From Acidobacteriota bacterium (GTDB lineage: Bacteria; Acidobacteriota; UBA4820; DSQY01): DNA of 50,789 bases. A program made the position numbers and the translations under genes. Positions within the stretch are counted from its first letter, which is position 1, and each line of letters starts with the position of its first letter. Shown in pieces: positions 1 to 50,789 of this stretch. Location: positions 1 to 50,789 of the forward strand of contig JAKBES010000002.1 of assembly GCA_021833665.1 (NCBI GenBank), written 5' to 3'. The notes beneath the pieces are model-generated. The model saw only the letters and a list, made by a program, of their open reading frames with translations, had not been told where the DNA came from and ran no database searches.

Positions 1-1
1 C

Positions 2-256
2 GGGACCATTCCCCTACCCGTCTTCGCGGACAACACCCGTGCCGACAAGTCCCAGGTGTGGGGCGTGCTCGTCTCCATGAACAACGCCAACTATGGCACC
101 GGTTCCGAAGCCACCTCCTGGGCGAACAAATGCAGCGTGGACGCAAATCTGCTTGTTACCTGTGGCGTGTCCATTGTTGGCGGGGGCGGAGGCGCCAACA
201 CGGGTTCCACGGCCGGGTCCAGCACGGCCAACTACATCGTCGTTTGCAAGAGGTAG
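2..256 (+). CDS. 3' end of an upstream virion structural gene (partial; runs off the left edge)
   Basis: Frame is open from nt 2 with no stop until TAG 254-256, and the next gene starts 4 nt later. The G/S/T/N-rich tail (..VGGGGGANTGSTAGSSTANYIVVCKR) is fibre/spike-like. Function not recognised. Confidence 0.4.
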   Translation, partial: GTIPLPVFADNTRADKSQVWGVLVSMNNANYGTGSEATSWANKCSVDANLLVTCGVSIVGGGGGANTGSTAGSSTANYIVVCKR

Positions 257-259
257 GCC

Positions 260-2986
260 ATGGCCCGCAGCTTCCGTGTGGACATCACCAAGGGCATCAG
301 CGCGACCGTGAACCCGCGGTTGCTTGGCGATGGCTATGCGGTGTTCGTGGACAACGCCGACCTGTCTGGATTCTCCCCTGCCTCCTTCAGGGCCCCCGTC
401 TTCCGCCAGGATGTCCCTTCTGGGACCGTCCACATCTTCGAATACCGCGGGAAGTGGCACTTCTCAAACTCCCACCGACACTGGGCCGCGGAGTACATCG
501 GGAAGCAGGAACGCCTCTACTACACGGATTCGGGCTATGCCCCTGGCTCCGGGAAACGGGCCATGAAGGTGATTGATGGCGTGGAGGCCCTTCTGGGGAC
601 AGCGCGCCCCAAATGCGCCCTCACCGTCAGCACGGATGTCATCGCCTACCCTCCTGCGCTCTCGGTCAGCGTGACCTCTGGTGGGAGCGCCCTTCAGGAA
701 GGGTCGGTGACCTACAGGTTGGGGTACCGGACGAAGGATGGGCTCCTTCCGGCAAGCCCTGGCATCACCGTCACCATCGCCAAGGGGGACACGCCTGTCC
801 TGGCGTGGGGCGCATGCACCCTGGCCGATGTGACTTCGGTGGTCATCTACGGGCGCACCTCGGGCAAGGAACAAATCATCGAAGAGGTTGCCCCTGATGT
901 CGTCAAGTTCCTGGATGACGGGAGCCTCTCACCCTCGGGGGAGTACGCCTCCAATCTCGACCAGTCGGATGTCTTCTTCTACTTCCACACCTTCCTGCGG
1001 AACGTGAATGGGCATCTGGATGAGAGCGGACCATCCCCTCTTTCGGCCCGTGTGGATCAGGGGAAGGTCTGCAAGGTCACCCGGAATCCAAACCTGGAAG
1101 GCTTGTTCGATGGGGCGTCCCTGGTGACGGGTGCCCCGGCCTACAAGACGGTGATGAACCACACCATCGTCGGCAGCCACCTGCGCCAGGTTGGTTCCAA
1201 GCGGATCATCACCACCGAGGCCGACCACGGGCTGTCGCTTGGGGCAGAGGTGGGTATCTTCCCCGCGAACAATTTCGTGGATCCCAACCTGGCGAAACAC
1301 CTCTACAAAATCTCGACCTTCACCAGTGACCTGCCAGCGCCCACTCTGACCGCCTTCGGGCCAGGGACCACCCATGCCCCAGCCTGGGGTGCCGGTACGC
1401 TTCTGAGCGTCGTGGTGACGGCCTATCGTGGCTCTGGCTGGGGCAACCCACTCGATGCGATCCGGCCCGGCCAATCCCTGCTTGGTGTCTCCGGACCAGG
1501 CGCGCCCGCCGAATCCCTCCCATCTGCTCAGATGCAGTGGGTCACCACCGCCACTGACTCTGCTCTCCTCCAGTGGAGCTACCCCACGGGCGATGCCGAT
1601 GGATTCCTGGTGTACGTGAACGGTGTCCTTTTCGCGGATATGCCCAGTACGGTTCTGTTCCTCGACTTCTCATCCCTCGTCACAACGCTCCCGGCCAACC
1701 CTCCCCCTACCACCAATACGTCCCGGACCAGAGCCTTCTACTTTGATGAAGACCCATCCCTCACTTGGGGGGATGGGTCAACCCTGTTGCATCTGAACCC
1801 CTGGGGATGGATGGCCTCCACCGCCGAAACGAAGGTGGTGCAGGCTGCTCACGGCTTGGCTGTTGATGATCTCCTCTCCTTCTCTGGGTACACAGAGCTG
1901 AACGGGATGCATCCCGTATCGCGCATTGGTAGCCCTGACGAATTCTACGTGAAGGTGATGACGCAGTTCGATGACACCACCAGCCTCACCCGCAGCTACA
2001 AGAAGGCCAACCCAGATTTCCAGTTCGTGACCCAATGGGCCCTCTACGTGCAGCGGGGGGCCACTGGGGGCGTCGCGCTCCAGCAGGGCGTCTATCCCAT
2101 CAGCCAGACCGAAGTGGTGGACTACAAGCCCGTCCAAGGCCTCTCGGTGACCTGCGATTCGTCCTACCTCGCCAAGACCCTGGAGGGGGACGTACAGATC
2201 GAATTCGATCCGGCGCCCCTCGGCCTGCGTTGCCCCACCCTCCACAACGGAAGCCTCTGGGGCATCGTGGACAACACCGTGGTCTGGACCCCGGTGAACC
2301 GACCTGACGCATGGCCAAAGGCCCACAGCCGGACCTTCCCGTTCCCTCCCACCTCCCTGGCCTCCCTCGGACCTGCCTTGCTCGTGCTGCTTCCAAATGG
2401 TGTGGGGCGGTTCGATGGAACCGACCCCGACAATGTTTCCTTCTCGATGACGGGGGCTCGAGATGGTTGCAACGCGCCTAACAGCGTCCAGCACACGGCG
2501 GCCGGACTCGTCTACCTGAGCCCCCGCGGGCTCATGGCCTTCCAATTGGAGCTGAACACCTCGGTTCCCATCACGGATGGGAAACTGGACCCTTCGGTGT
2601 TCACTGCGGCTTCAGCCTCCAAGGAATGGCCCTGCTGGTGGATCCCCACACGCAGTTCCGCAGCGTGGGCGAAGTGCATCAATGGGTTGCCGACGGCCGA
2701 TGGGAACCAGGTTGAGCGCACCATGGCCAATAATCTCCCCATGGTGGGGATCATTGAGGACGCTCGTTCCTTCTACTGGCGCGGGAAGTACTACCTCTAC
2801 TTTACGGGACCTGCCTTCGGGAATCACGGGACGCTCATGGTGGATACCACCCGGCGCAATGAAAGCGGGTATCCCGTATTCCACTTCGGCCTGCGCCCCA
2901 CGCATGCCCACGTGACGGATCGGGATCAAGCCTTCGTTTTGCTCCAAGAGCGAGATGCGGTTGTCATCCCGCCGCCGGTTCAATGA
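260..2986 (+). CDS. large virion structural protein (tail tube/nozzle or baseplate candidate), 908 aa
   Basis: Long ORF with G/C-rich third positions and AAGAGG before the ATG. It is the first complete gene of a co-oriented block that ends in fibre and ejection-protein genes. No catalytic motif recognised; the function is positional inference only. Confidence 0.6.
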   Translation: MARSFRVDITKGISATVNPRLLGDGYAVFVDNADLSGFSPASFRAPVFRQDVPSGTVHIFEYRGKWHFSNSHRHWAAEYIGKQERLYYTDSGYAPGSGKRAMKVIDGVEALLGTARPKCALTVSTDVIAYPPALSVSVTSGGSALQEGSVTYRLGYRTKDGLLPASPGITVTIAKGDTPVLAWGACTLADVTSVVIYGRTSGKEQIIEEVAPDVVKFLDDGSLSPSGEYASNLDQSDVFFYFHTFLRNVNGHLDESGPSPLSARVDQGKVCKVTRNPNLEGLFDGASLVTGAPAYKTVMNHTIVGSHLRQVGSKRIITTEADHGLSLGAEVGIFPANNFVDPNLAKHLYKISTFTSDLPAPTLTAFGPGTTHAPAWGAGTLLSVVVTAYRGSGWGNPLDAIRPGQSLLGVSGPGAPAESLPSAQMQWVTTATDSALLQWSYPTGDADGFLVYVNGVLFADMPSTVLFLDFSSLVTTLPANPPPTTNTSRTRAFYFDEDPSLTWGDGSTLLHLNPWGWMASTAETKVVQAAHGLAVDDLLSFSGYTELNGMHPVSRIGSPDEFYVKVMTQFDDTTSLTRSYKKANPDFQFVTQWALYVQRGATGGVALQQGVYPISQTEVVDYKPVQGLSVTCDSSYLAKTLEGDVQIEFDPAPLGLRCPTLHNGSLWGIVDNTVVWTPVNRPDAWPKAHSRTFPFPPTSLASLGPALLVLLPNGVGRFDGTDPDNVSFSMTGARDGCNAPNSVQHTAAGLVYLSPRGLMAFQLELNTSVPITDGKLDPSVFTAASASKEWPCWWIPTRSSAAWAKCINGLPTADGNQVERTMANNLPMVGIIEDARSFYWRGKYYLYFTGPAFGNHGTLMVDTTRRNESGYPVFHFGLRPTHAHVTDRDQAFVLLQERDAVVIPPPVQ

Positions 2987-2998
2987 GCGGAGGGCCAC

Positions 2999-3427
2999 AT
3001 GATCAAGCTCGGGAACATCCTCAACTTGCAGGCCTGCCAGCTTTCCAAGACGAACGACACCACCAATCTTCTGGATGTGGGGCTCACCTCATCCATGAAG
3101 CTGGCGGAACTATCACCCCTGGAAGGGCAGCCCATCCCCTTCTCCATCCGCACGGGCCCCATCGGGAAGCCAGACCCAGGGCTTCTCAAGCGGTACCAGG
3201 CGGTCGAGATCAACGGAGAAGGTCGCGCCCTGGTGCTGGTCTGGATCCAGGATCGTCTCGTAGCTTCAGGAGTGCTCTTCGCGCAGGAAGCGCCCAACCG
3301 ACCGCGCCGGCTTAACATCCCGCGCGGTTTGGGCATCGGCTACGACATTGACATCTTCATCGCGCACCAGGGGAAGCTCACGGGCTACGAGGTGTTCTTC
3401 GAATTGATGGATGGGGGTGACGCTTGA
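2999..3427 (+). CDS. hypothetical virion-module protein, 142 aa
   Basis: GGAGGG lies 5 nt upstream of the ATG, and the stop overlaps the fibre gene start (TTGA). Confidence 0.55.
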   Translation: MIKLGNILNLQACQLSKTNDTTNLLDVGLTSSMKLAELSPLEGQPIPFSIRTGPIGKPDPGLLKRYQAVEINGEGRALVLVWIQDRLVASGVLFAQEAPNRPRRLNIPRGLGIGYDIDIFIAHQGKLTGYEVFFELMDGGDA

Positions 3428-5241
3428 GCCAGAGCCTCATCCCCCAATCCACGCAGCAGGTTGAACTGACGCGGATCTTCCAGGAGATCGAACGGCGTCT
3501 CCGGGGGATTGAATCGGGCAATGTGGGGCGTGCCGCAACCTCGAACCTCGCCGCCCTCGGCCGGGTTTCCCCCGCTCCTTCGGTGACCTACGTGGCCCCG
3601 AAGGGCCGGAAGTACGTGTCGAAGGTGACGCAGGACATCGGGTTCTACCAGACGGCCTTTGTGGAGGTGGAGTTCACCGAGAGCTGCGACATGATCTCCG
3701 TGAAGACGGACCACGATGCCTGGGTCCGCGTCTACTCCACCGCCGCTGCACGCCTCGCGGATCAAACGAGGCCCTACACCCAGGATCCGATCCCAGGGCA
3801 CGGGATCATGGGCGAGGTGGCCACCTACAAGCCGGACTACCTCGAGATCGAGTTCAGCCCAGTGCCCTTCTTCAACAACCAGGATGCGCCCCTGGCGAAG
3901 ACCGCCTACATCGCCGTGACCCTGATGGAGAACGGCTACTTTGGGCCCGTGTCGCTGGATTTCGCCGTGCTGCCCCAGGAGCAGACCGCGCCCAGCGGGC
4001 CCCAGGGACCAACAGGGAACCCAGGTCGGGATGGGGCTCCCGGGATCCAGGGCGTTCCGGGACCGGCTGGCAACACGGTTCTCTCTGGCGCCCGTGACCC
4101 GTTGGCGACGGACGGCGTGAATGGTGATTTCTGGTTGAACACGGCGACCAATACGATCTGGGGCCCGAAGGCCAATGCCGCATGGCCCGCATCGGGTGTG
4201 TCGCTGATCGGCCCCCAGGGGATTCAGGGGATCCAAGGGATTCAGGGTATCCAGGGTGTGCAGGGTAATCCCGGCACCCAGGGCCCCTCGGGTACCGCCA
4301 GCATCGGCACCGTCACCACGGGCGCGGCGGGCAGCGCCGCCACCGTGACCAACAGCGGGACGCCCGAAGCGGCGATCTTCAACTTCACAATCCCACAGGG
4401 AGATCCAGGAGCCCAGGGCATCCCCGGCCCGGCAGGGAGCATGGTCCGCTCCGGCACCGTGGATCCCACGGCGGCGGATGGCACCGATGGAGACTTCTGG
4501 ATCAATACGACGAGTCACTATCTCTTTGGCCCGAAGGCCGCGGGCGCATGGCCGGCGGGTGTGTCGCTGGTGGGGCCTGCGGGGAGCGGGGGCGGCGCGT
4601 CTCTGTCGCCCAATGCCCTCATCAATGGTGCGACGGCGGATCCAAGTGCGACAGGAGTGCTGGCGATCCCTTCTGGGGTTGCTCCTGGGGTTGGTGTTGC
4701 CGGAGTAATCCAACTGTTTGCAGCACCAGGTACTACGAACTTTGTCCCCAATATGACCAGTTTAACCGCGCCTTCGGGTGTAGTTAGCGCCAATGATTAT
4801 TATTCAGCGACGCCACCATGGTGCGCCTTTAATTCGGGATCATACAATGGATGGATCAATAACGGGACTGCGTTGCCCGCATGGATCAAATATCAGTTTG
4901 TATCACCCGTGGTTATCAAATCATATCAAATAACACCTTGGAGTGCAGACAACTTCCCATCCCGTTCTCCTACGGCCTGGAAACTCCAGGGGAGCAACGA
5001 TGGAACCACGTGGGTTGATCTCGATACCCAATCAGTTTCCAGCGCATCGTGGGTTATTAATACACCAACATCATTTAACACATCCAACACAACGGCTTAT
5101 TTGTATTATCGCCTATATATCACGGCAAATGGTGGTAATGGTTACACCAGTATAAGACAGTTGCAACTAATGGGTGATGGGGATTTATCACTTAAAGTCA
5201 TGTTGAGTTCAGGCCAGATCAAAACCGTGCAACTAACCTAG
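3424..5241 (+). CDS. collagen-like tail fibre with C-terminal F5/8 type C (discoidin)/galactose-binding-like domain, 605 aa
   Basis: Three G-X-Y runs are present: GPQGPTGNPGRDGAPGIQGVPGPAGN, GPQGIQGIQGIQGIQGVQGNPGTQGPSGT and GDPGAQGIPGPAGS. The module DG.DGDFW.NT...GPKA..AWP is duplicated. The C-terminus matches the discoidin pattern (AWIKYQF..IKSYQITPW..FPSRSPTAWKLQGSNDGTTWVDLD...YLYYRLYIT..GYTSIRQLQLMG). TTG start as in the ORF track; the exact start is uncertain. Confidence 0.85.
   Translation: MSQSLIPQSTQQVELTRIFQEIERRLRGIESGNVGRAATSNLAALGRVSPAPSVTYVAPKGRKYVSKVTQDIGFYQTAFVEVEFTESCDMISVKTDHDAWVRVYSTAAARLADQTRPYTQDPIPGHGIMGEVATYKPDYLEIEFSPVPFFNNQDAPLAKTAYIAVTLMENGYFGPVSLDFAVLPQEQTAPSGPQGPTGNPGRDGAPGIQGVPGPAGNTVLSGARDPLATDGVNGDFWLNTATNTIWGPKANAAWPASGVSLIGPQGIQGIQGIQGIQGVQGNPGTQGPSGTASIGTVTTGAAGSAATVTNSGTPEAAIFNFTIPQGDPGAQGIPGPAGSMVRSGTVDPTAADGTDGDFWINTTSHYLFGPKAAGAWPAGVSLVGPAGSGGGASLSPNALINGATADPSATGVLAIPSGVAPGVGVAGVIQLFAAPGTTNFVPNMTSLTAPSGVVSANDYYSATPPWCAFNSGSYNGWINNGTALPAWIKYQFVSPVVIKSYQITPWSADNFPSRSPTAWKLQGSNDGTTWVDLDTQSVSSASWVINTPTSFNTSNTTAYLYYRLYITANGGNGYTSIRQLQLMGDGDLSLKVMLSSGQIKTVQLT
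4219..4263 (+). repeat. 9-bp tandem repeat (GGN-ATY-CAR x4 plus one variant) encoding (GIQ)n
   Basis: The sequence reads ggg att cag ggg atc caa ggg att cag ggt atc cag ggt gtg cag, directly in the fibre frame. Confidence 0.9.
4700..5241 (+). other. low-GC cassette encoding the fibre tip (putative receptor-binding domain)
   Basis: Hand count of 100-nt samples gives 39% G+C at 5041-5140 and 71% at 4401-4500. The composition break is near 4700-4740, inside one continuous ORF. Confidence 0.75.
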
Positions 5242-5249
5242 GAGCCCCC

Positions 5250-6767
5250 ATGTCCACCTACCTCGCCACCTACCTCGACCTGATTCCCCTCGGGGCGAGC
5301 ATCGTCCAGATGCAGAACACGCTGGTGGGCAACCTCACGGCCAACGGCTGGCAACTGCTCGCCCAGGTGGATGGATTGGGGGGGTACTCCGACCTCATCC
5401 CGCCCGCTACGGAGCCCATCGGCACCAGCCAATTCCGGGAGGTCAGTCGGATTTACTTCCCGAACAACACCACCATCACCCTCGGCAGCTACCAGGGTTG
5501 CATCGCGGACGCCTTTCCCCAGCAGTTCCGCCTGACGGCACTCACGGGCGGGGCCGTGCAGGCGGGCGTCACCATTGGCGGGGTGACGGTGCAGGGCGCG
5601 GTCGGCAGCAGCGGCAGCACGGCGAACGACAACCTGCGCTCGCTCTACTACGCGCTGATGGACAGCGCCGATCCCACCATCACCGGCTGGACCTATACCC
5701 ACAACGGGACGGACACGCTGATTGGCACCCGCGCCACCATCGCGGCGGCTGTCGCCGTGACAGGAGCCAATGTGACCGTGGCGGTCCAGGGCATCCCGGT
5801 GCAGGCCGGGGCCCAGTCGGACTGGGCGCGGGTGGATCGGACGCACGGGTACAGCGTCACCACGGACCTGACCAACGGGTTCGTCTATTACATGGATGTT
5901 TTCTCTCGCAGCTTCTCACTCAGCACCAAGTGTCTCGCTGGGAACACGGGGCCCATCTTCGCCACGTACGCCGAGCATGCCAAGGCGCTGGCGGTGTGCC
6001 CCTCCTCGCCCTACTGCACCCCCATCGAGCTGCTGGTGGGCTCGCGCACGGCGGGGGGGATTGGTCAGGTCCACACCACGCATCTATGGGCCGTGGGCAC
6101 CCGATATGGGAATATGGCCGTGGCCAACACGGGCGTGGCCACGATGCTTTCCAACTGGAACGACACCACGGCAGAGTGGCACCCATTCTCGGGAGCTGGT
6201 GCGCCAAACGTCTTCATGGATTGCACGGGAGCCTATGCCGTAAGTAGTTATGGCTACAACCTGTTCGATCAATATGCGCTCCTCACTGGTGGGATTGTGG
6301 GGGCAGGGACCGCCTGGGATTCCGTATTCAAACTGGAAACCGTGGGACTACCCAGCTTTTCTATGGCCCGCCCGCAGCAGTCCTCGGTGCGGTTCTTCTC
6401 GCGCATCAACCTCCCGGATCTCTACCAGTGGAACGGCTCGGAACCCAACGAGACAGCGGCTATGGCGGTGGACCTGCTGGCCACGGGCACCCCGACCCTT
6501 CAGCAGGCCCTGGATGCCACCACGGCCTACACCACCTTCCTGCTGAGCGATGTCACCGGGCTCAGCCCCACAGGTGGCGGCTTCATCATTGGCAACGAGG
6601 AGTTCACCTATACCGGCCTGTCGGGCAACTCCCCCACGGGCATCACGCGAGCAGCGAACGGCACCACAGCGACCCGGCACTTCGTGGGCCATGCCGTTCG
6701 GCCCGTCACCTGGTTCCTGAAGGTGGGCGCGGCGGGCGTCTGCTGCGGCCCCACCAAGCCGGTGTAG
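5250..6767 (+). CDS. hypothetical tail-associated protein, 505 aa
   Basis: AGGAG before the ATG and native-looking codon usage. It directly follows the fibre gene. No family recognised. Confidence 0.6.
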   Translation: MSTYLATYLDLIPLGASIVQMQNTLVGNLTANGWQLLAQVDGLGGYSDLIPPATEPIGTSQFREVSRIYFPNNTTITLGSYQGCIADAFPQQFRLTALTGGAVQAGVTIGGVTVQGAVGSSGSTANDNLRSLYYALMDSADPTITGWTYTHNGTDTLIGTRATIAAAVAVTGANVTVAVQGIPVQAGAQSDWARVDRTHGYSVTTDLTNGFVYYMDVFSRSFSLSTKCLAGNTGPIFATYAEHAKALAVCPSSPYCTPIELLVGSRTAGGIGQVHTTHLWAVGTRYGNMAVANTGVATMLSNWNDTTAEWHPFSGAGAPNVFMDCTGAYAVSSYGYNLFDQYALLTGGIVGAGTAWDSVFKLETVGLPSFSMARPQQSSVRFFSRINLPDLYQWNGSEPNETAAMAVDLLATGTPTLQQALDATTAYTTFLLSDVTGLSPTGGGFIIGNEEFTYTGLSGNSPTGITRAANGTTATRHFVGHAVRPVTWFLKVGAAGVCCGPTKPV

Positions 6768-6768
6768 C

Positions 6769-7062
6769 ATGGCCACGCCCACGAAAGCTATCACCTACCT
6801 GGCCGGGATCTACTCCATGGGGCAGGTGGTTCTGCCCACGGAACCGCCACCCGTCCTGGTGGGTCTGATTGCGTCGCGGGCCCAGGTCGCACCCCCCCTT
6901 TGGCGGCCCATCGCCTATGTCCAGGCCCAGCCCCGCGCGGGCCGCGTCCTGGTAGCCGTGGCCACGCACATGCAGGCCTTCTCGGCGGTGAAGATGACGG
7001 TGTTCTGGCGGGATGCGTCTGGCCGCCCCAAGCGCGGGCAACTCTGGCCGAGAACCAGATAG
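6769..7062 (+). CDS. hypothetical protein, 97 aa
   Basis: The ATG is 1 nt after the previous stop, and the gene is co-oriented with the virion block. Confidence 0.45.
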   Translation: MATPTKAITYLAGIYSMGQVVLPTEPPPVLVGLIASRAQVAPPLWRPIAYVQAQPRAGRVLVAVATHMQAFSAVKMTVFWRDASGRPKRGQLWPRTR

Positions 7063-7071
7063 CCCCTAGCC

Positions 7072-7106
7072 ATCCTTGTGCCTATGCCTAAAATAGCCAC
7101 AAGGAT
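7072..7106. repeat. perfect 9-bp inverted repeat (ATCCTTGTG / CACAAGGAT) with a 17-nt loop
   Basis: Read directly in the AT-richer 81-nt gap between the tail genes and the acetyltransferase gene. No T-run follows, so it is not a canonical terminator. Confidence 0.6.
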
Positions 7107-7143
7107 ATACTTCGTTCCGTGAAGTGAATCCAGGGCGGACACG

Positions 7144-7857
7144 ATGCTCAGACTGGCGAACCGCGAAGACATTCCCGAGATCAACCGCGTGTTGAACCAC
7201 GAGGAAGTCTACCGGTGGGCGACCATGGGGAAAGACTTGGGCATCCTCGACATCTCCCCTGCTTTCGAGCGCGTGTTCGTCCTGCTGGAGCCCAGCGGCG
7301 GCGGTTGCATCATCCTGGATCCTTTCTCGGAAGGCACCTTCGAGGTGCACACCTGCATCCTTGGTGCCTTTCGGGGCAAGGCCTCTGAGGCGATCGTCCA
7401 GGACACCCTTCGGTTCGTGTTCGCCGAGACGGGGTGCATGGAGATCCTGACGAAGGTTCCCATCGAGAACAAGGCCGCGGACCTCTTCACGCGGCAAGTG
7501 GGATTCATCCGGGTGGCCGATGCCTCCCAGCTTCGGAGCTACCAGCTCTCCATCGAGCGGTGGCCCTACCTCGACACCACCCTGGACCAGTTCTGCCCGC
7601 CGGAACTGGCCGTCCTCGCCATGGACGACTACCAGAGGCGCCTCTTCGGCGCCCTGATGCTCGTCTCCAGCAAGGGGTTCATGGGCAAGGCGGTTTCGGT
7701 CTACAACAAGCATGCGCGCCTCCAGGGCTACCTGCCCGTCGAGGTGTGCGGCATGGATAGCCTCACGGTCGGAGGCCTCGCTATCCACTTCGGGGAAGAC
7801 GGTTCTTTCCGAGTGGAGGATGTATGCCAGCCGCAGCCGCCGGAGCAGGCGTCCTAA
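7144..7857 (+). CDS. GNAT-family (RimJ/RimL-like) N-acetyltransferase domain protein, 237 aa
   Basis: The N-terminal ~135 aa fit the GNAT pattern: MLRLANREDIPEI.., the acetyl-CoA motif region ILGAFRGKASEAIVQDTLRFVF, and ..ILTKVPIENKAADLFTRQVGF. The C-terminal ~100 aa are unrecognised. Confidence 0.55.
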   Translation: MLRLANREDIPEINRVLNHEEVYRWATMGKDLGILDISPAFERVFVLLEPSGGGCIILDPFSEGTFEVHTCILGAFRGKASEAIVQDTLRFVFAETGCMEILTKVPIENKAADLFTRQVGFIRVADASQLRSYQLSIERWPYLDTTLDQFCPPELAVLAMDDYQRRLFGALMLVSSKGFMGKAVSVYNKHARLQGYLPVEVCGMDSLTVGGLAIHFGEDGSFRVEDVCQPQPPEQAS

Positions 7858-8642
7858 TCAGCGCGTGGTCTGCCAACAACGCCGCGAAGGGCCAGCAGAG
7901 GGCCCTCGACCTGCAGCAGAGCGCCTTGGCTTCAGACCAGGCTTTCCGCCAGCAGCAGTACGCCGACTACCAGCGGATGTACGGACCGCTGGAGCAGCAG
8001 CTCATCCAGCAGGCCAGTTCCGAGCAGCCCCTGAACCTGGGCCCGAACTGGGCCAGGATCCAGTCCAATTTCGACCAGGCCGGCCGGAACAACACGGTCA
8101 ACCTGTCGCGGAATGGCATGCTGGGGTCCGGCCTCGACACCCACAACAACCTGGAGAACGCGCGCGCCTACACCTTGAGCGATGCCTTCTCGAAGGGGCT
8201 CCAGGCTCGGGATGCCCTGCGCCAGTCCGTGCTGGCCATGGGCAAGCAGATGCCGCAGCAGGCCGGGTTCGCCTCGCAGGGGAACCTGAATATGGCGGGG
8301 CTCTACGGGCAGCAGGCGGGCCTCTACGGGAACCTTGCGGCGGGCGCCGGGCAGGGTCTGTCCTCCAGCTTGGGCGCTCTCGGCTATGCGCTGGGGAACC
8401 AGGCTCCCACCCCGACGGTGGATGCAAGAACGGTGGGCGGAATGGACTGGTCCTCGCTTTCGCCCATCGGGGCCGGCAGCACGACCATTGACCCCAGCCT
8501 GCTTGGTGGACCGACGCCTGTTCCTTCTGCGTCCCCCCTCTTCGCCTCGAACCTGAACCAGATCCCGTCAGGCCCAGTGTCCTCCGGGAACTACACCAGC
8601 TTCCTCGGGAACAGCCCCCTCGCTGGCCCCAGCGACACGTAG
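7824..8642 (+). CDS. Gln-rich internal-virion/ejection protein candidate, 272 aa
   Basis: GGAGGA 4 nt before the ATG. The protein has an N-terminal hydrophobic stretch followed by Q/A/L-rich sequence. It lies directly upstream of the giant ORF, as the internal-core genes do in T7-like phages. Confidence 0.5.
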   Translation: MPAAAAGAGVLISAWSANNAAKGQQRALDLQQSALASDQAFRQQQYADYQRMYGPLEQQLIQQASSEQPLNLGPNWARIQSNFDQAGRNNTVNLSRNGMLGSGLDTHNNLENARAYTLSDAFSKGLQARDALRQSVLAMGKQMPQQAGFASQGNLNMAGLYGQQAGLYGNLAAGAGQGLSSSLGALGYALGNQAPTPTVDARTVGGMDWSSLSPIGAGSTTIDPSLLGGPTPVPSASPLFASNLNQIPSGPVSSGNYTSFLGNSPLAGPSDT

Positions 8643-8651
8643 GAGATCGCC

Positions 8652-9842
8652 ATGGCTTCGCTCGGCATGATGCTCGCTGGATCCGCCCTGGGCCAGGGCT
8701 CGGCCAACTTCGTTCAGGGGCAGACCCAGGGCGCCTTCGACCGCACGCGCCTGGACCAGATGCAGGCCCAGAACGACCAGTCGCAGAAGGTGTGGAACTT
8801 CCAGAACAACCAGATGGACCGGACGCTTCAGGAGCAGCAGATCGGCGACACGCCGGTTGATGGCGCCACCGACGCGGACCGCCTGAGCCAGTTGGCTGAC
8901 ATCGCCGGGAAGACCGGGCGCGGAGACCTCCAGCGGAAGTACAGCACACTCGCCATCCAGGCCCGCCAGGGACAGGCACTCATGGGTGTGGCAAACGCCA
9001 GCCGGGCGATCACCATGGGCCAGTTCGGGCCAGCGGCTCAGATGCTCAACCAGTCGGGGTTGTTCGGGCAGATCCATAGCATTGGCTTGGCTGATGACGT
9101 GGAACAGGATCCCAACAACCCCACCTACTCGGTCTACACGGGTGGAGCTCCTGACGATCAGGAGAACCCGACCCAGGGCCCTCATGTCCACGTGACCCAG
9201 CAGATGCTCTATGCGCTCCAGACGGACCCAAAAGAGGCGCTGCACTGGATCTCCTGGTCTCAGGCCATGGGCCAGAAGAACACCACGGCCCAGAACAAGG
9301 TGGATGCCCAGGCGGCGCATTGGAATGACCAGACCAACCACTGGCAGAACCAGGATGCCGCGGCCCTGCAAAAGGCACGTTCCCTGGGCTCTGGTGGGGC
9401 TGGAAAGCTCACCGACAAGCGGTGGCTCTATCAATGGGCTCAGAGCAGGATCGGCCAACCAGGGGGGTTCAAGGACGACGCCGAGGCCATGCAGTGGGCC
9501 ATGGATCCGAACCGGCAGAACAAGGACTACTGGCAGGCCACCAGGGCTGCTCTGGAGATCAACAAGGGAGGGGGCCTCTTCACGGCCTCTGATTTGGCCC
9601 AGACGATTCGAGATGTCTTGGGCAAGTCCCCTCTCACCCAGTCCCCGGGTGGTCCCGGCACACCAGCACCAAAGCCTGGCGCCAACCCCGCGGCACCCGA
9701 CTTCAAGGGCCTCGGTTTCCAGCAGGACCCCAAGTCTGGCAACTGGAAGAACCCGAAGACGGGCGTCTGGTTCAAGACGGATCAGCAGGGGAATGCGCTC
9801 GCATGGTCGAACACCAAAGGCACCTGGGTTCCGGTCCAGTAG
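8652..9842 (+). CDS. Gln-rich internal-virion/ejection protein candidate, 396 aa
   Basis: AGGAGA before the ATG, Q/N/W-rich composition, and the same positional argument as the preceding gene. Confidence 0.5.
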   Translation: MASLGMMLAGSALGQGSANFVQGQTQGAFDRTRLDQMQAQNDQSQKVWNFQNNQMDRTLQEQQIGDTPVDGATDADRLSQLADIAGKTGRGDLQRKYSTLAIQARQGQALMGVANASRAITMGQFGPAAQMLNQSGLFGQIHSIGLADDVEQDPNNPTYSVYTGGAPDDQENPTQGPHVHVTQQMLYALQTDPKEALHWISWSQAMGQKNTTAQNKVDAQAAHWNDQTNHWQNQDAAALQKARSLGSGGAGKLTDKRWLYQWAQSRIGQPGGFKDDAEAMQWAMDPNRQNKDYWQATRAALEINKGGGLFTASDLAQTIRDVLGKSPLTQSPGGPGTPAPKPGANPAAPDFKGLGFQQDPKSGNWKNPKTGVWFKTDQQGNALAWSNTKGTWVPVQ

Positions 9843-9854
9843 GAGAAGGAAGAT

Positions 9855-12800
9855 ATGTCCTTCAACCCTGATTTCAATCCGGACTTCAACCCTGACGCCA
9901 AGGCTACGGCCGAGGCCAAACCTTTCAACGCAGGGTTCAATCCGGACTTCAACCCGGATGCCAAGGCTACGGCCGAGGCCAAACCTTTCAACGCAGGGTT
10001 CAATCCGGACTTCAACCCGGATGCCGTGACTGCTCCCGTCGCCGTGGCCGACATGCCCTCCACGGCCGGCATCCCGCGATTCGCGGCCAACGAAGGCGAT
10101 AGCCCCCTCCAGGCACCTCCCAGGGCCCTTCAGGGCGCCATCGACCAGGCGAAGGCCGCCCACCAGGCCCTGGTGGAGAAGCTGGTGGCCCAGGGAATGT
10201 CCCGGGAGGATGCCGAAAACTACCAGGTCGGAACCCTCAGCGGCATGTCCCCCGAGGCCTGGCAAGAGACGCTGGCCCAGGACGAAGCGCGACGCAAGAG
10301 TGTGACCCAGCGGATCATCGAGGGGGCAGCCCACGGCGCGGCCACGCCCATTGTGACCCTGGCCAACACCCCCAGCGGCTTGATCCGGGAAGCAGGAAAG
10401 CTCACCGGATCCCAGGCCCTGGAGCAGGCCGGGGAGTCCCTGCGGCCCACGGAGGCACAGCAGATTCTACGGGACACGGCACCGCAGACCGGCGTCGGGA
10501 AGGCCGCGGATTTCCTCGGCAACGTGGGCATGTCCGTGCCGACCCTCGGCGTGCTCGGCACGGCCGGCTTCGCCACCCAGAGCGCCGGCAACACGATGAA
10601 CGAGGCACTGGACAAGGGCGCCAGCCCTGGGAAGGCCCTGGCGGCTGGCGGGCTCCAGGCGGCCAAGGACGTGGCCCTGATGACGGCTTTCAAGCTCGTG
10701 CCGAGCCTCCAGACCACCAACCCGGCCGTGGCCGCCACGGTGAACTCCCTTGCCAAGAACACAGGCATGGGCCTGACCCTGACCTACGGCGGCAACCTGA
10801 TCGACAAGCTGACCTGGGACCCGGAGCGGGGCGTCTTCGATGGAACCCAGCAGGCCCTGGCCACGGGCCTGGCCTTCGGCCTCCTCCATGTGCCGCAGGA
10901 GATGCGCGCCGCCGGCTACCGGCAGCTGGCCCTGGACCATCCGCAGGGCGTGGACGGGTACATCGCAGACCTGCAGGCGAAGAAGGATCTCCTCAGCAAG
11001 ACCGAGGGGGACATGCAGAACACCATCACCGTGAGCCCCGAGGGCAACCGCGTCGAGAATTACGACCGGCAGGCCTTCGACAAGGTGAACGGCTCCATCA
11101 CCGAGGCCCTGCGCGTGGCCAGGAAGTTCCGCGACCAGCTCCTGAAGCAGGGAAAACTGGACGCGGCTCTGGGCACCGGCCGGGTCAACACCCCCACCCC
11201 TTCCCCGGAGGCCCCCCGTGGCGAAAGCTCCCCAGAAGCCCCTGCCCCTGCCTCCCTCGCCGGAGGACCGCCGGTCCCAGCTCCAGAAGGCGGGAGCGGG
11301 CCTCTCCCGGGTGCAGGCCAAACGCCCGGCGCCCCGCCCCTCCCAGCCCCCATCCTCCCCGGTGCTGCCCCGGCCAATCATCCAGGAGTTCCCGCGCCGG
11401 GCAACGCCGGACCCGACAACCCTGCCGCAGGTCCTGGCCCTCAAGCCCCCGCCGAAGCCCCGGAAGTAGCCATTCTGGCCCAGCAGGTCCAGCAGCTTCA
11501 GGGACTCTCTGACCAGATGGCCGCTCGGGCGGCCCAGCATCCCCATGTGGAGGAGGCCCAGCAGGACGCCATTGAGGCGGAAGATTTGCTCCAGGCCGCG
11601 AAGGACCGGCTGGGCTACGTGGCGCCCGAGCACCCCCTTCTCGCGCCTCCTGGGGCCGCCTCTGGCCCAACTGGTAAGGATTCCTTACAGGTTGCCCAGG
11701 CGGCACAACCTGTACCGCAATCGGCACAACCTGTACCGGAACCAGCCCCGACGCCGGCCCAGGTCCAGGCCCTCCAGCCTTCGGGCCACGCCACGACACC
11801 TGCGGATCTGCCAACCCAAACGGAACAACCTGTACCCGAAGTATCTTCTTCCGGTACAGCCCCGGCCGCGCCTCCCGAGAGCCACACGCACACGGCTATG
11901 GACGAGACCTGGGTCCAGGGTAAAGCCCAAGGCCTCGGCCTCACCCTTCCTCGTTGGCAGCCAGGCATGGACACCGGGGCCTATCTGGAGAAGCGTGCCG
12001 AGTCCCTGGCGCAGAACCCCGACGCCTTCCTGAAGCTCTACCAGTCCATCCCCGAAACCATGGGCGGGAAGATCCTGGACGGTGACGTACTGGACATGCT
12101 CCTTAAGGGTGACCACCCCGAGCACTATGACCTGTTCAACAACTTCAAATGGTCGGATCCAGAACAGGAAATGTTCTACGAGGACCATTCCTCCAAACTC
12201 TACAAGACGCTCCTGAAGAACACCTTGGAGCAGCCTGCAAAGGCAGGAGAGCACTTCCTCATCACCATGGGGGCGCCAGGCAATGGCAAGTCCACTGTGG
12301 CTCAGGCCCTTCTGAGGGAACCCGGAGCAGAGCACGTCAAAGGCGTGATTGATACCCCTGGGCGGAACATCAATGACGTGGACAAGGTCATCCGCGCCGC
12401 CAGGGCCAAGGGCTACGCCGTGGATGTCCTCTTCGTGAAGCGGCCGGTTGAGGATGCGGTCAAGAGCCTCATGCTTCGAACCCGCCGGGAAGGGCGAGGC
12501 CTATCCCCTTTCGACACCTCGGAAATGGGCTTGTCCCAGGCTACAGGCCTGTTCCCAAAACTGGTGGGTCGGTTCGCCCAGACCCCAGGCGTGAACTTCC
12601 GCGTGATCGAGAACCGGACAGGGGCCCCCCACCAGGAGGTGGCAAACCTGCATGCCCACGGCCCGGAAGCCACCATTGCTGCGGGGAAGTTGGGCTACAT
12701 AGACCGAGCGGGTAAGCCAATCAATGGTCTTGAATTGGCAGGGAGAGCTGCCAAAGCCTACACTGACACGAGGGATACCCAAGATGCCCGAATCCACCCC

Positions 12801-15800
12801 GAATACATTAAGCGGTTCGACCCCGAGGTTACCAACGCCCTACGATCTCTCCAAGGTGTTCGAGAGCCAGTCGTTCAAGGACGGGGTGATGGAGATCGTG
12901 CACCAGAACGAGGCCAAGGAGCATCTGGCGGGGGAACGGGCACTCCAGAACAAGAAACGGGCGCAGGCCTGGGGCCAGGAGAACAGCCGGTCTCCAGAGG
13001 AAGTGGACCAGTACCGGAAACGCCTGGACAGCGGCAACCTGGAGTAGGCCGCCCCGGCATCCTGACGGGCGCCCGGGCCCTGGCCGGCACGGCCCCCGAC
13101 CACTTCGCCTACCCCTACCAGCAGCTGGGTGATGCGGTGGTGAGCCGGGCCCTGGCCGGCGAGAAACTGGACAACGTGGGCCTGCGCCGCCTGGCAGCCC
13201 AGTTCTTCCATGGCCAGCCCTCGCAGAAGGACCTCTACGACGCCATGGAACTCGGCCTGAACCGCCACATCCTGGCCCACCCCGAGCAGTTCAACGTGGA
13301 GCAGGTCCCCATTGAGGACGTGATCCAGAACCTGGAAGGGCTCGTCTCGAAGCTCCCCACCCAGACCCACCGGGAGGCCGGGGCCAACGAGTTCCAGCAG
13401 TACAGCACGCCCCCCTTCTACGCGGCCGTCGTGGCGTGGGTCGGGAAGGTCCAGCCCTCCGACCTGGTGCTGGAGCCCTCGGCCGGCGTCGGCGGCATCT
13501 CGGTCTTCCCGCGGCTGGCTGGGGCCCGAGTGATGGTCAACGAGTTCGACCGGGCGCGCCGGGCCAAGCTCCTGGAGGCCCTGCCCGGCTGGGAATCCAT
13601 CCGGACGGAAGATGCCCGGTTCATCCACGCTCACCTGCAGAAGGCAGGGGCCCGGCCCACCGTAGTCCTGATGAATCCGCCCTTCTCCAGCACCTCGGGG
13701 AAGGTCCATGGCAAGCGGGACTCGGCCCAAGGGGTGAAGCACATCGACGCGGCCCTGGCCTCCTTGGTCCCTGGCGGGCGCCTAGTGGCGATCATGGGCG
13801 ACATGGAGGGCGCCGCCTGGCGGGCCTACCAGAGCCGCCTCCAGGCCGACCCCAACGTGACGATCCGGGCCCTGGTGGGCGTGGACGGGAAGGCCTACCG
13901 CAAGTACGGCACCACCTTCGACTCGGTGGTGCTGGTCATGGACAAGGTTCCCCCCGTTCCTGGGGCCAAGCCCATCACGGGCAAAGTTGCCAATCTGGAA
14001 GAATTGGCCGATCTTTTGAAGGGGGTCCGCAATGACCGACCTGGTGACCAGCCTGGAAGCCTTTCCTCTCAACCGAGCGGCGGCCCGGCTCCTGAAGCTG
14101 CAGGGGCTCCCGGTGCTGTCCAGCAGCCAGCCGCTGACGCAGGCGGTGGCCGAGGGCCTAAACCACTGGAATCCCAGGGGGGACCAGGACAGCCGAGTGC
14201 TGCCGCGAATCGCCCGGCTGGCGGAAGCGGGAAGCCCGGAGGCCTTCGCGGAGGCGCTGCGCCCGTTCATGTGGCCCCTGGCGTGGGACCCGAAGCAGGC
14301 GAAGGTGGAGGGGCTGCCCCCGTACGGCCCGGAAACGCTGGACCAGTACCTGCCGGCGAACCTGGCGGCCGAGGCGGGGAAGTGCAAGAACCTGTCCGAA
14401 CTCCTGAACATCCTGGAGGGGCAGGAGGCCTGGACGTTCAAAATGACCACGTAGCCCCGGTCCAGGCGCAGACCCTCAAGGCCCCGGCACGCGCCGCAGA
14501 GGCCGACGAGAACCCCGATTCGGTCTTCGCCAACTACCGGCCTTCGAAGGTCTCCTTCCCGGGCTCCCAGCCTCACCTGGGCGACCTGGTGGAGTCCCAG
14601 GCCATGTCCGCGGTGGACCTGCCGGACGCCCGGCCCACGACGAAGCTGCACCTGCCGGAGGAGATGATCAAGACCGGCAAGCTGTCGGAGGCCCAGCTCG
14701 AGGCGGACTATTACGCGACCCAGGCCACGAACCAGATGCTGGATGACGGCCGGCGCCAGGGCTTCCTCATCGGCGACGGGACCGGTGTCGGCAAGGGGCG
14801 CGAGATCGCGGGCTTCATCATGTCCACCCTGAACGCCGGGCATGGGGGCGGCAAGGCGGTGTGGCTCTCGAAGAACACCGACCTCTTTCGGGATGCCACG
14901 CGGGACTGGACCGGCATCGGAGGCCATCCGGACCACCTCATCGACCTCTCCAAGATCAAGGCCACCGAGGGCGCCAAGGGCGCCAAGACAGTGGCGCCCA
15001 TCCCCGTGGAGAAGGGCGTCCTCTTCGGCACCTACGCCGCGGTCACGGGCGAGAAGGGCGAGGTTCCCGGGGCGCGGAAGCTCCAGCTCCAGGAATGGCT
15101 CGGACCCGACTTCGACGGCGCGATCGTGCTGGACGAGGCCCACCTGGCCTCGAACCTCGGCCTGGCCCGAACCAGCCGCGGAAAGGCGAAGCCCTCCCAG
15201 ACGGCCACCGGCATGATGGAGATCCAGCGCATGTTCCCGAAGGCCCGGGTGGTCTACGTGACCGCCACGGTGGCCAGCGACCCCTCCCAGCTGGCCTTCC
15301 TGGACCGCCTGGGCCTCTGGGGGAAAGGCAAATCCTTCGACCGGGCGGCGGATCTCCTGGCGGCCGTGGACAACGCGGGCCTCGCCGGCATGGAACTGGT
15401 GGCCCGTGACCTGAAGGCGCGAGGCCTCTACATCGCCCGGAACCTCAGCTACCACGGCGTCAATTACCGGACCCTGGAGCATCGGCTGTCGTCGGACCAG
15501 ACCGTGGCCTACAACACGGCCGCGGGGGCCTGGCAGAAGGTGCTGGAGAACGTCCACCAGGTCATCGAGGACATGACCGGCGGCAAGAATTCCGGCAAGG
15601 CCAAGGGGGCGGCCCTTTCCAAGTTCTACGGGCAGCAGCAGGCCTTCTTCAACAGCCTGCTCACCAGCCTCACGTTGCCCTCCGCCTTCGCCGACATGCA
15701 GAAGGCCCTCGAGGCAGGCCACAGCGTCGTCGTCCAGCTCACCGAGACCGGGGAGGCCCGCCAGGGCCGGTCCATCGAAGAGGCCACCCAGCGGGCTAAG

Positions 15801-18800
15801 GAAACCGGCGAGGACATGGACGTGGCCGCCCTGGACCTCAGCCCGAAGGACATCCTCATCGGCTTCCTAAAGTCCGGCTTCCCCGTGAATGCCCTGGAGG
15901 AGGTGGAGGACGACCACGGGAACAAGTTCTGGCAGGTGGTCCGGGATGCCGCCGGGAACCCCGTGGAGGATCCCGAGGCCGTGGCCAAGCGGGACGCGCT
16001 GATCGCCGAGATCGCCACCCTCAACCTGCCCGGGTCCGCCCTGGACGAGATCCTGAAGGAGTTCGGGACGGACAAGGTGACGGAGATCACGGGCCGAAGC
16101 GAACGGCGGGTCTTCCTGCCGGATGGAACCGCCAAGATCGAGAAGCGCACCGACAAGCAGGTGGAGGCAGACAAGAACGCCTTCATGGGCGACCAGAAGC
16201 GCATCCTCATCTTCTCCAAGGCGGCCAACACCGGCATGAGCTTCCATGCCGACAACACGGCCCAGAACCGGACCAAGCGCATCCACTACGTCCTGCAGGG
16301 CGGGTGGAACGCCGCGGACGCCATCCAGGGCCTCGGCCGCACCCACCGCACCAACCAGGCCCAGGCCCCGGAGTATGTGCTGGTCACGACCGACCTGGGC
16401 GGCCACAAGCGGTTCACCTCCACCATCGCCCGCCGCATCTCCCAGCTGGGGGCCCTCACCAAGGGCCAGCGCCAGGCCAGCGCCAGCCTCTTCACCGAGA
16501 AGGACAACCTGGAGAGCCCCACCGCCCTGCGGGCCCTCTCTGCCTGGTACGACCAGATCATGCAGGGCCCCATCCCCCTCCCCAACGGGGACAGCCTCTC
16601 CGAGGCGGAGTTCGAGGACGCGACCGGCCTGCACCTCCGGGACCACCAGGGCATGCCGCTCCTGGAACGGCCGCCCATGAAGAAGTTCCTGAACCGCGTG
16701 CTGGCCCTGCCGGTGGACCAGCAGAACGCCACGTTCGACTCCCTGGCCCACCGGATCGAGGAGCAGTACCACCTGGACGAGCAGGCGGGCCTGCTGGAAA
16801 AGGGCCTCCAGAACATCCCCGTGGTGAGCGCCAAGGTGGTGGAGGAGGACCCCTTCTACAAGGACGAGGACACCGGGGCGAAGACGGTCTACCAGAAGAT
16901 CGAGGCCCGGCAGAAGGTGAACTACCTGGACTTCGACAAGATCAACCAGAAGAGCCGCGACTTCGAGGGGTTCTACCAGGATCCCAAGCGCAAGATCCCC
17001 TTCGCCATCACGAAGGGTCGCGCCGAGATGAAGCCGGATGGGACCGTGATCCAGCACTACAAGCTGGCCGGCCCGACCACCATCGCCTACCGCAGCAACC
17101 TCGATTTCGAGAAGCTGGAGCAGCTGGACCCGCAGCAGGCCAAGGAGGCCTGGGAGGCCTACAAGCAGGAGAACGGGGACACGGCCACCAAGAACTTCCA
17201 CATGATCACGGGGGCCATGCTCAACATCTGGAACCGGTTCCCCGCGAACCTCCCCATGGAGGTGGGCCGGATCCGGCTTTCGAACGGCAACACGGCCATG
17301 GGGCGCCTCATCCCCGAGTCCCGCCTGACCGAAGTGCTCCAGCGCATCGGCGCCGAGAAGGCTCTGGATGCCAGCCAGAAGGCCCTGCGGGACATGAAGG
17401 GATCGGGAGTGCTGGATTCTGTGCTCCGGGATGGCCGGATCGTCTCCCTGGCCAACGGCTTCCGGGTGCAGCCCGTGCGCCGGAGCGGCGAGTACTTCGC
17501 GGTGCTCGACGGAGTGCCCCACCAGAGCGCGATGCACGCCCTGGTCCAGCAGTACCAGGGCTGGCGCATGGAGCAGTTCCAGGGCCAGTACGGCGCCCAG
17601 TACAAGGTGGTCATCCCGGATAACCCCGAAGCCAAGGCCAGCCTGGACACCTACCTCAAAGCCGCCCCGGTGCGCTCTGTCTCGGAACCCAGGCCCGGGT
17701 GGGTGCGTCCCCGCGAGGGTGAGCGTGGCGCCGCAGCCGTGGAGCTCCTGACGGCGCCGGCCAAGGTGGTCCAGGCCATCGCGCGCGGCCCGGTCGGGGA
17801 GGCCCTGCGCGGGGCAAAGGACATGCTCAAGGCCGTCGTGGCGCCAGCGACCATCAATGAGATGAGCCAGCGGGCCGCGGACATCCACAGCGGGAAGCTG
17901 GCCCAGCTGCACCTGCAGGACGCGCGCGCGCGGAAGGTGCTCGAGCATGCCCACAAAGCCATGGCGGGGATGACCAAGGACCAGGTGCTGGACCTCTTCG
18001 ATGTGCTGGAGGGGAAGGAAGACCTCTCCACCATCGAGGACCCAAAGATCGCAGACGCCATCAACTTCATGCGGAAGACCCTGGAGCAGGACTACCTGGA
18101 CGTGGTTGCGACCGGGAAGAGCCTCAACTACATCGAGAACTACTTCCCCCACATGTACGCCAAGCCAGAGAAGGCCCGGCCATTCCTAGAGGAGTATGCC
18201 AAGCGGCCCATGGCCGGGCGGCAGGATTGGGCCAAACACCGCTCCATCCCCTACCTCTCCGAGGCGGTGCGGGAGCGGGGCCTGGAACCGGCCTCCTGGA
18301 ACCCCATTGACCTCTTCCTGGCCCGGCACTTCGATATGCAGAAGTTCGTCGCAGCCCACCAGATCCTCGATGCCTTCAAGAAGGAGCGGGTTGGCGGTGC
18401 GAAGATCATCCGGTACTACAAGGCCATCCAGACGCCGCCCGAGGGCTTCGTCAAGCTGGATGACCGCATCGCGGAGATCACCAGCATCCGCTCAGCCCTC
18501 GTGAAGAGCCCGGAAACGGGTAGGTTTGAGGGGAAGCCACTGCTCCCTGGCTCGAAGATCACCTACGGCAGCTACTACGCCCCTGCGGCCGTGGCCCGGA
18601 TCTTCAACAACTACCTCTCCCCAGGCCTGGACGGGACCCTGCTGCGCACGCCCTACCGGTTTGTCCGGAGGGCCAACAACTTCCTCAACATGGGTCAGCT
18701 CGGGCTCTCCGGGTTCCACGCCACCTTCATCACCATTGAGGGCGCGGCCGGGAGCCTCAGCCGCGGCATGATGAAAATCATCCGGGATGGGAATCCGGAG

Positions 18801-20525
18801 GGGCTTCTGGACATTCTGAAGGGGGCTGCCCTGCCCGTCTCGGTGGCCGAAACCTTCAAGGAGGGCTTGGACTTCCGGAAGGCCCTGCTCTCCGAGGACT
18901 GCCCGCCCGAGTTCAAACCCCTGCGGGATATGTTCATCCGCGGTGGCGGCCGGGTCTCCATGGACACGGAGTACGAGGCCGGCTTCACCAAGCAGTTCAT
19001 GGATGCCTGGCGCACGGCCCTGGGTGGTTCCGGCGTGCTGGAGGCCATGCTGGGGAAGGATGGAGTCTACCAGCGCAGCCGCGGCAAGGAGGTCTGGGAA
19101 CGGGCCATCGCCGCCGGCAAGGGCACCATGGCAGCCCCGTTCGCCCTGGTGGAAGCCCTCGCGGCCCCGATCATGAAGGTCTACGTGCCCATCATGAAGC
19201 TGGGGACCATGGCGCAGCTCTTCGCGGACGAGATGGCCCGGCTGCCGGAGGATGCCACGCCAGCCCAGATTGACCGGGTGGCCCGGAAGGTGGTGGACCA
19301 CGTGGAAGACCGCATGGGCCAGATGACCTACGACAACCTGCACTGGCACGCCTTCACCAAGCAGGTCATGCAGCTGTCCTTCCGGGCCGTGGGCTGGGAT
19401 GTGGGCTCCTGGCGCATGATCCTCGGCGCCGGCCAGGACACCCTGGCCATGGCCCCGCGGGCGGCCCGCGCCCTGGCCTCGACGATGACGAGCGACCCCG
19501 AGGCCAAGAAGTTTCTCGATGACGCGCGCGCGCACCGCGATCGGATGGCGGGCGAGTTCGGGCACAACCGCTGGTTCACCTACAACATGGCCCAGACCTT
19601 CGCCGTCGTGGCGATGGTGGGCCTGCTGTCAGGCCTGCTCACCTGGATCTTCACGGGGGAGCCGCCGAAGGACCTTCAGGACCTCCGGCATTTCCGCACC
19701 GGGCGCATGGACAAGTACGGGAAGCCCGAGCGCCGGCAGTTCGCCAGCTACATGAAGGAGATCGAGGACATCCTCTACATCACGGCGGAGTCCAGCCACT
19801 TCAACTTCTCGCCCGCCATGCAGTACCTGTGGGGGAAGAAGGCGCCCTGGCTGAACGCCCTGGTGAAATTCGGGGGCAACAAGGACTGGCGGGGCCAGCA
19901 GGTCTACACGCCCATCACCGAGGGGCACCCCAAGAAGACGCTCGAGGACCTGGGCAAGGCCGCCCTGCTGGAGCTCTCGCCCATCTCCCTGGTCCAGTCG
20001 GCGGAAAAGTGGGACGTGCAGGGTGGGTGGAAGTCGATCCTTCCGGCCGCAGGCCTGACCAAGCCGAAACAGGAGAACGTCAACACGAAGGCCGAGAACC
20101 GCCTGGTGGAGATGCTGGCCGACCGCATGCCCCGGGTCATCGAGAAGACCAAGGGGGATCGGGAGTCCCAGCTGCGCATCGCCAAGGACGCCTTCGTGCT
20201 GGGCAACCGGAAGCCCATGGAGGAGCTCCAGAAGGAGGGCCTGCTGACGGCCCGGGACCAGAAGAGCATCATGCGGAACTTCCAGGCCCAGTCACTTATC
20301 GTCCGTCTTTCGAACGCTACCAACATCCAGGCAGACGATTTAATGAAGATCTGGGACGACATGACGCCGCAGGAGAAGTCCGCGGTGTTCCCAGCCATGG
20401 CTCGAAAGATTGGCACGGCCTTCCGATCTACGCCCCCAGCCCAGCGAGACGCCCTCAAAGAAAAGTGGAACCAGATCAAGCAAGAAGTAAAATCAATCAA
20501 GGCGGAGCCGCGATCTTCTAGTTAG
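9855..20525 (+). CDS. giant polyvalent (P1 DarB-like) virion/ejection protein, 3,556 aa: zeta-kinase-like, N6-adenine MTase, Strawberry-notch-type SF2 helicase and a long C-terminal region
   Basis: A single open frame of 10,671 nt with AGGAGAAGGA before the ATG. Motifs seen are ITMGAPGNGKST, LEPSAGVGG followed by VVLMNPPFS, GDGTGVGKGR, VLDEAH and QGLGRTHRTNQ. See the findings for frame anomalies at two linkers. Confidence 0.8.
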   Translation: MSFNPDFNPDFNPDAKATAEAKPFNAGFNPDFNPDAKATAEAKPFNAGFNPDFNPDAVTAPVAVADMPSTAGIPRFAANEGDSPLQAPPRALQGAIDQAKAAHQALVEKLVAQGMSREDAENYQVGTLSGMSPEAWQETLAQDEARRKSVTQRIIEGAAHGAATPIVTLANTPSGLIREAGKLTGSQALEQAGESLRPTEAQQILRDTAPQTGVGKAADFLGNVGMSVPTLGVLGTAGFATQSAGNTMNEALDKGASPGKALAAGGLQAAKDVALMTAFKLVPSLQTTNPAVAATVNSLAKNTGMGLTLTYGGNLIDKLTWDPERGVFDGTQQALATGLAFGLLHVPQEMRAAGYRQLALDHPQGVDGYIADLQAKKDLLSKTEGDMQNTITVSPEGNRVENYDRQAFDKVNGSITEALRVARKFRDQLLKQGKLDAALGTGRVNTPTPSPEAPRGESSPEAPAPASLAGGPPVPAPEGGSGPLPGAGQTPGAPPLPAPILPGAAPANHPGVPAPGNAGPDNPAAGPGPQAPAEAPEVAILAQQVQQLQGLSDQMAARAAQHPHVEEAQQDAIEAEDLLQAAKDRLGYVAPEHPLLAPPGAASGPTGKDSLQVAQAAQPVPQSAQPVPEPAPTPAQVQALQPSGHATTPADLPTQTEQPVPEVSSSGTAPAAPPESHTHTAMDETWVQGKAQGLGLTLPRWQPGMDTGAYLEKRAESLAQNPDAFLKLYQSIPETMGGKILDGDVLDMLLKGDHPEHYDLFNNFKWSDPEQEMFYEDHSSKLYKTLLKNTLEQPAKAGEHFLITMGAPGNGKSTVAQALLREPGAEHVKGVIDTPGRNINDVDKVIRAARAKGYAVDVLFVKRPVEDAVKSLMLRTRREGRGLSPFDTSEMGLSQATGLFPKLVGRFAQTPGVNFRVIENRTGAPHQEVANLHAHGPEATIAAGKLGYIDRAGKPINGLELAGRAAKAYTDTRDTQDARIHPEYIKRFDPEVTNALRSLQGVREPVVQGRGDGDRAPERGQGASGGGTGTPEQETGAGLGPGEQPVSRGSGPVPETPGQRQPGVGRPGILTGARALAGTAPDHFAYPYQQLGDAVVSRALAGEKLDNVGLRRLAAQFFHGQPSQKDLYDAMELGLNRHILAHPEQFNVEQVPIEDVIQNLEGLVSKLPTQTHREAGANEFQQYSTPPFYAAVVAWVGKVQPSDLVLEPSAGVGGISVFPRLAGARVMVNEFDRARRAKLLEALPGWESIRTEDARFIHAHLQKAGARPTVVLMNPPFSSTSGKVHGKRDSAQGVKHIDAALASLVPGGRLVAIMGDMEGAAWRAYQSRLQADPNVTIRALVGVDGKAYRKYGTTFDSVVLVMDKVPPVPGAKPITGKVANLEELADLLKGVRNDRPGDQPGSLSSQPSGGPAPEAAGAPGAVQQPAADAGGGRGPKPLESQGGPGQPSAAANRPAGGSGKPGGLRGGAAPVHVAPGVGPEAGEGGGAAPVRPGNAGPVPAGEPGGRGGEVQEPVRTPEHPGGAGGLDVQNDHVAPVQAQTLKAPARAAEADENPDSVFANYRPSKVSFPGSQPHLGDLVESQAMSAVDLPDARPTTKLHLPEEMIKTGKLSEAQLEADYYATQATNQMLDDGRRQGFLIGDGTGVGKGREIAGFIMSTLNAGHGGGKAVWLSKNTDLFRDATRDWTGIGGHPDHLIDLSKIKATEGAKGAKTVAPIPVEKGVLFGTYAAVTGEKGEVPGARKLQLQEWLGPDFDGAIVLDEAHLASNLGLARTSRGKAKPSQTATGMMEIQRMFPKARVVYVTATVASDPSQLAFLDRLGLWGKGKSFDRAADLLAAVDNAGLAGMELVARDLKARGLYIARNLSYHGVNYRTLEHRLSSDQTVAYNTAAGAWQKVLENVHQVIEDMTGGKNSGKAKGAALSKFYGQQQAFFNSLLTSLTLPSAFADMQKALEAGHSVVVQLTETGEARQGRSIEEATQRAKETGEDMDVAALDLSPKDILIGFLKSGFPVNALEEVEDDHGNKFWQVVRDAAGNPVEDPEAVAKRDALIAEIATLNLPGSALDEILKEFGTDKVTEITGRSERRVFLPDGTAKIEKRTDKQVEADKNAFMGDQKRILIFSKAANTGMSFHADNTAQNRTKRIHYVLQGGWNAADAIQGLGRTHRTNQAQAPEYVLVTTDLGGHKRFTSTIARRISQLGALTKGQRQASASLFTEKDNLESPTALRALSAWYDQIMQGPIPLPNGDSLSEAEFEDATGLHLRDHQGMPLLERPPMKKFLNRVLALPVDQQNATFDSLAHRIEEQYHLDEQAGLLEKGLQNIPVVSAKVVEEDPFYKDEDTGAKTVYQKIEARQKVNYLDFDKINQKSRDFEGFYQDPKRKIPFAITKGRAEMKPDGTVIQHYKLAGPTTIAYRSNLDFEKLEQLDPQQAKEAWEAYKQENGDTATKNFHMITGAMLNIWNRFPANLPMEVGRIRLSNGNTAMGRLIPESRLTEVLQRIGAEKALDASQKALRDMKGSGVLDSVLRDGRIVSLANGFRVQPVRRSGEYFAVLDGVPHQSAMHALVQQYQGWRMEQFQGQYGAQYKVVIPDNPEAKASLDTYLKAAPVRSVSEPRPGWVRPREGERGAAAVELLTAPAKVVQAIARGPVGEALRGAKDMLKAVVAPATINEMSQRAADIHSGKLAQLHLQDARARKVLEHAHKAMAGMTKDQVLDLFDVLEGKEDLSTIEDPKIADAINFMRKTLEQDYLDVVATGKSLNYIENYFPHMYAKPEKARPFLEEYAKRPMAGRQDWAKHRSIPYLSEAVRERGLEPASWNPIDLFLARHFDMQKFVAAHQILDAFKKERVGGAKIIRYYKAIQTPPEGFVKLDDRIAEITSIRSALVKSPETGRFEGKPLLPGSKITYGSYYAPAAVARIFNNYLSPGLDGTLLRTPYRFVRRANNFLNMGQLGLSGFHATFITIEGAAGSLSRGMMKIIRDGNPEGLLDILKGAALPVSVAETFKEGLDFRKALLSEDCPPEFKPLRDMFIRGGGRVSMDTEYEAGFTKQFMDAWRTALGGSGVLEAMLGKDGVYQRSRGKEVWERAIAAGKGTMAAPFALVEALAAPIMKVYVPIMKLGTMAQLFADEMARLPEDATPAQIDRVARKVVDHVEDRMGQMTYDNLHWHAFTKQVMQLSFRAVGWDVGSWRMILGAGQDTLAMAPRAARALASTMTSDPEAKKFLDDARAHRDRMAGEFGHNRWFTYNMAQTFAVVAMVGLLSGLLTWIFTGEPPKDLQDLRHFRTGRMDKYGKPERRQFASYMKEIEDILYITAESSHFNFSPAMQYLWGKKAPWLNALVKFGGNKDWRGQQVYTPITEGHPKKTLEDLGKAALLELSPISLVQSAEKWDVQGGWKSILPAAGLTKPKQENVNTKAENRLVEMLADRMPRVIEKTKGDRESQLRIAKDAFVLGNRKPMEELQKEGLLTARDQKSIMRNFQAQSLIVRLSNATNIQADDLMKIWDDMTPQEKSAVFPAMARKIGTAFRSTPPAQRDALKEKWNQIKQEVKSIKAEPRSSS
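9873..10025 (+). repeat. 63-bp tandem repeat, about 2.4 copies (FNPDFNPDAKATAEAKPFNAG)
   Basis: Copies at 9873-9935 and 9936-9998 are near-identical, and a partial third copy starts at 9999. All are in frame at the N-terminus of the giant ORF. Confidence 0.9.
12050..12650 (+). other. zeta-toxin-like P-loop kinase domain of the giant ORF (approximate bounds)
   Basis: Walker A GAPGNGKS at about 12270-12293, followed by ..KGYAVDVLFVKRPVEDAVKSLMLRTRREGR, which resembles zeta/AAA_33-type kinases. Confidence 0.55.
12784..13047 (+). CDS. nested +1-frame ORF, 87 aa, at the kinase-MTase junction
   Basis: GAGGGA lies 8 nt before the ATG, and the ORF ends in TAG. From 12841 on, 59/68 codons end in G/C (hand count) against 22/69 in the giant frame. 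The sequence is helical and charged rather than low complexity. Confidence 0.4.
   Translation: MPESTPNTLSGSTPRLPTPYDLSKVFESQSFKDGVMEIVHQNEAKEHLAGERALQNKKRAQAWGQENSRSPEEVDQYRKRLDSGNLE
13100..13950 (+). other. gamma-class N6-adenine DNA methyltransferase domain of the giant ORF (approximate bounds)
   Basis: Motif I LEPSAGVGG (about 13470-13496) precedes motif IV NPPF (VVLMNPPFS, about 13663-13689). Confidence 0.75.
14032..14454 (+). CDS. nested +1-frame ORF, 140 aa, at the MTase-helicase junction
   Basis: AAGGGGG, a 6-nt spacer and ATG at the start, and TAG at the end. 127/140 codons end in G/C (hand count) against about 66/141 in the giant frame. The W/F/L-containing sequence looks globular. 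Confidence 0.5.
   Translation: MTDLVTSLEAFPLNRAAARLLKLQGLPVLSSSQPLTQAVAEGLNHWNPRGDQDSRVLPRIARLAEAGSPEAFAEALRPFMWPLAWDPKQAKVEGLPPYGPETLDQYLPANLAAEAGKCKNLSELLNILEGQEAWTFKMTT
14690..16500 (+). other. Strawberry-notch-type SF2 helicase core of the giant ORF (approximate bounds)
   Basis: Motif I GFLIGDGTGVGKGREIAG (about 14760), motif II IVLDEAHLA (about 15124) and motif VI IQGLGRTHRTNQAQAPEY (about 16322). Confidence 0.8.
19596..19652 (+). other. predicted transmembrane helix in the C-terminal region of the giant ORF
   Basis: TFAVVAMVGLLSGLLTWIF is the only strongly hydrophobic 19-mer I saw in the last ~950 aa. Confidence 0.45.
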
Positions 20526-20557
20526 GCATGAACAACCTGATAGAAAATGGTGATTAA

Positions 20558-20911
20558 ATGATCGCGCTTCTGCAAGTTATCCAAGGCGCCACGGGTGCAT
20601 CCGACCCGGAGCGCACCTTCGTTTCCCTCAGCAGCTTCGACTGGGCCACGGTCATGGTGCTTGGGGCCATCGCCTGGTTCTTCTTCGTGCGGGACTACCG
20701 CAGCAGGGACGAACTGGCGAAGACCGTGAAGGCCCTGGCAGATGCGGTATCAGACCTCCGCGCCTTGATGGCCGAGCAGTACGTGAGCAAGGACGATCAC
20801 CGCCGGGAGATCGACCGCCTCTCGGATGACATCGACACCTGGGCCAACCGGTTCCAGCGGGATCTGGAGAGCCATCGGGATGAGTGTGCCGCCCGGCGGC
20901 CGGCTCAGTGA
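20558..20911 (+). CDS. holin-like protein (one TM helix plus charged coiled-coil-like tail), 117 aa
   Basis: The TM segment is WATVMVLGAIAWFFFV. The gene lies directly upstream of the endolysin. Confidence 0.4.
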   Translation: MIALLQVIQGATGASDPERTFVSLSSFDWATVMVLGAIAWFFFVRDYRSRDELAKTVKALADAVSDLRALMAEQYVSKDDHRREIDRLSDDIDTWANRFQRDLESHRDECAARRPAQ

Positions 20912-20925
20912 AGGAGAGCCACACC

Positions 20926-21465
20926 ATGGCCCTGGACCTCGAAGCCCACATCACCGAGAACTTCCAATGGAAGGAGTTCCTCCACAGCGATGCGGCCGCG
21001 CACGCTGGCGTGGCCTTCCCGGAGCCTCCGGAGGACATCCAGGCCAACATCCGCAAGGTGGCGGCGAAGGCCGAGGAAGCCAGGGGCATCCTGGGTGTGC
21101 GGGTGAACATCCACAGCGGCTGGCGCCCCACCGAGCCGGTGGACATCAATAAGCTGGCCGGGTCCGTCTCGAAGACCAGCGCCCACATCGAAGGGCTGGC
21201 GGCTGACCTATCCCCGGAAGGGATGCAGATCCCTGATGCCCTGCGGACGCTCGTGAACCACCCCACCTTCATGGAGGGCGTGGACCAGTTGATCAACGAG
21301 CGGGGGTGCCTGCACATGGGCCTGCCGTGCAAGGCCAGCGAGTACCAGCCCCGGCATGAGGTCAGGGGCGAGACCTACATCCAGAACCCCAAGACGAAGC
21401 AGGTGGAGCGGCACTACCCGCTGCTCTTCGTCTGGAAGCCCAGCCCGGGGGTGGCCCATGTTTGA
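20926..21465 (+). CDS. endolysin, peptidase M15 (D-Ala-D-Ala carboxypeptidase-like / L-Ala-D-Glu peptidase) family, 179 aa
   Basis: AAGGAG lies 8 nt before ATG 20926. Motifs are SGWRP..., SKTSAHIEGLAADL and ERGCLHMG, matching the SG(Y/W)R / SxHxxGxAxD / H zinc-ligand pattern. Confidence 0.8.
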   Translation: MALDLEAHITENFQWKEFLHSDAAAHAGVAFPEPPEDIQANIRKVAAKAEEARGILGVRVNIHSGWRPTEPVDINKLAGSVSKTSAHIEGLAADLSPEGMQIPDALRTLVNHPTFMEGVDQLINERGCLHMGLPCKASEYQPRHEVRGETYIQNPKTKQVERHYPLLFVWKPSPGVAHV

Positions 21466-21751
21466 AGCGATGCTGGCATGGCTCAAGAAGACCGGGAGGA
21501 TTGACCTGGGGCGGGCCTTCAACAGCCAGGATCCCACCCTGGAGGTCAACCTGCTGGCCTACGGGTTCGGCGTGCTGATGACGGCGGTATGGCTCTCCCT
21601 GGCCCTTCGCCGGTACGGGCTGGATGGGAACTGGGTGACGGCCCTGGGCCTGTTCCTGGGTGCCGTGACCGGTGGCCTCTTCAAGAAAGGTGCGAATGCG
21701 AACCAGAGCGGCAAGGCCCCGGGAACGCAGGACAAGGAAGGTGAGCCATGA
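21458..21751 (+). CDS. second holin-like membrane protein (two TM helices), 97 aa
   Basis: The ATG overlaps the endolysin stop (ATGTTTGA). TM segments are LLAYGFGVLMTAVWLSLAL and WVTALGLFLGAVTGGLF. Confidence 0.45.
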   Translation: MFEAMLAWLKKTGRIDLGRAFNSQDPTLEVNLLAYGFGVLMTAVWLSLALRRYGLDGNWVTALGLFLGAVTGGLFKKGANANQSGKAPGTQDKEGEP

Positions 21752-22365
21752 TGGACGCCACGAAAGGCGCGATCACGCTGGGCCTCGTGTTCTCCCTGGG
21801 GCTCGGGACCGGGTGGATGTTGTGGAGGCCGAAGCCGGCCCCCCCGGCGGTCTACCATCCCCCCATCCAGCAGGGGGACGGAAGCCAGGTGATCGAGGTG
21901 AAGCCCGACGCCCACGTGAAGCCTCCACACCAGATCCCGCACGGGGCGACGGTGGAGGACGAGGTGCAGGTGGTGGTGCAGCCGAATCAACCCGCCGCTC
22001 CTGCTTCGCTGCCCCCTTCCGGGTCCGTTGCTTTGGAACCAAGTAGGCCCTGCCCTCCGGTGACGGTGGATCTGAGCGTGATCCGGATGGCGGATGGCAC
22101 GCGTCGGGTGGTGGCCTCGAGTCCAGATGGCTCGATCCTTCGGGCGGTTCAGATCCCAGTGGAGGCCGCCAAGCCTCAGTCCAAGATGCTGAAATGGGCG
22201 GCGGGCCCCAGCTGGAACCCATCGGACCGGACATACGGTGCCTGGGTCGAGCGCGATGCCGGGCCGCTGCGTTTCGGCGCCGATCTATACCAGGTGCGGG
22301 AACCGATCGCCGCCGGTGGGCGCCTCAGCGTGGCCGGCATGATCCGCATCGGCATCCGGTTCTGA
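21748..22365 (+). CDS. spanin-like envelope protein (N-terminal TM anchor, Pro-rich spacer, beta-signal-like C-terminus), 205 aa
   Basis: ATGA overlap with the previous gene. The TM segment is AITLGLVFSLGLGTGWMLW, and the protein ends ..LSVAGMIRIGIRF. Confidence 0.4.
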   Translation: MMDATKGAITLGLVFSLGLGTGWMLWRPKPAPPAVYHPPIQQGDGSQVIEVKPDAHVKPPHQIPHGATVEDEVQVVVQPNQPAAPASLPPSGSVALEPSRPCPPVTVDLSVIRMADGTRRVVASSPDGSILRAVQIPVEAAKPQSKMLKWAAGPSWNPSDRTYGAWVERDAGPLRFGADLYQVREPIAAGGRLSVAGMIRIGIRF

Positions 22366-22408
22366 CCTTCACCCCGCGGGCGTCGTCCCGCAACCAAGGA
22401 GCACCACC

Positions 22409-22513
22409 ATGAGCAAGAGCGCCCCCAAGCCCCCGGCCCCGAAGGGGAAGCCCGCCATGCCGATGCCTTTCATGCCCCCGGCTGGCAAAGGACCCAAGAA
22501 GCCGAAGTGCTGA
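22409..22513 (+). CDS. Lys/Pro-rich micro-ORF, 34 aa (MSKSAPKPPAPKGKPAMPMPFMPPAGKGPKKPKC)
   Basis: AAGGAG lies 8 nt upstream of the ATG. It is the last ORF before the terminator and is below the ORF-track size cut-off. Confidence 0.35.
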   Translation: MSKSAPKPPAPKGKPAMPMPFMPPAGKGPKKPKC

Positions 22514-22569
22514 GTCTACGCCGGGAGCCCGCCAGGGCGAGGGGCATGCCCCACCCGGCACCAGACCAA

Positions 22570-22589
22570 GGCCCCTCCGGGGGCCTTTT
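22570..22589 (+). terminator. rho-independent terminator (GGCCCC-TCCG-GGGGCC-TTTT)
   Basis: Perfect 6-bp GC stem, tetraloop and T4 run, located between convergent genes. Confidence 0.7.
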
Positions 22590-24727
22590 CAGTTCACGGC
22601 CTCGGCCACACGCTCGGCCAGGTCGTCGTAGGCGGCCAAGGTCTGCTCCCCTTCGATGGGAGGCCGTAGCTCGATGGCGAAGAGTTTCACGTGGTCCAGG
22701 CGCACGGCCTTGCGTGAGAGCACGGCCACGCTCCCATTCCGGCTCTTGCTGCCGCTGGGGACCACCCATCCCCGACGGTGCCACTCATCCAGGACCACCC
22801 TGAAATTGGGATGCCCGAGGGATTTCACCTGAGCCATGAGCACGTCCGGGCGGATGTAGATGCCTGGGACGAGTTCAGCCTTGTTAGGTAAGGGCCAGAG
22901 CCCCAGCCACCCGCCGCCTGGTTCTTCCTTCCCGCGCGGATAGAACTTGGTGGCGTTGGCGAAGCAATAGTTTCTCACGCTCAACATGCACTCCAGGATG
23001 GGGTCGGAGCCGGCGCCGTCACTCTGGGCCCAGCGCCAGAGGTCATCGAGCATGGGGCGGAAATTCCAGTCGAAAACCTCGGGCACAAGGTTCTGCGCGA
23101 GGTTGGCGCACAGCTCGATGGCGGCGATGTTCTTCCCCAGGCGCCCAGAGAGCCCGGCGTTCTCACCCACCGCGCCCCGGGTGCCGTACTGGTCCCGCAG
23201 GCCACGGTAGATCTCCTTCCACTTGGCCCACTTGTCTCGCTTCTCAATGAGACGCTGGACCCACAGGGGCCCCAGCAGGCCATGGTTCTCCCCGATGATG
23301 CTCTCCACTTGGAGCACCAGGGCCGCGGTTTCTGGGGAGGTCCGGCCCCAGGGTTGCCCGAAGATGGCCCAGGTCCGGGCGAACACGCCGAGCTTGGTGG
23401 TGTCCCCGGTGATGGGCTCCTCCCCGGTGGACATGAGGATGGTGCGCCACGCGCGGCGGGCCTCCGTGCCGGTGATGGTCCCACGCCCCTTGGTGGTGCC
23501 GCTCACCACGTCGTAGACCACTTGGACCGGATCAATGCCGTTCTTCATGCGAGAGGATGCGGTGCGCGTGTCGTCCAGGTACATGGGCAGGTCGCCCAGG
23601 GTCGCCAGCATCCTCTCCACGTAGACATCGGTGACGCGCCAGCTCGAGACGATGGACGGATCCAGGTTGAGTCGGGGCTGGCCCCAGATGGAGGCGGCCA
23701 GGCCCAGGGCCGTGGTCTTGCCCACGGAGCTCTTCCCGGACCACTCCCAGACGAAGTTGTCCGCGGCGAGGATGCCCAGCAGGGGGGGCAGCATCGAGAC
23801 GTAGAGCCCTGCCAGGGCCAGGGGATAGTCGGAGGCCAGCCGGGCGGCCTCGGCCCAGGCCTCCAGCCGGCCCTCCTGCCGGTAGCCTGCCAAGATGCGG
23901 TGGACCTCCTGCCCGGAGGGCACGAACACGAAGTCAGTAGTGCCCCAGCCATCCCGCAGCGTCAGGGGGCTCTGGATCTGCCGCATGCCGTCCTCTGCCA
24001 CCAGCTGCGTCCCGATGAGGAAGGCCTTTTGGTCTGGTAGCCATCCCATGCGGGAAACGCCCTTGACCTCTTCGAAGTGGGCCAGGTTCTGAGCCTCGAA
24101 GGCTGAGAGGTAGAGGATCACCGCGTTGCTGTTTGCGCTGTTGATGGGGGCGCCGAATGGGGCTGCGGCGCGCGCGATGTCGCTGCCGATGGCCATGGCC
24201 TCTCGGGTGACGACCATCCGGCGCCAGGCGCCGTTCGCCAGCCATCCGATGACGACCATGGAGGCGCCCGTCTCCACATCCCGCACGTAGCCTTCCATGA
24301 TCATGGGGTAGTGGCAGACCCGTTCTTTGATGGGCGCTCCCCCGCGTCCTCCGCGCAAGGAGTATGTGCCGAAGAGATCAAGGGTATAGCCTGGCGGGAC
24401 CATGAGCAGATCCCCCTGGGGATGCTCAGCGAGGCTGGAGAGGCGGGCCGGTGCCGCCATGGATCGCCGGCTGATACCCTGTGCGATCTCATCCACCTGC
24501 CGGTGGAAGGCATCGGCCTGTTTGATGCCGACCCGAGTGGTCTTGCCGGTCTGCAGGCGTGCCATGGCGCCATGGTAGGCAACCTCATCCTCTTTGTACC
24601 AGAGGGCAATGGCGTGCATGGCCTCCCGGTCCTGGGCCAGGGCAGCGAGGGCATCCCCCCGGTCCTCTGCCGCCAACACCCGAACGAGGAACTGGCTGGC
24701 CTCCTGGGTGATTCCATGTTCTGGCAT
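22589..24727 (-). CDS. DUF927-type putative SF3-like helicase / replication protein, 712 aa
   Basis: GGAGG lies 5 nt before ATG 24727. Walker A is WEWSGKSSVGKTTALGLAASIWGQP, with ..MYLDDTR as a Walker B-like motif. The overall pattern matches the DUF927 phage/plasmid helicase family as I remember it. Confidence 0.65.
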   Translation of the reverse strand: MPEHGITQEASQFLVRVLAAEDRGDALAALAQDREAMHAIALWYKEDEVAYHGAMARLQTGKTTRVGIKQADAFHRQVDEIAQGISRRSMAAPARLSSLAEHPQGDLLMVPPGYTLDLFGTYSLRGGRGGAPIKERVCHYPMIMEGYVRDVETGASMVVIGWLANGAWRRMVVTREAMAIGSDIARAAAPFGAPINSANSNAVILYLSAFEAQNLAHFEEVKGVSRMGWLPDQKAFLIGTQLVAEDGMRQIQSPLTLRDGWGTTDFVFVPSGQEVHRILAGYRQEGRLEAWAEAARLASDYPLALAGLYVSMLPPLLGILAADNFVWEWSGKSSVGKTTALGLAASIWGQPRLNLDPSIVSSWRVTDVYVERMLATLGDLPMYLDDTRTASSRMKNGIDPVQVVYDVVSGTTKGRGTITGTEARRAWRTILMSTGEEPITGDTTKLGVFARTWAIFGQPWGRTSPETAALVLQVESIIGENHGLLGPLWVQRLIEKRDKWAKWKEIYRGLRDQYGTRGAVGENAGLSGRLGKNIAAIELCANLAQNLVPEVFDWNFRPMLDDLWRWAQSDGAGSDPILECMLSVRNYCFANATKFYPRGKEEPGGGWLGLWPLPNKAELVPGIYIRPDVLMAQVKSLGHPNFRVVLDEWHRRGWVVPSGSKSRNGSVAVLSRKAVRLDHVKLFAIELRPPIEGEQTLAAYDDLAERVAEAVN

Positions 24728-24792
24728 GAAGCCTCCATTCACTGGCCCTAAATAGAACTAAACGGGAATAAACGAAACCGAACAGAACGCCC

Positions 24793-24821
24793 TTGACGGG
24801 TGGGGCGCCTACCCGTATCTT
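24793..24821 (+). promoter_or_regulatory. sigma70-like promoter (TTGACG-17 nt-TATCTT) with an embedded inverted repeat ACGGGT-N9-ACCCGT
   Basis: Read directly about 70 nt upstream of the exonuclease gene, in the divergent intergenic region. Confidence 0.5.
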
Positions 24822-24890
24822 AGCCCTGCGGTATGCACCTGCATATTCTTAGCCGCCACACGCCTACAAGCATACGTCCCGGAGGGAAAC

Positions 24891-25916
24891 TTGGCACTGG
24901 ACCTTGAGCTACGAAAGACCTACCTGGGGGCCACGGACCTGTCGGCCATCTCGGGGCTGTCGCCTTACCGGAAGCCGGGCGATGTCTGGCTGGAGAAGAT
25001 GGGGCAGTCCACATTCACCGGCAACGCGGCAACGGAATGGGGCACCGACCTGGAGCCCATCGTGGCGATGCGGCACGCGCGGCGCTTCGACGTGGCGCTG
25101 CTGGAACTGCCACCCGAGCCTGTCTTCCACCCGGAATTCCCCTTCATCGCGGCGAATCTGGACCGCATCTACAAGGACCGGAAGCGGGTCCTGGAGTGCA
25201 AGACGGCGGCGGAGGACCAGCTGTATGGCCAGGAACCTTTGTGGGGGGAGGACGGCGAGGAGAACGCGGTGCCCCTTGGCTACCTAGGCCAGGTGAACCA
25301 CTACATCGGCATCCTGAACTACGAGGACGCCTTCCTCTCGGCCATGTTCCTGGGGAAGAGCCGCATCCAGCGGGACTACCCCATCACCTTTGATGCCGGG
25401 CTCTACGACCTGATGCTCTCGAACGGCGTCACCTTCTGGAACACCTATGTGCTGCCGAAGGTCCAGCCTCCGGTGGAGATGTTCAGCCCCGATGTGGCGA
25501 TGAAGGCCGTGGCGCTCAGGGCCCTCGCCAAGGAAAACGTGCTGGAAGCAACCTCGGAGATCGAGGCCTGGGCTCAGGAGTACCGAGAGGTCAGCAGGCA
25601 GATCGACTCCTTGTCCAGCGAGAAGAAGCTGCGGGCTGCACGGATCGCCCAGTGGATCACGGAGCAGGGCGGTACGAAGGTGAAGCATAGCCTGGGCTCG
25701 TTCACCTTCAAGCGGGGCGACACCAAGCCCGGCAAGCCCGTGACGAACTACGAGATGGCCTTCAGGGGGCTTTTGGGCTCTCCAGCCCTGGGCATTCTCC
25801 CTGATTCCACCCGAGACCTGCTCGCCTCACTGGCCAGTGATGTGGAACGGGCCTGCACAACCACCCCTGTCTCCGAGCCTTCGGAGCCCGTTCTTCGCCC
25901 CTGGTGGGCGAAGTAG
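24891..25916 (+). CDS. YqaJ-like (lambda Exo-type, PD-(D/E)XK) recombination exonuclease, 341 aa
   Basis: LGATDLSAISGLSPYRKPGDVWLEKMG and ..ANLDRIY....VLECKT match the YqaJ pattern. TTG start with GGAGGG 5 nt upstream. Confidence 0.8.
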   Translation: MALDLELRKTYLGATDLSAISGLSPYRKPGDVWLEKMGQSTFTGNAATEWGTDLEPIVAMRHARRFDVALLELPPEPVFHPEFPFIAANLDRIYKDRKRVLECKTAAEDQLYGQEPLWGEDGEENAVPLGYLGQVNHYIGILNYEDAFLSAMFLGKSRIQRDYPITFDAGLYDLMLSNGVTFWNTYVLPKVQPPVEMFSPDVAMKAVALRALAKENVLEATSEIEAWAQEYREVSRQIDSLSSEKKLRAARIAQWITEQGGTKVKHSLGSFTFKRGDTKPGKPVTNYEMAFRGLLGSPALGILPDSTRDLLASLASDVERACTTTPVSEPSEPVLRPWWAK

Positions 25917-25928
25917 GAGATCACCACC

Positions 25929-26975
25929 ATGAACGACACCACCATCATCGGCCCCGGCGGGGAGATCCTGGACCCTCAGGGGCCCCAGCCTGGCGGCATG
26001 GGCGTCCAGACCATCAACCACGGGCAGGCCGCAGCCGAAGCCGCCGCTCAGACGCTCGTGAAGGCCCGGTTCCAGATGGCCCTCATGCGGCCCCGCAACA
26101 TCCTCCAGGCCCGCTCCAAGATCCTGGATGCCTGCAAGCGGCCTGGGTTCGCGGAAAGCGCCATCTACCGCAAGCCCGTGAGCAAGAAGGACGGCGTGCA
26201 GCAGTACGTGGAGGGGCCCAGCATCCGCTTCGCTGAAGAGGCCATCCGGAGCCTGGGCAACATCGACATCCGCCAGCAGGTCACGTTTGAGGACGATGAG
26301 AAGCGCGTCGTCACCGTGACCGTGATGGACCTCGAGAACAACGTGGCGTGGCCCACGGATGTAGCGGTCATCAAGCGTGTGGAGCGCAGCTTCGTGAAGG
26401 AGGGCCAGAAGGTCTATTCCACCCGGAAGAACAGCTACAACAAGAACGTCTATTTGGTGGATGCCAGCGAGGACGAGATCCTCACCAAGCAGCAGGCCAT
26501 GGTTTCCAAGGCCCTCCGCACGGCGGCCCTGCGCGTGGTGCCCGGGGACATCCTGGAAGAGGCTCTGGTCCAGATCAAGGACACCCTGACCAAGAAGGAC
26601 CAGGCTGACCCGAAGGCAGCGGTGAAGAAGATCGTGGACGCCTTCTCCTCCCTGGGTGTCGGAGTGGTTGAACTGGAGAAGTTCCTGGACCACAGCCTGG
26701 AGACGGTCTCGCCCAACGAGATCCAGGTTCTTCGCGGGGTCTTCACCAGCATCAAGGACGGCGACAGCAACTGGCACGATGTCCTGGCAGCTGAACTCGA
26801 TGGTCGCAAGCCGAAGGACAAGGCCGGCGTTACCCAGCCCGGAGAAGGCCAGCAGGAACGCCCTGCCGCAGAGGCGACCTCCGGTTCCCCGGCTGAGAAG
26901 GCCAAGGCTAAAGCGAAAACCCAGAGCCAGCAGATGGGTGACGCGAAGATGCCCGGAACGCTCGACCTGGAGTAG
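25929..26975 (+). CDS. putative single-strand annealing protein (RecT-like by weak motif and position), 348 aa
   Basis: It immediately follows the YqaJ exonuclease gene. The N-terminal half loosely resembles RecT (..ILDACKRPGFAESAIYRKPV...VEGPSIRFAEEAIRSLGNI). Confidence 0.45.
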   Translation: MNDTTIIGPGGEILDPQGPQPGGMGVQTINHGQAAAEAAAQTLVKARFQMALMRPRNILQARSKILDACKRPGFAESAIYRKPVSKKDGVQQYVEGPSIRFAEEAIRSLGNIDIRQQVTFEDDEKRVVTVTVMDLENNVAWPTDVAVIKRVERSFVKEGQKVYSTRKNSYNKNVYLVDASEDEILTKQQAMVSKALRTAALRVVPGDILEEALVQIKDTLTKKDQADPKAAVKKIVDAFSSLGVGVVELEKFLDHSLETVSPNEIQVLRGVFTSIKDGDSNWHDVLAAELDGRKPKDKAGVTQPGEGQQERPAAEATSGSPAEKAKAKAKTQSQQMGDAKMPGTLDLE

Positions 26976-26978
26976 CCC

Positions 26979-27197
26979 ATGCACGCCGAGAAACTCCTGA
27001 CTCTCCGGGAGCTTCGCATTGCGCTGGTCGGGCCGGGGTGCCCTTTCACCACCCCGCCCGCCGCGCAGACCATCCGATGCTGGGTGGAGAAGCACGGGCT
27101 CAAGGTACACATCCTGCCGGGCGGCCGGCGCAAGCACTTCCGGCTGTCCGAGGTGCTGGCCTTCCTGCGGAACAACCCGGGGGTGGGTGATGGCTGA
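26979..27197 (+). CDS. small HTH (excisionase/MerR-type, HTH_17-like) DNA-binding protein, 72 aa
   Basis: LLTLRELRIAL....AQTIRCWVEKHGLKVHILPGGRRKHFRLSEVLAFL fits the excisionase-family HTH layout. Confidence 0.45.
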   Translation: MHAEKLLTLRELRIALVGPGCPFTTPPAAQTIRCWVEKHGLKVHILPGGRRKHFRLSEVLAFLRNNPGVGDG

Positions 27198-27594
27198 GGG
27201 CCAAATCCTGTTCCAGACCTTCATCGCCATGCTGCCAGTGGCGTGGCAACGCGCCGGGCGCAAAGGGGGCTTCACATACACCCCCAAGAAGACGCGGAAC
27301 GCCGAGGACTTCATCAAGTTCGCGGTAGGACAGCAGTGGAAGGCGGCCCCCTTGGATGAGCCCCTGGACCTCGAAGTGTTCGTCTTCACAGAGAAGCCCA
27401 AGAGTAAGCCTAAACGTGTGGTTTTCCCGGCAGTTAAGCCCGACTGGGACAACCTCGGAAAGTTGGTTGGGGACTCGCTGAATGGCATCCTCTGGAAGGA
27501 TGACTCAGTGATCGTGGACGGTGCCGTGCGCAAGCGGTACTGCGATCCCGATCACCCCCAGCCGGGCTACCTTCTCATTCTCCGGAGGGCCTGA
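27190..27594 (+). CDS. rusA: RusA-family Holliday-junction resolvase, 134 aa
   Basis: KPDWDNLGKLVGDSLNGILWKDDSVIVDG is the RusA signature. The ATG overlaps the previous stop. Confidence 0.85.
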   Translation: MAEGQILFQTFIAMLPVAWQRAGRKGGFTYTPKKTRNAEDFIKFAVGQQWKAAPLDEPLDLEVFVFTEKPKSKPKRVVFPAVKPDWDNLGKLVGDSLNGILWKDDSVIVDGAVRKRYCDPDHPQPGYLLILRRA

Positions 27595-27596
27595 CT

Positions 27597-28463
27597 ATGG
27601 GCCGCATCCGGACCGTGAAGCCAGATCTCTTCGTCCACGAGGCGTTGAGCGAACTGGAGGAGCAGCACCCTACCCTTCGCCCCATGCTGGCCTTCATCGG
27701 CCTCTTCACCCAATGCGACCGGAGGGGATGCTTCGAGTGGATGCCGCGCAAGCTGGGGCTCGCCGTGCTGCCCTTCGTGGAGAGTTTCTCCATGCCGGAG
27801 GCGATGGCCCTGCTGGAACAGCATGGCTACATTCGGCGCTACGAGGTGGGCGGCAAGGCTTTTGGCCACATCCCAACATGGAGGCGGCACCAGAGGATCA
27901 CGGGGCGAGAGGCCACAGACCCTCCCCGCTACCCAACCCCGCCCGGAAACACATGTGAATCATCTGATGATTCCTCTGGGAACATTTACGGGGACAGGAA
28001 GGACGGTAGCCCGAAGGAGAAGCCGGGCCGGAAGAACCGTCCGAAGACCGAGAAGGCGCCCGTCGGGTTCCAGCTGCCGCCGGAGATGGAAGCGTGGTTC
28101 GAGGCTATCTGGTGGGATCTCTACCCCGAGCAGGTGGAGCGTGAAGGGGAACCCCTGAAAGTGGACCGCGGCCTGAAGAACAAGGCCCGGGAGCGGTTCG
28201 CGGCGTGGTGCAAGAAGACCAGCCCCCTCGCCCTCTACCTGTCCTTCCGCGCCTACATCAAGAACCACCCGAAGGTGAAGGAGGGCTATGTCCAGGAGCT
28301 TGCCACCTTCCTGGGTCCAAAGAAGGCCACGGTGAAGGACTACCTGGAGCAGGTGCTGCCCTGGCTTGATAGGCACCCAACCATCGCCGCGATGACGGCG
28401 CCCCCGGAGAACGAGGAGGCCTTCCAGGCGCTCCTGGCGAAGGAGAAGGAAGCCCATGGCTGA
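27597..28463 (+). CDS. putative replisome organiser / replication initiation protein, 288 aa
   Basis: The N-terminus MGRIRTVKPDLFVHEAL.. is typical of prophage replication-module proteins, and the gene lies directly upstream of DnaB, overlapping it. Confidence 0.45.
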   Translation: MGRIRTVKPDLFVHEALSELEEQHPTLRPMLAFIGLFTQCDRRGCFEWMPRKLGLAVLPFVESFSMPEAMALLEQHGYIRRYEVGGKAFGHIPTWRRHQRITGREATDPPRYPTPPGNTCESSDDSSGNIYGDRKDGSPKEKPGRKNRPKTEKAPVGFQLPPEMEAWFEAIWWDLYPEQVEREGEPLKVDRGLKNKARERFAAWCKKTSPLALYLSFRAYIKNHPKVKEGYVQELATFLGPKKATVKDYLEQVLPWLDRHPTIAAMTAPPENEEAFQALLAKEKEAHG

Positions 28464-29826
28464 CTGGCTCCCCCAGCGCCTGCCGGAGGACGTGGACGCC
28501 GAGCGGTCCCTGCTGGCGACTCTCTGCGCACCCGGGATCGGGGATGTGGGCAAGGTGGCCGCCCGGCGCCTGACCAAGGAGCACTTCGTCCACCCGGCCC
28601 ATCAGGCTGTCCTGGGGGCCCTTCAGTCTCTCTTGTCGGATGATCTGGAAGTCAACGCGATCAGCCTCAAGCACGAACTCGAACGGCACGGAACCTTGAA
28701 CCGCGTGGGAGGGTTCCCCGGGTTGGTTGAACTTCTCGCCGCGGAGGATGTGGGGCGCCCCGAGAACCTGGTGGACCTGCTGGGTGAGAAGCTGCGCCAG
28801 CGCAAGATCATCCATGTGGCCGCGGACCTGCTGCGGAAATCCTCCAAAGAGGAACAGGATGCGGCGTCTCTCTGCGCCGAAGCCATGGACACCCTTTCCT
28901 CCATCAGCCGGGAGGGGCGCGCCGGCCGGGTCACATCCTGGTCCGAGATCCTGGACATGATGGAGGCGGGCGAGGCCTTCCGCGACGGCGACGGTCTCTG
29001 CGGCGGCTACTGGGGCATCCCCGAGCTGGACGAGGAAGCCCCCATCCCGGCGGGCCAGGTGACGTTCGTGGGGGCCCGTCCCGGCATCGGCAAGACCGCC
29101 TTGGGCACCCAGATCTGTGTGGAGAGCGCCGTCAAGGGCCGCATCCCCCTCTTCGTGCAGCTGGAGCTACCCGAGAAGACCACCCGCGCCCGGGTGGCGT
29201 CCTACTTCACCCGGACCAGCGTGCGGAAGTTCAAGGAGGGGAGCTACCACCCCTCCGACATCGAGGCCATGCGCCGGCAGGCCAGGATCCTGGAGCGCGG
29301 CGGGATCATCTCCCCGCGGCAGGGCACGCCCTGGCCGAACATCGAGGCGATGATCCTGGAGGACATGGAGCACCGTGGATCCAACCTCGTCGTGCTCGAC
29401 TACTTCCAGATCGTCGGCCGCCCCAACGTGGGCAAGGGAAGCTCGGAAGCCTACGCCTTCGCCAAGGTGTCCGACTCCATCATGGCCTTCGTCAAGGATC
29501 ACCAGGATCTGGGCTTCGTCCTGCTGGGCCAGTTGAAGACGGACGCCGCGAACGGCGAACCCAGGGATGGCCATGTAGCAGACAGCGACCGGCCGGCGAA
29601 GGATGCGGCCCTGACCCTCATGCTCTGGCGGAACGCCCAGGGCGCGGTCTGGTCCGTGCTGCACAAGAACCGGGACGGTGCCATGGGTTGGCGGAAGGAA
29701 CTGGCCTTTGAGGGATGGTCCCAGCACTTCAGCCTCGCCACCCACGAGACCCAGCCTGAGACCCCGATCCTCCAGAAAGCAGCTTGTGGGCCGCAAGGTC
29801 GCAGACAGCAACCCCTTGAAATGTAG
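28456..29826 (+). CDS. dnaB: DnaB-type replicative helicase, 456 aa
   Basis: The N-terminal DnaB pattern is DAERSLLATLC, and Walker A is VTFVGARPGIGKTALGTQI. A RecA-like core follows (VVLDYFQIV...). Confidence 0.85.
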   Translation: MADWLPQRLPEDVDAERSLLATLCAPGIGDVGKVAARRLTKEHFVHPAHQAVLGALQSLLSDDLEVNAISLKHELERHGTLNRVGGFPGLVELLAAEDVGRPENLVDLLGEKLRQRKIIHVAADLLRKSSKEEQDAASLCAEAMDTLSSISREGRAGRVTSWSEILDMMEAGEAFRDGDGLCGGYWGIPELDEEAPIPAGQVTFVGARPGIGKTALGTQICVESAVKGRIPLFVQLELPEKTTRARVASYFTRTSVRKFKEGSYHPSDIEAMRRQARILERGGIISPRQGTPWPNIEAMILEDMEHRGSNLVVLDYFQIVGRPNVGKGSSEAYAFAKVSDSIMAFVKDHQDLGFVLLGQLKTDAANGEPRDGHVADSDRPAKDAALTLMLWRNAQGAVWSVLHKNRDGAMGWRKELAFEGWSQHFSLATHETQPETPILQKAACGPQGRRQQPLEM

Positions 29827-29835
29827 GAGCTGACC

Positions 29836-30195
29836 ATGCCAGTGAAGCATAGCAAGGCCCCCTCTCTCCCGGGTGTGGGGCGCCCCCGGAACCTGACCAA
29901 GAACGCGGCAGGGTGCGATGCCTGCCCATGCTGCGGCGCCGTGTGGGACGGAGACCGGCCGTGGTCCACCACCATCATGAATCCCGCTGAGCTGGCGGCC
30001 AAGATGGGGTGCAGCGAGCAGAACATCACCCACCGGATCCGGCTGGGCACCATCGCCGCCTATCCCGCGACCGGCACGGGCGGCCGGGTTGCGTACCTGA
30101 TCCCGGTGGTGGAGGCCTCGCGCGTGATGCGGGAAGCCGGCCTCAAGCCGGGGGAGACCGAAGAGGCTGAAGACCTGGGGGTGCCCCGTGGATAG
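29836..30195 (+). CDS. Cys-cluster plus HTH DNA-binding protein, 119 aa
   Basis: CDACPCCG cluster, followed by MNPAELAAKMGCSEQNITHRIRLGTIAA.. (HTH_17-like). Confidence 0.45.
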   Translation: MPVKHSKAPSLPGVGRPRNLTKNAAGCDACPCCGAVWDGDRPWSTTIMNPAELAAKMGCSEQNITHRIRLGTIAAYPATGTGGRVAYLIPVVEASRVMREAGLKPGETEEAEDLGVPRG

Positions 30196-30574
30196 GGAGG
30201 AGATGCGGTTCTTGGCCGTCATGGAGTTCTGGAAGCGTGGCGTTGAGTCTTCCGAGAGCGTGGCCAGCGCCAATCGCCTCATGGAGGCCTTCGACAAGGG
30301 CAGGCCCGACTACGTGGACCCGGCCAAGCTCGAAGAGACCATCCAGGCCAGGGTGGATCAGGCGGTGGAGAGCGAACGGGAATCTCTTCGCTCCCTCCTG
30401 ACCGTGGCCTTCCACAGAGGCATTGACCTCGGGATGCGTGGAGGCGCAGAGGTCATCCAATCTCCCCATCGGTTCGGCCAAATCCTCAGGTTCTCCGAGG
30501 ACGTGGCAAAGATGCTGGCCGAGGAGGTTGTCCCCCTCGTGAAGGCCCCCGTAAGGATGGTGCCCCGTGGCTGA
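30188..30574 (+). CDS. hypothetical protein, 128 aa
   Basis: Overlapping, co-oriented ORF. GTG start as tracked; the start is uncertain. Confidence 0.4.
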   Translation: MDREEMRFLAVMEFWKRGVESSESVASANRLMEAFDKGRPDYVDPAKLEETIQARVDQAVESERESLRSLLTVAFHRGIDLGMRGGAEVIQSPHRFGQILRFSEDVAKMLAEEVVPLVKAPVRMVPRG

Positions 30575-30935
30575 GGAATCCGTCACGCCCCAGCCGGGCC
30601 TCCGCATCGGCGTCTTCCACTCCCTCACGGACACCAGCCTGCTGCTTTTCGGCTACGGCACCTTCGAAGGCCTTGAAGTCCCTCCGACCTCCATCATCAT
30701 CCCGGGCCAGGGGCCCGTGGGCGCCGCAGGGGTCGCTGCCCCAAAGCTGCGCCTCGATGACGGCACGGTGATCTGGGGCGGAGAGGCCTGGTGGAACGCC
30801 GAGGGAGTGGTGAGGGCCTACGAACAGGGCCGAACCATCGTGCATCCGAAGCTGGATAGCGTCCGCGCCAAGATCCGCGAGGCCTGGGACGAGGCCATGC
30901 GGAAGCTGTCCGAAGAGGAGGACCGTCTTCCATGA
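30567..30935 (+). CDS. hypothetical protein, 122 aa
   Basis: Overlaps its neighbours at both ends and has native-looking composition. Confidence 0.45.
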   Translation: MAEESVTPQPGLRIGVFHSLTDTSLLLFGYGTFEGLEVPPTSIIIPGQGPVGAAGVAAPKLRLDDGTVIWGGEAWWNAEGVVRAYEQGRTIVHPKLDSVRAKIREAWDEAMRKLSEEEDRLP

Positions 30936-31189
30936 GCGAACAGCAGATCGAGATCGTGGAGGTGGAGGCCTTCGACGTGGACGTGAAAGAGGCGGCCCGT
31001 CTCGTCTCCCTATCCCCGGGAACCCTGAACGACATGCGGAACAAGGGGGACGGGCCGCCCTTCTTCTACCTCCGCGGCGCCGTGCGCTACGGGGTGGCCG
31101 ACCTCAAGGCCTGGGTCTCCGGCCGCCCGCGGTTCAGGAGCACCACCGAGGCCGCCCTGTTCGAGCAGGTGAATGGAGGGAAAGCATGA
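30932..31189 (+). CDS. AlpA/excisionase-like HTH protein, 85 aa
   Basis: VKEAARLVSLSPGTLNDMRNKGDGPPFFYLRGAVRYGVADLKAWV matches the HTH_17 pattern. ATGA overlap with the previous gene. Confidence 0.55.
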   Translation: MSEQQIEIVEVEAFDVDVKEAARLVSLSPGTLNDMRNKGDGPPFFYLRGAVRYGVADLKAWVSGRPRFRSTTEAALFEQVNGGKA

Positions 31190-31431
31190 CCGCCCTCTCC
31201 TACCGCGCGCGCCGGGGCCAGGTGGACCTGCGCCTCGTGGCCTACCGGCCGTCCCTCGAGCCCATGCCCGAGGGTGAGCTTCGTGTCGTGGTCCAGGTAG
31301 TGGAGCGTGGCAAGCCCATCGCGGAGGATCCCATCCACATCGAGAACATGGCCCCGCTGGAACTGGCGCGGGCCCTCCACCTCAGCCGCTTCGACGGCTG
31401 GGACATTCAACCATGGGAGAGGTCGCATTGA
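31186..31431 (+). CDS. hypothetical protein, 81 aa
   Basis: ATGA overlap with the previous gene. Confidence 0.4.
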   Translation: MTALSYRARRGQVDLRLVAYRPSLEPMPEGELRVVVQVVERGKPIAEDPIHIENMAPLELARALHLSRFDGWDIQPWERSH

Positions 31432-31637
31432 ACATGGACCCAGCCAGCTGCCTGCGCTGCGGTATTGCCGAGGCCATCTTGGGGAGTGCCTTCTGCGCGG
31501 CGTGCAAAGAGGCCCTCGAACATCCCGCGCCATCGCGGGCAGAACCGCGGGCAGAGCAGGGCAAGGCCGTCAAATCCCGCCGGCTCCCGATGCGGCGCAC
31601 CTTCAACCAGCACCCCAATTACCCGAGGAAAGCATGA
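31413..31637 (+). CDS. small Cys4 (zinc-ribbon-like) protein, 74 aa
   Basis: Carries CLRC...CAAC motifs. Its stop overlaps the next start. Confidence 0.4.
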   Translation: MGEVALNMDPASCLRCGIAEAILGSAFCAACKEALEHPAPSRAEPRAEQGKAVKSRRLPMRRTFNQHPNYPRKA

Positions 31638-32068
31638 GTGTCGTCGCATGGGACGGTAAGACCCTGGCCGCGGACCGGCAAGGAACTCAGGGTGACCTTG
31701 TTCTCCTGGCCTGCAAGATCCGTCGCCTACCGAACAATGATGTTGTGGCTTGGACCGGCGAGATTGAGCGTGGTCTTGCATTGGCTCAATGGTATGAGGC
31801 CGGAGCGGATCCCTCCCGCTTCCCATCCTTCCAGGGAAGCGAGAACTGGACGCGCCTGATCGTGGTCCCAGCCAAGGGCCGCCCCTTCATCTTCGAGCAG
31901 CTCCCCTTCCGGCAAACCGTCCTGGACCGGATGGCGGCCTGGGGATCCGGCCGGGACTTCGCCCTGGGGGCCATGGCCATGGGCGCGACCGCAGAGCGGG
32001 CCGTGAAGGTTGCCTCCAGGTTTGCCTCCAGCTGCGGGTTCGGCGTGCAATCCTTCCGAGTAAGATGA
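31634..32068 (+). CDS. HslV/proteasome-beta-like Ntn-hydrolase fold protein, 144 aa
   Basis: The protein starts MSVVAWDGKTLAADRQGTQG.., so Ser2 would be exposed after Met removal, and carries ..AAWGSGRDFALGAMAMGATAERAV. This parallels the HslV N-terminal nucleophile and GSGG..A..A motif. Confidence 0.5.
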   Translation: MSVVAWDGKTLAADRQGTQGDLVLLACKIRRLPNNDVVAWTGEIERGLALAQWYEAGADPSRFPSFQGSENWTRLIVVPAKGRPFIFEQLPFRQTVLDRMAAWGSGRDFALGAMAMGATAERAVKVASRFASSCGFGVQSFRVR

Positions 32069-32077
32069 CCAAAATCC

Positions 32078-32100
32078 GTGCCTCCAACGGCTGGAGGCAC
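32078..32100. repeat. perfect 9-bp palindrome GTGCCTCCA-ACGGC-TGGAGGCAC
   Basis: Read directly 10 nt after the stop of the last + strand gene. It is built from two inverted octamers. Confidence 0.7.
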
Positions 32101-32111
32101 GCCGGCCGGGT

Positions 32112-32136
32112 GCGGGTTCGATTCCCGCTCGTTTGC
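32112..32136 (+). other. tRNA/tmRNA-like T-arm plus 3' acceptor fragment (GCGGG-TTCGATT-CCCGC-TCGTTTG-C)
   Basis: Perfect 5-bp T stem with a canonical TTCGATT loop. No matching 5' acceptor strand or D arm lies upstream, so it is not a complete gene. Confidence 0.4.
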
Positions 32137-32306
32137 CGAGGCTTGGGAGCTGGGGAAGGCGGATGGCACCGTCAAGCCCCCTGACGCCACGGGGGATAAG
32201 GCATGACAGCAGGGAAAGACCGCAGGGGGGCCTCTTCGGAGGCCTCTCTTGAATTTGGAGGCAATGTGGAGGCACGGCCCCGAATAAGGCGCGCTGGAGG
32301 CACAAA

Positions 32307-32343
32307 GCAAAAACCCCCGAGACTCAACAGTGGCGGGGGTTTC
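32307..32343 (-). terminator. rho-independent terminator downstream of the tRNA fragment (minus sense AAACCCCCG-N14-CGGGGGTTTTT)
   Basis: 9-bp stem followed by T5 on the minus strand, starting 5 nt after the CCA end of the tRNA fragment. Confidence 0.55.
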
Positions 32344-32347
32344 CTTG

Positions 32348-32397
32348 TGGAGCCAACTACAGGATTCGAACCTGCGACCTGCTGATTACGAATCAGT
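32348..32397 (-). other. att core: 3' 50 nt of a tRNA-Thr(CGU)-like gene (anticodon arm to CCA); 5' half absent
   Basis: The minus strand reads ACTGA-TTCGTAA-TCAGC-AGGTC-GCAGG-TTCGAAT-CCTGT-AGTTGGC-T-CCA. The upstream sequence cannot form the acceptor 5' strand (GCCAACT absent) or a D arm. Confidence 0.7.
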
Positions 32398-32514
32398 TTT
32401 GATGTAGCCATACGCCTAGCTCTTGATCAACTTCATTGAGTTTATCTTCCATATTGTGTAGTAGCGTTCCTACAAATACGGATTACACTGGAGGCATAGT
32501 GGAGGCAAACTGCG

Positions 32515-33867
32515 ATGCCCTTCCTGACGAACAAGCTCATTCTTGACCTACAACCCGCAGCCAAGCCGTTCAAAGTCTCTGACCAGGTGGTGAACGGAAA
32601 GGGCGTCTCCGGCCTGGTGGTTCGGGTGAGCCCCGGGGGCACCAAGACCTTCGCCGTCCAGTTCCGGAGCCGGGAGGGCCGGAAAGGCTGGGTACCCATC
32701 GGCCGATTTGGGATCCTGACCGTGGACCAGGCCCGGGATGAGGCCAAGAAGCACCTGCTGGCGGTCTCCCGCGGGGAGGACCCGGCGAAGAAACTCCGCG
32801 AGGATCGGGACGCGCCGACCGTGGCCGAGATGGTGCAGGCCTTCAAGGACGACCATCTGCCCACGCGCTCCTCCCGGACGGAGAAGGAGTACGGCCGCAT
32901 CCTCGACAAGTACATCGTGCCGAAGCTCGGCACCCGGAAGAGCAAGAGCATCGCCGCCGAGGACATGCACGACATCCTCAAGGAGATCCGGAAGCGCGCG
33001 CCGATCCAGGCCAACCGGGTGATGGCTGTGGCCCGGAAGATGTTCAACTGGGCCGAGGCCACCGGCTACCGAGACCGCGGCACCAACCCCCTCTTCGGGC
33101 AGACCTGGAGCGTAGAGGTTCCCCGGGACCGCCGGATGAATGAAACGGAGATCCGGGCCCTGGGCCAGATCATCCGCGAGGTCCGAGTCCTCGAGGCCGA
33201 CTCGAAGCCCAAGGAGGTGGACGGGGCCATGCTCTTCCCCGAGACGGTCCACGGCCTGGCGGCCGTGCAGCTGGCCCTGCTCACCGGCATGCGCAAGGGC
33301 GAGGTGCTGGGCCTGCGGTGGGCATGGCTGAACCTAGAGCGGGGGGTGGCCACCATCCCCGCCGACTCCCACAAGACGGGCCGGAAGACCGGCAAGGCCC
33401 GGGTGGTCTACCTCTGCCCGGCGGCCGTGGCCCTGCTTGGCGCCCTGCCCCGCCTGGACGAGGACCCGGAGGCGGAGGACTACAACCCCCACGTGATTCT
33501 CGGGGAGCGCCGCGGGCAGGCCCTGGTGCAGCTTCAGGACGTGTGGGACCACCTGCGCGATGCGGTGACGGGCCGGGCGAAGCACCTGGCCAAGCAGCAC
33601 CGGAAGAAGACGGCGCCGGTCGTGTCCATCGAGGACGTGACGATCCACGACCTGCGGCGCACCTTCGCCAGCGTGGCGGCTGACCTGCGGATCCCGGACC
33701 TGATCGTGAAGGCCCTGCTGGGGCACCAGTCCCTGGGCTCGGTGACGGAGGTCTACACGCGCCTGTCGGCTGATCCCATCCGGGCCTCAGCGGACGAAGT
33801 GGGCAGCCTCATCGCGGGGTGGTTGGCTGGCGCCCACTCCAATCAAGGATGCGATCACCAGCAATGA
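32515..33867 (+). CDS. int: P4-type tyrosine integrase with N-terminal arm-binding (DUF4102-like) domain, 450 aa
   Basis: The N-terminus ..KPFKVSDQVVNGKGVSGLVVRVSPGGTKTFAVQFR..GILTVDQARDEAKK is the P4-integrase arm domain. Catalytic-region motifs are LLTGMRKGEVLGLRW, IHDLRRTFAS and LLGHQSLGSVTEVYTR. Confidence 0.95.
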   Translation: MPFLTNKLILDLQPAAKPFKVSDQVVNGKGVSGLVVRVSPGGTKTFAVQFRSREGRKGWVPIGRFGILTVDQARDEAKKHLLAVSRGEDPAKKLREDRDAPTVAEMVQAFKDDHLPTRSSRTEKEYGRILDKYIVPKLGTRKSKSIAAEDMHDILKEIRKRAPIQANRVMAVARKMFNWAEATGYRDRGTNPLFGQTWSVEVPRDRRMNETEIRALGQIIREVRVLEADSKPKEVDGAMLFPETVHGLAAVQLALLTGMRKGEVLGLRWAWLNLERGVATIPADSHKTGRKTGKARVVYLCPAAVALLGALPRLDEDPEAEDYNPHVILGERRGQALVQLQDVWDHLRDAVTGRAKHLAKQHRKKTAPVVSIEDVTIHDLRRTFASVAADLRIPDLIVKALLGHQSLGSVTEVYTRLSADPIRASADEVGSLIAGWLAGAHSNQGCDHQQ

Positions 33868-34072
33868 ACACTCGCTCACCAGACGGGGAAATTGCCTCAA
33901 ACCCAAGAGTGGTCACACCTTCATAGGTATGGCTCATCATCTCGCTGTCGATGGTGACATTGACGATTTCTCCATTGGCGGCTCGCTGGTATTTAACCAC
34001 CTCACCGATGGCGAAGCTGATCTCGTTCCACTTCGCGCCAGGTGTGAATCGGGAAAGATAAACTCTAACCAT
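33809..34072 (-). CDS. hypothetical protein, 87 aa (last gene of the leftward operon)
   Basis: The ATG shares 1 nt with the upstream stop (TGATG). The body is AT-richer, and the 3' end runs 59 nt antisense into the int stop region. Confidence 0.4.
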   Translation of the reverse strand: MVRVYLSRFTPGAKWNEISFAIGEVVKYQRAANGEIVNVTIDSEMMSHTYEGVTTLGFEAISPSGERVFIAGDRILDWSGRQPTTPR

Positions 34073-34326
34073 CAGTCCTCCTCGGGCCATTCGTCGCCGG
34101 CAATCCACCGGGCCAGGGCCACCCTGGCGCGGCGGATCTGGTAGCCGGCCCAGCGGGTTAGCCGCTGCCAGCGGGTCAACTTCGGCCGCGGCATGCCGTG
34201 ATCCCAGGCCTTCATCCGGTCTACCCGGTGGCGCTGATTCACCAGTTCCTGGGACTGGAGTTCGAACCACCTCTTGACAAAATCCTCGCCGAAGAGGGTC
34301 TGGGGTGATCTCTGGGGATCGGGCAT
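34072..34326 (-). CDS. hypothetical protein, 84 aa
   Basis: Coupled to both neighbours by 1-nt overlaps. W/R-rich. Confidence 0.45.
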   Translation of the reverse strand: MPDPQRSPQTLFGEDFVKRWFELQSQELVNQRHRVDRMKAWDHGMPRPKLTRWQRLTRWAGYQIRRARVALARWIAGDEWPEED

Positions 34327-34640
34327 CAGTCGTCCTCCTTGAAGTGAACCGGCGGATCTTTGCGTTGGACCACCCGGAGTGGCTCACCAGGGCGCAGGCG
34401 GTAGAACCCTATCGGGGTCACAGTATAGAAGGTGAGTTTGGTCGGGTCACAGGGGTCCGTCCGTGTGGCCACATCGCAGCCAGCAGCCATGGCCAGAGCC
34501 ACCCGTTCGTAATCGGTGAGCTGGTCCGGCTCCTTCATGGCGGCCACCCGAGCGCGCGCGATCATCTGCTCCATGGTGCGCTGGATGAAGTTCTGCATGG
34601 GTGTCATCCGTGTTTTTTTAGGTTTGTATAAATGGATCAA
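34326..34640 (-). CDS. hypothetical protein, up to 104 aa (alternative start at M13)
   Basis: ORF in the AT-richer segment, preceded by an AT-rich gap. Confidence 0.45.
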   Translation of the reverse strand: MIHLYKPKKTRMTPMQNFIQRTMEQMIARARVAAMKEPDQLTDYERVALAMAAGCDVATRTDPCDPTKLTFYTVTPIGFYRLRPGEPLRVVQRKDPPVHFKEDD

Positions 34641-34721
34641 GATAGATTTAGTTGGACTTGTAATCCCAAATTCCTATTTAGGCGGCATCTACCCAAAAAA
34701 GGTCTGTCGCCTAATTTCAAG

Positions 34722-34985
34722 TTAGGGCTCTCGCTGAATTGGTCGCCAATGGGTCATGTCGCCATTCCCGAGTTCGGTGTTCCACTCACCTTCTATCCCG
34801 GTCATAGACTGGCCTTTGTAGTCGCACCAGTAGCCGATATCTTTCAGCCCGCTATCAGCATTCAGGAACTCAATGCGGGTTCCATCCTTTGGGGCGGTGG
34901 TGATGTCCTTCCACCCATCCGCCATGCGAAGCAGTAGCGCCCAGGCTTTTTTGTTCTCGTCTTCCATTCCTTCCTCCTTTTTCAA
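34722..34985 (-). CDS. hypothetical protein, 87 aa (..ITTAPKDGTRIEF...WRPI motif)
   Basis: AT-richer ORF. The APKDGT...W..HWRP pattern recurs in small phage proteins of unknown function. Confidence 0.5.
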   Translation of the reverse strand: MKKEEGMEDENKKAWALLLRMADGWKDITTAPKDGTRIEFLNADSGLKDIGYWCDYKGQSMTGIEGEWNTELGNGDMTHWRPIQREP

Positions 34986-34992
34986 TCATCAC

Positions 34993-35059
34993 CCTAACCG
35001 TGCCAATCAACCCGGACCCCACCGCTTCGCGCTGGTGCCGGTTATTGGCGGTCGTTAGG
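34993..35059. repeat. structured palindromic element, copy 1 (CCTAACCG..CCAATCAACCCGGACCCCACC..CCGGTTATTGG..CGGTCGTTAGG)
   Basis: Nested inverted repeats were read directly. It shares the CAAC-N1-2-CGGACCCC core and the CCTAACCG/CCGGTTA flanks with copies 2 and 3. Confidence 0.6.
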
Positions 35060-35292
35060 CGAACCGGGCGGGTTGTTCGCCGTGGGTTGGGGCCGTTCCC
35101 CCGGCATCATCCTTTGCGCTTCATGCTTTCCTGCCCCTCACCATCGTTCCGCTGTTCTCGTTTATCCTTTTCAAAACGCTCTTTCCCATTCAGCGCAAAG
35201 GTTCGGCAAGCCGTTTCGGTTCGGCTCCAACCCGCCCGCTCCGTCTAACTCTGGGCCACGCGCAAGGTCGGCAGGGCATCATCCAAGTCTCC

Positions 35293-35419
35293 CGCCTAAC
35301 CGGTCGCTCAACGCGGACCCCGCCTGCGTTGTCATTCGTTCTCTCTCAACCTCCGTCCTCCTCGGCTCCGCTCTGCATCCGTCCGCAGGCGGCGCCGGTT
35401 AGCTCGGTTTCGTTGGGCG
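35293..35419. repeat. structured palindromic element, copy 2 (GCCTAACCGG...CAACGCGGACCCCGCCTGCGTTG...CCGGTTAGC..GTTGGGCG)
   Basis: The inner hairpin at 35309-35331 has a 6-bp perfect stem. The outer arms GCCTAACCGG / CCGGTTAGC lie about 95 nt apart. The element abuts the stop of the 35420-35635 gene. Confidence 0.6.
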
Positions 35420-35635
35420 CTAGTCGTCTGGGAACTCTTTCGGGTGGGCCCGCTTGTATTTATCGAGATCGACATCCATACACAGAGCCTCATAACGGAG
35501 GGTGTCGGCCTTCGCAATGAGCGCCTTACCGTCGAGCATCAAGAGGTCCGCCCGCGTCCTCATGTCGTGGATCTTGGCCTCGATTAAATCCCTCGCCATG
35601 ATTTCGTGAAACGCCTTTCCGTCTTCGCTCATCAC
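35420..35635 (-). CDS. hypothetical coiled-coil-like protein, 71 aa
   Basis: ORF flanked by repeat copies 2 and 3. Confidence 0.5.
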   Translation of the reverse strand: MMSEDGKAFHEIMARDLIEAKIHDMRTRADLLMLDGKALIAKADTLRYEALCMDVDLDKYKRAHPKEFPDD

Positions 35636-35644
35636 TCGCTCCCA

Positions 35645-35734
35645 CGCCCAACCGGGCGCTCAACCGGACCCCGCATCCGGTGGTTGGTTTCAATTCAGCT
35701 ACCGGGCGGGGCCGGTTAGCTTTGCGTTAGGCCG
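35645..35734. repeat. structured palindromic element, copy 3 (CGCCCAACCGGG..CAACCGGACCCCGCATCCGGTGGTTG...GCCGGTTAGC..GTTAGGCCG)
   Basis: It has the same core and flank motifs as copies 1 and 2, and fills the gap between two minus-strand genes. Confidence 0.6.
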
Positions 35735-35736
35735 CT

Positions 35737-35976
35737 CTATTGGTTTTCCGGATTCCACTCGCACTCTTCCCATCCGCAATCGCAATCCAGCCACTTCCCT
35801 TCCCGGCTGGTGTGGCTGGCACAGTCGTGGGTGTGCTGGCCGAAGGTTCGAATGGCAGATCGAAGGGAGACGTTCTCCAGGACGAGGTTGGTTCCATCCC
35901 GCTTGGCGCGCTCCATATCTGTGCAGACATCGCAGCCCCGCCCCAGAAAGTACCCGTGTTCACACTCCTTGCTCAT
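35737..35976 (-). CDS. Cys/His-rich (zinc-binding-like) protein, 79 aa
   Basis: Carries CEH...CDVC...HTHDC..H....CDCGWEEC. Confidence 0.5.
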   Translation of the reverse strand: MSKECEHGYFLGRGCDVCTDMERAKRDGTNLVLENVSLRSAIRTFGQHTHDCASHTSREGKWLDCDCGWEECEWNPENQ

Positions 35977-36188
35977 GGCCGTATTCCCCCGGCCAGCTTC
36001 ATCATGTCGCAGGCGAAGCGGCTGCGCGCATAGGCGGCCTCTCGCGCCGCCCGTTCAGCCTTCCATCCCGCGATGGCGACGGCCATCAGCTCGTCGTGGG
36101 AGAGCTCGTCCAGGGGCACGCCCATGAAGAATCGGAGCTCTTCGCCCTCCAGTTGCTTCTTCACGAAGGATTCCGGCAGTTTGCTCAT
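35973..36188 (-). CDS. hypothetical protein, 71 aa
   Basis: ATGA overlaps at both ends. I prefer the internal ATG 36188 to the longer tracked ORF. Confidence 0.5.
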   Translation of the reverse strand: MSKLPESFVKKQLEGEELRFFMGVPLDELSHDELMAVAIAGWKAERAAREAAYARSRFACDMMKLAGGIRP

Positions 36189-36502
36189 GACACCTTCCTC
36201 CTGGGGATGCGCCTTACGGCATGGCCGCTCTCTTCCTGGATGCCGGCGTGCGCCAGGGCGGCCTTGATGGGCTTGGCCGGAGGCGGCGGCGCGGGCTTGG
36301 GGTAGCTGCGCGGCTCCCGGACCTTGAGCCACCAGTAGGCGCCGACGCGGGCAGCCTCGCCTCGGCGCTGGAGCTCCAGCAGGTGGATGCGCACGTCCGG
36401 GCCGAGGCCCAAGGCATGAAGCTGCTCCAGGTTGTGGCCTGGCCCTCCGGTCTTGAGGGTGTTCCGCAGGCGGTCCAGGACTGCGGGGTCCAGGTCAGCC
36501 AC
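36185..36502 (-). CDS. hypothetical protein, possibly winged-helix, with a Pro-rich tail, 105 aa
   Basis: GTG start with GGAGGTG just upstream. It overlaps the Gp37/Gp68 stop (GTGGCTGA). Confidence 0.4.
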   Translation of the reverse strand: MADLDPAVLDRLRNTLKTGGPGHNLEQLHALGLGPDVRIHLLELQRRGEAARVGAYWWLKVREPRSYPKPAPPPPAKPIKAALAHAGIQEESGHAVRRIPRRKVS

Positions 36503-37460
36503 GGGCCACCTCCGGGTAGCCGTTGTGCTCCACGCCGTCGAGGAGGCGGCCGGCGGCCTTCTTGCCCACCTTGTCGAAGGTGGCGTGGAGGTCGGGGAAG
36601 AGGCGCAGATCGCACCCAGGGCGGCAGACACCATCCGGGCTGTGGATCCACTCCCCCCACTGCTTGAACAGGAACGGCACCCCCGCCGCGGCGCACTGGT
36701 CGCGCAGGCTCCTGGCCCAGTCCGGGTGCATGGGGCGGGCGTGGGGGCCGGATTCCCCGCCGCAGATCACCCAGTCCAGCTTGGGCCCGCGGATGATCGG
36801 GGTGTCGAGGCCGCCATCGTCGAAGGTCCCCCGCAGGGCGTCGAGTTCGCCGGATGCGTCCAGGCTGGTCAGGTCCACGGGCCCCAGTAGGGGCTCGCAA
36901 CTCAGGAACCGCACGGCCGCGGGCACCACGAGCAGGACCGGGATCCGGAGGTCCGCCCGCTCCTGGTCCTCCACCGTGGTCCCCAGCCAGACGTTGGCGG
37001 GGGCGGGGCGCCCGAAGTCCCAGGCGTCGATCCAGGTAGCCAGATCCTCCCGGCCGGCATCCATGGCATCGGCCATAGCGTTCCGGAGCAGATCGCGGAT
37101 CTTCTCCGGCCGCTTGGTCAGGATGAGCCAGTCGAGGTGAGGCGTCTGCCGGATCACGTCCAGGGCCTCGAGGCGGGCGCCATCCAGGTCTCGTCGGTCC
37201 TCGAAGAAGTCCGACATGCTGTTGGTGAACACCCGGAAGCGCCGGCCCTCGGCCACGGCGCGGCGCTCGTAGCGCATGGCCTCCCGGCGGGCGGCCTCCA
37301 CGCGCACCCGGCGCTCACCGTCCGGGCCCCACAGCCCGGCATGGAACCGGGCGGCCTGGCCCTCGGCGTAGCAGTGGGCACACGCGGGGGACACCTTGCT
37401 GCAGCCCCACCAGAAATTGACGGTGTGGTCTGTCCACTCGATCTTCGAGTTCTCAGCCAC
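36495..37460 (-). CDS. phage Gp37/Gp68 family (DUF5131) protein, 321 aa
   Basis: IEWTDHTVNFWWGCSKVSPACAHCYA, ..WLILTKRPE.., ..FLSCEPLLGP.. and ..DWVICGGESG...RPMHPDW match the family signature. GTG start with GGAGG upstream. Confidence 0.8.
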   Translation of the reverse strand: MAENSKIEWTDHTVNFWWGCSKVSPACAHCYAEGQAARFHAGLWGPDGERRVRVEAARREAMRYERRAVAEGRRFRVFTNSMSDFFEDRRDLDGARLEALDVIRQTPHLDWLILTKRPEKIRDLLRNAMADAMDAGREDLATWIDAWDFGRPAPANVWLGTTVEDQERADLRIPVLLVVPAAVRFLSCEPLLGPVDLTSLDASGELDALRGTFDDGGLDTPIIRGPKLDWVICGGESGPHARPMHPDWARSLRDQCAAAGVPFLFKQWGEWIHSPDGVCRPGCDLRLFPDLHATFDKVGKKAAGRLLDGVEHNGYPEVARG

Positions 37461-37572
37461 GGGAGCCTCCCCGCTTCGACCGCTCCAGTTCGGCCCGGAC
37501 AGCAAGCCGGACCATCCAGGAGCCCAGATAGGAGAGGAGCACGACGCCGGCCAGCCGCTTGAGTTCAGCCAT
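37453..37572 (-). CDS. micro-ORF encoding a 39-aa hydrophobic peptide (MAELKRLAGVVLLSYLGSWMVRLAV..)
   Basis: GGAGG lies 6 nt before the ATG, and the stop overlaps the Gp37/Gp68 start. Confidence 0.4.
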   Translation of the reverse strand: MAELKRLAGVVLLSYLGSWMVRLAVRAELERSKRGGSRG

Positions 37573-37573
37573 G

Positions 37574-38185
37574 TTAGGCCTCCACCTTTTCGATGGTCTC
37601 TTTGGCGTGAAGCGCCATCCACTGTCCAATGGCTAGGCTCCCGGAGTCCCCTTCGGCGATGTCCCTGAGCCCCTGCAGGCACATGGCCAGCTTGGCCTTC
37701 TCCTGGCGCACGTTGGGTGGTACCTCCGCGAGGATTTTGAGGGAGGCGACCAGGCTCTGGATCCGCTTCACCATGCTCATGGTGGTCTCGCCCTCGATGA
37801 CGGGCACGATGGCGCCCAGGGCCTCCACGATCTGGACCCACTGGGCGCGCACGGCCTCCTGCGCCTCGGCCCATCCCTGGATCTCGGCATCGCGCGCCGC
37901 GATGACGCCCTTCAGGCGCTCCACCTCGGCCGCGTGCAGATCCACTGGCGGCCCGGGGTCGAACTCGGGTCCGGATGCAACCTCTGCGCCCTTGCGGTCG
38001 TACCAGGCGCCCTTCTCCAGGTCCTGGGCCGCATCGCCCTTCAGGCCGGCGCGCCAGTTGTACTTGATGGCCGTTCCGCGGCAGTAGGCCACGAACCCTT
38101 CGGGCCCGAGGGCGGCGCGGATGGCGTCTATGGCCTCGATGTTTCCGGCCGTGTAGTGGGGGGGATGGTTCACCATGTCAGGCAT
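37574..38185 (-). CDS. DUF3310 family protein with coiled-coil C-terminal extension, 203 aa
   Basis: VNHPPHYTAGNIEAIDAIRAAL...GTAIKYNWRAGLKGDAAQDLEKGAWY matches the DUF3310 pattern. GGAGGAAAG precedes ATG 38185. Confidence 0.75.
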   Translation of the reverse strand: MPDMVNHPPHYTAGNIEAIDAIRAALGPEGFVAYCRGTAIKYNWRAGLKGDAAQDLEKGAWYDRKGAEVASGPEFDPGPPVDLHAAEVERLKGVIAARDAEIQGWAEAQEAVRAQWVQIVEALGAIVPVIEGETTMSMVKRIQSLVASLKILAEVPPNVRQEKAKLAMCLQGLRDIAEGDSGSLAIGQWMALHAKETIEKVEA

Positions 38186-38579
38186 GTGCTTTCCTCCATC
38201 CAAGGTTGATGGGTACTACAGGGATCCAGAGGTGCCGCATGTTGGCGACGTTCACCACGTCGTCGTCGGCGGGATAGACCTCGTAGGCGGCAAAGTCCCC
38301 GAGCCCGATCCCGCACTTGATGCGCTGGAGATCCTCCCAGGTGATCCCGTCCTTCCACTTGTTGTCCCCGTCGAGGCGGGTCCGGCAGATGGAGATCCGG
38401 GTGGCGCCGTCCTCGGTGTAGACCTGGGCCAGGAAGTCCCTGGAGGCCCAGACCTGGACGAGGCCACGGGGAGCCGGGTTGGGCCAGGCCTCCGGGGGAA
38501 TGGGGCGGAGCTCGTCGTGATCGAAGCGGGCCCGGTTCGTGGCGTCCATGGCGCGGCGCTGGTGGCGGTTCAGGTTCAC
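38178..38579 (-). CDS. conserved-looking phage protein of unknown function, 133 aa
   Basis: GTGA overlap upstream. The pattern ..ISICRTRLDGDNKWKDGITWEDLQRIK...YEVYPADDDVVNVANMRHLW recurs in prophage early regions as I recall. Confidence 0.55.
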   Translation of the reverse strand: MNLNRHQRRAMDATNRARFDHDELRPIPPEAWPNPAPRGLVQVWASRDFLAQVYTEDGATRISICRTRLDGDNKWKDGITWEDLQRIKCGIGLGDFAAYEVYPADDDVVNVANMRHLWIPVVPINLGWRKAHA

Positions 38580-38731
38580 AGCTTCACCTCGGGTCGGATC
38601 TGCTTGCAGACCTCCTCGAGCCCCCTGGCCGCGGCACGCCGTAGCATGTCGTCACCATCGCGAAGGGCCCGCAGGATGCTCTCCAGGGCCGGCAGCAGGT
38701 CGCGGGCGGGGGCGTCGGGAGTGAGGGTCAT
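38576..38731 (-). CDS. hypothetical protein, 51 aa
   Basis: ATGA overlap upstream and GTGA overlap downstream. Below the ORF-track cut-off. Confidence 0.4.
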   Translation of the reverse strand: MTLTPDAPARDLLPALESILRALRDGDDMLRRAAARGLEEVCKQIRPEVKL

Positions 38732-38850
38732 CCAGGTCTCCGAGTATTGCGGGTGTCGTCGGTGGGGGTGGGGTCTCGGCGGCCGGTCGGGCGCGGCAGC
38801 ATCATGGCTGCAACGAGCCCAGCGCCCATGAGACCAAGGAAGAGGCGCAC
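38728..38850 (-). CDS. possible micro-ORF, 33-40 aa, with a hydrophobic N-terminus
   Basis: GTG 38850 or ATG 38829 could be the start. It ends in an ATGA overlap with the next gene. Weak evidence. Confidence 0.25.
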   Translation of the reverse strand: MRLFLGLMGAGLVAAMMLPRPTGRRDPTPTDDTRNTRRPG

Positions 38851-38854
38851 GTAC

Positions 38855-39037
38855 TCAGCGGTTGCGCTTGGCACGGGGGAAGACGAGGTAGATGGCCGGG
38901 AACATGGGGGTCCACCAGCCCCCGGGGGTGCGCTGGGCGGGAGTGAGGGCCTGGGGCCCAAACATCTGGACCTCTCGTAGGGCCACACGCTGCGCGAATT
39001 GGTAGGCGTGGAGGGGTGTGAGAGCGGGATGGATCAT
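38855..39037 (-). CDS. hypothetical protein, 60 aa
   Basis: ATGA overlap with the upstream membrane-protein gene. Confidence 0.4.
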   Translation of the reverse strand: MIHPALTPLHAYQFAQRVALREVQMFGPQALTPAQRTPGGWWTPMFPAIYLVFPRAKRNR

Positions 39038-39249
39038 TTGCGGCTCCAGTCGAAGAAGCGGCCGGCGCGGCGCCGTGCGGCATCTCGCCTCCGCCGGGCC
39101 CGCCGATCCCGTTGGCGAATGAGCCAGGAGATCAGCGGGTTCTCGATCAGCGGCCAGAAGCCCACCATCAGCGCCACGACGACCAGCGCCACGGCCCCGG
39201 CGTAGGCCAGGACCGGGAGGAGGTAGTCGAAGAGGACGGCGAGGACCAT
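39034..39249 (-). CDS. small membrane protein with Arg-rich tail, 71 aa
   Basis: The hydrophobic region is LPVLAYAGAVALVVVALMVGFWPLI, followed by RQRDRRARRRRDAARRRAGR. Confidence 0.5.
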   Translation of the reverse strand: MVLAVLFDYLLPVLAYAGAVALVVVALMVGFWPLIENPLISWLIRQRDRRARRRRDAARRRAGRFFDWSRK

Positions 39250-39252
39250 GGG

Positions 39253-39537
39253 CTACCCCACCACCTGCCAGTCCTCGGCCAGCAGGTCCGACTGGGAAGC
39301 CACCCAGGGCACCACGTCCCCCTGGGCGGTCTTCATGTCGATGTGGGGGCGGTAGTCGATGGGCGTGCCCGCGGGGTAGATCCCGAGCAGCGGCGCGCGG
39401 TTGACGGTGAAGTGGGAGCCGGGGACCAGGAAGAGAAACATCCCCTTCCCATTCCAGCCCTCACGGGTGATACGCTTGCCCGCCTTCAGGTGAAGGAGGG
39501 CCGTGGAGAAGTCTTCTCCGGACACGGCGCACCTCAC
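39253..39537 (-). CDS. tad2: DUF2829 / Tad2-like protein (Thoeris anti-defence 2 family), 94 aa
   Basis: ..ALLHLKAGKRITREGWNGKGMFLFL... and ...HIDMKTAQGDVVPWVASQSDLLAEDWQVV match the DUF2829 signature (GW.GKGM ... MKTA.G...W.ASQ.D.LAEDW). GTGA overlap upstream. Confidence 0.75.
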   Translation of the reverse strand: MRCAVSGEDFSTALLHLKAGKRITREGWNGKGMFLFLVPGSHFTVNRAPLLGIYPAGTPIDYRPHIDMKTAQGDVVPWVASQSDLLAEDWQVVG

Positions 39538-40279
39538 GCGATGATGGGGATGTTGAGGTTGAAGGAATCCATGTGGCGCTTGATGGTCTCGATGGCGTCC
39601 ACCTTCCAGGCGCCCCCGTCCGCCTCCACCAGCATCAGCTGGGGCGCGCCCTCACCATTGGCCTTGGCCCGGAAGACGAACTCGCTCTCGGGCTGCGGGA
39701 TCTCAGGGAAGGTGCGGAAGGGCGCCAGCTTCACCTTGGGTTCGATGGTTAAGCTCTCCTTCTGGCGCAGGCCCGCGCGGACCGTCACCTTCTGGGAGAA
39801 GCCGTTGTCCTCGGACAGGCTGGTGGCCTCATTGGTCAGGCTGGAAGCGATAGCCAATACGTTCAGCCGATCAGCGCTGTCGGCGAACCGGCTGGAGAAG
39901 GCGATGACGAACTCCTCCTGGCTCATCCAGCGGGCGAAGGGGAAGGTCTCGAACGGAACCGGGGCGGCCTTGATGAAGCAGACGCGCCGGCCGTAGACGT
40001 CGGTCTCGCGGGTCACGAGTTCGACGGTGCGCTCGTCGGCGATGTGGAAGAAGGCGCACTTGGGGAAATCGCCCCCCTCTAGCCCGGCCTTCACGAGGTC
40101 GGCCAGGGCACCCAGGGTGAAGACGTTGACCTTGGCGGCGACGGGCGGAGCCGCGGCCTTGACCTCGTGGACCTGGGTGCTGGAGTAGGTGGCGTTGCGC
40201 CCGAAGGCATCCACGACCTCTTTGAAGGTGGGGGGGCCAGGTCCAGGATCTTGTTGATGGCGTCAGCGATGATGCTCAT
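39534..40279 (-). pseudogene. about 248-aa early gene split by a frame change at a G7/C7 homopolymer (40230-40236)
   Basis: ATG 40279 opens MSIIADAINKILDLAPP with G/C-rich third positions. After the C7 run, the native-looking frame is the one of the tracked ORF 39534-40214. One extra C would give MSIIADAINKILDLAPPTFKEVVDAFGRN... Confidence 0.55.
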
Positions 40280-40316
40280 GAGTGCCTTTCAGATGGGGTT
40301 GGGGAGGGCGGCCGGC

Positions 40317-40676
40317 CTACTTCGTGCCAGTGCGCAGGGAGGGGAGAGGGGTTTCCTCGTACGGGAGCTTCTGCTCGATCTGGAAGAAGCTGATGTCCTT
40401 GCCTTCGGGGACCATAGAGATGGTCGCCACAGCCTTCCCGGCCTCCGGCCCCGGAAGGGTGGTCTTCAGGGCGTAGCTGATCTTCGCCAGCTGGCCGGTG
40501 GCATCGGGTTCGATGACGATCTCGATACTCAGTTTCCGCTTGGCGTCGGTCTTCATGTTGGGGTTGGCGATGTCGGCGCCGATCTTTCGGAGCTCGAGTG
40601 TGGCGGCCTCCATCAGGTCGCCGTGGCCGATGTTGGCCAACGTCATCTCGACGGGTGGTGATGGGTTGGGGTTCAT
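40317..40676 (-). CDS. hypothetical protein, 119 aa
   Basis: I prefer the internal ATG 40676, because the sequence upstream of it is Pro-rich junk-like. Confidence 0.5.
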   Translation of the reverse strand: MNPNPSPPVEMTLANIGHGDLMEAATLELRKIGADIANPNMKTDAKRKLSIEIVIEPDATGQLAKISYALKTTLPGPEAGKAVATISMVPEGKDISFFQIEQKLPYEETPLPSLRTGTK

Positions 40677-40731
40677 GGTGGGCCTTTCAGGCAGGTGGCC
40701 GGGCACGGCCGGCTGGTGTTGGAGTGGTGGG

Positions 40732-42147
40732 TCACAGATCCAGGTCGGGGATGGTGGGAGGATTGTAGGGGCGCACATCCACCACCGGCTTTTCCCCGCG
40801 GTCCTCGATGTCCTGCAGGGGCTGCTCCCCGCGGCGCAGGGCGTCCATGGTGTCCAGGCTCACGGGCCGGGGCGGCTGGGCCTCGGCCTGGTGGTCCGCC
40901 ATCACCTCGCCGTCCTCGATGACGACGCCCACCTGGCCGGAGGCGTCAACCCGTTCAATCCAGACCTGCATGTCGTGCTCCTGGGCCATGTCGGCGAGGA
41001 GCTGCATGCTGGTGTCGTCCAGCAGGGAGCCATCCTGGATCCGGATCACGCGCAGCTTGGGGTTGGCGGCGATGGCCACGGCCACGGAGACGCGCAGCTG
41101 CTCGGCGCTGCTGGCCTGCTCGAAGGGCACCTCCTGGAAGAGCACCATGCCCTCGCCGAGGGTGAGGCCGGGCACGGGCATCTTGGCGCGGGAGATGGCG
41201 TCCATTTTGGCCCGGGTGCGCGTCTCCATGCTCTCGGTCAGAGCCTTGCTCTGGGCGTCCAGGTCCTGCACCCGGGCACGCAGCTCTGTGCGCCGGGACT
41301 CCACCTGCCGGACCTCGGCCGCAAGGTTGTTTGTCTGCTGGGCCTGGCGGATCTGAAGGGCAAGACCCTGGAGGTCTCCAGCGATGTCGGAGAGATGGTC
41401 GGCCTCATCACCACTGGCCCCGATTTCCTCTTCCAGGGTCGCCAGCTGGGCTTTCTTCGCGGCGAAGGCCTCTCGGATGCGCTCCAGTTCCTCGCGCAGG
41501 GCGGCAGCCTGCCGCTCCTTGCCGGCCCGCTGCTGCTGAACCAATTGAAGCCGGTTCTGCTCAACCAAGAGTTCCTGCTGGCGGTCCACAAGGGCCGCGA
41601 CATCCACGGGCTGCACCTCCTGGCTTGGCGCCGGCATGGCGTCCAGTTGGGACTCTGCGATCTTGAGGTCGCGGTTCACCTGGGTCCGCTGCTCGAAGTC
41701 CCGCTTGTTCAGGCCATCCAGTTTCTCAATGTCCACGTCCACCTGGGCGATCTGCCGCAGCTGGTCGAACTGCTCCTTGGGCTTCATGCGGGTGAAGGCC
41801 AGCGGGTCGAAGCTGAGGGCGCCCACCAGGTCATCGAGCATGCGCTGGGGGCTCTTGTAGGCCAGGCCCTCGGCGTTCTCCACGGTGAGGGTGCTGCCCT
41901 TCGGCGTGATGGAGCGGGTGACAATGATCTCGCCGAGGTCCAGCCGGATCCGCGCCTTGGAGGCACCCTTGCGAATGGGCTGGACCTGCAAGTGAGACGC
42001 CCCGCCCACGGCCGCCCAGATCGCATCGAGCACGCTGGTCTTGCCGTTGGCATTGCGCCCGGTGATCTGGACGAGGCAACCCTTGGGCGTGATGTCCACA
42101 GCCCTCAGGCGTTTGAAGTTTTCAGCTTCGAGGCGAAGGATCTTCAT
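40732..42147 (-). CDS. SMC/SbcC/Rad50-like AAA ATPase with long coiled-coil, 471 aa
   Basis: MKILRLEAENFKRLRAVDITPKGCLVQITGRNANGKTSVLDAIWAAVGG is the N-terminal Walker A module. A Q/E/L-rich central coil follows, and the C-terminal ..LRVIRIQDGSLLDD.. is Walker B-like. Confidence 0.75.
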   Translation of the reverse strand: MKILRLEAENFKRLRAVDITPKGCLVQITGRNANGKTSVLDAIWAAVGGASHLQVQPIRKGASKARIRLDLGEIIVTRSITPKGSTLTVENAEGLAYKSPQRMLDDLVGALSFDPLAFTRMKPKEQFDQLRQIAQVDVDIEKLDGLNKRDFEQRTQVNRDLKIAESQLDAMPAPSQEVQPVDVAALVDRQQELLVEQNRLQLVQQQRAGKERQAAALREELERIREAFAAKKAQLATLEEEIGASGDEADHLSDIAGDLQGLALQIRQAQQTNNLAAEVRQVESRRTELRARVQDLDAQSKALTESMETRTRAKMDAISRAKMPVPGLTLGEGMVLFQEVPFEQASSAEQLRVSVAVAIAANPKLRVIRIQDGSLLDDTSMQLLADMAQEHDMQVWIERVDASGQVGVVIEDGEVMADHQAEAQPPRPVSLDTMDALRRGEQPLQDIEDRGEKPVVDVRPYNPPTIPDLDL

Positions 42148-42355
42148 GGGGTGGGTTCTCCATTTCGGTGATGAGGCCCTGATAGGCGCGTTCGAGTGCG
42201 CCATCCACGGCCTTCCGGAAGAGGGGCAGCAGGAGGCTCTGGATTTGAGGGGTGTGAACCCGCAGGGATGGGAAGGCCTGCGCCAATCGTTCGCTGGCGA
42301 CGGCCGCCCATCCCGGCGGGGTGAGCACGACGAGGGGAGATTCGCCGTTGCTCAC
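42122..42355 (-). CDS. hypothetical protein, 77 aa
   Basis: GTGA overlap upstream. It overlaps the ATPase start by 26 nt. Confidence 0.4.
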   Translation of the reverse strand: MSNGESPLVVLTPPGWAAVASERLAQAFPSLRVHTPQIQSLLLPLFRKAVDGALERAYQGLITEMENPPHEDPSPRS

Positions 42356-42852
42356 GGGCGCAAGAACTTCTCGATGTCGGAGGGTTGAGGGCCCTGGGCG
42401 GAGCGGTGGTGGGTTTCGGGAGGCAGGCCATTGGCGCCCACGATCCGGAGCGGTTGAGGCACGGGGATGGTTTCCACAACCTGGAGCACCTCGTTCCAGT
42501 TCTGATCGAGAGCGGCGGCGAGGCTACCCCCCACCTGCTGGATGGGGCTGGACTTGAACTGCTGGACCTCCACCACGGGTATGTCCTGCATGGTGAAAAG
42601 GCACCCGCGCCTGCCAGGCAGAAAGACCATGAGTGCGAGGCGCAGGTCGTCCGATCCGGGTTCGGCCAGCCGCATGAGGTCATTCATCTGGCTGGTGAGC
42701 GGCGTGGTCTCGCTGACGTTCAGGTTGGGCCGCTCGTCCAGCATGGCCTGCACGACTCCCTGAAGGGTGCTCTGGGGATCCTCCTGTGAGCGGCGCTGCA
42801 GTTCCTGCGCGAAGGCCAGCACCACGGGGTAGAAGGGAAGGAATTTCTTCAC
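42352..42852 (-). CDS. hypothetical protein, 166 aa
   Basis: GTG 42852 has AGGAGA 8 nt upstream. The longer tracked ORF upstream of it looks like junk. Confidence 0.5.
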   Translation of the reverse strand: MKKFLPFYPVVLAFAQELQRRSQEDPQSTLQGVVQAMLDERPNLNVSETTPLTSQMNDLMRLAEPGSDDLRLALMVFLPGRRGCLFTMQDIPVVEVQQFKSSPIQQVGGSLAAALDQNWNEVLQVVETIPVPQPLRIVGANGLPPETHHRSAQGPQPSDIEKFLRP

Positions 42853-42866
42853 GGAGGGTCTCCTGG

Positions 42867-43130
42867 TTAGGTGATGGGGAAGAGTCGTTGAAAGAGGCGG
42901 GTCCAGAACCCGGGCCGGGGCGCAGGTTGCGCGCGCTTGACCTGCGGATAGTTCTGGGGGCCCAGGCCGCGGGAGGCGGTGCGATCCCAGAGGTGTCCGC
43001 AGGCCATGCAACGGGACACGGAGCCGTTGACCATGTAGGTGGTGTCCCCGTCTGTTTCCATCCCGATGCAGGGACGCAACTCGCGGATGACACGGAGGGA
43101 TGAGCAGACGGGGCAGCAGGTGGTCGTCAT
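42867..43130 (-). CDS. zinc-ribbon protein (CPVC...CMAC), 87 aa
   Basis: Two CxxC pairs, and an ATGA overlap upstream. Confidence 0.5.
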   Translation of the reverse strand: MTTTCCPVCSSLRVIRELRPCIGMETDGDTTYMVNGSVSRCMACGHLWDRTASRGLGPQNYPQVKRAQPAPRPGFWTRLFQRLFPIT

Positions 43131-43375
43131 GGGTGGGCGACCTCGTAGATGTCCTCCTGGATCAACCGGGCCGCGCCCAATGGATCCACCCACAACGGGG
43201 AATGAGGGGGGAACGTCCGGTGCACGCGATGGCCGTCAGGCAGCTGGAGCGTGAACCGGATCCGGTGGTCTATCTGCTTGGGCTCGCAGTTGAGTACCAG
43301 GATCCTGGAGCCATCGTGCTCCACGATCACATCTCCGGGTATCAGCAGGCTGGCCTCGAATTTCCGCACAGTCAT
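43127..43375 (-). CDS. hypothetical protein, 82 aa
   Basis: TGATG coupling upstream and ATGA coupling downstream. Confidence 0.45.
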   Translation of the reverse strand: MTVRKFEASLLIPGDVIVEHDGSRILVLNCEPKQIDHRIRFTLQLPDGHRVHRTFPPHSPLWVDPLGAARLIQEDIYEVAHP

Positions 43376-43641
43376 CAGCCCCTCCAGAGGACAGGGGCCG
43401 CGCCCAAGGGCACGGGCAGGGGCAGCGGGGAGGGCCCGTCCGTCTCTTTGCGGTAGGCCAGGGTTGCCAGGCGCAGGATGTCGTCGAAGTCGAGGCACCG
43501 GGCCTCGCAGAAGTGCATGAGATCAGTCAGCACGTCCTGGCAGGCATCGCTCAGGTCGTCAGGGAGCGGCTGGAACTGCGCAACGGCATGGGCTTCCAGG
43601 AGCGGCATGATGCGGGCGGCACGGTCACGGTTGCTGGTCAT
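43375..43641 (-). CDS. hypothetical protein, 88 aa
   Basis: Coupled ORF with ATGA upstream. Confidence 0.45.
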   Translation of the reverse strand: MTSNRDRAARIMPLLEAHAVAQFQPLPDDLSDACQDVLTDLMHFCEARCLDFDDILRLATLAYRKETDGPSPLPLPVPLGAAPVLWRG

Positions 43642-43835
43642 GCGCGCGCGCCCTCCAGCTGGACCCGCTGGGGCTCATGGATGGGGATGAAGTCCTGGAC
43701 CAAGGGGCTCCAGTAGAGGAGGACGGGCCCGGCAGGGGTGGATGCCTCATAGGCGGGGAGGGCTGGGCCACTGGGCCGGAATCGGACGTGGCCGACGGGC
43801 TTGATGGGTGGCGGATAGTGGACTGGGGTGGGCAT
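43638..43835 (-). CDS. hypothetical Pro-rich protein, 65 aa
   Basis: GGAG lies about 10 nt before the ATG. It is the second gene of the leftward operon. Confidence 0.4.
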   Translation of the reverse strand: MPTPVHYPPPIKPVGHVRFRPSGPALPAYEASTPAGPVLLYWSPLVQDFIPIHEPQRVQLEGARA

Positions 43836-43913
43836 ACTCGGTGCTCCAGGTGCTCAGTGCCCGATGGATGGGATGGCGCACGCGGTTGGGCAGGGCCGCA
43901 GGCCGATGTGGGG

Positions 43914-44150
43914 CTACTCGGGGATGGGGCCTCTGCCTTCTGCCAACCACGGGACGGTGGTTTTCAGCGCGGTGGCGAGTTGGGCAAGGCGGCTCTCGCG
44001 CGGTTCGGTTTCACCACGCTCCCACCTGGACACGGTCTGTTCGTTTACAGGCACGGGCAGGCGCATGGCGAGGTCGAACTGGGTTAGACCTCGCAACACA
44101 CGGAGGTAATGGAGGCGCTGGGGGAATGTTTCGATGCCGGGCAATTCCAA
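43914..44150 (-). CDS. Cro-like XRE-family HTH regulator, 78 aa
   Basis: ..LHYLRVLRGLTQFDLAMRLPVPVNEQTVSRWERGETEP is the XRE HTH. The gene is divergent from the CI-like gene. TTG start as tracked, with AAGGTG upstream. Confidence 0.7.
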   Translation of the reverse strand: MELPGIETFPQRLHYLRVLRGLTQFDLAMRLPVPVNEQTVSRWERGETEPRESRLAQLATALKTTVPWLAEGRGPIPE

Positions 44151-44188
44151 GTGGTCACCTTGTTTTTCAGTTAAATTGCTGCTGCGTG

Positions 44189-44217
44189 TTGACTCGTGCC
44201 TACCGGGTGCCTAGTAT
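44189..44217 (+). promoter_or_regulatory. sigma70-like promoter TTGACT-17 nt-TAGTAT with direct repeats GTGCCTA-N4-GTGCCTA (44197-44214) across the spacer and -10 element
   Basis: Read directly in the 177-nt divergent region. An inverted copy, TAGGCAT, lies at about 44276. Confidence 0.55.
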
Positions 44218-44327
44218 TTCTGGTGCGGCTGATAGGCTTTGGCCGCGCTGGAGATCCTCAAACGCATACCACAAGCTAGGCATGTGGCTACCAAAACGCA
44301 AGAGGCTATTTTCAGGAGGAGGCCTCC

Positions 44328-44852
44328 ATGGTTGGTCTCGGATCGTTCGGCAGGCGCCTGAAGGCGGCGCGAGAAAGGGCGGGGATCACCCAAGAGGATC
44401 TGGCCGCGCGCCTGGACCGCCACAAATTCACGGTGGCCAAGTGGGAGCAGGAGCTTCACCCGCCGAAAAAGGCTGGGGACTATGACGAGCTGGCCTACCA
44501 CCTCAACTGTTCAGTGGTCTGGCTCCGCGACGGCGTGGGGGAGATGGGCTCCAAGTACACCCCAGACCCCAATGCCCCAGACGTAGTGGCGCGGCGGGCC
44601 GTGCGTCGTCTGCCGCGCACGGCTTACGCGGGCCCACCAGTGGCGGCAGGCGTGGCCGAGCCAGCTCTGAGGGAGCCGGATCTGTGGGTCACCGTGGCGG
44701 ACTGTGTGGTAATGCTGATCGAGGCCAAACCCATAGGTCTGTCGGCTACGGATCTGGCCCGCGCGCTACCGGTGCTGTATGCGATCGCGCGGAGATCGCC
44801 GGAAGCCTGCGACGCAGCCATGGCCACCCAGGTTCTCCAGGCAATGCAATAG
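44328..44852 (+). CDS. CI-like XRE-family repressor without an S24 peptidase domain, 174 aa
   Basis: AGGAGG before the ATG. The HTH is FGRRLKAARERAGITQEDLAARLDRHKFTVAKWEQ. The C-terminal ~100 aa lack the LexA/CI Ser-Lys motifs. Confidence 0.7.
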   Translation: MVGLGSFGRRLKAARERAGITQEDLAARLDRHKFTVAKWEQELHPPKKAGDYDELAYHLNCSVVWLRDGVGEMGSKYTPDPNAPDVVARRAVRRLPRTAYAGPPVAAGVAEPALREPDLWVTVADCVVMLIEAKPIGLSATDLARALPVLYAIARRSPEACDAAMATQVLQAMQ

Positions 44853-45076
44853 AGTCGCAATTAAAAAGTCGTGGTGCAAGTGGACACATGGGGGGTTTAT
44901 GGCAAGAGACATGCCACTGCGATGTATAGGCGCACACTGGCATAATCCTGCATAGTAGAGCGTGAATATACTATTTTGAGCCGAGCAAGTGACAGCCTGT
45001 GGGTGAGTCTGACAATAAATTGCCCTCCTATTTATTGCACTTGCCAATACATAAGTAGGAATGGGATGCCTAGAGG

Positions 45077-45280
45077 ATGCCTCCAGGCCGATCCAAACCC
45101 GGGCGCCCTCGGCGCGGTGAACCCCCGGCTCCGGCCCGAAAACGAACCATCGCGTTCCCGGTGGACCAGGACGACGCGCTCCAGGCCAAGGCCCACCAAT
45201 TGGGCATCAGCCTCCAGGCAGCTGTTCGGCAGGCCGTGGATGAGTGGCTGGAGCACCAGGGCGGCGCTAAACTGCCGTAG
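45077..45280 (+). CDS. ribbon-helix-helix (CopG/Arc-like) DNA-binding protein with a basic N-terminal tail, 67 aa
   Basis: RKRTIAFPVDQDDALQAKAHQLGISLQAAVRQAVDEWL fits the beta-alpha-alpha RHH layout. Confidence 0.6.
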   Translation: MPPGRSKPGRPRRGEPPAPARKRTIAFPVDQDDALQAKAHQLGISLQAAVRQAVDEWLEHQGGAKLP

Positions 45281-45290
45281 GCGGTGCGAC

Positions 45291-45539
45291 ATGACCCCGA
45301 ATGAGTTCTGGCACGAGGTTTTCGGTGAGATCGAGCCGGGCGCGTTCTGGGCAAAGGCCAGTGGAGAGGGATGCAGCCAGGCCGATGAGGCGGTGGACCT
45401 CGATCTGGCGGCGCGCGGGATCTGGCTGGAGATCCCGGACCGGGAGATCCTGTCGCGGTACCTATGCGCCTGCGTGCCGGGCGTGCCGCACGACTGGCAG
45501 GAGGGTGAGGCTGGCACCACTCGCCTGCCCGGCTGGTGA
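45291..45539 (+). CDS. hypothetical acidic protein, 82 aa
   Basis: The ATG is 10 nt after the RHH stop. Confidence 0.45.
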   Translation: MTPNEFWHEVFGEIEPGAFWAKASGEGCSQADEAVDLDLAARGIWLEIPDREILSRYLCACVPGVPHDWQEGEAGTTRLPGW

Positions 45540-45546
45540 CGCGAAA

Positions 45547-45566
45547 AGGGCCCCCGAAGGGGCCCT
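45547..45566 (-). terminator. rho-independent terminator (AGGGCCCC-TTCG-GGGGCCCT-TTTC on the minus strand)
   Basis: 8-bp GC stem and tetraloop, with the T-run on the minus strand just downstream of the Bro gene stop. It lies between convergent genes. Confidence 0.7.
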
Positions 45567-45593
45567 AAAGGGGGCGGCGCATGGATGGCCAGG

Positions 45594-46568
45594 TCAGCGA
45601 GGCAGGGCCCGCTCAGCGGTGAAGTGCTGGCGTCCCTGGCCCAGCATGGCGGCGAAATCCAGCCCCTCGCGCTCCGCCAGGTGCATCAGGTCAGCCAGCA
45701 GGTGCGGCATCTGGTGTCCGTAGGCGTAGCGGATGTCCCGCAGGTCAGCGGTGCTTTCGTGGTGCTCCAGTGCCTGCACGGCGAACCGGGCGCGGTCCTC
45801 GCTGGTGGGCACGAAGACCGGATGCTCCGGCGGGATGACCGGGAGCTTCGCCGGGCGGCCCAGGAGTTTGGGGGCCCGGGTGACGGTGGGATCCACCTGG
45901 GTTTCAGGCAGGGTCGGCACGGGGAGGGCGCGCAGCCAGCCCTGGAACTGCTGGGCCTCTGGATAGCGGGCCCGGGCGGCAAAGGTCTGCACCCCATCCA
46001 GCGACAGGGCCATGACGTGCTGCCGGGAGCAGCCCTCCAGGGTCTCCAGCAACGCGAGGCCTTTCATCTCGCGGGGAATGTGCGCCACCAGGGAGCCGCC
46101 CTTGTGCCAGGAGTAGCCACAGGCGAGGCAGAAGTCCTTGGCGGCCACCCAGGGCTGGCCCTGGTGCTGGAAGGCGCGGACAGGGAAGCCCTGGTAGGAC
46201 AGGACGGAGGCGCCCGGCGTGGCACGGGGCGGCGCGGCAGGGATCTGGTACCGGCCCTCCCGGCGCAGGGCGGGGAGAACCTCGTGCGTGACCCAGCGGC
46301 GGAAGGCGCGGGCCTGGGGTTTCCGGGACCGGAGGATCAGGGTGTAGAGGCCGGATTCGGAGACCGCTGCTGATTCCTGGGGCCCCCCAAGGGTGTCCAC
46401 TACTACCGACCCCCTTTCGTCATCATCGAGCCTTGAAACCGCATCGCGGTGCTTCTCGATGTCGAGGGCCGCGCACACGTCGGCGGCCACGAACCACGGC
46501 TCGTCGCCCTTCAGGAGGGTGCGGATGGGGGCCTTGGCGTCGAAGGTGAAGGTCTGAAGGGCCATCAT
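45594..46568 (-). CDS. Bro-N domain antirepressor-family protein, 324 aa
   Basis: FTFDAKAPIRTLLKGDEPWFVAADVCAALDI...SESGLYTLILRSRKPQARAFRRWVTHEVLPALRREGRY is the Bro-N signature. A second Bro/ANT-like segment follows (..GQPWVAAKDFCLACGY..). Confidence 0.85.
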   Translation of the reverse strand: MMALQTFTFDAKAPIRTLLKGDEPWFVAADVCAALDIEKHRDAVSRLDDDERGSVVVDTLGGPQESAAVSESGLYTLILRSRKPQARAFRRWVTHEVLPALRREGRYQIPAAPPRATPGASVLSYQGFPVRAFQHQGQPWVAAKDFCLACGYSWHKGGSLVAHIPREMKGLALLETLEGCSRQHVMALSLDGVQTFAARARYPEAQQFQGWLRALPVPTLPETQVDPTVTRAPKLLGRPAKLPVIPPEHPVFVPTSEDRARFAVQALEHHESTADLRDIRYAYGHQMPHLLADLMHLAEREGLDFAAMLGQGRQHFTAERALPR

Positions 46569-46690
46569 CGCGCCACCTGCACGGTCAGCGCGTCGAGGTA
46601 GAGGGAGACGGCATCCTTCGGGCTGATGCCAAGATCGGCTGCGAGGGCGAGGGCTTCGCACAGCTCGCCGAAGGTGAGGGATAGGCTCAT
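46565..46690 (-). CDS. hypothetical protein, 41 aa
   Basis: GGAGGCTCCC precedes the ATG, and the stop abuts the Bro start. Confidence 0.4.
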   Translation of the reverse strand: MSLSLTFGELCEALALAADLGISPKDAVSLYLDALTVQVAR

Positions 46691-46928
46691 GGGAGCCTCC
46701 TTTGTGGGCCCGGCTTTGAAGGCTGGGCAGTACACGATGAAGCCCCGACTAGGCGGGGCGTTGTCTGGCTGAACCGGGAGCTTCAAACCCTGACGATGCG
46801 CCAAAGGTAACGCAGCTCAGAGCGGGATTATTCGTGCGCTTGTAGCGCCTTATCTCTCCGCACTCCCGGCAATGTGCCATGCTTCCGTCCTTTGGTTCGT
46901 CGGGATTTGAAGGCCCGATGACCAGAGG

Positions 46929-47348
46929 ATGGGCGGATGGGTGTATGTTGTCAAGGGCTTGGGGTATGGCATGAATAAAGATGCGAGGTTCTTCCTGTTC
47001 AACATCCCGCCTATGTTCCTCTTGGTGGTTGGATGGCTCATCTTTATGAGGCATCTCCCGCCCTGGGTGGTGGTCGCCATCGCTGGCATTGGCATTGGGT
47101 GGGGGCTACTGGTGATGGTTTTTGCCGACCGGCATATCCAACCAAGTCCCAAGAAGACCAAGAAACGACACCGGCAGGCGTGGCTTTTCTGGGTATCAGG
47201 ACTCGCTTGGGGCGTCTGGTTTGTGAAACGCCTAGTTGGTGGGGACCTCATCACCTTCCAAACCGTGGGGATCACGCTATGCCTACTCTTGATGTTCTCG
47301 GTGGGTTGGATCTTGTGGGCTCAAGGTAGCGGCAAGCGTCTTGTATGA
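46929..47348 (+). CDS. multi-pass membrane protein in a lower-GC island (moron; superinfection-exclusion candidate), up to 139 aa
   Basis: There are about four hydrophobic segments (FFLFNIPPMFLLVVGWLIF, WVVVAIAGIGIGWGLLVMVF, AWLFWVSGLAWGVWF, ITLCLLLMFSVGWILW). A 100-nt sample at 46961 has 50% G+C. The gene has the opposite orientation to both neighbours. The start is uncertain: ATGs at 46929, 46937, 46945 and 46971. Confidence 0.6.
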   Translation: MGGWVYVVKGLGYGMNKDARFFLFNIPPMFLLVVGWLIFMRHLPPWVVVAIAGIGIGWGLLVMVFADRHIQPSPKKTKKRHRQAWLFWVSGLAWGVWFVKRLVGGDLITFQTVGITLCLLLMFSVGWILWAQGSGKRLV

Positions 47349-47364
47349 TCCCAAAGATCCCGAA

Positions 47365-47383
47365 AGCCCGGACTTCACGGGCT
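47365..47383. terminator. hairpin AGCCCG-N7-CGGGCT between convergent genes (weak terminator candidate)
   Basis: 6-bp stem; only an interrupted T-run follows on the minus strand. Confidence 0.3.
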
Positions 47384-47408
47384 CGTCGGGTGATGTGGAG
47401 GGCGCGGG

Positions 47409-47975
47409 TCAGGCGTTGTTGATGCGCTCCTGGAGGTAATCGGCAACGTCGCCGTCCAGGATGGCGCGCTGCTCGGCCCACGCCTCCTCGATCAGGCGCA
47501 CGGCGGCAGTCTCAGCCGTCTCGCCCTCCAGCACCAGGTCTCCAATGGGACAGGCCTGGCACCAGTCGTCTACCGCGAACACGTTGACCTCGCCGCTCAG
47601 GTCAGCGCAGAGGTTTTCCAGATCCGTGATGGCGGCCCGGGCATCCTCGCTGTAGCGGCCGACGTGGTTGGATCCGTCCCAGACCCTCTCGTAGCCCTCA
47701 CAGATGCGGAGGAGGAGGGGTTGGACCTCGGCGGCCAGTTCCTGGCACTGGGCATTGGACAGGGTGTTGGGCACGCTCACGCGCACCAGCTGGTGATGCC
47801 AAAGGGCCGTCGGAATGGCGTTGCCGATCTCGGCATTCCAGGTCATCGAGGCGGTGCGGGCATTGGGGTCCAGCTCGATGTAGGCGTCCTGAGCCTGGGT
47901 CTGGCGCGGGTAGCGATGGTAGAGCGGGGCGCGGTCGTCAGAGATGGTGACGGGGATCTGCGTGGTGGTGTTCAT
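47409..47975 (-). CDS. hypothetical acidic protein, 188 aa
   Basis: GGAGGG lies 5 nt before the ATG. D/E-rich. No family recognised. Confidence 0.6.
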   Translation of the reverse strand: MNTTTQIPVTISDDRAPLYHRYPRQTQAQDAYIELDPNARTASMTWNAEIGNAIPTALWHHQLVRVSVPNTLSNAQCQELAAEVQPLLLRICEGYERVWDGSNHVGRYSEDARAAITDLENLCADLSGEVNVFAVDDWCQACPIGDLVLEGETAETAAVRLIEEAWAEQRAILDGDVADYLQERINNA

Positions 47976-48043
47976 GATGCCCTCCGGGCGATGGGGTTGG
48001 GTGGATGGTAACTCGTGGTGGATGACGGGTTTTGTCGAGTCTA

Positions 48044-48106
48044 CTACTCGCGGCGCCCGATCAGGGCCGCCCAGACCATGAGGATCATCAGGACCAGGCG
48101 ATTCAT
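48044..48106 (-). CDS. micro-ORF encoding a 20-aa hydrophobic peptide (MNRLVLMILMVWAALIGRRE)
   Basis: ATGA overlap with the upstream gene, and 19/20 codons end in G/C. Confidence 0.4.
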   Translation of the reverse strand: MNRLVLMILMVWAALIGRRE

Positions 48107-48390
48107 CGGCGTGCCACCCGCGCCAGGCGCTTGGCGCAGTCCTCGTGCAGCCAGTAGGGCTTGCCGCCCACCAGATACAGACCGTCCTGCGGGTTCGCCG
48201 TCAAGGGACGCCGGCAGCGGTCGCACAGAGGCTGCACGCCAGGATGGACCTGCCAATCAGCGGGCCTCGGCTGGGCCAGCAGGGTGCCACTCACAGGCTG
48301 GGGTTCGGCGGGCAGCAGGATCGCCACGGCGCAGACGGCCAGGGTGAGCAGCGTCAACCCCATGAGCACGCGATAGGATTTGTCGGTCAT
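48103..48390 (-). CDS. membrane-anchored protein with Cys cluster, 95 aa
   Basis: The N-terminal anchor is VLMGLTLLTLAVCAVAILL. The C-terminus carries CDRC....C. Confidence 0.5.
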   Translation of the reverse strand: MTDKSYRVLMGLTLLTLAVCAVAILLPAEPQPVSGTLLAQPRPADWQVHPGVQPLCDRCRRPLTANPQDGLYLVGGKPYWLHEDCAKRLARVARR

Positions 48391-48400
48391 GGCGTGGCTC

Positions 48401-48580
48401 CTACAGGACGAGGGCATCGTCATGGGTGGTGGGGATCGGGCGGGCATACTGCCGCTCGGACAGGATCAGGACGGGGCGCCACGACAGATCCAGCAGCACC
48501 GGCAACTCACCGGGCCGCAGCACCCGGGCCGTGTAGGCAGGCTGGGCGGATCTCAGGGCGGGATAGTAGGCGGGGGCCAT
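48401..48580 (-). CDS. hypothetical protein, 59 aa
   Basis: I prefer the internal ATG 48580. The gene abuts the upstream stop. Confidence 0.35.
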   Translation of the reverse strand: MAPAYYPALRSAQPAYTARVLRPGELPVLLDLSWRPVLILSERQYARPIPTTHDDALVL

Positions 48581-48581
48581 G

Positions 48582-48809
48582 TCAGGCCTCCCGCTTGTGT
48601 GTGGTGTAGGGGATACCGGCGGTCTGGAGGCACGCCAGGGCGGTCCGCAGCAGGTCATACGGGTGCACCACGGCTTCATGCCCAGACATCACGTTCTGGA
48701 TGGGCCACGCCATGCCGTCCGTCTTACCGACCGCACACCGGATCGGCTCGGGGCTCTCCCGGATGATCTTGGCGGCCTGCTCCCGGGTGATCTCGCGTGC
48801 GTAGATCAT
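48582..48809 (-). CDS. hypothetical protein, 75 aa
   Basis: ATGA overlap upstream, with the start at ATG 48809. Confidence 0.45.
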   Translation of the reverse strand: MIYAREITREQAAKIIRESPEPIRCAVGKTDGMAWPIQNVMSGHEAVVHPYDLLRTALACLQTAGIPYTTHKREA

Positions 48810-49102
48810 GCCGCACCCCCTTCCCGGCGGCACACCACCAGGTCGCGCACGCTCGGGTAGGTCGCATGGCAGCGGCGCGGCCCCACGGCCACCCACTGCC
48901 CCTCCACCTGGCGCACCTCCTCCACCAGCACGGACCAGTTCCCGCCGCACCAGCGGAACTCGATCACGCGGTCGTAGCTGCGCCAGTAGTCCAGGTAAAC
49001 GATGTTCCCCGGCGTGAAGTAATCCCGCAGGAACTCCTCACGGATGGCCGAATTGCAGAGCGGGAGCACCTGCAGCTTGCGCACGGCGGTGGGGGTCAGC
49101 AT
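48806..49102 (-). CDS. hypothetical protein, 98 aa
   Basis: Coupled ORF with a globular-looking composition. Confidence 0.5.
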   Translation of the reverse strand: MLTPTAVRKLQVLPLCNSAIREEFLRDYFTPGNIVYLDYWRSYDRVIEFRWCGGNWSVLVEEVRQVEGQWVAVGPRRCHATYPSVRDLVVCRREGGAA

Positions 49103-49473
49103 GAGGCACCCCCTTCAGCCTTGGCGATGGCGGCACGGGCCCGTTCCACATCGGTGTCCAACTCGCACTCGGTCACGCCATCTGGTAGCGGCGCACCGCA
49201 GAGGCAGATGTGATCCCGAGGCTCCAGCACCACGATCAACTCGTCGCACAGGGCCCCGAAGGTGCAACCCGTGGCGTATCCCGGGCCCGGGTAGGGGCTG
49301 TCCTCGCTCTCCACGTGGTCGCAGGTGAAGCACTGCCTTGGCTGGTTCCCAGTGTTCCCGTGCGGGTCGAATGTGTTGGCCGTGACCTTCCAGGTCATGC
49401 CGTGTCGCCGGATCAACATGCCAGGCTTCAACCCACTGGCCTGGATTCTCTTGATCTCGTTGGTGTTGGACAT
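49096..49473 (-). CDS. hypothetical Cys-rich protein, 125 aa (first gene of the second leftward operon)
   Basis: AAGGAGA lies 8 nt before ATG 49473. The sequence upstream of the ATG is AT-rich and non-coding. Confidence 0.55.
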   Translation of the reverse strand: MSNTNEIKRIQASGLKPGMLIRRHGMTWKVTANTFDPHGNTGNQPRQCFTCDHVESEDSPYPGPGYATGCTFGALCDELIVVLEPRDHICLCGAPLPDGVTECELDTDVERARAAIAKAEGGASC

Positions 49474-49753
49474 CTCGGTGTCTCCTTGGCAGGTGGGTCT
49501 CCGCCCACTCCTGGCTACCAAGGTAAGCACACGCATACCGAGTTGCAAGGGCCGTGTGAAACTTTTTTGAAAACGTGAACCCTCCAGGCTCCTCCCCATC
49601 TCACGGTTTTATGGCCCAGAGATTTCCAGAGTCCCCTGTGTAAGCAAATAATAAGATAATATATTCAATAAAGTTTCTTATATATCTATCTTCTCTCTCT
49701 TCAGTGGAGAACCCAGTTCTCCCTCTCCTGGCTCCATTCCGAATGTTTCCGCT

Positions 49754-49786
49754 GGAATCACCCCGGAATCACCCCGGGATCACCCA
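49754..49786. repeat. three tandem 11-bp repeats (GGAATCACCCC x2, GGGATCACCCA), iteron-like
   Basis: Read directly in ORF-free DNA. Confidence 0.8.
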
Positions 49787-49912
49787 ACCGTTCCCTGGCC
49801 CAATCCCTTAACTGCTTTCCATGGGCTAGATCCAGCCTCGGGTCTTTTCATGGAGGTTGAGGAGGGACGCATTTGTCAGCCGATCCGCCGATTCTGACTG
49901 AAAACTTTCGCC

Positions 49913-49940
49913 AACCTTACATGAACCTTACATGCCTTCA
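49913..49940. repeat. about 2.5 tandem 11-bp repeats (AACCTTACATG x2 plus CCTTCA)
   Basis: Read directly in ORF-free DNA. Confidence 0.8.
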
Positions 49941-50020
49941 GATTGTGGAAAACGTGTAAGAAAAGTTTACGGCCCTCAATCGCTCAGAAATAGCCCTAGA
50001 AGCGACGGAAGGGGTCCGGG

Positions 50021-50054
50021 GCCACTACCACACTCCCGGACCCCGGTTGTTTCG
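50021..50054 (+). repeat. perfect 10-bp inverted repeat GGGGTCCGGG-N14-CCCGGACCCC
   Basis: Read directly. It is followed by GGTTGTTTCG, a weak T-tract, and shares the CGGACCCC core with the 35-kb elements. Confidence 0.7.
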
Positions 50055-50139
50055 ACCCTCCATGCCCCTGGCGCGACCCGGGCCGGTCCCAGGTCATGGG
50101 CTGGACCCGAGGCGACCTGGTGGCCCCCATAGCCCCTCT

Positions 50140-50171
50140 CGGAGGCAACCCTCGGAGGCACTGTGGAGGCA
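50140..50171 (+). promoter_or_regulatory. three direct (C/T)GGAGGCA octamers at 13- and 11-bp spacing
   Basis: CGGAGGCA at 50140 and 50153, TGGAGGCA at 50164. This is the same motif as the att-flanking array. Confidence 0.45.
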
Positions 50172-50528
50172 ATCCAGGGCCGCAATCGGGCAGAATGGCG
50201 GATTCACTGGGTTTCGCGCATGCCCACCATCTGATTAGGTATCAGATTTGGACGATTCTGACTTTTTTGCCCACCCCAAGGCAGCCGGCCTAGGGATGCC
50301 AGGGCAGCGATGAGGGTGATGTGTGAGGCCGTGGGGACAGCCAGGCGGAAGGCTGGGCATGGCCGGCGCGGGCCGGGTGAGGCGCCCGGGTGGGGTCAAA
50401 GGAGTCGGCCGCGGGCACCCCCCCCTATGTGGGACCAGGCCCCCCGCCCGTTTTGAATTTTATGATCCCCTTCCCTATACGAGCGATTCAAAAAATCCGA
50501 GGGTGAATAGCGAGGGGGGTGATGAAGC

Positions 50529-50546
50529 GGCACCCGAGAGGGTGCC
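50529..50546 (+). terminator. hairpin GGCACCC-GAGA-GGGTGCC followed by AATGCTTTT (terminator candidate)
   Basis: 7-bp stem and tetraloop, with a T4 run 5 nt downstream. Confidence 0.4.
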
Positions 50547-50558
50547 AATGCTTTTACT

Positions 50559-50583
50559 CCTTTCCCTTTCCCTTTCCCTTTCC
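50559..50583. repeat. hexamer microsatellite (CTTTCC) x4
   Basis: cctttccctttccctttccctttcc, read directly. Confidence 0.85.
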
Positions 50584-50630
50584 AGAACGCCCCTGTGATT
50601 TCCAGATGTTTTCCATGGGAAGCAACATGG

Positions 50631-50647
50631 TGTTTCCATTGGAAACA
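50631..50647. promoter_or_regulatory. perfect 8-bp-arm palindrome TGTTTCCA-t-TGGAAACA (operator-like) within an AT-rich stretch carrying three GAAACATT direct repeats
   Basis: Read directly. (G/A)AAACATT occurs at 50642, 50663 and 50676, and a related CCATGG-centred near-palindrome lies at about 50611-50621. Confidence 0.55.
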
Positions 50648-50789
50648 TTTATTAACACCCGTGAAACATTATTGAAAAACATTGTTGATAAACTTGCGTT
50701 TTTGGGGTGGACTTTGGGATTTTAAGCATGATGATTTGGGATAACTCAAGGGGGCACAGGGCTCCCTAATTGCAAGAGGAGGTGTAGAG

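Follow-up and report, generated by a model that had tools for sequence, protein, structure and literature searches.

The window analysed here comprises the 50,789 nt of contig JAKBES010000002.1 from an Acidobacteriota bacterium (GCA_021833665.1), and all coordinates are window positions. It contains a gene for a giant protein that consists, in order, of an FNPD repeat and a Gly/Ala-rich domain, a zeta-1-type kinase, an N6-adenine methyltransferase (MTase), a Strawberry-notch (Sno) translocase with its own C-terminal extension, and a mostly helical module of ~930 aa, here called the C-module. P/G/A-rich linkers join these five parts. The features of the gene and its immediate surroundings are as follows, with the basis for each in parentheses.

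7824–9842, + strand: two Gln-rich ORFs of 272 and 396 aa, candidate partner internal-virion proteins (composition, conservation)
9855–20525, + strand: the whole gene, encoding a polyvalent protein (ATG to stop, 3,556 aa)
9873–10025, + strand: N-terminal 63-nt (21-aa) tandem repeat, FNPD-rich (TRF)
10152–11054, + strand: N-domain, aa ~100–400, Gly/Ala-rich and mildly hydrophobic (homologous N-domains in relatives)
11187–11954, + strand: linker 1, aa ~445–700, P/A-rich (composition)
11982–12749, + strand: zeta-toxin-type (zeta-1-like) P-loop kinase, aa ~710–965 (family profile A5, Pfam in homologs)
13107–17735, + strand: MTase–Sno cassette, aa 1085–2627, 1,543 aa (tblastn)
13107–14024, + strand: gamma-class N6-adenine MTase with an N-terminal helical part, aa 1085–1390 (profile A4, PHROG)
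14571–16811, + strand: Strawberry-notch SF2 ATPase/helicase (Pfam)
16812–17735, + strand: Sno C-terminal extension (part of the MTase–Sno cassette)
17736–20522, + strand: C-terminal mostly helical module, aa 2628–3556 (homolog alignment, AF2)
19596–19652, + strand: hydrophobic helix TFAVVAMVGLLSGLLTWIF in the C-module, aa 3248–3266 (Kyte–Doolittle)
20558–21465, + strand: lysis genes, a 117-aa PHROG 'lipoprotein' ORF and a 193-aa endolysin (PHROG, Pfam)

The first-pass annotation had described a single uninterrupted frame, and the ORF does run from its ATG through 3,556 codons without a stop. A Shine–Dalgarno sequence, GGAGAAGGA, lies immediately 5' of the ATG. By our own arithmetic, with ~2.4% stops per random codon, an open frame of this length has a chance probability of ~e^-86; the longest antisense ORF within the window is 761 aa. 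GC content is lowest at codon position 2 in all 600-nt blocks of the ORF and, as the pattern is the same in every block, a single frame is coding throughout. Every motif quoted previously was found at the expected place when motif positions were checked, and profile searches supported all three of the proposed enzymatic domains (zeta kinase, N6-adenine MTase and Strawberry-notch helicase). The P/A-rich linkers were recovered by composition as P/G/A-rich stretches at aa ~450–700, 1000–1084 and 1395–1560. The catalytic motifs of the kinase, methyltransferase and helicase are all intact. Pfam and other profile scans revealed no peptidase domain in the protein.

The N-terminal repeat has a period of 63 nt, as originally reported, with 2.4 copies and 97% matches (TRF). 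FNPD repeats at the extreme N-terminus are common only to the giant protein and its relatives L002 and P0046. Homologs of the N-domain, for which the AF2 model was unusable (pLDDT 42.6), are present in P0043, P0049, P0051, P0071 and L099, and a segment of linker 1 (aa ~529–691) is conserved in L002, P0042, P0044 and P0048. In the kinase that follows, the motif ITMGAPGNGKST is found at aa 803–814 and DVLFVKRP at aa 857–864. The giant protein alone scores 18.8 bits against Pfam Zeta_toxin (PF06414), under the 22.3-bit cutoff, and 30 of the 45 kinase homologs match this model. Profile A5 matched the 'Zeta_1 toxin' entries 6eph/6epg in PDB with the whole domain covered (E 2.2e-29). In a kinase alignment of 24 sequences, G806, G811, K812, D833 and R875 never vary, R863-P864 and R881 are kept at 90% or more, and all are present here. 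The Walker A Lys, the Asp after the P-loop, the conserved Arg and the profile match together place the domain in the PF06414 family. The Walker A Lys, the Asp and the Arg pair are also common to the Neisseria gonorrhoeae zeta-1 toxin (6EPH/6EPG), which is a toxin–antitoxin component, whereas the kinase described here lies within a much larger polypeptide. The substrates of zeta toxins are UDP-GlcNAc and related UDP-sugars, which they phosphorylate.

The MTase includes the motifs YSTP (aa 1183–1186), LEPSAGVGG (aa 1206–1214) and VVLMNPPFS (aa 1270–1278). Proteins of the P1 DarB family have an LPD36 domain N-terminal to the MTase; in the giant protein a conserved helical region (aa ~1085–1180) precedes the TP motif, and no Pfam LPD model matched. 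The search found 151 MTase-domain homologs, some of which have Pfam N6_Mtase/MTS and AAA_34 matches. Conservation in the family is complete or almost complete at LEPSAGxG, at NPPF and at the TP of FSTP. Profile A4 matched HsdM-type adenine MTases (7vru, 3.7e-8; StySJI M, 1.1e-7; EcoKI M, 3.5e-6), the domain itself matched PHROG 6263 'DNA methyltransferase', and the N-terminal TP together with NPP(Y/F) identifies an EcoKI/TaqI-like gamma-class adenine MTase. However, some homologs are named 'RNA methylase', RNA methyltransferases are among the weaker PDB matches to A4, and the substrate may be either DNA or RNA.

Matches to AAA_34 (aa 1573–1888, E 1.5e-98) and Helicase_C_4 (aa 2062–2319, E 2.6e-78) each extend over nearly the full profile length and, with GDGTGVGKGR (Walker A, aa 1640–1649), VLDEAH (aa 1758–1763) and QGLGRTHRTNQ (motif VI, aa 2158–2168), assign the next part to the Sno SF2 ATPases. 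When the complete cassette was used as a tblastn query, the best-listed matches were to plasmid 'strawberry notch-like NTP hydrolase' proteins, with 82–90% coverage and ~34–40% identity. Matches were found in 624 plasmids, 240 of them at a coverage of at least 80% and 309 conjugative, and in only one of 50,697 phage records. This sole phage match is gp3 of Bacteroides phage BS-TP4, a cultured phage, and is a 5,391-aa MTase–Sno protein. The plasmid/ICE proteins (~1,400–1,500 aa) are collinear with the cassette through the MTase, both Sno domains and the C-terminal extension. While they are stand-alone proteins of conjugative elements, the copy in the giant protein is fused in-frame inside a phage structural-operon protein. 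P0046, which is syntenic and has the same gene order, is without the segment corresponding to aa ~1032–2624, that is, the cassette. As the plasmid Sno proteins match end to end and P0046 is without the cassette, the MTase–Sno segment is a complete plasmid-type unit that was placed whole into a gene which, in P0046, is made up of the N-terminal part, kinase and C-module alone. We found no tested function in the literature for any bacterial MTase–Sno protein.

No recognisable motif had been noted previously in the last ~950 aa apart from a hydrophobic helix. Comparison with homologs revealed instead that the last ~930 aa share many invariant or nearly invariant residues with a large family, and 17 residues are invariant across the family alignment. 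C-module homologs were found in 41 protein clusters, in 61 GTDB loci and in 220 IMG/VR contigs, and the module is always C-terminal. The C-module is the family's conserved core and no appendage. It has no match among Pfam (including LPD), PHROG and NCBIfam models and no sequence match in PDB. A tblastn search of the 50,697 phage records found nothing, and sequence similarity to it was not detected in any phage for which virion proteomics exists. The AF2 model (pLDDT 84, pTM 0.84) has no fold match among solved structures. Its fold matches in BFVD include the C-terminal pieces of phage polyvalent proteins, with E values down to 3e-14, and the partners are annotated polyvalent, zeta toxin, helicase, methylase, RelA/SpoT or LT_GEWL.

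The helix TFAVVAMVGLLSGLLTWIF has a Kyte–Doolittle value of 2.08 and is the sole stretch of the giant protein above 1.8. Its position is kept family-wide, with the consensus hRMAYxxALPxxxGxxGAxxQYLxTG, and the corresponding residue blocks in the AF2 model have mean pLDDT values of 80–95. The best 19-mer scores mostly 1.2–1.7 in the family, exceeding 2.0 only in the giant protein, P0001 and P0002, with P0033 at 1.99. The helix is thus conserved in position, but transmembrane-like hydrophobicity is confined to the giant protein's close clade, and the suggestion of a possibly membrane-inserting C-terminus is not well supported.

The giant protein and its closest relatives, L002 and P0046, differ from one another at well-defined junctions: L002 has a weak PBECR2-like module in place of the zeta kinase, and P0046 is without the cassette. 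Contiguous fusions are retained in independent relatives, as L002 is 68% identical to the giant protein over aa 980–2692 and L129 is a 3,665-aa MTase–Sno–C-module ORF. Across the family, the cargo 5' of the C-module varies widely and includes InPase, GGDEF, SNF2, ART, RadC, ddrB-ParB, Acb1, SLT and zeta kinase, as well as LPD1, LPD3, LPD5, ART-PolyVal, Kinase-PolyVal and MuF_C. Fused ORFs of 2,100–4,180 aa occur in many independent contigs, and 18 of 102 complete family ORFs are at least 3,000 aa. The size, the kinase fusion and the long C-terminus had all been judged unusual. As family ORFs reach 4,182 aa and the zeta kinase is present in at least seven relatives, the size and the kinase fusion are unexceptional, and the C-terminus is the family core. 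The zeta kinase, MTase–Sno and C-module were found together in no other protein retrieved. At the other extreme, the cargo-poor members L021 and L011 are at most 784–923 aa, and their existence suggests that the C-module has a role of its own.

The two ORFs upstream of the giant gene are Gln-rich as described, with 9.9% Q (7824–8642) and 12.6% Q (8652–9842) against 5.4% in the giant protein. They are kept upstream of the L002 ortholog (60% and 50% identity), P0046 is preceded by two similarly sized ORFs (256 and 403 aa), and domain and PHROG scans returned no family annotation for either. The giant gene lies directly before the lysis genes in a late/structural operon, which agrees with the initial description. 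The 'lipoprotein' ORF (20558–20911) matches phrog_462 and phrog_7885, and the endolysin (20884–21465) matches phrog_894 and Peptidase_M15_3; a phrog_511 'internal virion protein' and a tail fibre are also nearby in the window, so that the giant gene is flanked by tail-fibre/internal-virion-like genes on one side and the endolysin on the other. No portal, terminase or capsid gene is present inside the window, and the 908-aa protein has no PDB or Pfam match.

In the relatives examined (L002, L003, L004 and the contig of P0046), the homolog is likewise in a structural operon. The order in L003 and L004 is portal (L003 only), capsid, a ~912–970-aa protein, two to three small or medium ORFs, the homolog and fibre/beta-helix genes, with a lysozyme gene further on past the fibre genes in L003. 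The ~912–970-aa protein was found upstream of the homolog in 11 loci. The T7-like slot proposed for the giant gene is borne out, as C-module relatives come after tail-tube and small internal-protein genes in T7-order contigs. When the L003/L004 order is compared with that of T7, the homolog occupies the gp16-type position, namely the last and largest internal-protein gene before the fibre or lysis genes.

It is well supported that the giant protein is a prophage gene product in which a zeta-toxin kinase and a plasmid-type methylase–helicase are fused to a conserved C-terminal module, one that in many, apparently short-tailed, phages bears variable enzymes. Polyvalent proteins, defined by Iyer et al. 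in 2017, carry many disparate catalytic domains per polypeptide and are encoded among late/virion genes of phages or prophages that have a portal–terminase system; the MTase–SF2 helicase dyad is their third most prevalent theme, with a Strawberry-notch variant noted, and a zeta-toxin-like kinase is listed as cargo (PMC5512222). The giant protein combines three disparate activities (zeta kinase, N6-adenine MTase and Sno ATPase) and draws on the recurrent repertoire, with the dyad and zeta kinase in its own sequence and LPDs, ART, InPase and others in its relatives. It thus fits this class, as was first suggested, and is well supported as a new example of it and not a new kind of system. It differs in that the ~930-aa C-module uniting its family matches no Pfam LPD.

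The label 'DarB-like' is best taken as an analogy. The logic of P1 DarB (2,255 aa, a packaged antirestriction protein) is the same, with an adenine MTase then an SF2 ATPase in a late gene by head genes, and the two MTase domains are remotely homologous (hhalign 93%, E 3.5e-7; shared YxTP, LEPSAGTG and NxPF). However, similarity over the whole protein is absent, and the helicase is Sno-type (AAA_34 and Helicase_C_4), not the SWI2/SNF2 type of DarB. BLASTP of the cassette against DarB found nothing (best E 0.84), and tblastn of phage records gave no P1-like match. DarB is a stand-alone myovirus head protein whose packaging needs DarA/Hdf, whereas the dyad in the giant protein sits inside a larger fusion with its own chassis.

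A role as the large ejectosome subunit had also been put forward. C-module profile A1 gave an hhalign probability of 0.6% against T7 gp16 and 0.15% against a seven-member gp16 alignment, the profile–profile comparison with T7 gp15 was negative, no PHROG match was found, and the BFVD entries 'internal virion protein D' and 'Internal (Core) protein' were insignificant against the C-module (E 0.06–0.09). As there is neither gp16/gp15 homology nor a solved-structure match, 'ejectosome subunit' describes position only. The architecture is nevertheless like that of T7 gp16 and the N4 virion RNA polymerase (vRNAP), in which an enzymatic domain is fused to a large helical delivery/encapsidation region, and one C-module family member has an SLT domain, as does T7 gp16. 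A further comparison is with gp25 of Escherichia phage PTXU04, a putative polyvalent protein of 2,197 aa; when it is knocked down, plaquing falls strongly (PMC11879866). Like the giant gene, that of gp25 is next to lysis genes, as the last gene of the structural operon. If BFVD entry A0A482MT02 is gp25, as we assumed from organism name and size, a fragment of it has a weak fold-level match to the C-module (Foldseek E 2.9e-3, prob 1.0, TM 0.35). The two have no sequence or profile similarity and their cargo is different.

On balance, we favour the view that the giant is a polyvalent phage protein, with a conserved C-terminal chassis at its base, and that it is packaged and then ejected at infection with cargo that acts early. 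Virion packaging and ejection we infer from gene position only. The protein would be expressed late with the structural genes, and a few copies would enter the capsid interior via the C-module, perhaps with the two Gln-rich proteins. At infection it would thread out through the tail domain by domain, which the flexible linkers would make possible, and the C-module with its conserved hydrophobic helix would stay at the envelope or DNA-entry site. The cargo would go to work within the first minutes. The Sno motor may follow the DNA as it enters, with the methylase attached to it marking adenines and so protecting the genome from restriction in cis, as has been proposed for P1 DarB and the MTase–helicase dyad. 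The zeta kinase may phosphorylate UDP-sugar cell-wall precursors, leading to locally weaker wall synthesis or a disabled host, though injecting such a toxin does not sit easily with a temperate lifestyle.

The part assigned to the C-module could be smaller than this. If it were an encapsidation or core-assembly domain only, and not a membrane-spanning ejectosome subunit, the conduit would come from other proteins, e.g. the products of the Gln-rich ORFs. N4 vRNAP provides a likeness, as its C-terminal ~1,400 aa are needed for encapsidation and its N-terminal helical region for injection (PMC5512222). The C-module model is also a confident, soluble-looking helical fold with one hydrophobic stretch that is just moderately hydrophobic in most of the family, and it is without gp16 homology. 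We nevertheless consider this unlikely, though worth serious attention, given that the helix keeps its position across the family and that in many members no other 19-mer of the protein is as hydrophobic, and that the SLT transglycosylase in one relative and the gene position in T7-order contigs both recall gp16. A rather doubtful proposal is that the giant is a precursor from which cleavage at the P/G/A-rich linkers, either ahead of packaging or following it, releases independent kinase, MTase–Sno and chassis proteins. Processing is a proposed general theme of polyvalent proteins, P1 DarA is proteolytically processed in head maturation (PMC5512222), and the three long linkers of low complexity are places that a protease could obviously reach. 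However, neither the giant protein nor the neighbouring ORFs scanned include a peptidase domain, and N4 vRNAP and ArdC/TraC1 are transferred unprocessed (PMC5512222).

It seems improbable that the giant is a non-virion cytoplasmic enzyme for counter-defence or DNA modification, similar to plasmid MTase–Sno and merely beside structural genes. MTase–Sno is overwhelmingly a plasmid/ICE gene, to judge from the plasmid and phage counts above. But the cassette sits in-frame with N- and C-terminal parts on either side that are specific to the family, the fold partners of the C-module and the cargo of relatives are of polyvalent type, the structural-operon location recurs in the window and in all four relatives examined, and a conserved 930-aa chassis would be needless. 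Finally, the single ORF could be an artefact, either an assembly chimera or consensus-masked frameshifts, with at least two genes in reality. L002, the closest full-length relative, was called as two ORFs (2,665 and 715 aa) with the break between giant aa 2692 and 2820, and P0001 begins near the C-module. However, the L002 break does not coincide with a domain boundary but falls within the conserved C-module, the name of the L002 contig suggests a long-read assembly, and the P0001 contig is truncated 148 nt upstream. With these observations, the stop-free frame with its uniform coding signal and the independent fused ORFs in many contigs, we regard an artefact as very improbable indeed.

The 2017 description of the polyvalent class already included the methylase–helicase dyad, the Sno variant of the dyad and zeta kinase as cargo (PMC5512222), and the current understanding of them is not overturned. 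What the giant protein and its relatives add is a clean, fully resolved example of cassette swapping in phage injected multi-enzyme proteins. As the cassette is otherwise a gene of conjugative plasmids, it links plasmid and phage entry-phase strategies. More tentatively, the C-module might be an undescribed 'delivery chassis', both an essential internal or ejected protein and a plug-in effector platform, in a widespread group of podovirus-like phages and prophages of many bacterial phyla, and the giant a recent in-frame capture of a plasmid-type MTase–Sno gene; we hold this to be possible but short of an even chance. The effectors of such a chassis include zeta kinase, PBECR-like nuclease, MTase–Sno, InPase, GGDEF, ART, Acb1 and SLT. 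The C-module is a candidate for a component that is essential in a group of uncultured phages. As it combines a lack of database matches with a confident fold, hundreds of viral contigs and variable upstream cargo, it could serve as bait for cataloguing the effectors that are delivered and, if the proposal is true, the delivery chassis would be a sequence handle for the systematic mining of injected phage effectors.

The gene at 9855-20525 of the window (forward strand) is one ATG-initiated ORF of 3,556 codons, with the Shine-Dalgarno sequence GGAGAAGGA 5' of its ATG. The codon-position GC pattern is identical in all blocks of 600 nt (17/17), and therefore a single coding frame runs throughout; its longest competitor is an antisense ORF of 761 aa. 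That the ORF is an artefact is an unlikely alternative in view of this uniformity. The first-pass annotation had described an uninterrupted frame with about 2.4 copies of a repeat, linkers, a single hydrophobic helix and a series of motifs, all of which were confirmed. The tandem repeat lies at 9873-10025 (period 63 nt, 2.4 copies, 97% matches), composition places P/G/A-rich linkers at aa ~450-700, 1000-1084 and 1395-1560, the lone strongly hydrophobic helix is at aa 3248-3266 (Kyte-Doolittle 2.08), and every quoted motif was found at its expected place. No matches were returned when the gene was used as a megablast query, and the AlphaFold2 model of the N-domain, built from a 6-sequence alignment, had a pLDDT of 42.6.

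Pfam and profile searches recovered the zeta kinase, N6-adenine methyltransferase (MTase) and Strawberry-notch (Sno) helicase that had been read from the sequence. The Sno region matched AAA_34 (aa 1573-1888, E 1.5e-98) and Helicase_C_4 (aa 2062-2319, E 2.6e-78), with each alignment covering almost the entire profile. On its own, the 3,556-aa protein scored 18.8 bits against Pfam Zeta_toxin, below the cutoff of 22.3. An exhaustive search with aa 1-1000 among 1.84 billion representatives returned 45 matches, 30 of which carry Zeta_toxin, and a profile made from the kinase domain and 23 short homologs matched the 'Zeta_1 toxin' PDB entries 6EPH/6EPG over the whole domain (E 2.2e-29). The P-loop Lys812, Asp833, Arg875 and Arg881 are conserved in the kinase alignment. 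No relatives were found when IMG/VR was pattern-scanned with the kinase slice.

The MTase region has no Pfam match and only weak matches in PHROGs. A query of aa 691-1400 gave no homologs, probably as low-complexity linker words filled the candidate list, and the clean MTase core (aa 1085-1390) returned 151. Several of these are named methylases by their sources, and N6_Mtase, MTS or a fused AAA_34 is present in some. In an alignment of 42 sequences, the TP of the FSTP motif, LEPSAGxG and NPPF are invariant or nearly so. The MTase profile matched HsdM-type adenine DNA methyltransferases in the PDB (7vru, 3.7e-8; StySJI M, 1.1e-7; EcoKI M, 3.5e-6). As single sequences, the kinase, MTase and Sno slices had no significant match in the PDB, and family profiles were needed for the kinase and MTase. 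The three predicted enzyme domains are thus each supported, with their catalytic motifs kept, and, judged by its sequence, the protein is a bona fide Sno ATPase and zeta-family kinase.

EcoKI/TaqI-like gamma-class MTases have been described for polyvalent proteins (PMC5512222), and the MTase found here matches the same class. By its sequence, the protein qualifies as polyvalent. It had also been called DarB-like, and this holds for the MTase domain alone, which is remotely homologous to that of P1 DarB. There is no pairwise similarity between the two proteins and the helicases belong to different families, and we rejected DarB orthology.

The C-terminus had been thought to lack recognisable motifs apart from the hydrophobic helix, but it proved to be the part of the protein that is conserved. 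Used as a query, aa 2601-3556 retrieved 41 homologs, which span roughly 500-1,670 aa and mostly measure 1,000-1,600 aa. The shared module (aa ~2630-3550, here the C-module) is C-terminal in 41/41, behind N-terminal extensions of 0 to ~1,050 aa, and its alignment includes 17 invariant residues and about fifty more that are at least 90% conserved. The C-module of the 3,556-aa protein has no match in Pfam, PHROG or NCBIfam, those of the homologs have none in Pfam, and the C-module profile returned only coiled-coil noise from PDB sequences. The AlphaFold2 model of the C-module is confident (pLDDT 84, pTM 0.84) and mainly helical, plus a small beta element. Transporter-like helical bundles returned by Foldseek from the PDB (E >=0.17, TM <0.15) were rejected as noise.

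Among predicted viral structures, the fold was matched with probability 1.0 and E values down to 3e-14. The partners are fragments (the second to the fourth) of long proteins from uncultured phages, annotated as 'large polyvalent protein-associated domain-containing', 'zeta toxin domain containing', 'DNA 3'-5' helicase', 'DNA methylase', 'RelA/SpoT', 'LT_GEWL' and 'ART-PolyVal'; proteins of Cellulophaga phages, Arthronema virus TR020 and Escherichia phage PTXU04 were also matched. Pattern scans with the C-module located it at 61 loci in GTDB genomes, which span many phyla (Acidobacteriota, Nitrospirota, Verrucomicrobiota, Planctomycetota and others), and on 220 IMG/VR contigs. When 50,697 phage records were searched by tblastn, neither this C-module nor that of a more typical family member gave a match.

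The 102 complete family ORFs have a median length of 1,738 aa and a maximum of 4,182 aa; 40 reach 2,000 aa or more and 18 reach 3,000 aa or more. Cargo-poor family members of at most 784-923 aa were found as well. Cargo in the 20 largest comprises InPase (5), GGDEF, SNF2 and ResIII (4 each), LPD5, LPD1 and ddrB-ParB (3 each), AAA_34, MuF_C and RadC (2 each), and single cases of Zeta_toxin, ART-PolyVal, Kinase-PolyVal, SLT, Acb1, a sigma-70 region and N6_Mtase. This is the hallmark polyvalent-protein repertoire, and the size, kinase fusion and long C-terminus that had seemed unusual are ordinary within the family. The position of the hydrophobic helix is conserved family-wide (consensus hRMAYxxALPxxxGxxGAxxQYLxTG), and in the model the 10-residue blocks spanning it average pLDDT 80-95. 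Transmembrane-like character is confined to the 3,556-aa protein and two relatives, P0001 and P0002; the helix is possibly a latent membrane-insertion one.

Comparison with relatives revealed how the enzymes may have come together. Protein P0046 (2,124 aa) has the same FNPD N-terminus, a linker, the zeta kinase and the C-module, and lacks aa ~1032-2624, a segment that is the complete MTase-Sno unit. Gene order in its contig is that of the window: [234][256][403][gene]...[endolysin]...[DUF927 primase, other strand]. Directly after P0046, its contig (JGI 3300075153) has a 1,038-aa gene at 9461-12577, equal in length to the C-module protein P0001; if the two are related, this phage would have two tandem C-module paralogs.

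The closest full-length relative comes from a prophage on a 198-kb contig (L002), where both Gln-rich genes found upstream in the window are conserved; the corresponding gene is 68% identical over aa 980-2692 (MTase, Sno and the start of the C-module) and shares the FNPD N-terminus. An unrelated module of ~150 aa with a weak, sub-threshold PBECR2 match occupies the kinase position. The gene (L002:2010-12148) is called as two ORFs of 2,665 and 715 aa, and homology is missing between aa 2692 and 2820. The break falls inside the conserved C-module and the contig name is of long-read-assembly style; the split could be due to long-read frameshift errors or reflect a real pseudogene.

When the MTase-Sno cassette (1,543 aa) was used as a query, 'strawberry notch-like NTP hydrolase' proteins were found on 624 plasmids, 240 of them at >=80% coverage and 309 conjugative; among the best matches listed, coverage was 82-90% and identity about 34-40%. 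Only one of 50,697 phage records contained the cassette. This was the cultured Bacteroides phage BS-TP4 (L147, PQ571277.1), whose gp3 (1511-17686), an unannotated 5,391-aa 'hypothetical protein' adjoining the portal gene, has a homologous MTase (aa 2577-2866) and Sno helicase; the C-module was not detected in it. Independent MTase-Sno-C-module fusions are present in IMG/VR contigs L129 (3,665 aa), L127 and L092, and the zeta kinase recurs in loci L075 and L099 and proteins P0051 and P0054. P0042, the nearest relative by its kinase (62% identical), was rejected as a truncated ortholog; it is a full-length protein of 1,257 aa that lacks both MTase and C-module. All three enzymes were found together only in the 3,556-aa protein, among the proteins retrieved. 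Its gene is best read as an N-domain/kinase/C-module gene into which a plasmid-type MTase-Sno gene was taken up in-frame.

The contig encoding P0001, the closest C-module relative, opens (L001:1-300) with a DarB-like MTase motif-I fragment (YTAPDVVSDMWGMV..GGSVLEQSAGNG). It lies ~20 nt 5' of the start codon, in a frame other than that of P0001, and then runs into non-coding-looking sequence. The fragment may have been left behind when a different MTase cargo was deleted, or may be an artefact of frameshift or assembly.

The window belongs to a temperate phage-like element and also encodes a DUF927 primase, a YqaJ exonuclease, a DnaB-like helicase and an integrase. Its right-hand part contains the following features:

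32515-33867, integrase (phrog_1)
34000-36000, dip in GC content (0.59 vs ~0.65), beyond the integrase
36185-49600, minus strand, phage early-type block with DUF5131, DUF3310, DUF7694, an SbcC/AAA_23-like ATPase and a Bro-N/Ant anti-repressor

The last block represents the other arm of this prophage or else a second element. No tRNA, terminal repeats or att-like repeats around the integrase were found in the window.

As proposed, two Gln-rich ORFs (9.9% and 12.6% Gln) precede the 3,556-aa gene, which is the last structural-operon gene ahead of lysis; a PHROG 'lipoprotein' ORF and an M15-type endolysin follow. Directly 5' of the Gln-rich pair, a 237-aa ORF (7144-7857) has a weak GNAT signal (Acetyltransf_3, E 0.009, below cutoff) and a match to phrog_651 'head morphogenesis' (E 1e-4), and a similar-sized 234-aa ORF occupies the same place beside P0046. 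A 908-aa ORF (260-2986) matches phrog_511 'internal virion protein' (E 2.8e-24) over aa 649-782 only, with no Pfam or PDB sequence match.

In two ~40-kb contigs, L003 and L004, the order is capsid (Phage_capsid_2), a ~912-970-aa protein, two or three small-medium ORFs, the homolog, and beta-helix/fibre genes, resembling gp12-13-14-15-16-17 of T7. In L003, a T7-type portal (Head-tail_con) also lies upstream, and a lysozyme gene is found farther downstream. The large upstream protein is common to 11 loci; the 908-aa ORF has no BLAST similarity to those of L003/L004. Alignment of the C-module profile to T7 gp16, T7 gp15 and PTXU04 gp25 with hhalign was negative in every case, and a short YxPHxY motif common to the C-module and gp16 was dropped when it was lost with a 7-sequence gp16 profile. 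Because no gp16 or gp15 homology is detectable, the large ejectosome subunit proposed earlier is a positional analogy only. PTXU04 gp25 has the same relative gene position and is linked at fold level only. Its knock-down strongly reduced plaquing (PMC11879866), which is more consistent with a function in structure or entry than with a dispensable one in counter-defence.

We suggest that the protein is expressed late and that a few copies would be placed inside the capsid via the C-module. At infection it would be threaded out through the tail domain after domain, a process that the long flexible linkers would suit, though the protein might instead be cleaved at these linkers. The C-module would then work at the envelope or DNA-entry site; alternatively, it may serve for encapsidation only, or the protein may be cytoplasmic and not packaged at all. 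If it does enter with the DNA, the Sno motor and methylase could modify that DNA in cis and protect it from restriction, a logic proposed for DarB and the MTase-helicase dyad (PMC5512222). The zeta kinase might phosphorylate UDP-sugar wall precursors and so make entry easier or incapacitate the host.

What is new here is modest: the particular combination of zeta kinase, MTase-Sno and C-module; a clear history of cassette capture that connects the entry proteins of plasmids and phages; and a C-module, unmatched in Pfam, PHROG, NCBIfam or the PDB, that is recognised as the chassis shared by a widespread and largely uncultured group.

Follow-up and report, generated by a model that had tools for sequence, protein, structure and literature searches.

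Organization of the giant open reading frame

A single open reading frame of 3556 aa (9855..20525, identified from the ORF list and its translation) dominates this part of the window, i.e. the whole 50,789-nt stretch of DNA analysed here, and encodes a polyvalent protein. It is continuous through two complete +1-frame ORFs that lie between its modules, named here Y (12784..13047, 87 aa) and X (14032..14454, 140 aa); these and all features below are on the + strand.

Pfam searches of the giant ORF identified AAA_34 (aa 1573-1888) and Helicase_C_4 (aa 2062-2319), which belong to a strawberry-notch-type helicase core (14571..16811). An N6-adenine DNA methyltransferase module with an NPPF motif (13077..14028) precedes it and ends in the conserved residues L-K-G-V-R-N-D; it is 74% identical to that of the metagenomic relative L012 and 33-41% identical to those of seven inspected plasmid strawberry-notch-like loci. 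Further upstream are a P/A-rich linker with a conserved helix at its centre (11130..11950) and a P-loop kinase-like module (11898..12840), the latter with weak Zeta_toxin/AAA_33 matches below the Pfam cutoff. A variable giant-frame spacer without start codon (14455..14520) leads from the X stop to the helicase module, and indels of the relatives in this spacer are multiples of three. As noticed originally, the downstream modules have no ATG, GTG or TTG of their own: none is present in 13047-13130, and the first after the X stop is GTG 14589, within the conserved helicase domain. A conserved start codon for the helicase module was also sought among relatives, and none was found.

The description of X in the original prediction was exact: the gene lies in the +1 frame, starts with ATG 14032 and stops with TAG (14452-14454), and is preceded at a spacing of 6 nt by the Shine-Dalgarno sequence AAGGGGG (14019..14025), which lies within the giant-frame codons L-K-G-V. 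The giant-frame reading of the X bases is a Gly/Pro/Ala-rich linker. AlphaFold2 (AF2) predicts X, from seven sequences, as an all-alpha protein of ten helices (pLDDT 88.7, pTM 0.83), for which a family or fold match was sought and none found.

Frame-specific codon usage

The frame switch first noticed by hand counting was reproduced by computation, with identical counts. Codons ending in G/C number 127/140 in the X frame and 66/141 in the giant frame, and 59/68 and 22/69, respectively, for the core of Y (12841-13044); GTAG is present at both junctions (13044-13047 and 14451-14454), and in a sliding GC3 profile the switched segments span roughly 12780-13080 and 13980-14500. Synonymous codon choice was also expressed as a log-odds score that does not depend on composition (true-frame windows 0.53 +/- 0.11, off-frame windows -0.56 +/- 0.23). 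This score is +0.42 in the +1 frame and -0.60 in the giant frame for X, and +0.41 and -0.97, respectively, for the Y core.

The switch could in principle be compositional, a native G/P/A-rich linker with GC-rich codon positions 1 and 2 mimicking +1-frame GC3 over ORFs that are open by chance. Long off-frame ORFs are indeed common in the window (65% GC), and a third GC3 flip, at about 11130-11950, behaves exactly in this way: the +1 frame is R/P-rich and contains stops there, and divergence between the window and L012 is maximal at giant-frame codon position 3, so that this segment was rejected as an embedded gene and is interpreted as a native P/A-rich linker. At X and Y, however, the composition-independent score flips too. 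The phase of substitutions and dN/dS both point to the +1 frame, X is confidently folded and has standalone homologs, and the same layout occurs at a GC content of 0.46-0.51, at which frames are seldom open by chance. This explanation, to which we give almost no credence overall, is refuted for X and its plasmid counterpart X2; for Y, the one argument against it is the codon score.

Conservation and selection in metagenomic relatives

Homologs of X (139-154 aa) were found in metagenomes, and the related loci were aligned as originally proposed. The giant ORF is fused, and X is conserved, in eight divergent embedded lineages (the window, L001, L002, L008, L009/L012, L010, L013 and L015). In all eight, X separates the methylase module from the helicase module and keeps its Shine-Dalgarno sequence, ATG and stop, and the motif GG.GTCCG..ATG is unvarying in alignment A1. 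These lineages have no stops in either the X frame or the giant frame, against 5-8 in the third sense frame; no antisense frame is open across all of them, which excludes an antisense gene behind the signal in the X region.

Divergence in the flanks is maximal at giant-frame position 3 (0.40-0.43), whereas within X it is maximal at X position 3 (0.398, versus 0.239 and 0.228). By NG86, the X frame has a dN/dS of about 0.36 (0.24-0.48), and the giant frame over the same columns one of about 1.7 (1.3-2.25), values used only comparatively because NG86 is biased where genes overlap; synonymous divergence is similar in X (dS 0.59-0.95) and in the helicase flank (dS 0.56-0.97). By this substitution pattern, X is under purifying selection on its amino-acid sequence. 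The giant frame was assessed by synonymous-codon permutation, in which the probability of zero stops was 0.05-0.87 for each embedded lineage, with a product of 8e-7 that overstates independence since the lineages are related. Two standalone members of the X family, one adjoining genes for DUF932 and XRE HTH proteins (L014) and the other near MazE/PIN (L016), have 3 and 5 stops where the embedded copies have an open giant frame, fitting the permutation expectation of about 4. These counts indicate that selection keeps the giant frame stop-free across X.

The original prediction offered as one reading that 1-nt indels, real or assembly errors, are present at what are really three genes ending at 13047, 14454 and 20525; the reading is taken here to include sequencing errors, recent frameshifts and more than three genes. 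Homopolymers do lie by both switches (CCC 12838-12840 and GGGGG 14021-14025), and gene callers split the locus on short metagenomic contigs. Nevertheless, the layout is repeated in the eight metagenomic lineages and in four plasmid records, two of them RefSeq entries with a single giant CDS; X has a conserved Shine-Dalgarno sequence and ATG, with an upstream in-frame stop in the window and L001; the modules 3' of both +1 stops, the helicase among them, have no start codons; the giant frame is held open by selection; and the L012 methylase is fused in-frame to its upstream module in the absence of Y. We consider this reading very improbable for the locus.

Programmed frameshifting, into +1 around 14021-14025 and out of it again around 14450, would make X an in-line domain or trans-frame product, and is equally improbable in our estimation. 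The GGGGG run lies 7 nt upstream of the X ATG in the window, but most relatives have GGAG or GGGAG in its place, while none departs from the ATG or lacks an SD-like purine tract. In the window and in L001, a +1-frame stop is located four codons upstream of the ATG; a conserved slippery heptamer was not found at the X stop, no Rfam element reached the gathering score (one match, E = 0.2, is far below it), and the openness of the giant frame would be unneeded, yet is selected. At X, both errors and programmed frameshifting are excluded by the conserved layout and start signals and by the selected openness of the giant frame.

Counterparts in plasmids

An analogous +1-frame gene, X2, was identified in four gammaproteobacterial plasmids (NC_019941.1, CP157007.1, NZ_CP064652.1 and NC_016108.1), which are conjugative. 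The X2 ORFs (114-117 aa) use the same ATG site as X and lie inside the annotated giant CDS in annotated records. The X Shine-Dalgarno site reads GGAGG in three of the four and TTAGAAGG in the fourth, L022. As with X, dN/dS is low in the X2 frame (0.11-0.39) and above 1 in the giant frame (1.45-2.2). In the two low-GC loci tested (L019 and L021), flank codon usage would give 6.7-6.9 giant-frame stops, the probability of an open giant frame being 2e-4 to 6e-4, and T occupies 5% of X2 third positions versus 30-35% in the flanks. X2 shares its start site with X and has a different protein body: hhalign matches them over an N-terminal motif of 25 columns (E 0.0076, probability 5%), beyond which the two are not demonstrably homologous. 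Taken together, the aligned loci establish at the sequence level that both frames are conserved and open, that purifying selection acts on X as well as X2, and that the giant frame is selected to stay open.

Methylase-helicase fusions that lack an embedded gene are widespread among plasmids (600 matching records), and four inspected alphaproteobacterial examples have linkers of 48-290 nt devoid of one, suggesting that the fusion may be older than the embedded gene. Codon usage cannot date which of the two frames is older, since synonymous sites are saturated.

Y and the kinase-like module

The case of Y is different in its evidence. Its first 19 or so codons overlap native giant-frame coding, the frame switch occurring at about 12832-12855, some 50 nt downstream of ATG 12784. 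A candidate Shine-Dalgarno sequence, GAGGGA (12770..12775), was read 8 nt upstream of the ATG, and a sigma-70-like promoter match, TTGGCA-18-TACACT (12735..12764, a consensus match only), lies just 5' of the ORF (1 observed versus 0.1 expected from shuffles). Single-sequence AF2 predicts helices at 29-66 and 71-83 (pLDDT 78.7, pTM 0.37). No homolog of Y was found in any collection searched, the sole database entry being the window's own protein, and openness of the giant frame over Y is not significant (P = 0.19). The neighbouring kinase-like module is likewise an orphan in every collection searched, with an atypical codon score (0.04 +/- 0.16, versus 0.52 for the remainder of the giant gene), and looks recently acquired; no relative carries this module and Y together in these collections, and L012 has a GGDEF module in its place.

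The +1 segments might alternatively be relics, unexpressed fossils of swallowed genes or gene ends whose codon signal has yet to decay. For X this is refuted by a dN/dS of about 0.36 despite near-saturated synonymous sites (dS 0.6-1.1) and by the conserved start and stop. For Y, the missing homologs, the coding signal that begins past the ATG, the orphan neighbour and a comparable, unverified 63-aa +1 ORF downstream of the GGDEF module in L012 are all compatible with a relic; against it are the intact ORF, the plausible Shine-Dalgarno sequence and the promoter-like match. Moreover, no window of the kinase-like module has a codon score above 0.28, whereas Y reaches 0.41, which argues against Y being the old C-terminus of that module. 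We regard relics as unlikely for the locus as a whole; Y itself could be either a live gene or a relic, but its intrinsic signals make an embedded gene of the X type, placed behind a kinase-like cargo module, the most likely case.

Proposed explanation

It is highly probable that 14032-14454 is dual-coding, serving both the giant ORF and a separately started X, that this arrangement is old, and that Y is similar. The giant ORF would be translated straight across the X region, which would join the methyltransferase to the strawberry-notch helicase by a stop-free, hydrophilic Gly/Pro/Ala-rich tether. A second, independent ribosome start at the Shine-Dalgarno sequence and ATG 14032 would yield the separate 140-aa all-alpha X, its start signals being embedded in the codons for L-(K/E)-G-(V/I)-R-N-D, the conserved end of the methylase. 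Selection on the giant frame would be limited to avoiding stop codons and bulky T-initial codons, and native usage in the +1 frame with off-frame usage in the giant frame would arise because selection acts on the amino acids of X. The presence of X in a phage-like element clade and of X2 in the closest plasmid relatives suggests that the arrangement is old. We infer from these patterns that both the giant protein and X are translated; a speculative role for X would be to serve the methylase-helicase protein as partner, regulator or chaperone, with synthesis of the two coordinated. The other original reading, a frameshift fusion of three older genes with overprinted small ORFs, holds in part: X is overprinted and maintained by purifying selection, and reading through it out of frame gives the giant-frame linker, but the fusion history is conjectural, and the linker covers the whole small gene rather than an "old 3' end" of the methylase. 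Database annotation misses this embedded arrangement in both phage-like contigs and plasmids.

Comparison with known systems

Rz1 in Rz (the phage lambda spanin) and B-in-A and E-in-D of phiX174 are same-strand genes embedded in a shifted frame, with both products made, and X is likewise wholly embedded on the same strand in a shifted frame. Those pairs are short, with both proteins constrained across the overlap, whereas the X region is asymmetric, one frame being constrained in amino acids and the other only stop-free and hydrophilic. ComS is a small regulatory peptide of about 46 aa. Its gene, comS in srfAB of Bacillus subtilis, is a small, co-transcribed own-start gene, out of frame in a giant multi-module ORF (PMC12915044), a configuration that X resembles. 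However, comS lies over an enzymatic NRPS module, whereas X and X2 encode a folded protein of 114-154 aa over a sequence-unconstrained interdomain tether, and the carrier of X is a mobile-element polyvalent protein. In viral overprinting, where codon usage has served to compare the frames (Pavesi et al. 2013, PMC3744397; reviewed in PMC8227390), sense-strand overlaps similarly pair a genome-like, folded frame with a compositionally biased, disordered one; the disordered product is classically a new accessory protein, whereas at the X locus the disordered reading is a linker in a pre-existing multidomain protein. The carrier itself fits the polyvalent proteins with a DNA methylase-helicase dyad described by Iyer et al. 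2017 (PMC5512222): it is a giant protein encoded by a phage-like element, in which an adenine methylase is combined with a strawberry-notch SWI2/SNF2 ATPase and with cargo modules that can be swapped. The words overlap, frameshift and linker are all absent from the text of that paper, and the architecture it describes does not include embedded out-of-frame genes.

Gene and genomic context

The giant ORF lies at 9855-20525 on the plus strand and encodes 3556 aa according to the ORF list. Pfam places a strawberry-notch helicase core in the protein (AAA_34 at aa 1573-1888 and Helicase_C_4 at aa 2062-2319), the translation contains an adenine-methylase module with an NPPF motif, and Pfam and the translation together indicate a weak P-loop/zeta-toxin-like module. 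Methylase-helicase dyads are used early in host entry by phages and conjugative plasmids. An LPD38 domain is found in the homolog from the relative L001, and plasmid homologs of the giant protein adjoin TraD and Topo III. Being multidomain and joining the dyad to further effector domains, the giant protein belongs to the polyvalent proteins as defined by Iyer et al. (2017). In the text of that survey (PMC5512222), the terms overlap, frameshift and linker are absent. The neighbouring genes in the window code for an integrase, a DnaB-like helicase and a collagen/F5_F8 tail-fibre-like protein, so that the element resembles a temperate phage. At its N-terminus (9855-10030), the giant protein has FNPD repeats and a duplicated 23-residue unit (FNPDFNPDAKATAEAKPFNAG...).

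Codon-usage frame switches

In a sliding frame-specific profile, the GC3 of the giant frame is 0.84-1.00 across most of the ORF and falls to 0.34-0.56 at about 12780-13080 and 13980-14500, where that of the +1 frame is 0.80-0.96. The original prediction of a frame switch at these two places, each with a complete +1-frame ORF (87 aa at 12784-13047, here called Y, and 140 aa at 14032-14454, here called X), is thus borne out. Its hand counts of G/C-ending codons are identical to the computed ones, with 127/140 in the own frame vs 66/141 in the giant frame for X, and 59/68 vs 22/69 for the core of Y. A codon-choice score, which is the log-odds of synonymous codon choice with amino-acid composition removed, flips in the same way as GC3: it is +0.41 in the +1 frame and -0.97 in the giant frame at the Y core, and +0.42 and -0.60 at X, for reference values of 0.53 +/- 0.11 in the true frame and -0.56 +/- 0.23 off-frame.

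A third GC3 flip, missing from the original prediction, is present at 11130-11950 and was rejected as an embedded gene. Its +1 frame is R/P-rich and interrupted by stops (the +1 ORFs at 11218-11469 and 11545-12033 are R/P-rich junk), and divergence from L012, a 12-kb metagenomic relative, is highest at the third position of the giant frame. A P/A-rich linker here surrounds a conserved helix (AILAQQVQQLQ...HPHVEEAQ...), and the region is an ordinary native linker that provides an internal control for the flips at X and Y.

Conservation of X and selection on its frame

Six homologs of X share 63-73% identity with it and are 139-149 aa long; a profile search among 1.84 billion representatives added four more distant ones. 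On the homolog contigs, X lies in the +1 frame, after the C-terminus of the methylase and before the N-terminus of the helicase, with its Shine-Dalgarno (SD) sequence, ATG and stop positioned alike. The alignment of homologous loci shows that the relatives are fused and that X is conserved across 8 lineages. It had been proposed as one option that 1-nt indels or assembly errors hide a locus that is really split into separate genes. For X, this is excluded: the two-frame layout is present in all 8 metagenomic lineages, an analogous one is found in four plasmids, and the giant frame is itself under selection; the discontinuity is thus shared with relatives, contrary to what a frameshift error or a pseudogene would produce.

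In the flanks of the X-locus alignment, variation is greatest at position 3 of the giant frame (0.40-0.43), and inside X the maximum shifts to position 3 of X (0.398 vs 0.239 and 0.228). By the NG86 method, dN/dS is 0.24-0.48 when the columns are read in the frame of X and 1.3-2.25 when the same columns are read in that of the giant ORF. Moreover, the dS of X (0.59-0.95) is about that of the helicase flank (0.56-0.97), which indicates that the amino-acid sequence of the linker exerts no visible constraint. On this comparative evidence X appears to be a real gene, and its frame the constrained one.

An AlphaFold2 model of X, built from seven sequences only, consists of ten helices (pLDDT 88.7, pTM 0.83). 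In a Foldseek search, no structure in PDB or BFVD matched the model with E < 1, and Pfam, PHROGs and NCBIfam had no match for X, for Y or for X2, the plasmid counterpart described below. X is a member of a previously undescribed folded and conserved protein family. We infer that it may be a partner or regulator of the methylase-helicase protein.

Standalone members of the X family also exist. One (L014) follows a DUF932 gene and is near an XRE HTH gene, and the other (L016/L017) is close to MazE/PIN. In the latter (L016 2095-2466 and L017 223-594, two samples alike), the C-terminal third lies in another frame, reading ...EGPALWPQHF... instead of the expected ...PYGPSTLEDY..., and this gene beside the MazE/PIN pair may be a decaying copy.

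Several searches for related sequences returned nothing: megablast of 12500-14700 against phages, tblastn of X against phages and plasmids, a scan of viral contigs with X, tblastn of the methylase-linker-helicase region against phages at 1e-10, and a search of genome contigs with the methylase module.

Start signals and the carrier frame

An SD-like GG(G/A)G, a spacer of 6-8 nt and the ATG are all invariant in the X alignment. Programmed ribosomal frameshifting, by which ribosomes would enter the X frame from the giant frame at the G-run, is unlikely, as relatives keep the ATG and SD and not the G-run, X has its own start, and no Rfam element attains its gathering score; a +1-frame stop upstream of the X ATG in the window and in L001 also argues against a frameshift site. 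Insertion of a self-splicing intron, an intein or a homing endonuclease was rejected as well: an Rfam scan of 11000-15000 found nothing at or near gathering score, neither X nor Y matched Pfam, PHROGs or NCBIfam, and the host frame is open through the insert. A terminator-like hairpin at 13989-14008 is within chance expectation.

The giant ORF also seems to be real across X. The giant frame has 0 stops there in 8/8 embedded lineages, and the standalone copies have 3 and 5 in the corresponding frame, in agreement with the approximately 4 expected from permutation. When synonymous codons were permuted within each gene, the probability of no stop was 0.05-0.87 per embedded lineage. The product over the 8 lineages is 8e-7, to be taken as an upper bound on significance given their relatedness. 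In a six-frame count over 12 embedded lineages, including the plasmids, both the embedded and the giant frame are free of stops, the third sense frame has 5-16, and no antisense frame is open in every one of them; exactly two frames are open in each embedded lineage. No conserved start codon is found between the X stop and the conserved helicase motif DS(V/I)F..Y(R/E)PSKV(S/T/A)F, and the variable spacer after the X stop has indel lengths that are multiples of three. Read in the giant frame, the overlap has 19-26% Gly plus Pro and Ala and only 1-6% F/W/Y/C/I/L/M, a composition that corresponds to a predicted flexible tether. An antisense ORF of 646 aa (13782-15722, minus strand), whose wobble phase coincides with that of X, was rejected as a high-GC shadow ORF, antisense frames having stops in most lineages.

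The giant-frame motif L-(K/E)-(G/A)-(V/I)-R-N-D (14010-14034 in the window, and also present in the plasmid loci L018, L019, L021 and L022) also serves as SD and ATG for the embedded gene. Four inspected plasmid homologs without an embedded ORF lack this motif, suggesting that its conservation may be driven by the second frame.

An analogous embedded ORF in plasmids

A tblastn search with the methylase-linker-helicase region hit fused "strawberry notch-like" proteins in 600 plasmid records. The four closest matches (approximately 44% identity) are from Gammaproteobacteria and have long linkers, each with a complete +1 ORF of 114-117 aa inside (X2). Its ATG lies, as for X, within the giant-frame motif, here L-E-(G/A)-I-R-N-D, and GGAGG is found upstream in 3/4 plasmids, with a weaker GAAGG in L022. 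For both X and X2, the independent start is indicated by these signals in the sequence only. No embedded ORF was found in alphaproteobacterial plasmid homologs, whose linkers are 48-290 nt long. The dN/dS ratio is 0.11-0.39 in the X2 frame and 1.45-2.2 in the giant frame, so that purifying selection on the embedded frame is found for X2 as for X.

In two low-GC plasmids (L019 and L021), 6.7-6.9 stops would be expected in the giant frame over X2 from the codon usage of the flanks, and 0 are seen (P of an open frame 2e-4 to 6e-4); T occupies 5% of X2 third positions vs 30-35% in the flanks. The open giant frame and the T depletion in these plasmids are the strongest single evidence for selection on both frames, and selection on the carrier frame is visible as stop avoidance in the X lineages and in these two plasmids. 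X and X2 have in common only an N-terminal PLNxxAxxLL motif of 25 columns (hhalign E 0.0076, probability 5%), and we make no claim of homology between them.

The two annotated RefSeq plasmid records that were inspected list the giant CDS alone over X2 (3236 and 2547 aa). In the Thioflavicoccus plasmid NC_019941.1, the PLSDB table has no CDS for the methylase-helicase region (approximately 17017-21720; L018 1803-6506), and the C-terminal part of the helicase is annotated as a separate protein; in this record the giant gene may have been taken for a pseudogene or for a split gene. Additional stretches of the Methylomonas giant CDS that are open in the +1 frame were discarded, since they are not conserved in that of M. 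alcaliphilum 20Z, the only other full-length plasmid CDS compared.

Y and the junctions of cargo modules

The codon-usage switch at Y occurs at about 12832-12855, approximately 50 nt past its ATG. A candidate SD (GAGGGA) lies 8 nt before this ATG, and just upstream of both is a sigma-70-like promoter match (TTGGCA-18-TACACT, 12735-12764), the sole one in 12500-14700 (1 found vs 0.1 expected). A single-sequence AlphaFold2 model of Y has a long and a short helix (pLDDT 78.7, pTM 0.37). The sole match in a protein search was the window's own protein, and a weak match to BTH_I0359 (E = 0.02) falls well short of the cutoff. That the giant frame is open over Y is not significant (P = 0.19).

The kinase-like module preceding Y (11898-12840), a candidate for a zeta-toxin/antitoxin-like pair with Y, has a Zeta_toxin score of 18.8 bits, below the Pfam cutoff of 22.3, and found nothing in viral and genome contigs; neither the module nor Y has a relative in any of the collections searched. 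Its codon usage is atypical (score mean 0.04, maximum 0.28, vs 0.52 for the remaining giant ORF; GC3 about 0.75), and the module looks like recently swapped-in cargo. Y could be the old C-terminus of this module, put out of frame by a frameshift fusion. A hybrid query joining the module in frame 0 to the Y tail in the +1 frame found nothing in phages, plasmids or a 5.8-billion-protein set. The codon score of Y (0.41) exceeds that of all windows of the module, which argues weakly against such an origin.

In L012, the sole long relative, a GGDEF module takes the place of the kinase-like module. Directly behind it (L012 6071-6262) is a 63-aa +1 ORF with AGGAG, 7 nt and ATG, in a region with a GC3 of 0.84 in the +1 frame vs 0.36-0.42 in the giant frame. 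Together with Y, this suggests that the frame-flip pattern may recur at cargo-module junctions. Out-of-frame embedded genes could even be the rule in the construction of polyvalent proteins, although we regard this as rather improbable: every exchangeable cargo module would come with a small partner gene (for an immunity factor, a chaperone or a regulator) that the carrier ORF reads in the -1 frame as an interdomain linker, for example Y behind the zeta-toxin-like kinase, the 63-aa ORF behind the GGDEF module, and X or X2 behind the methylase. If so, one DNA stretch would provide both a tether and a co-expressed partner of the adjoining domain.

Implications and comparison with known systems

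In bacteria and DNA phages, genes that lie entirely within another gene on the same strand are a rarity, known mostly from anecdotal cases, and annotation pipelines forbid them. In the present case, one frame codes for a folded conserved protein and the other needs only a stop-free flexible tether, a need to which the embedded gene is visibly tuned at its synonymous sites through T-avoidance. The overlap illustrates how the same bases can serve a linker and a second gene at once, and it offers a route to interdomain linkers. It may have arisen by capture of a pre-existing gene into the linker or by birth inside it; synonymous sites are saturated, so that codon usage shows present constraint, not age. 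The methylase-helicase dyad is a weapon of the anti-restriction type, and X and X2 are candidates for its partners or regulators. Moreover, a codon-usage frame flip combined with a six-frame stop count across relatives provides a recipe to search for more embedded genes. Among known systems, Rz1 in Rz and the nested genes of phiX174 are among the nearest precedents. Others are the theory of viral overprinting (PMC3744397, PMC8227390) and comS within srfAB (PMC12915044).
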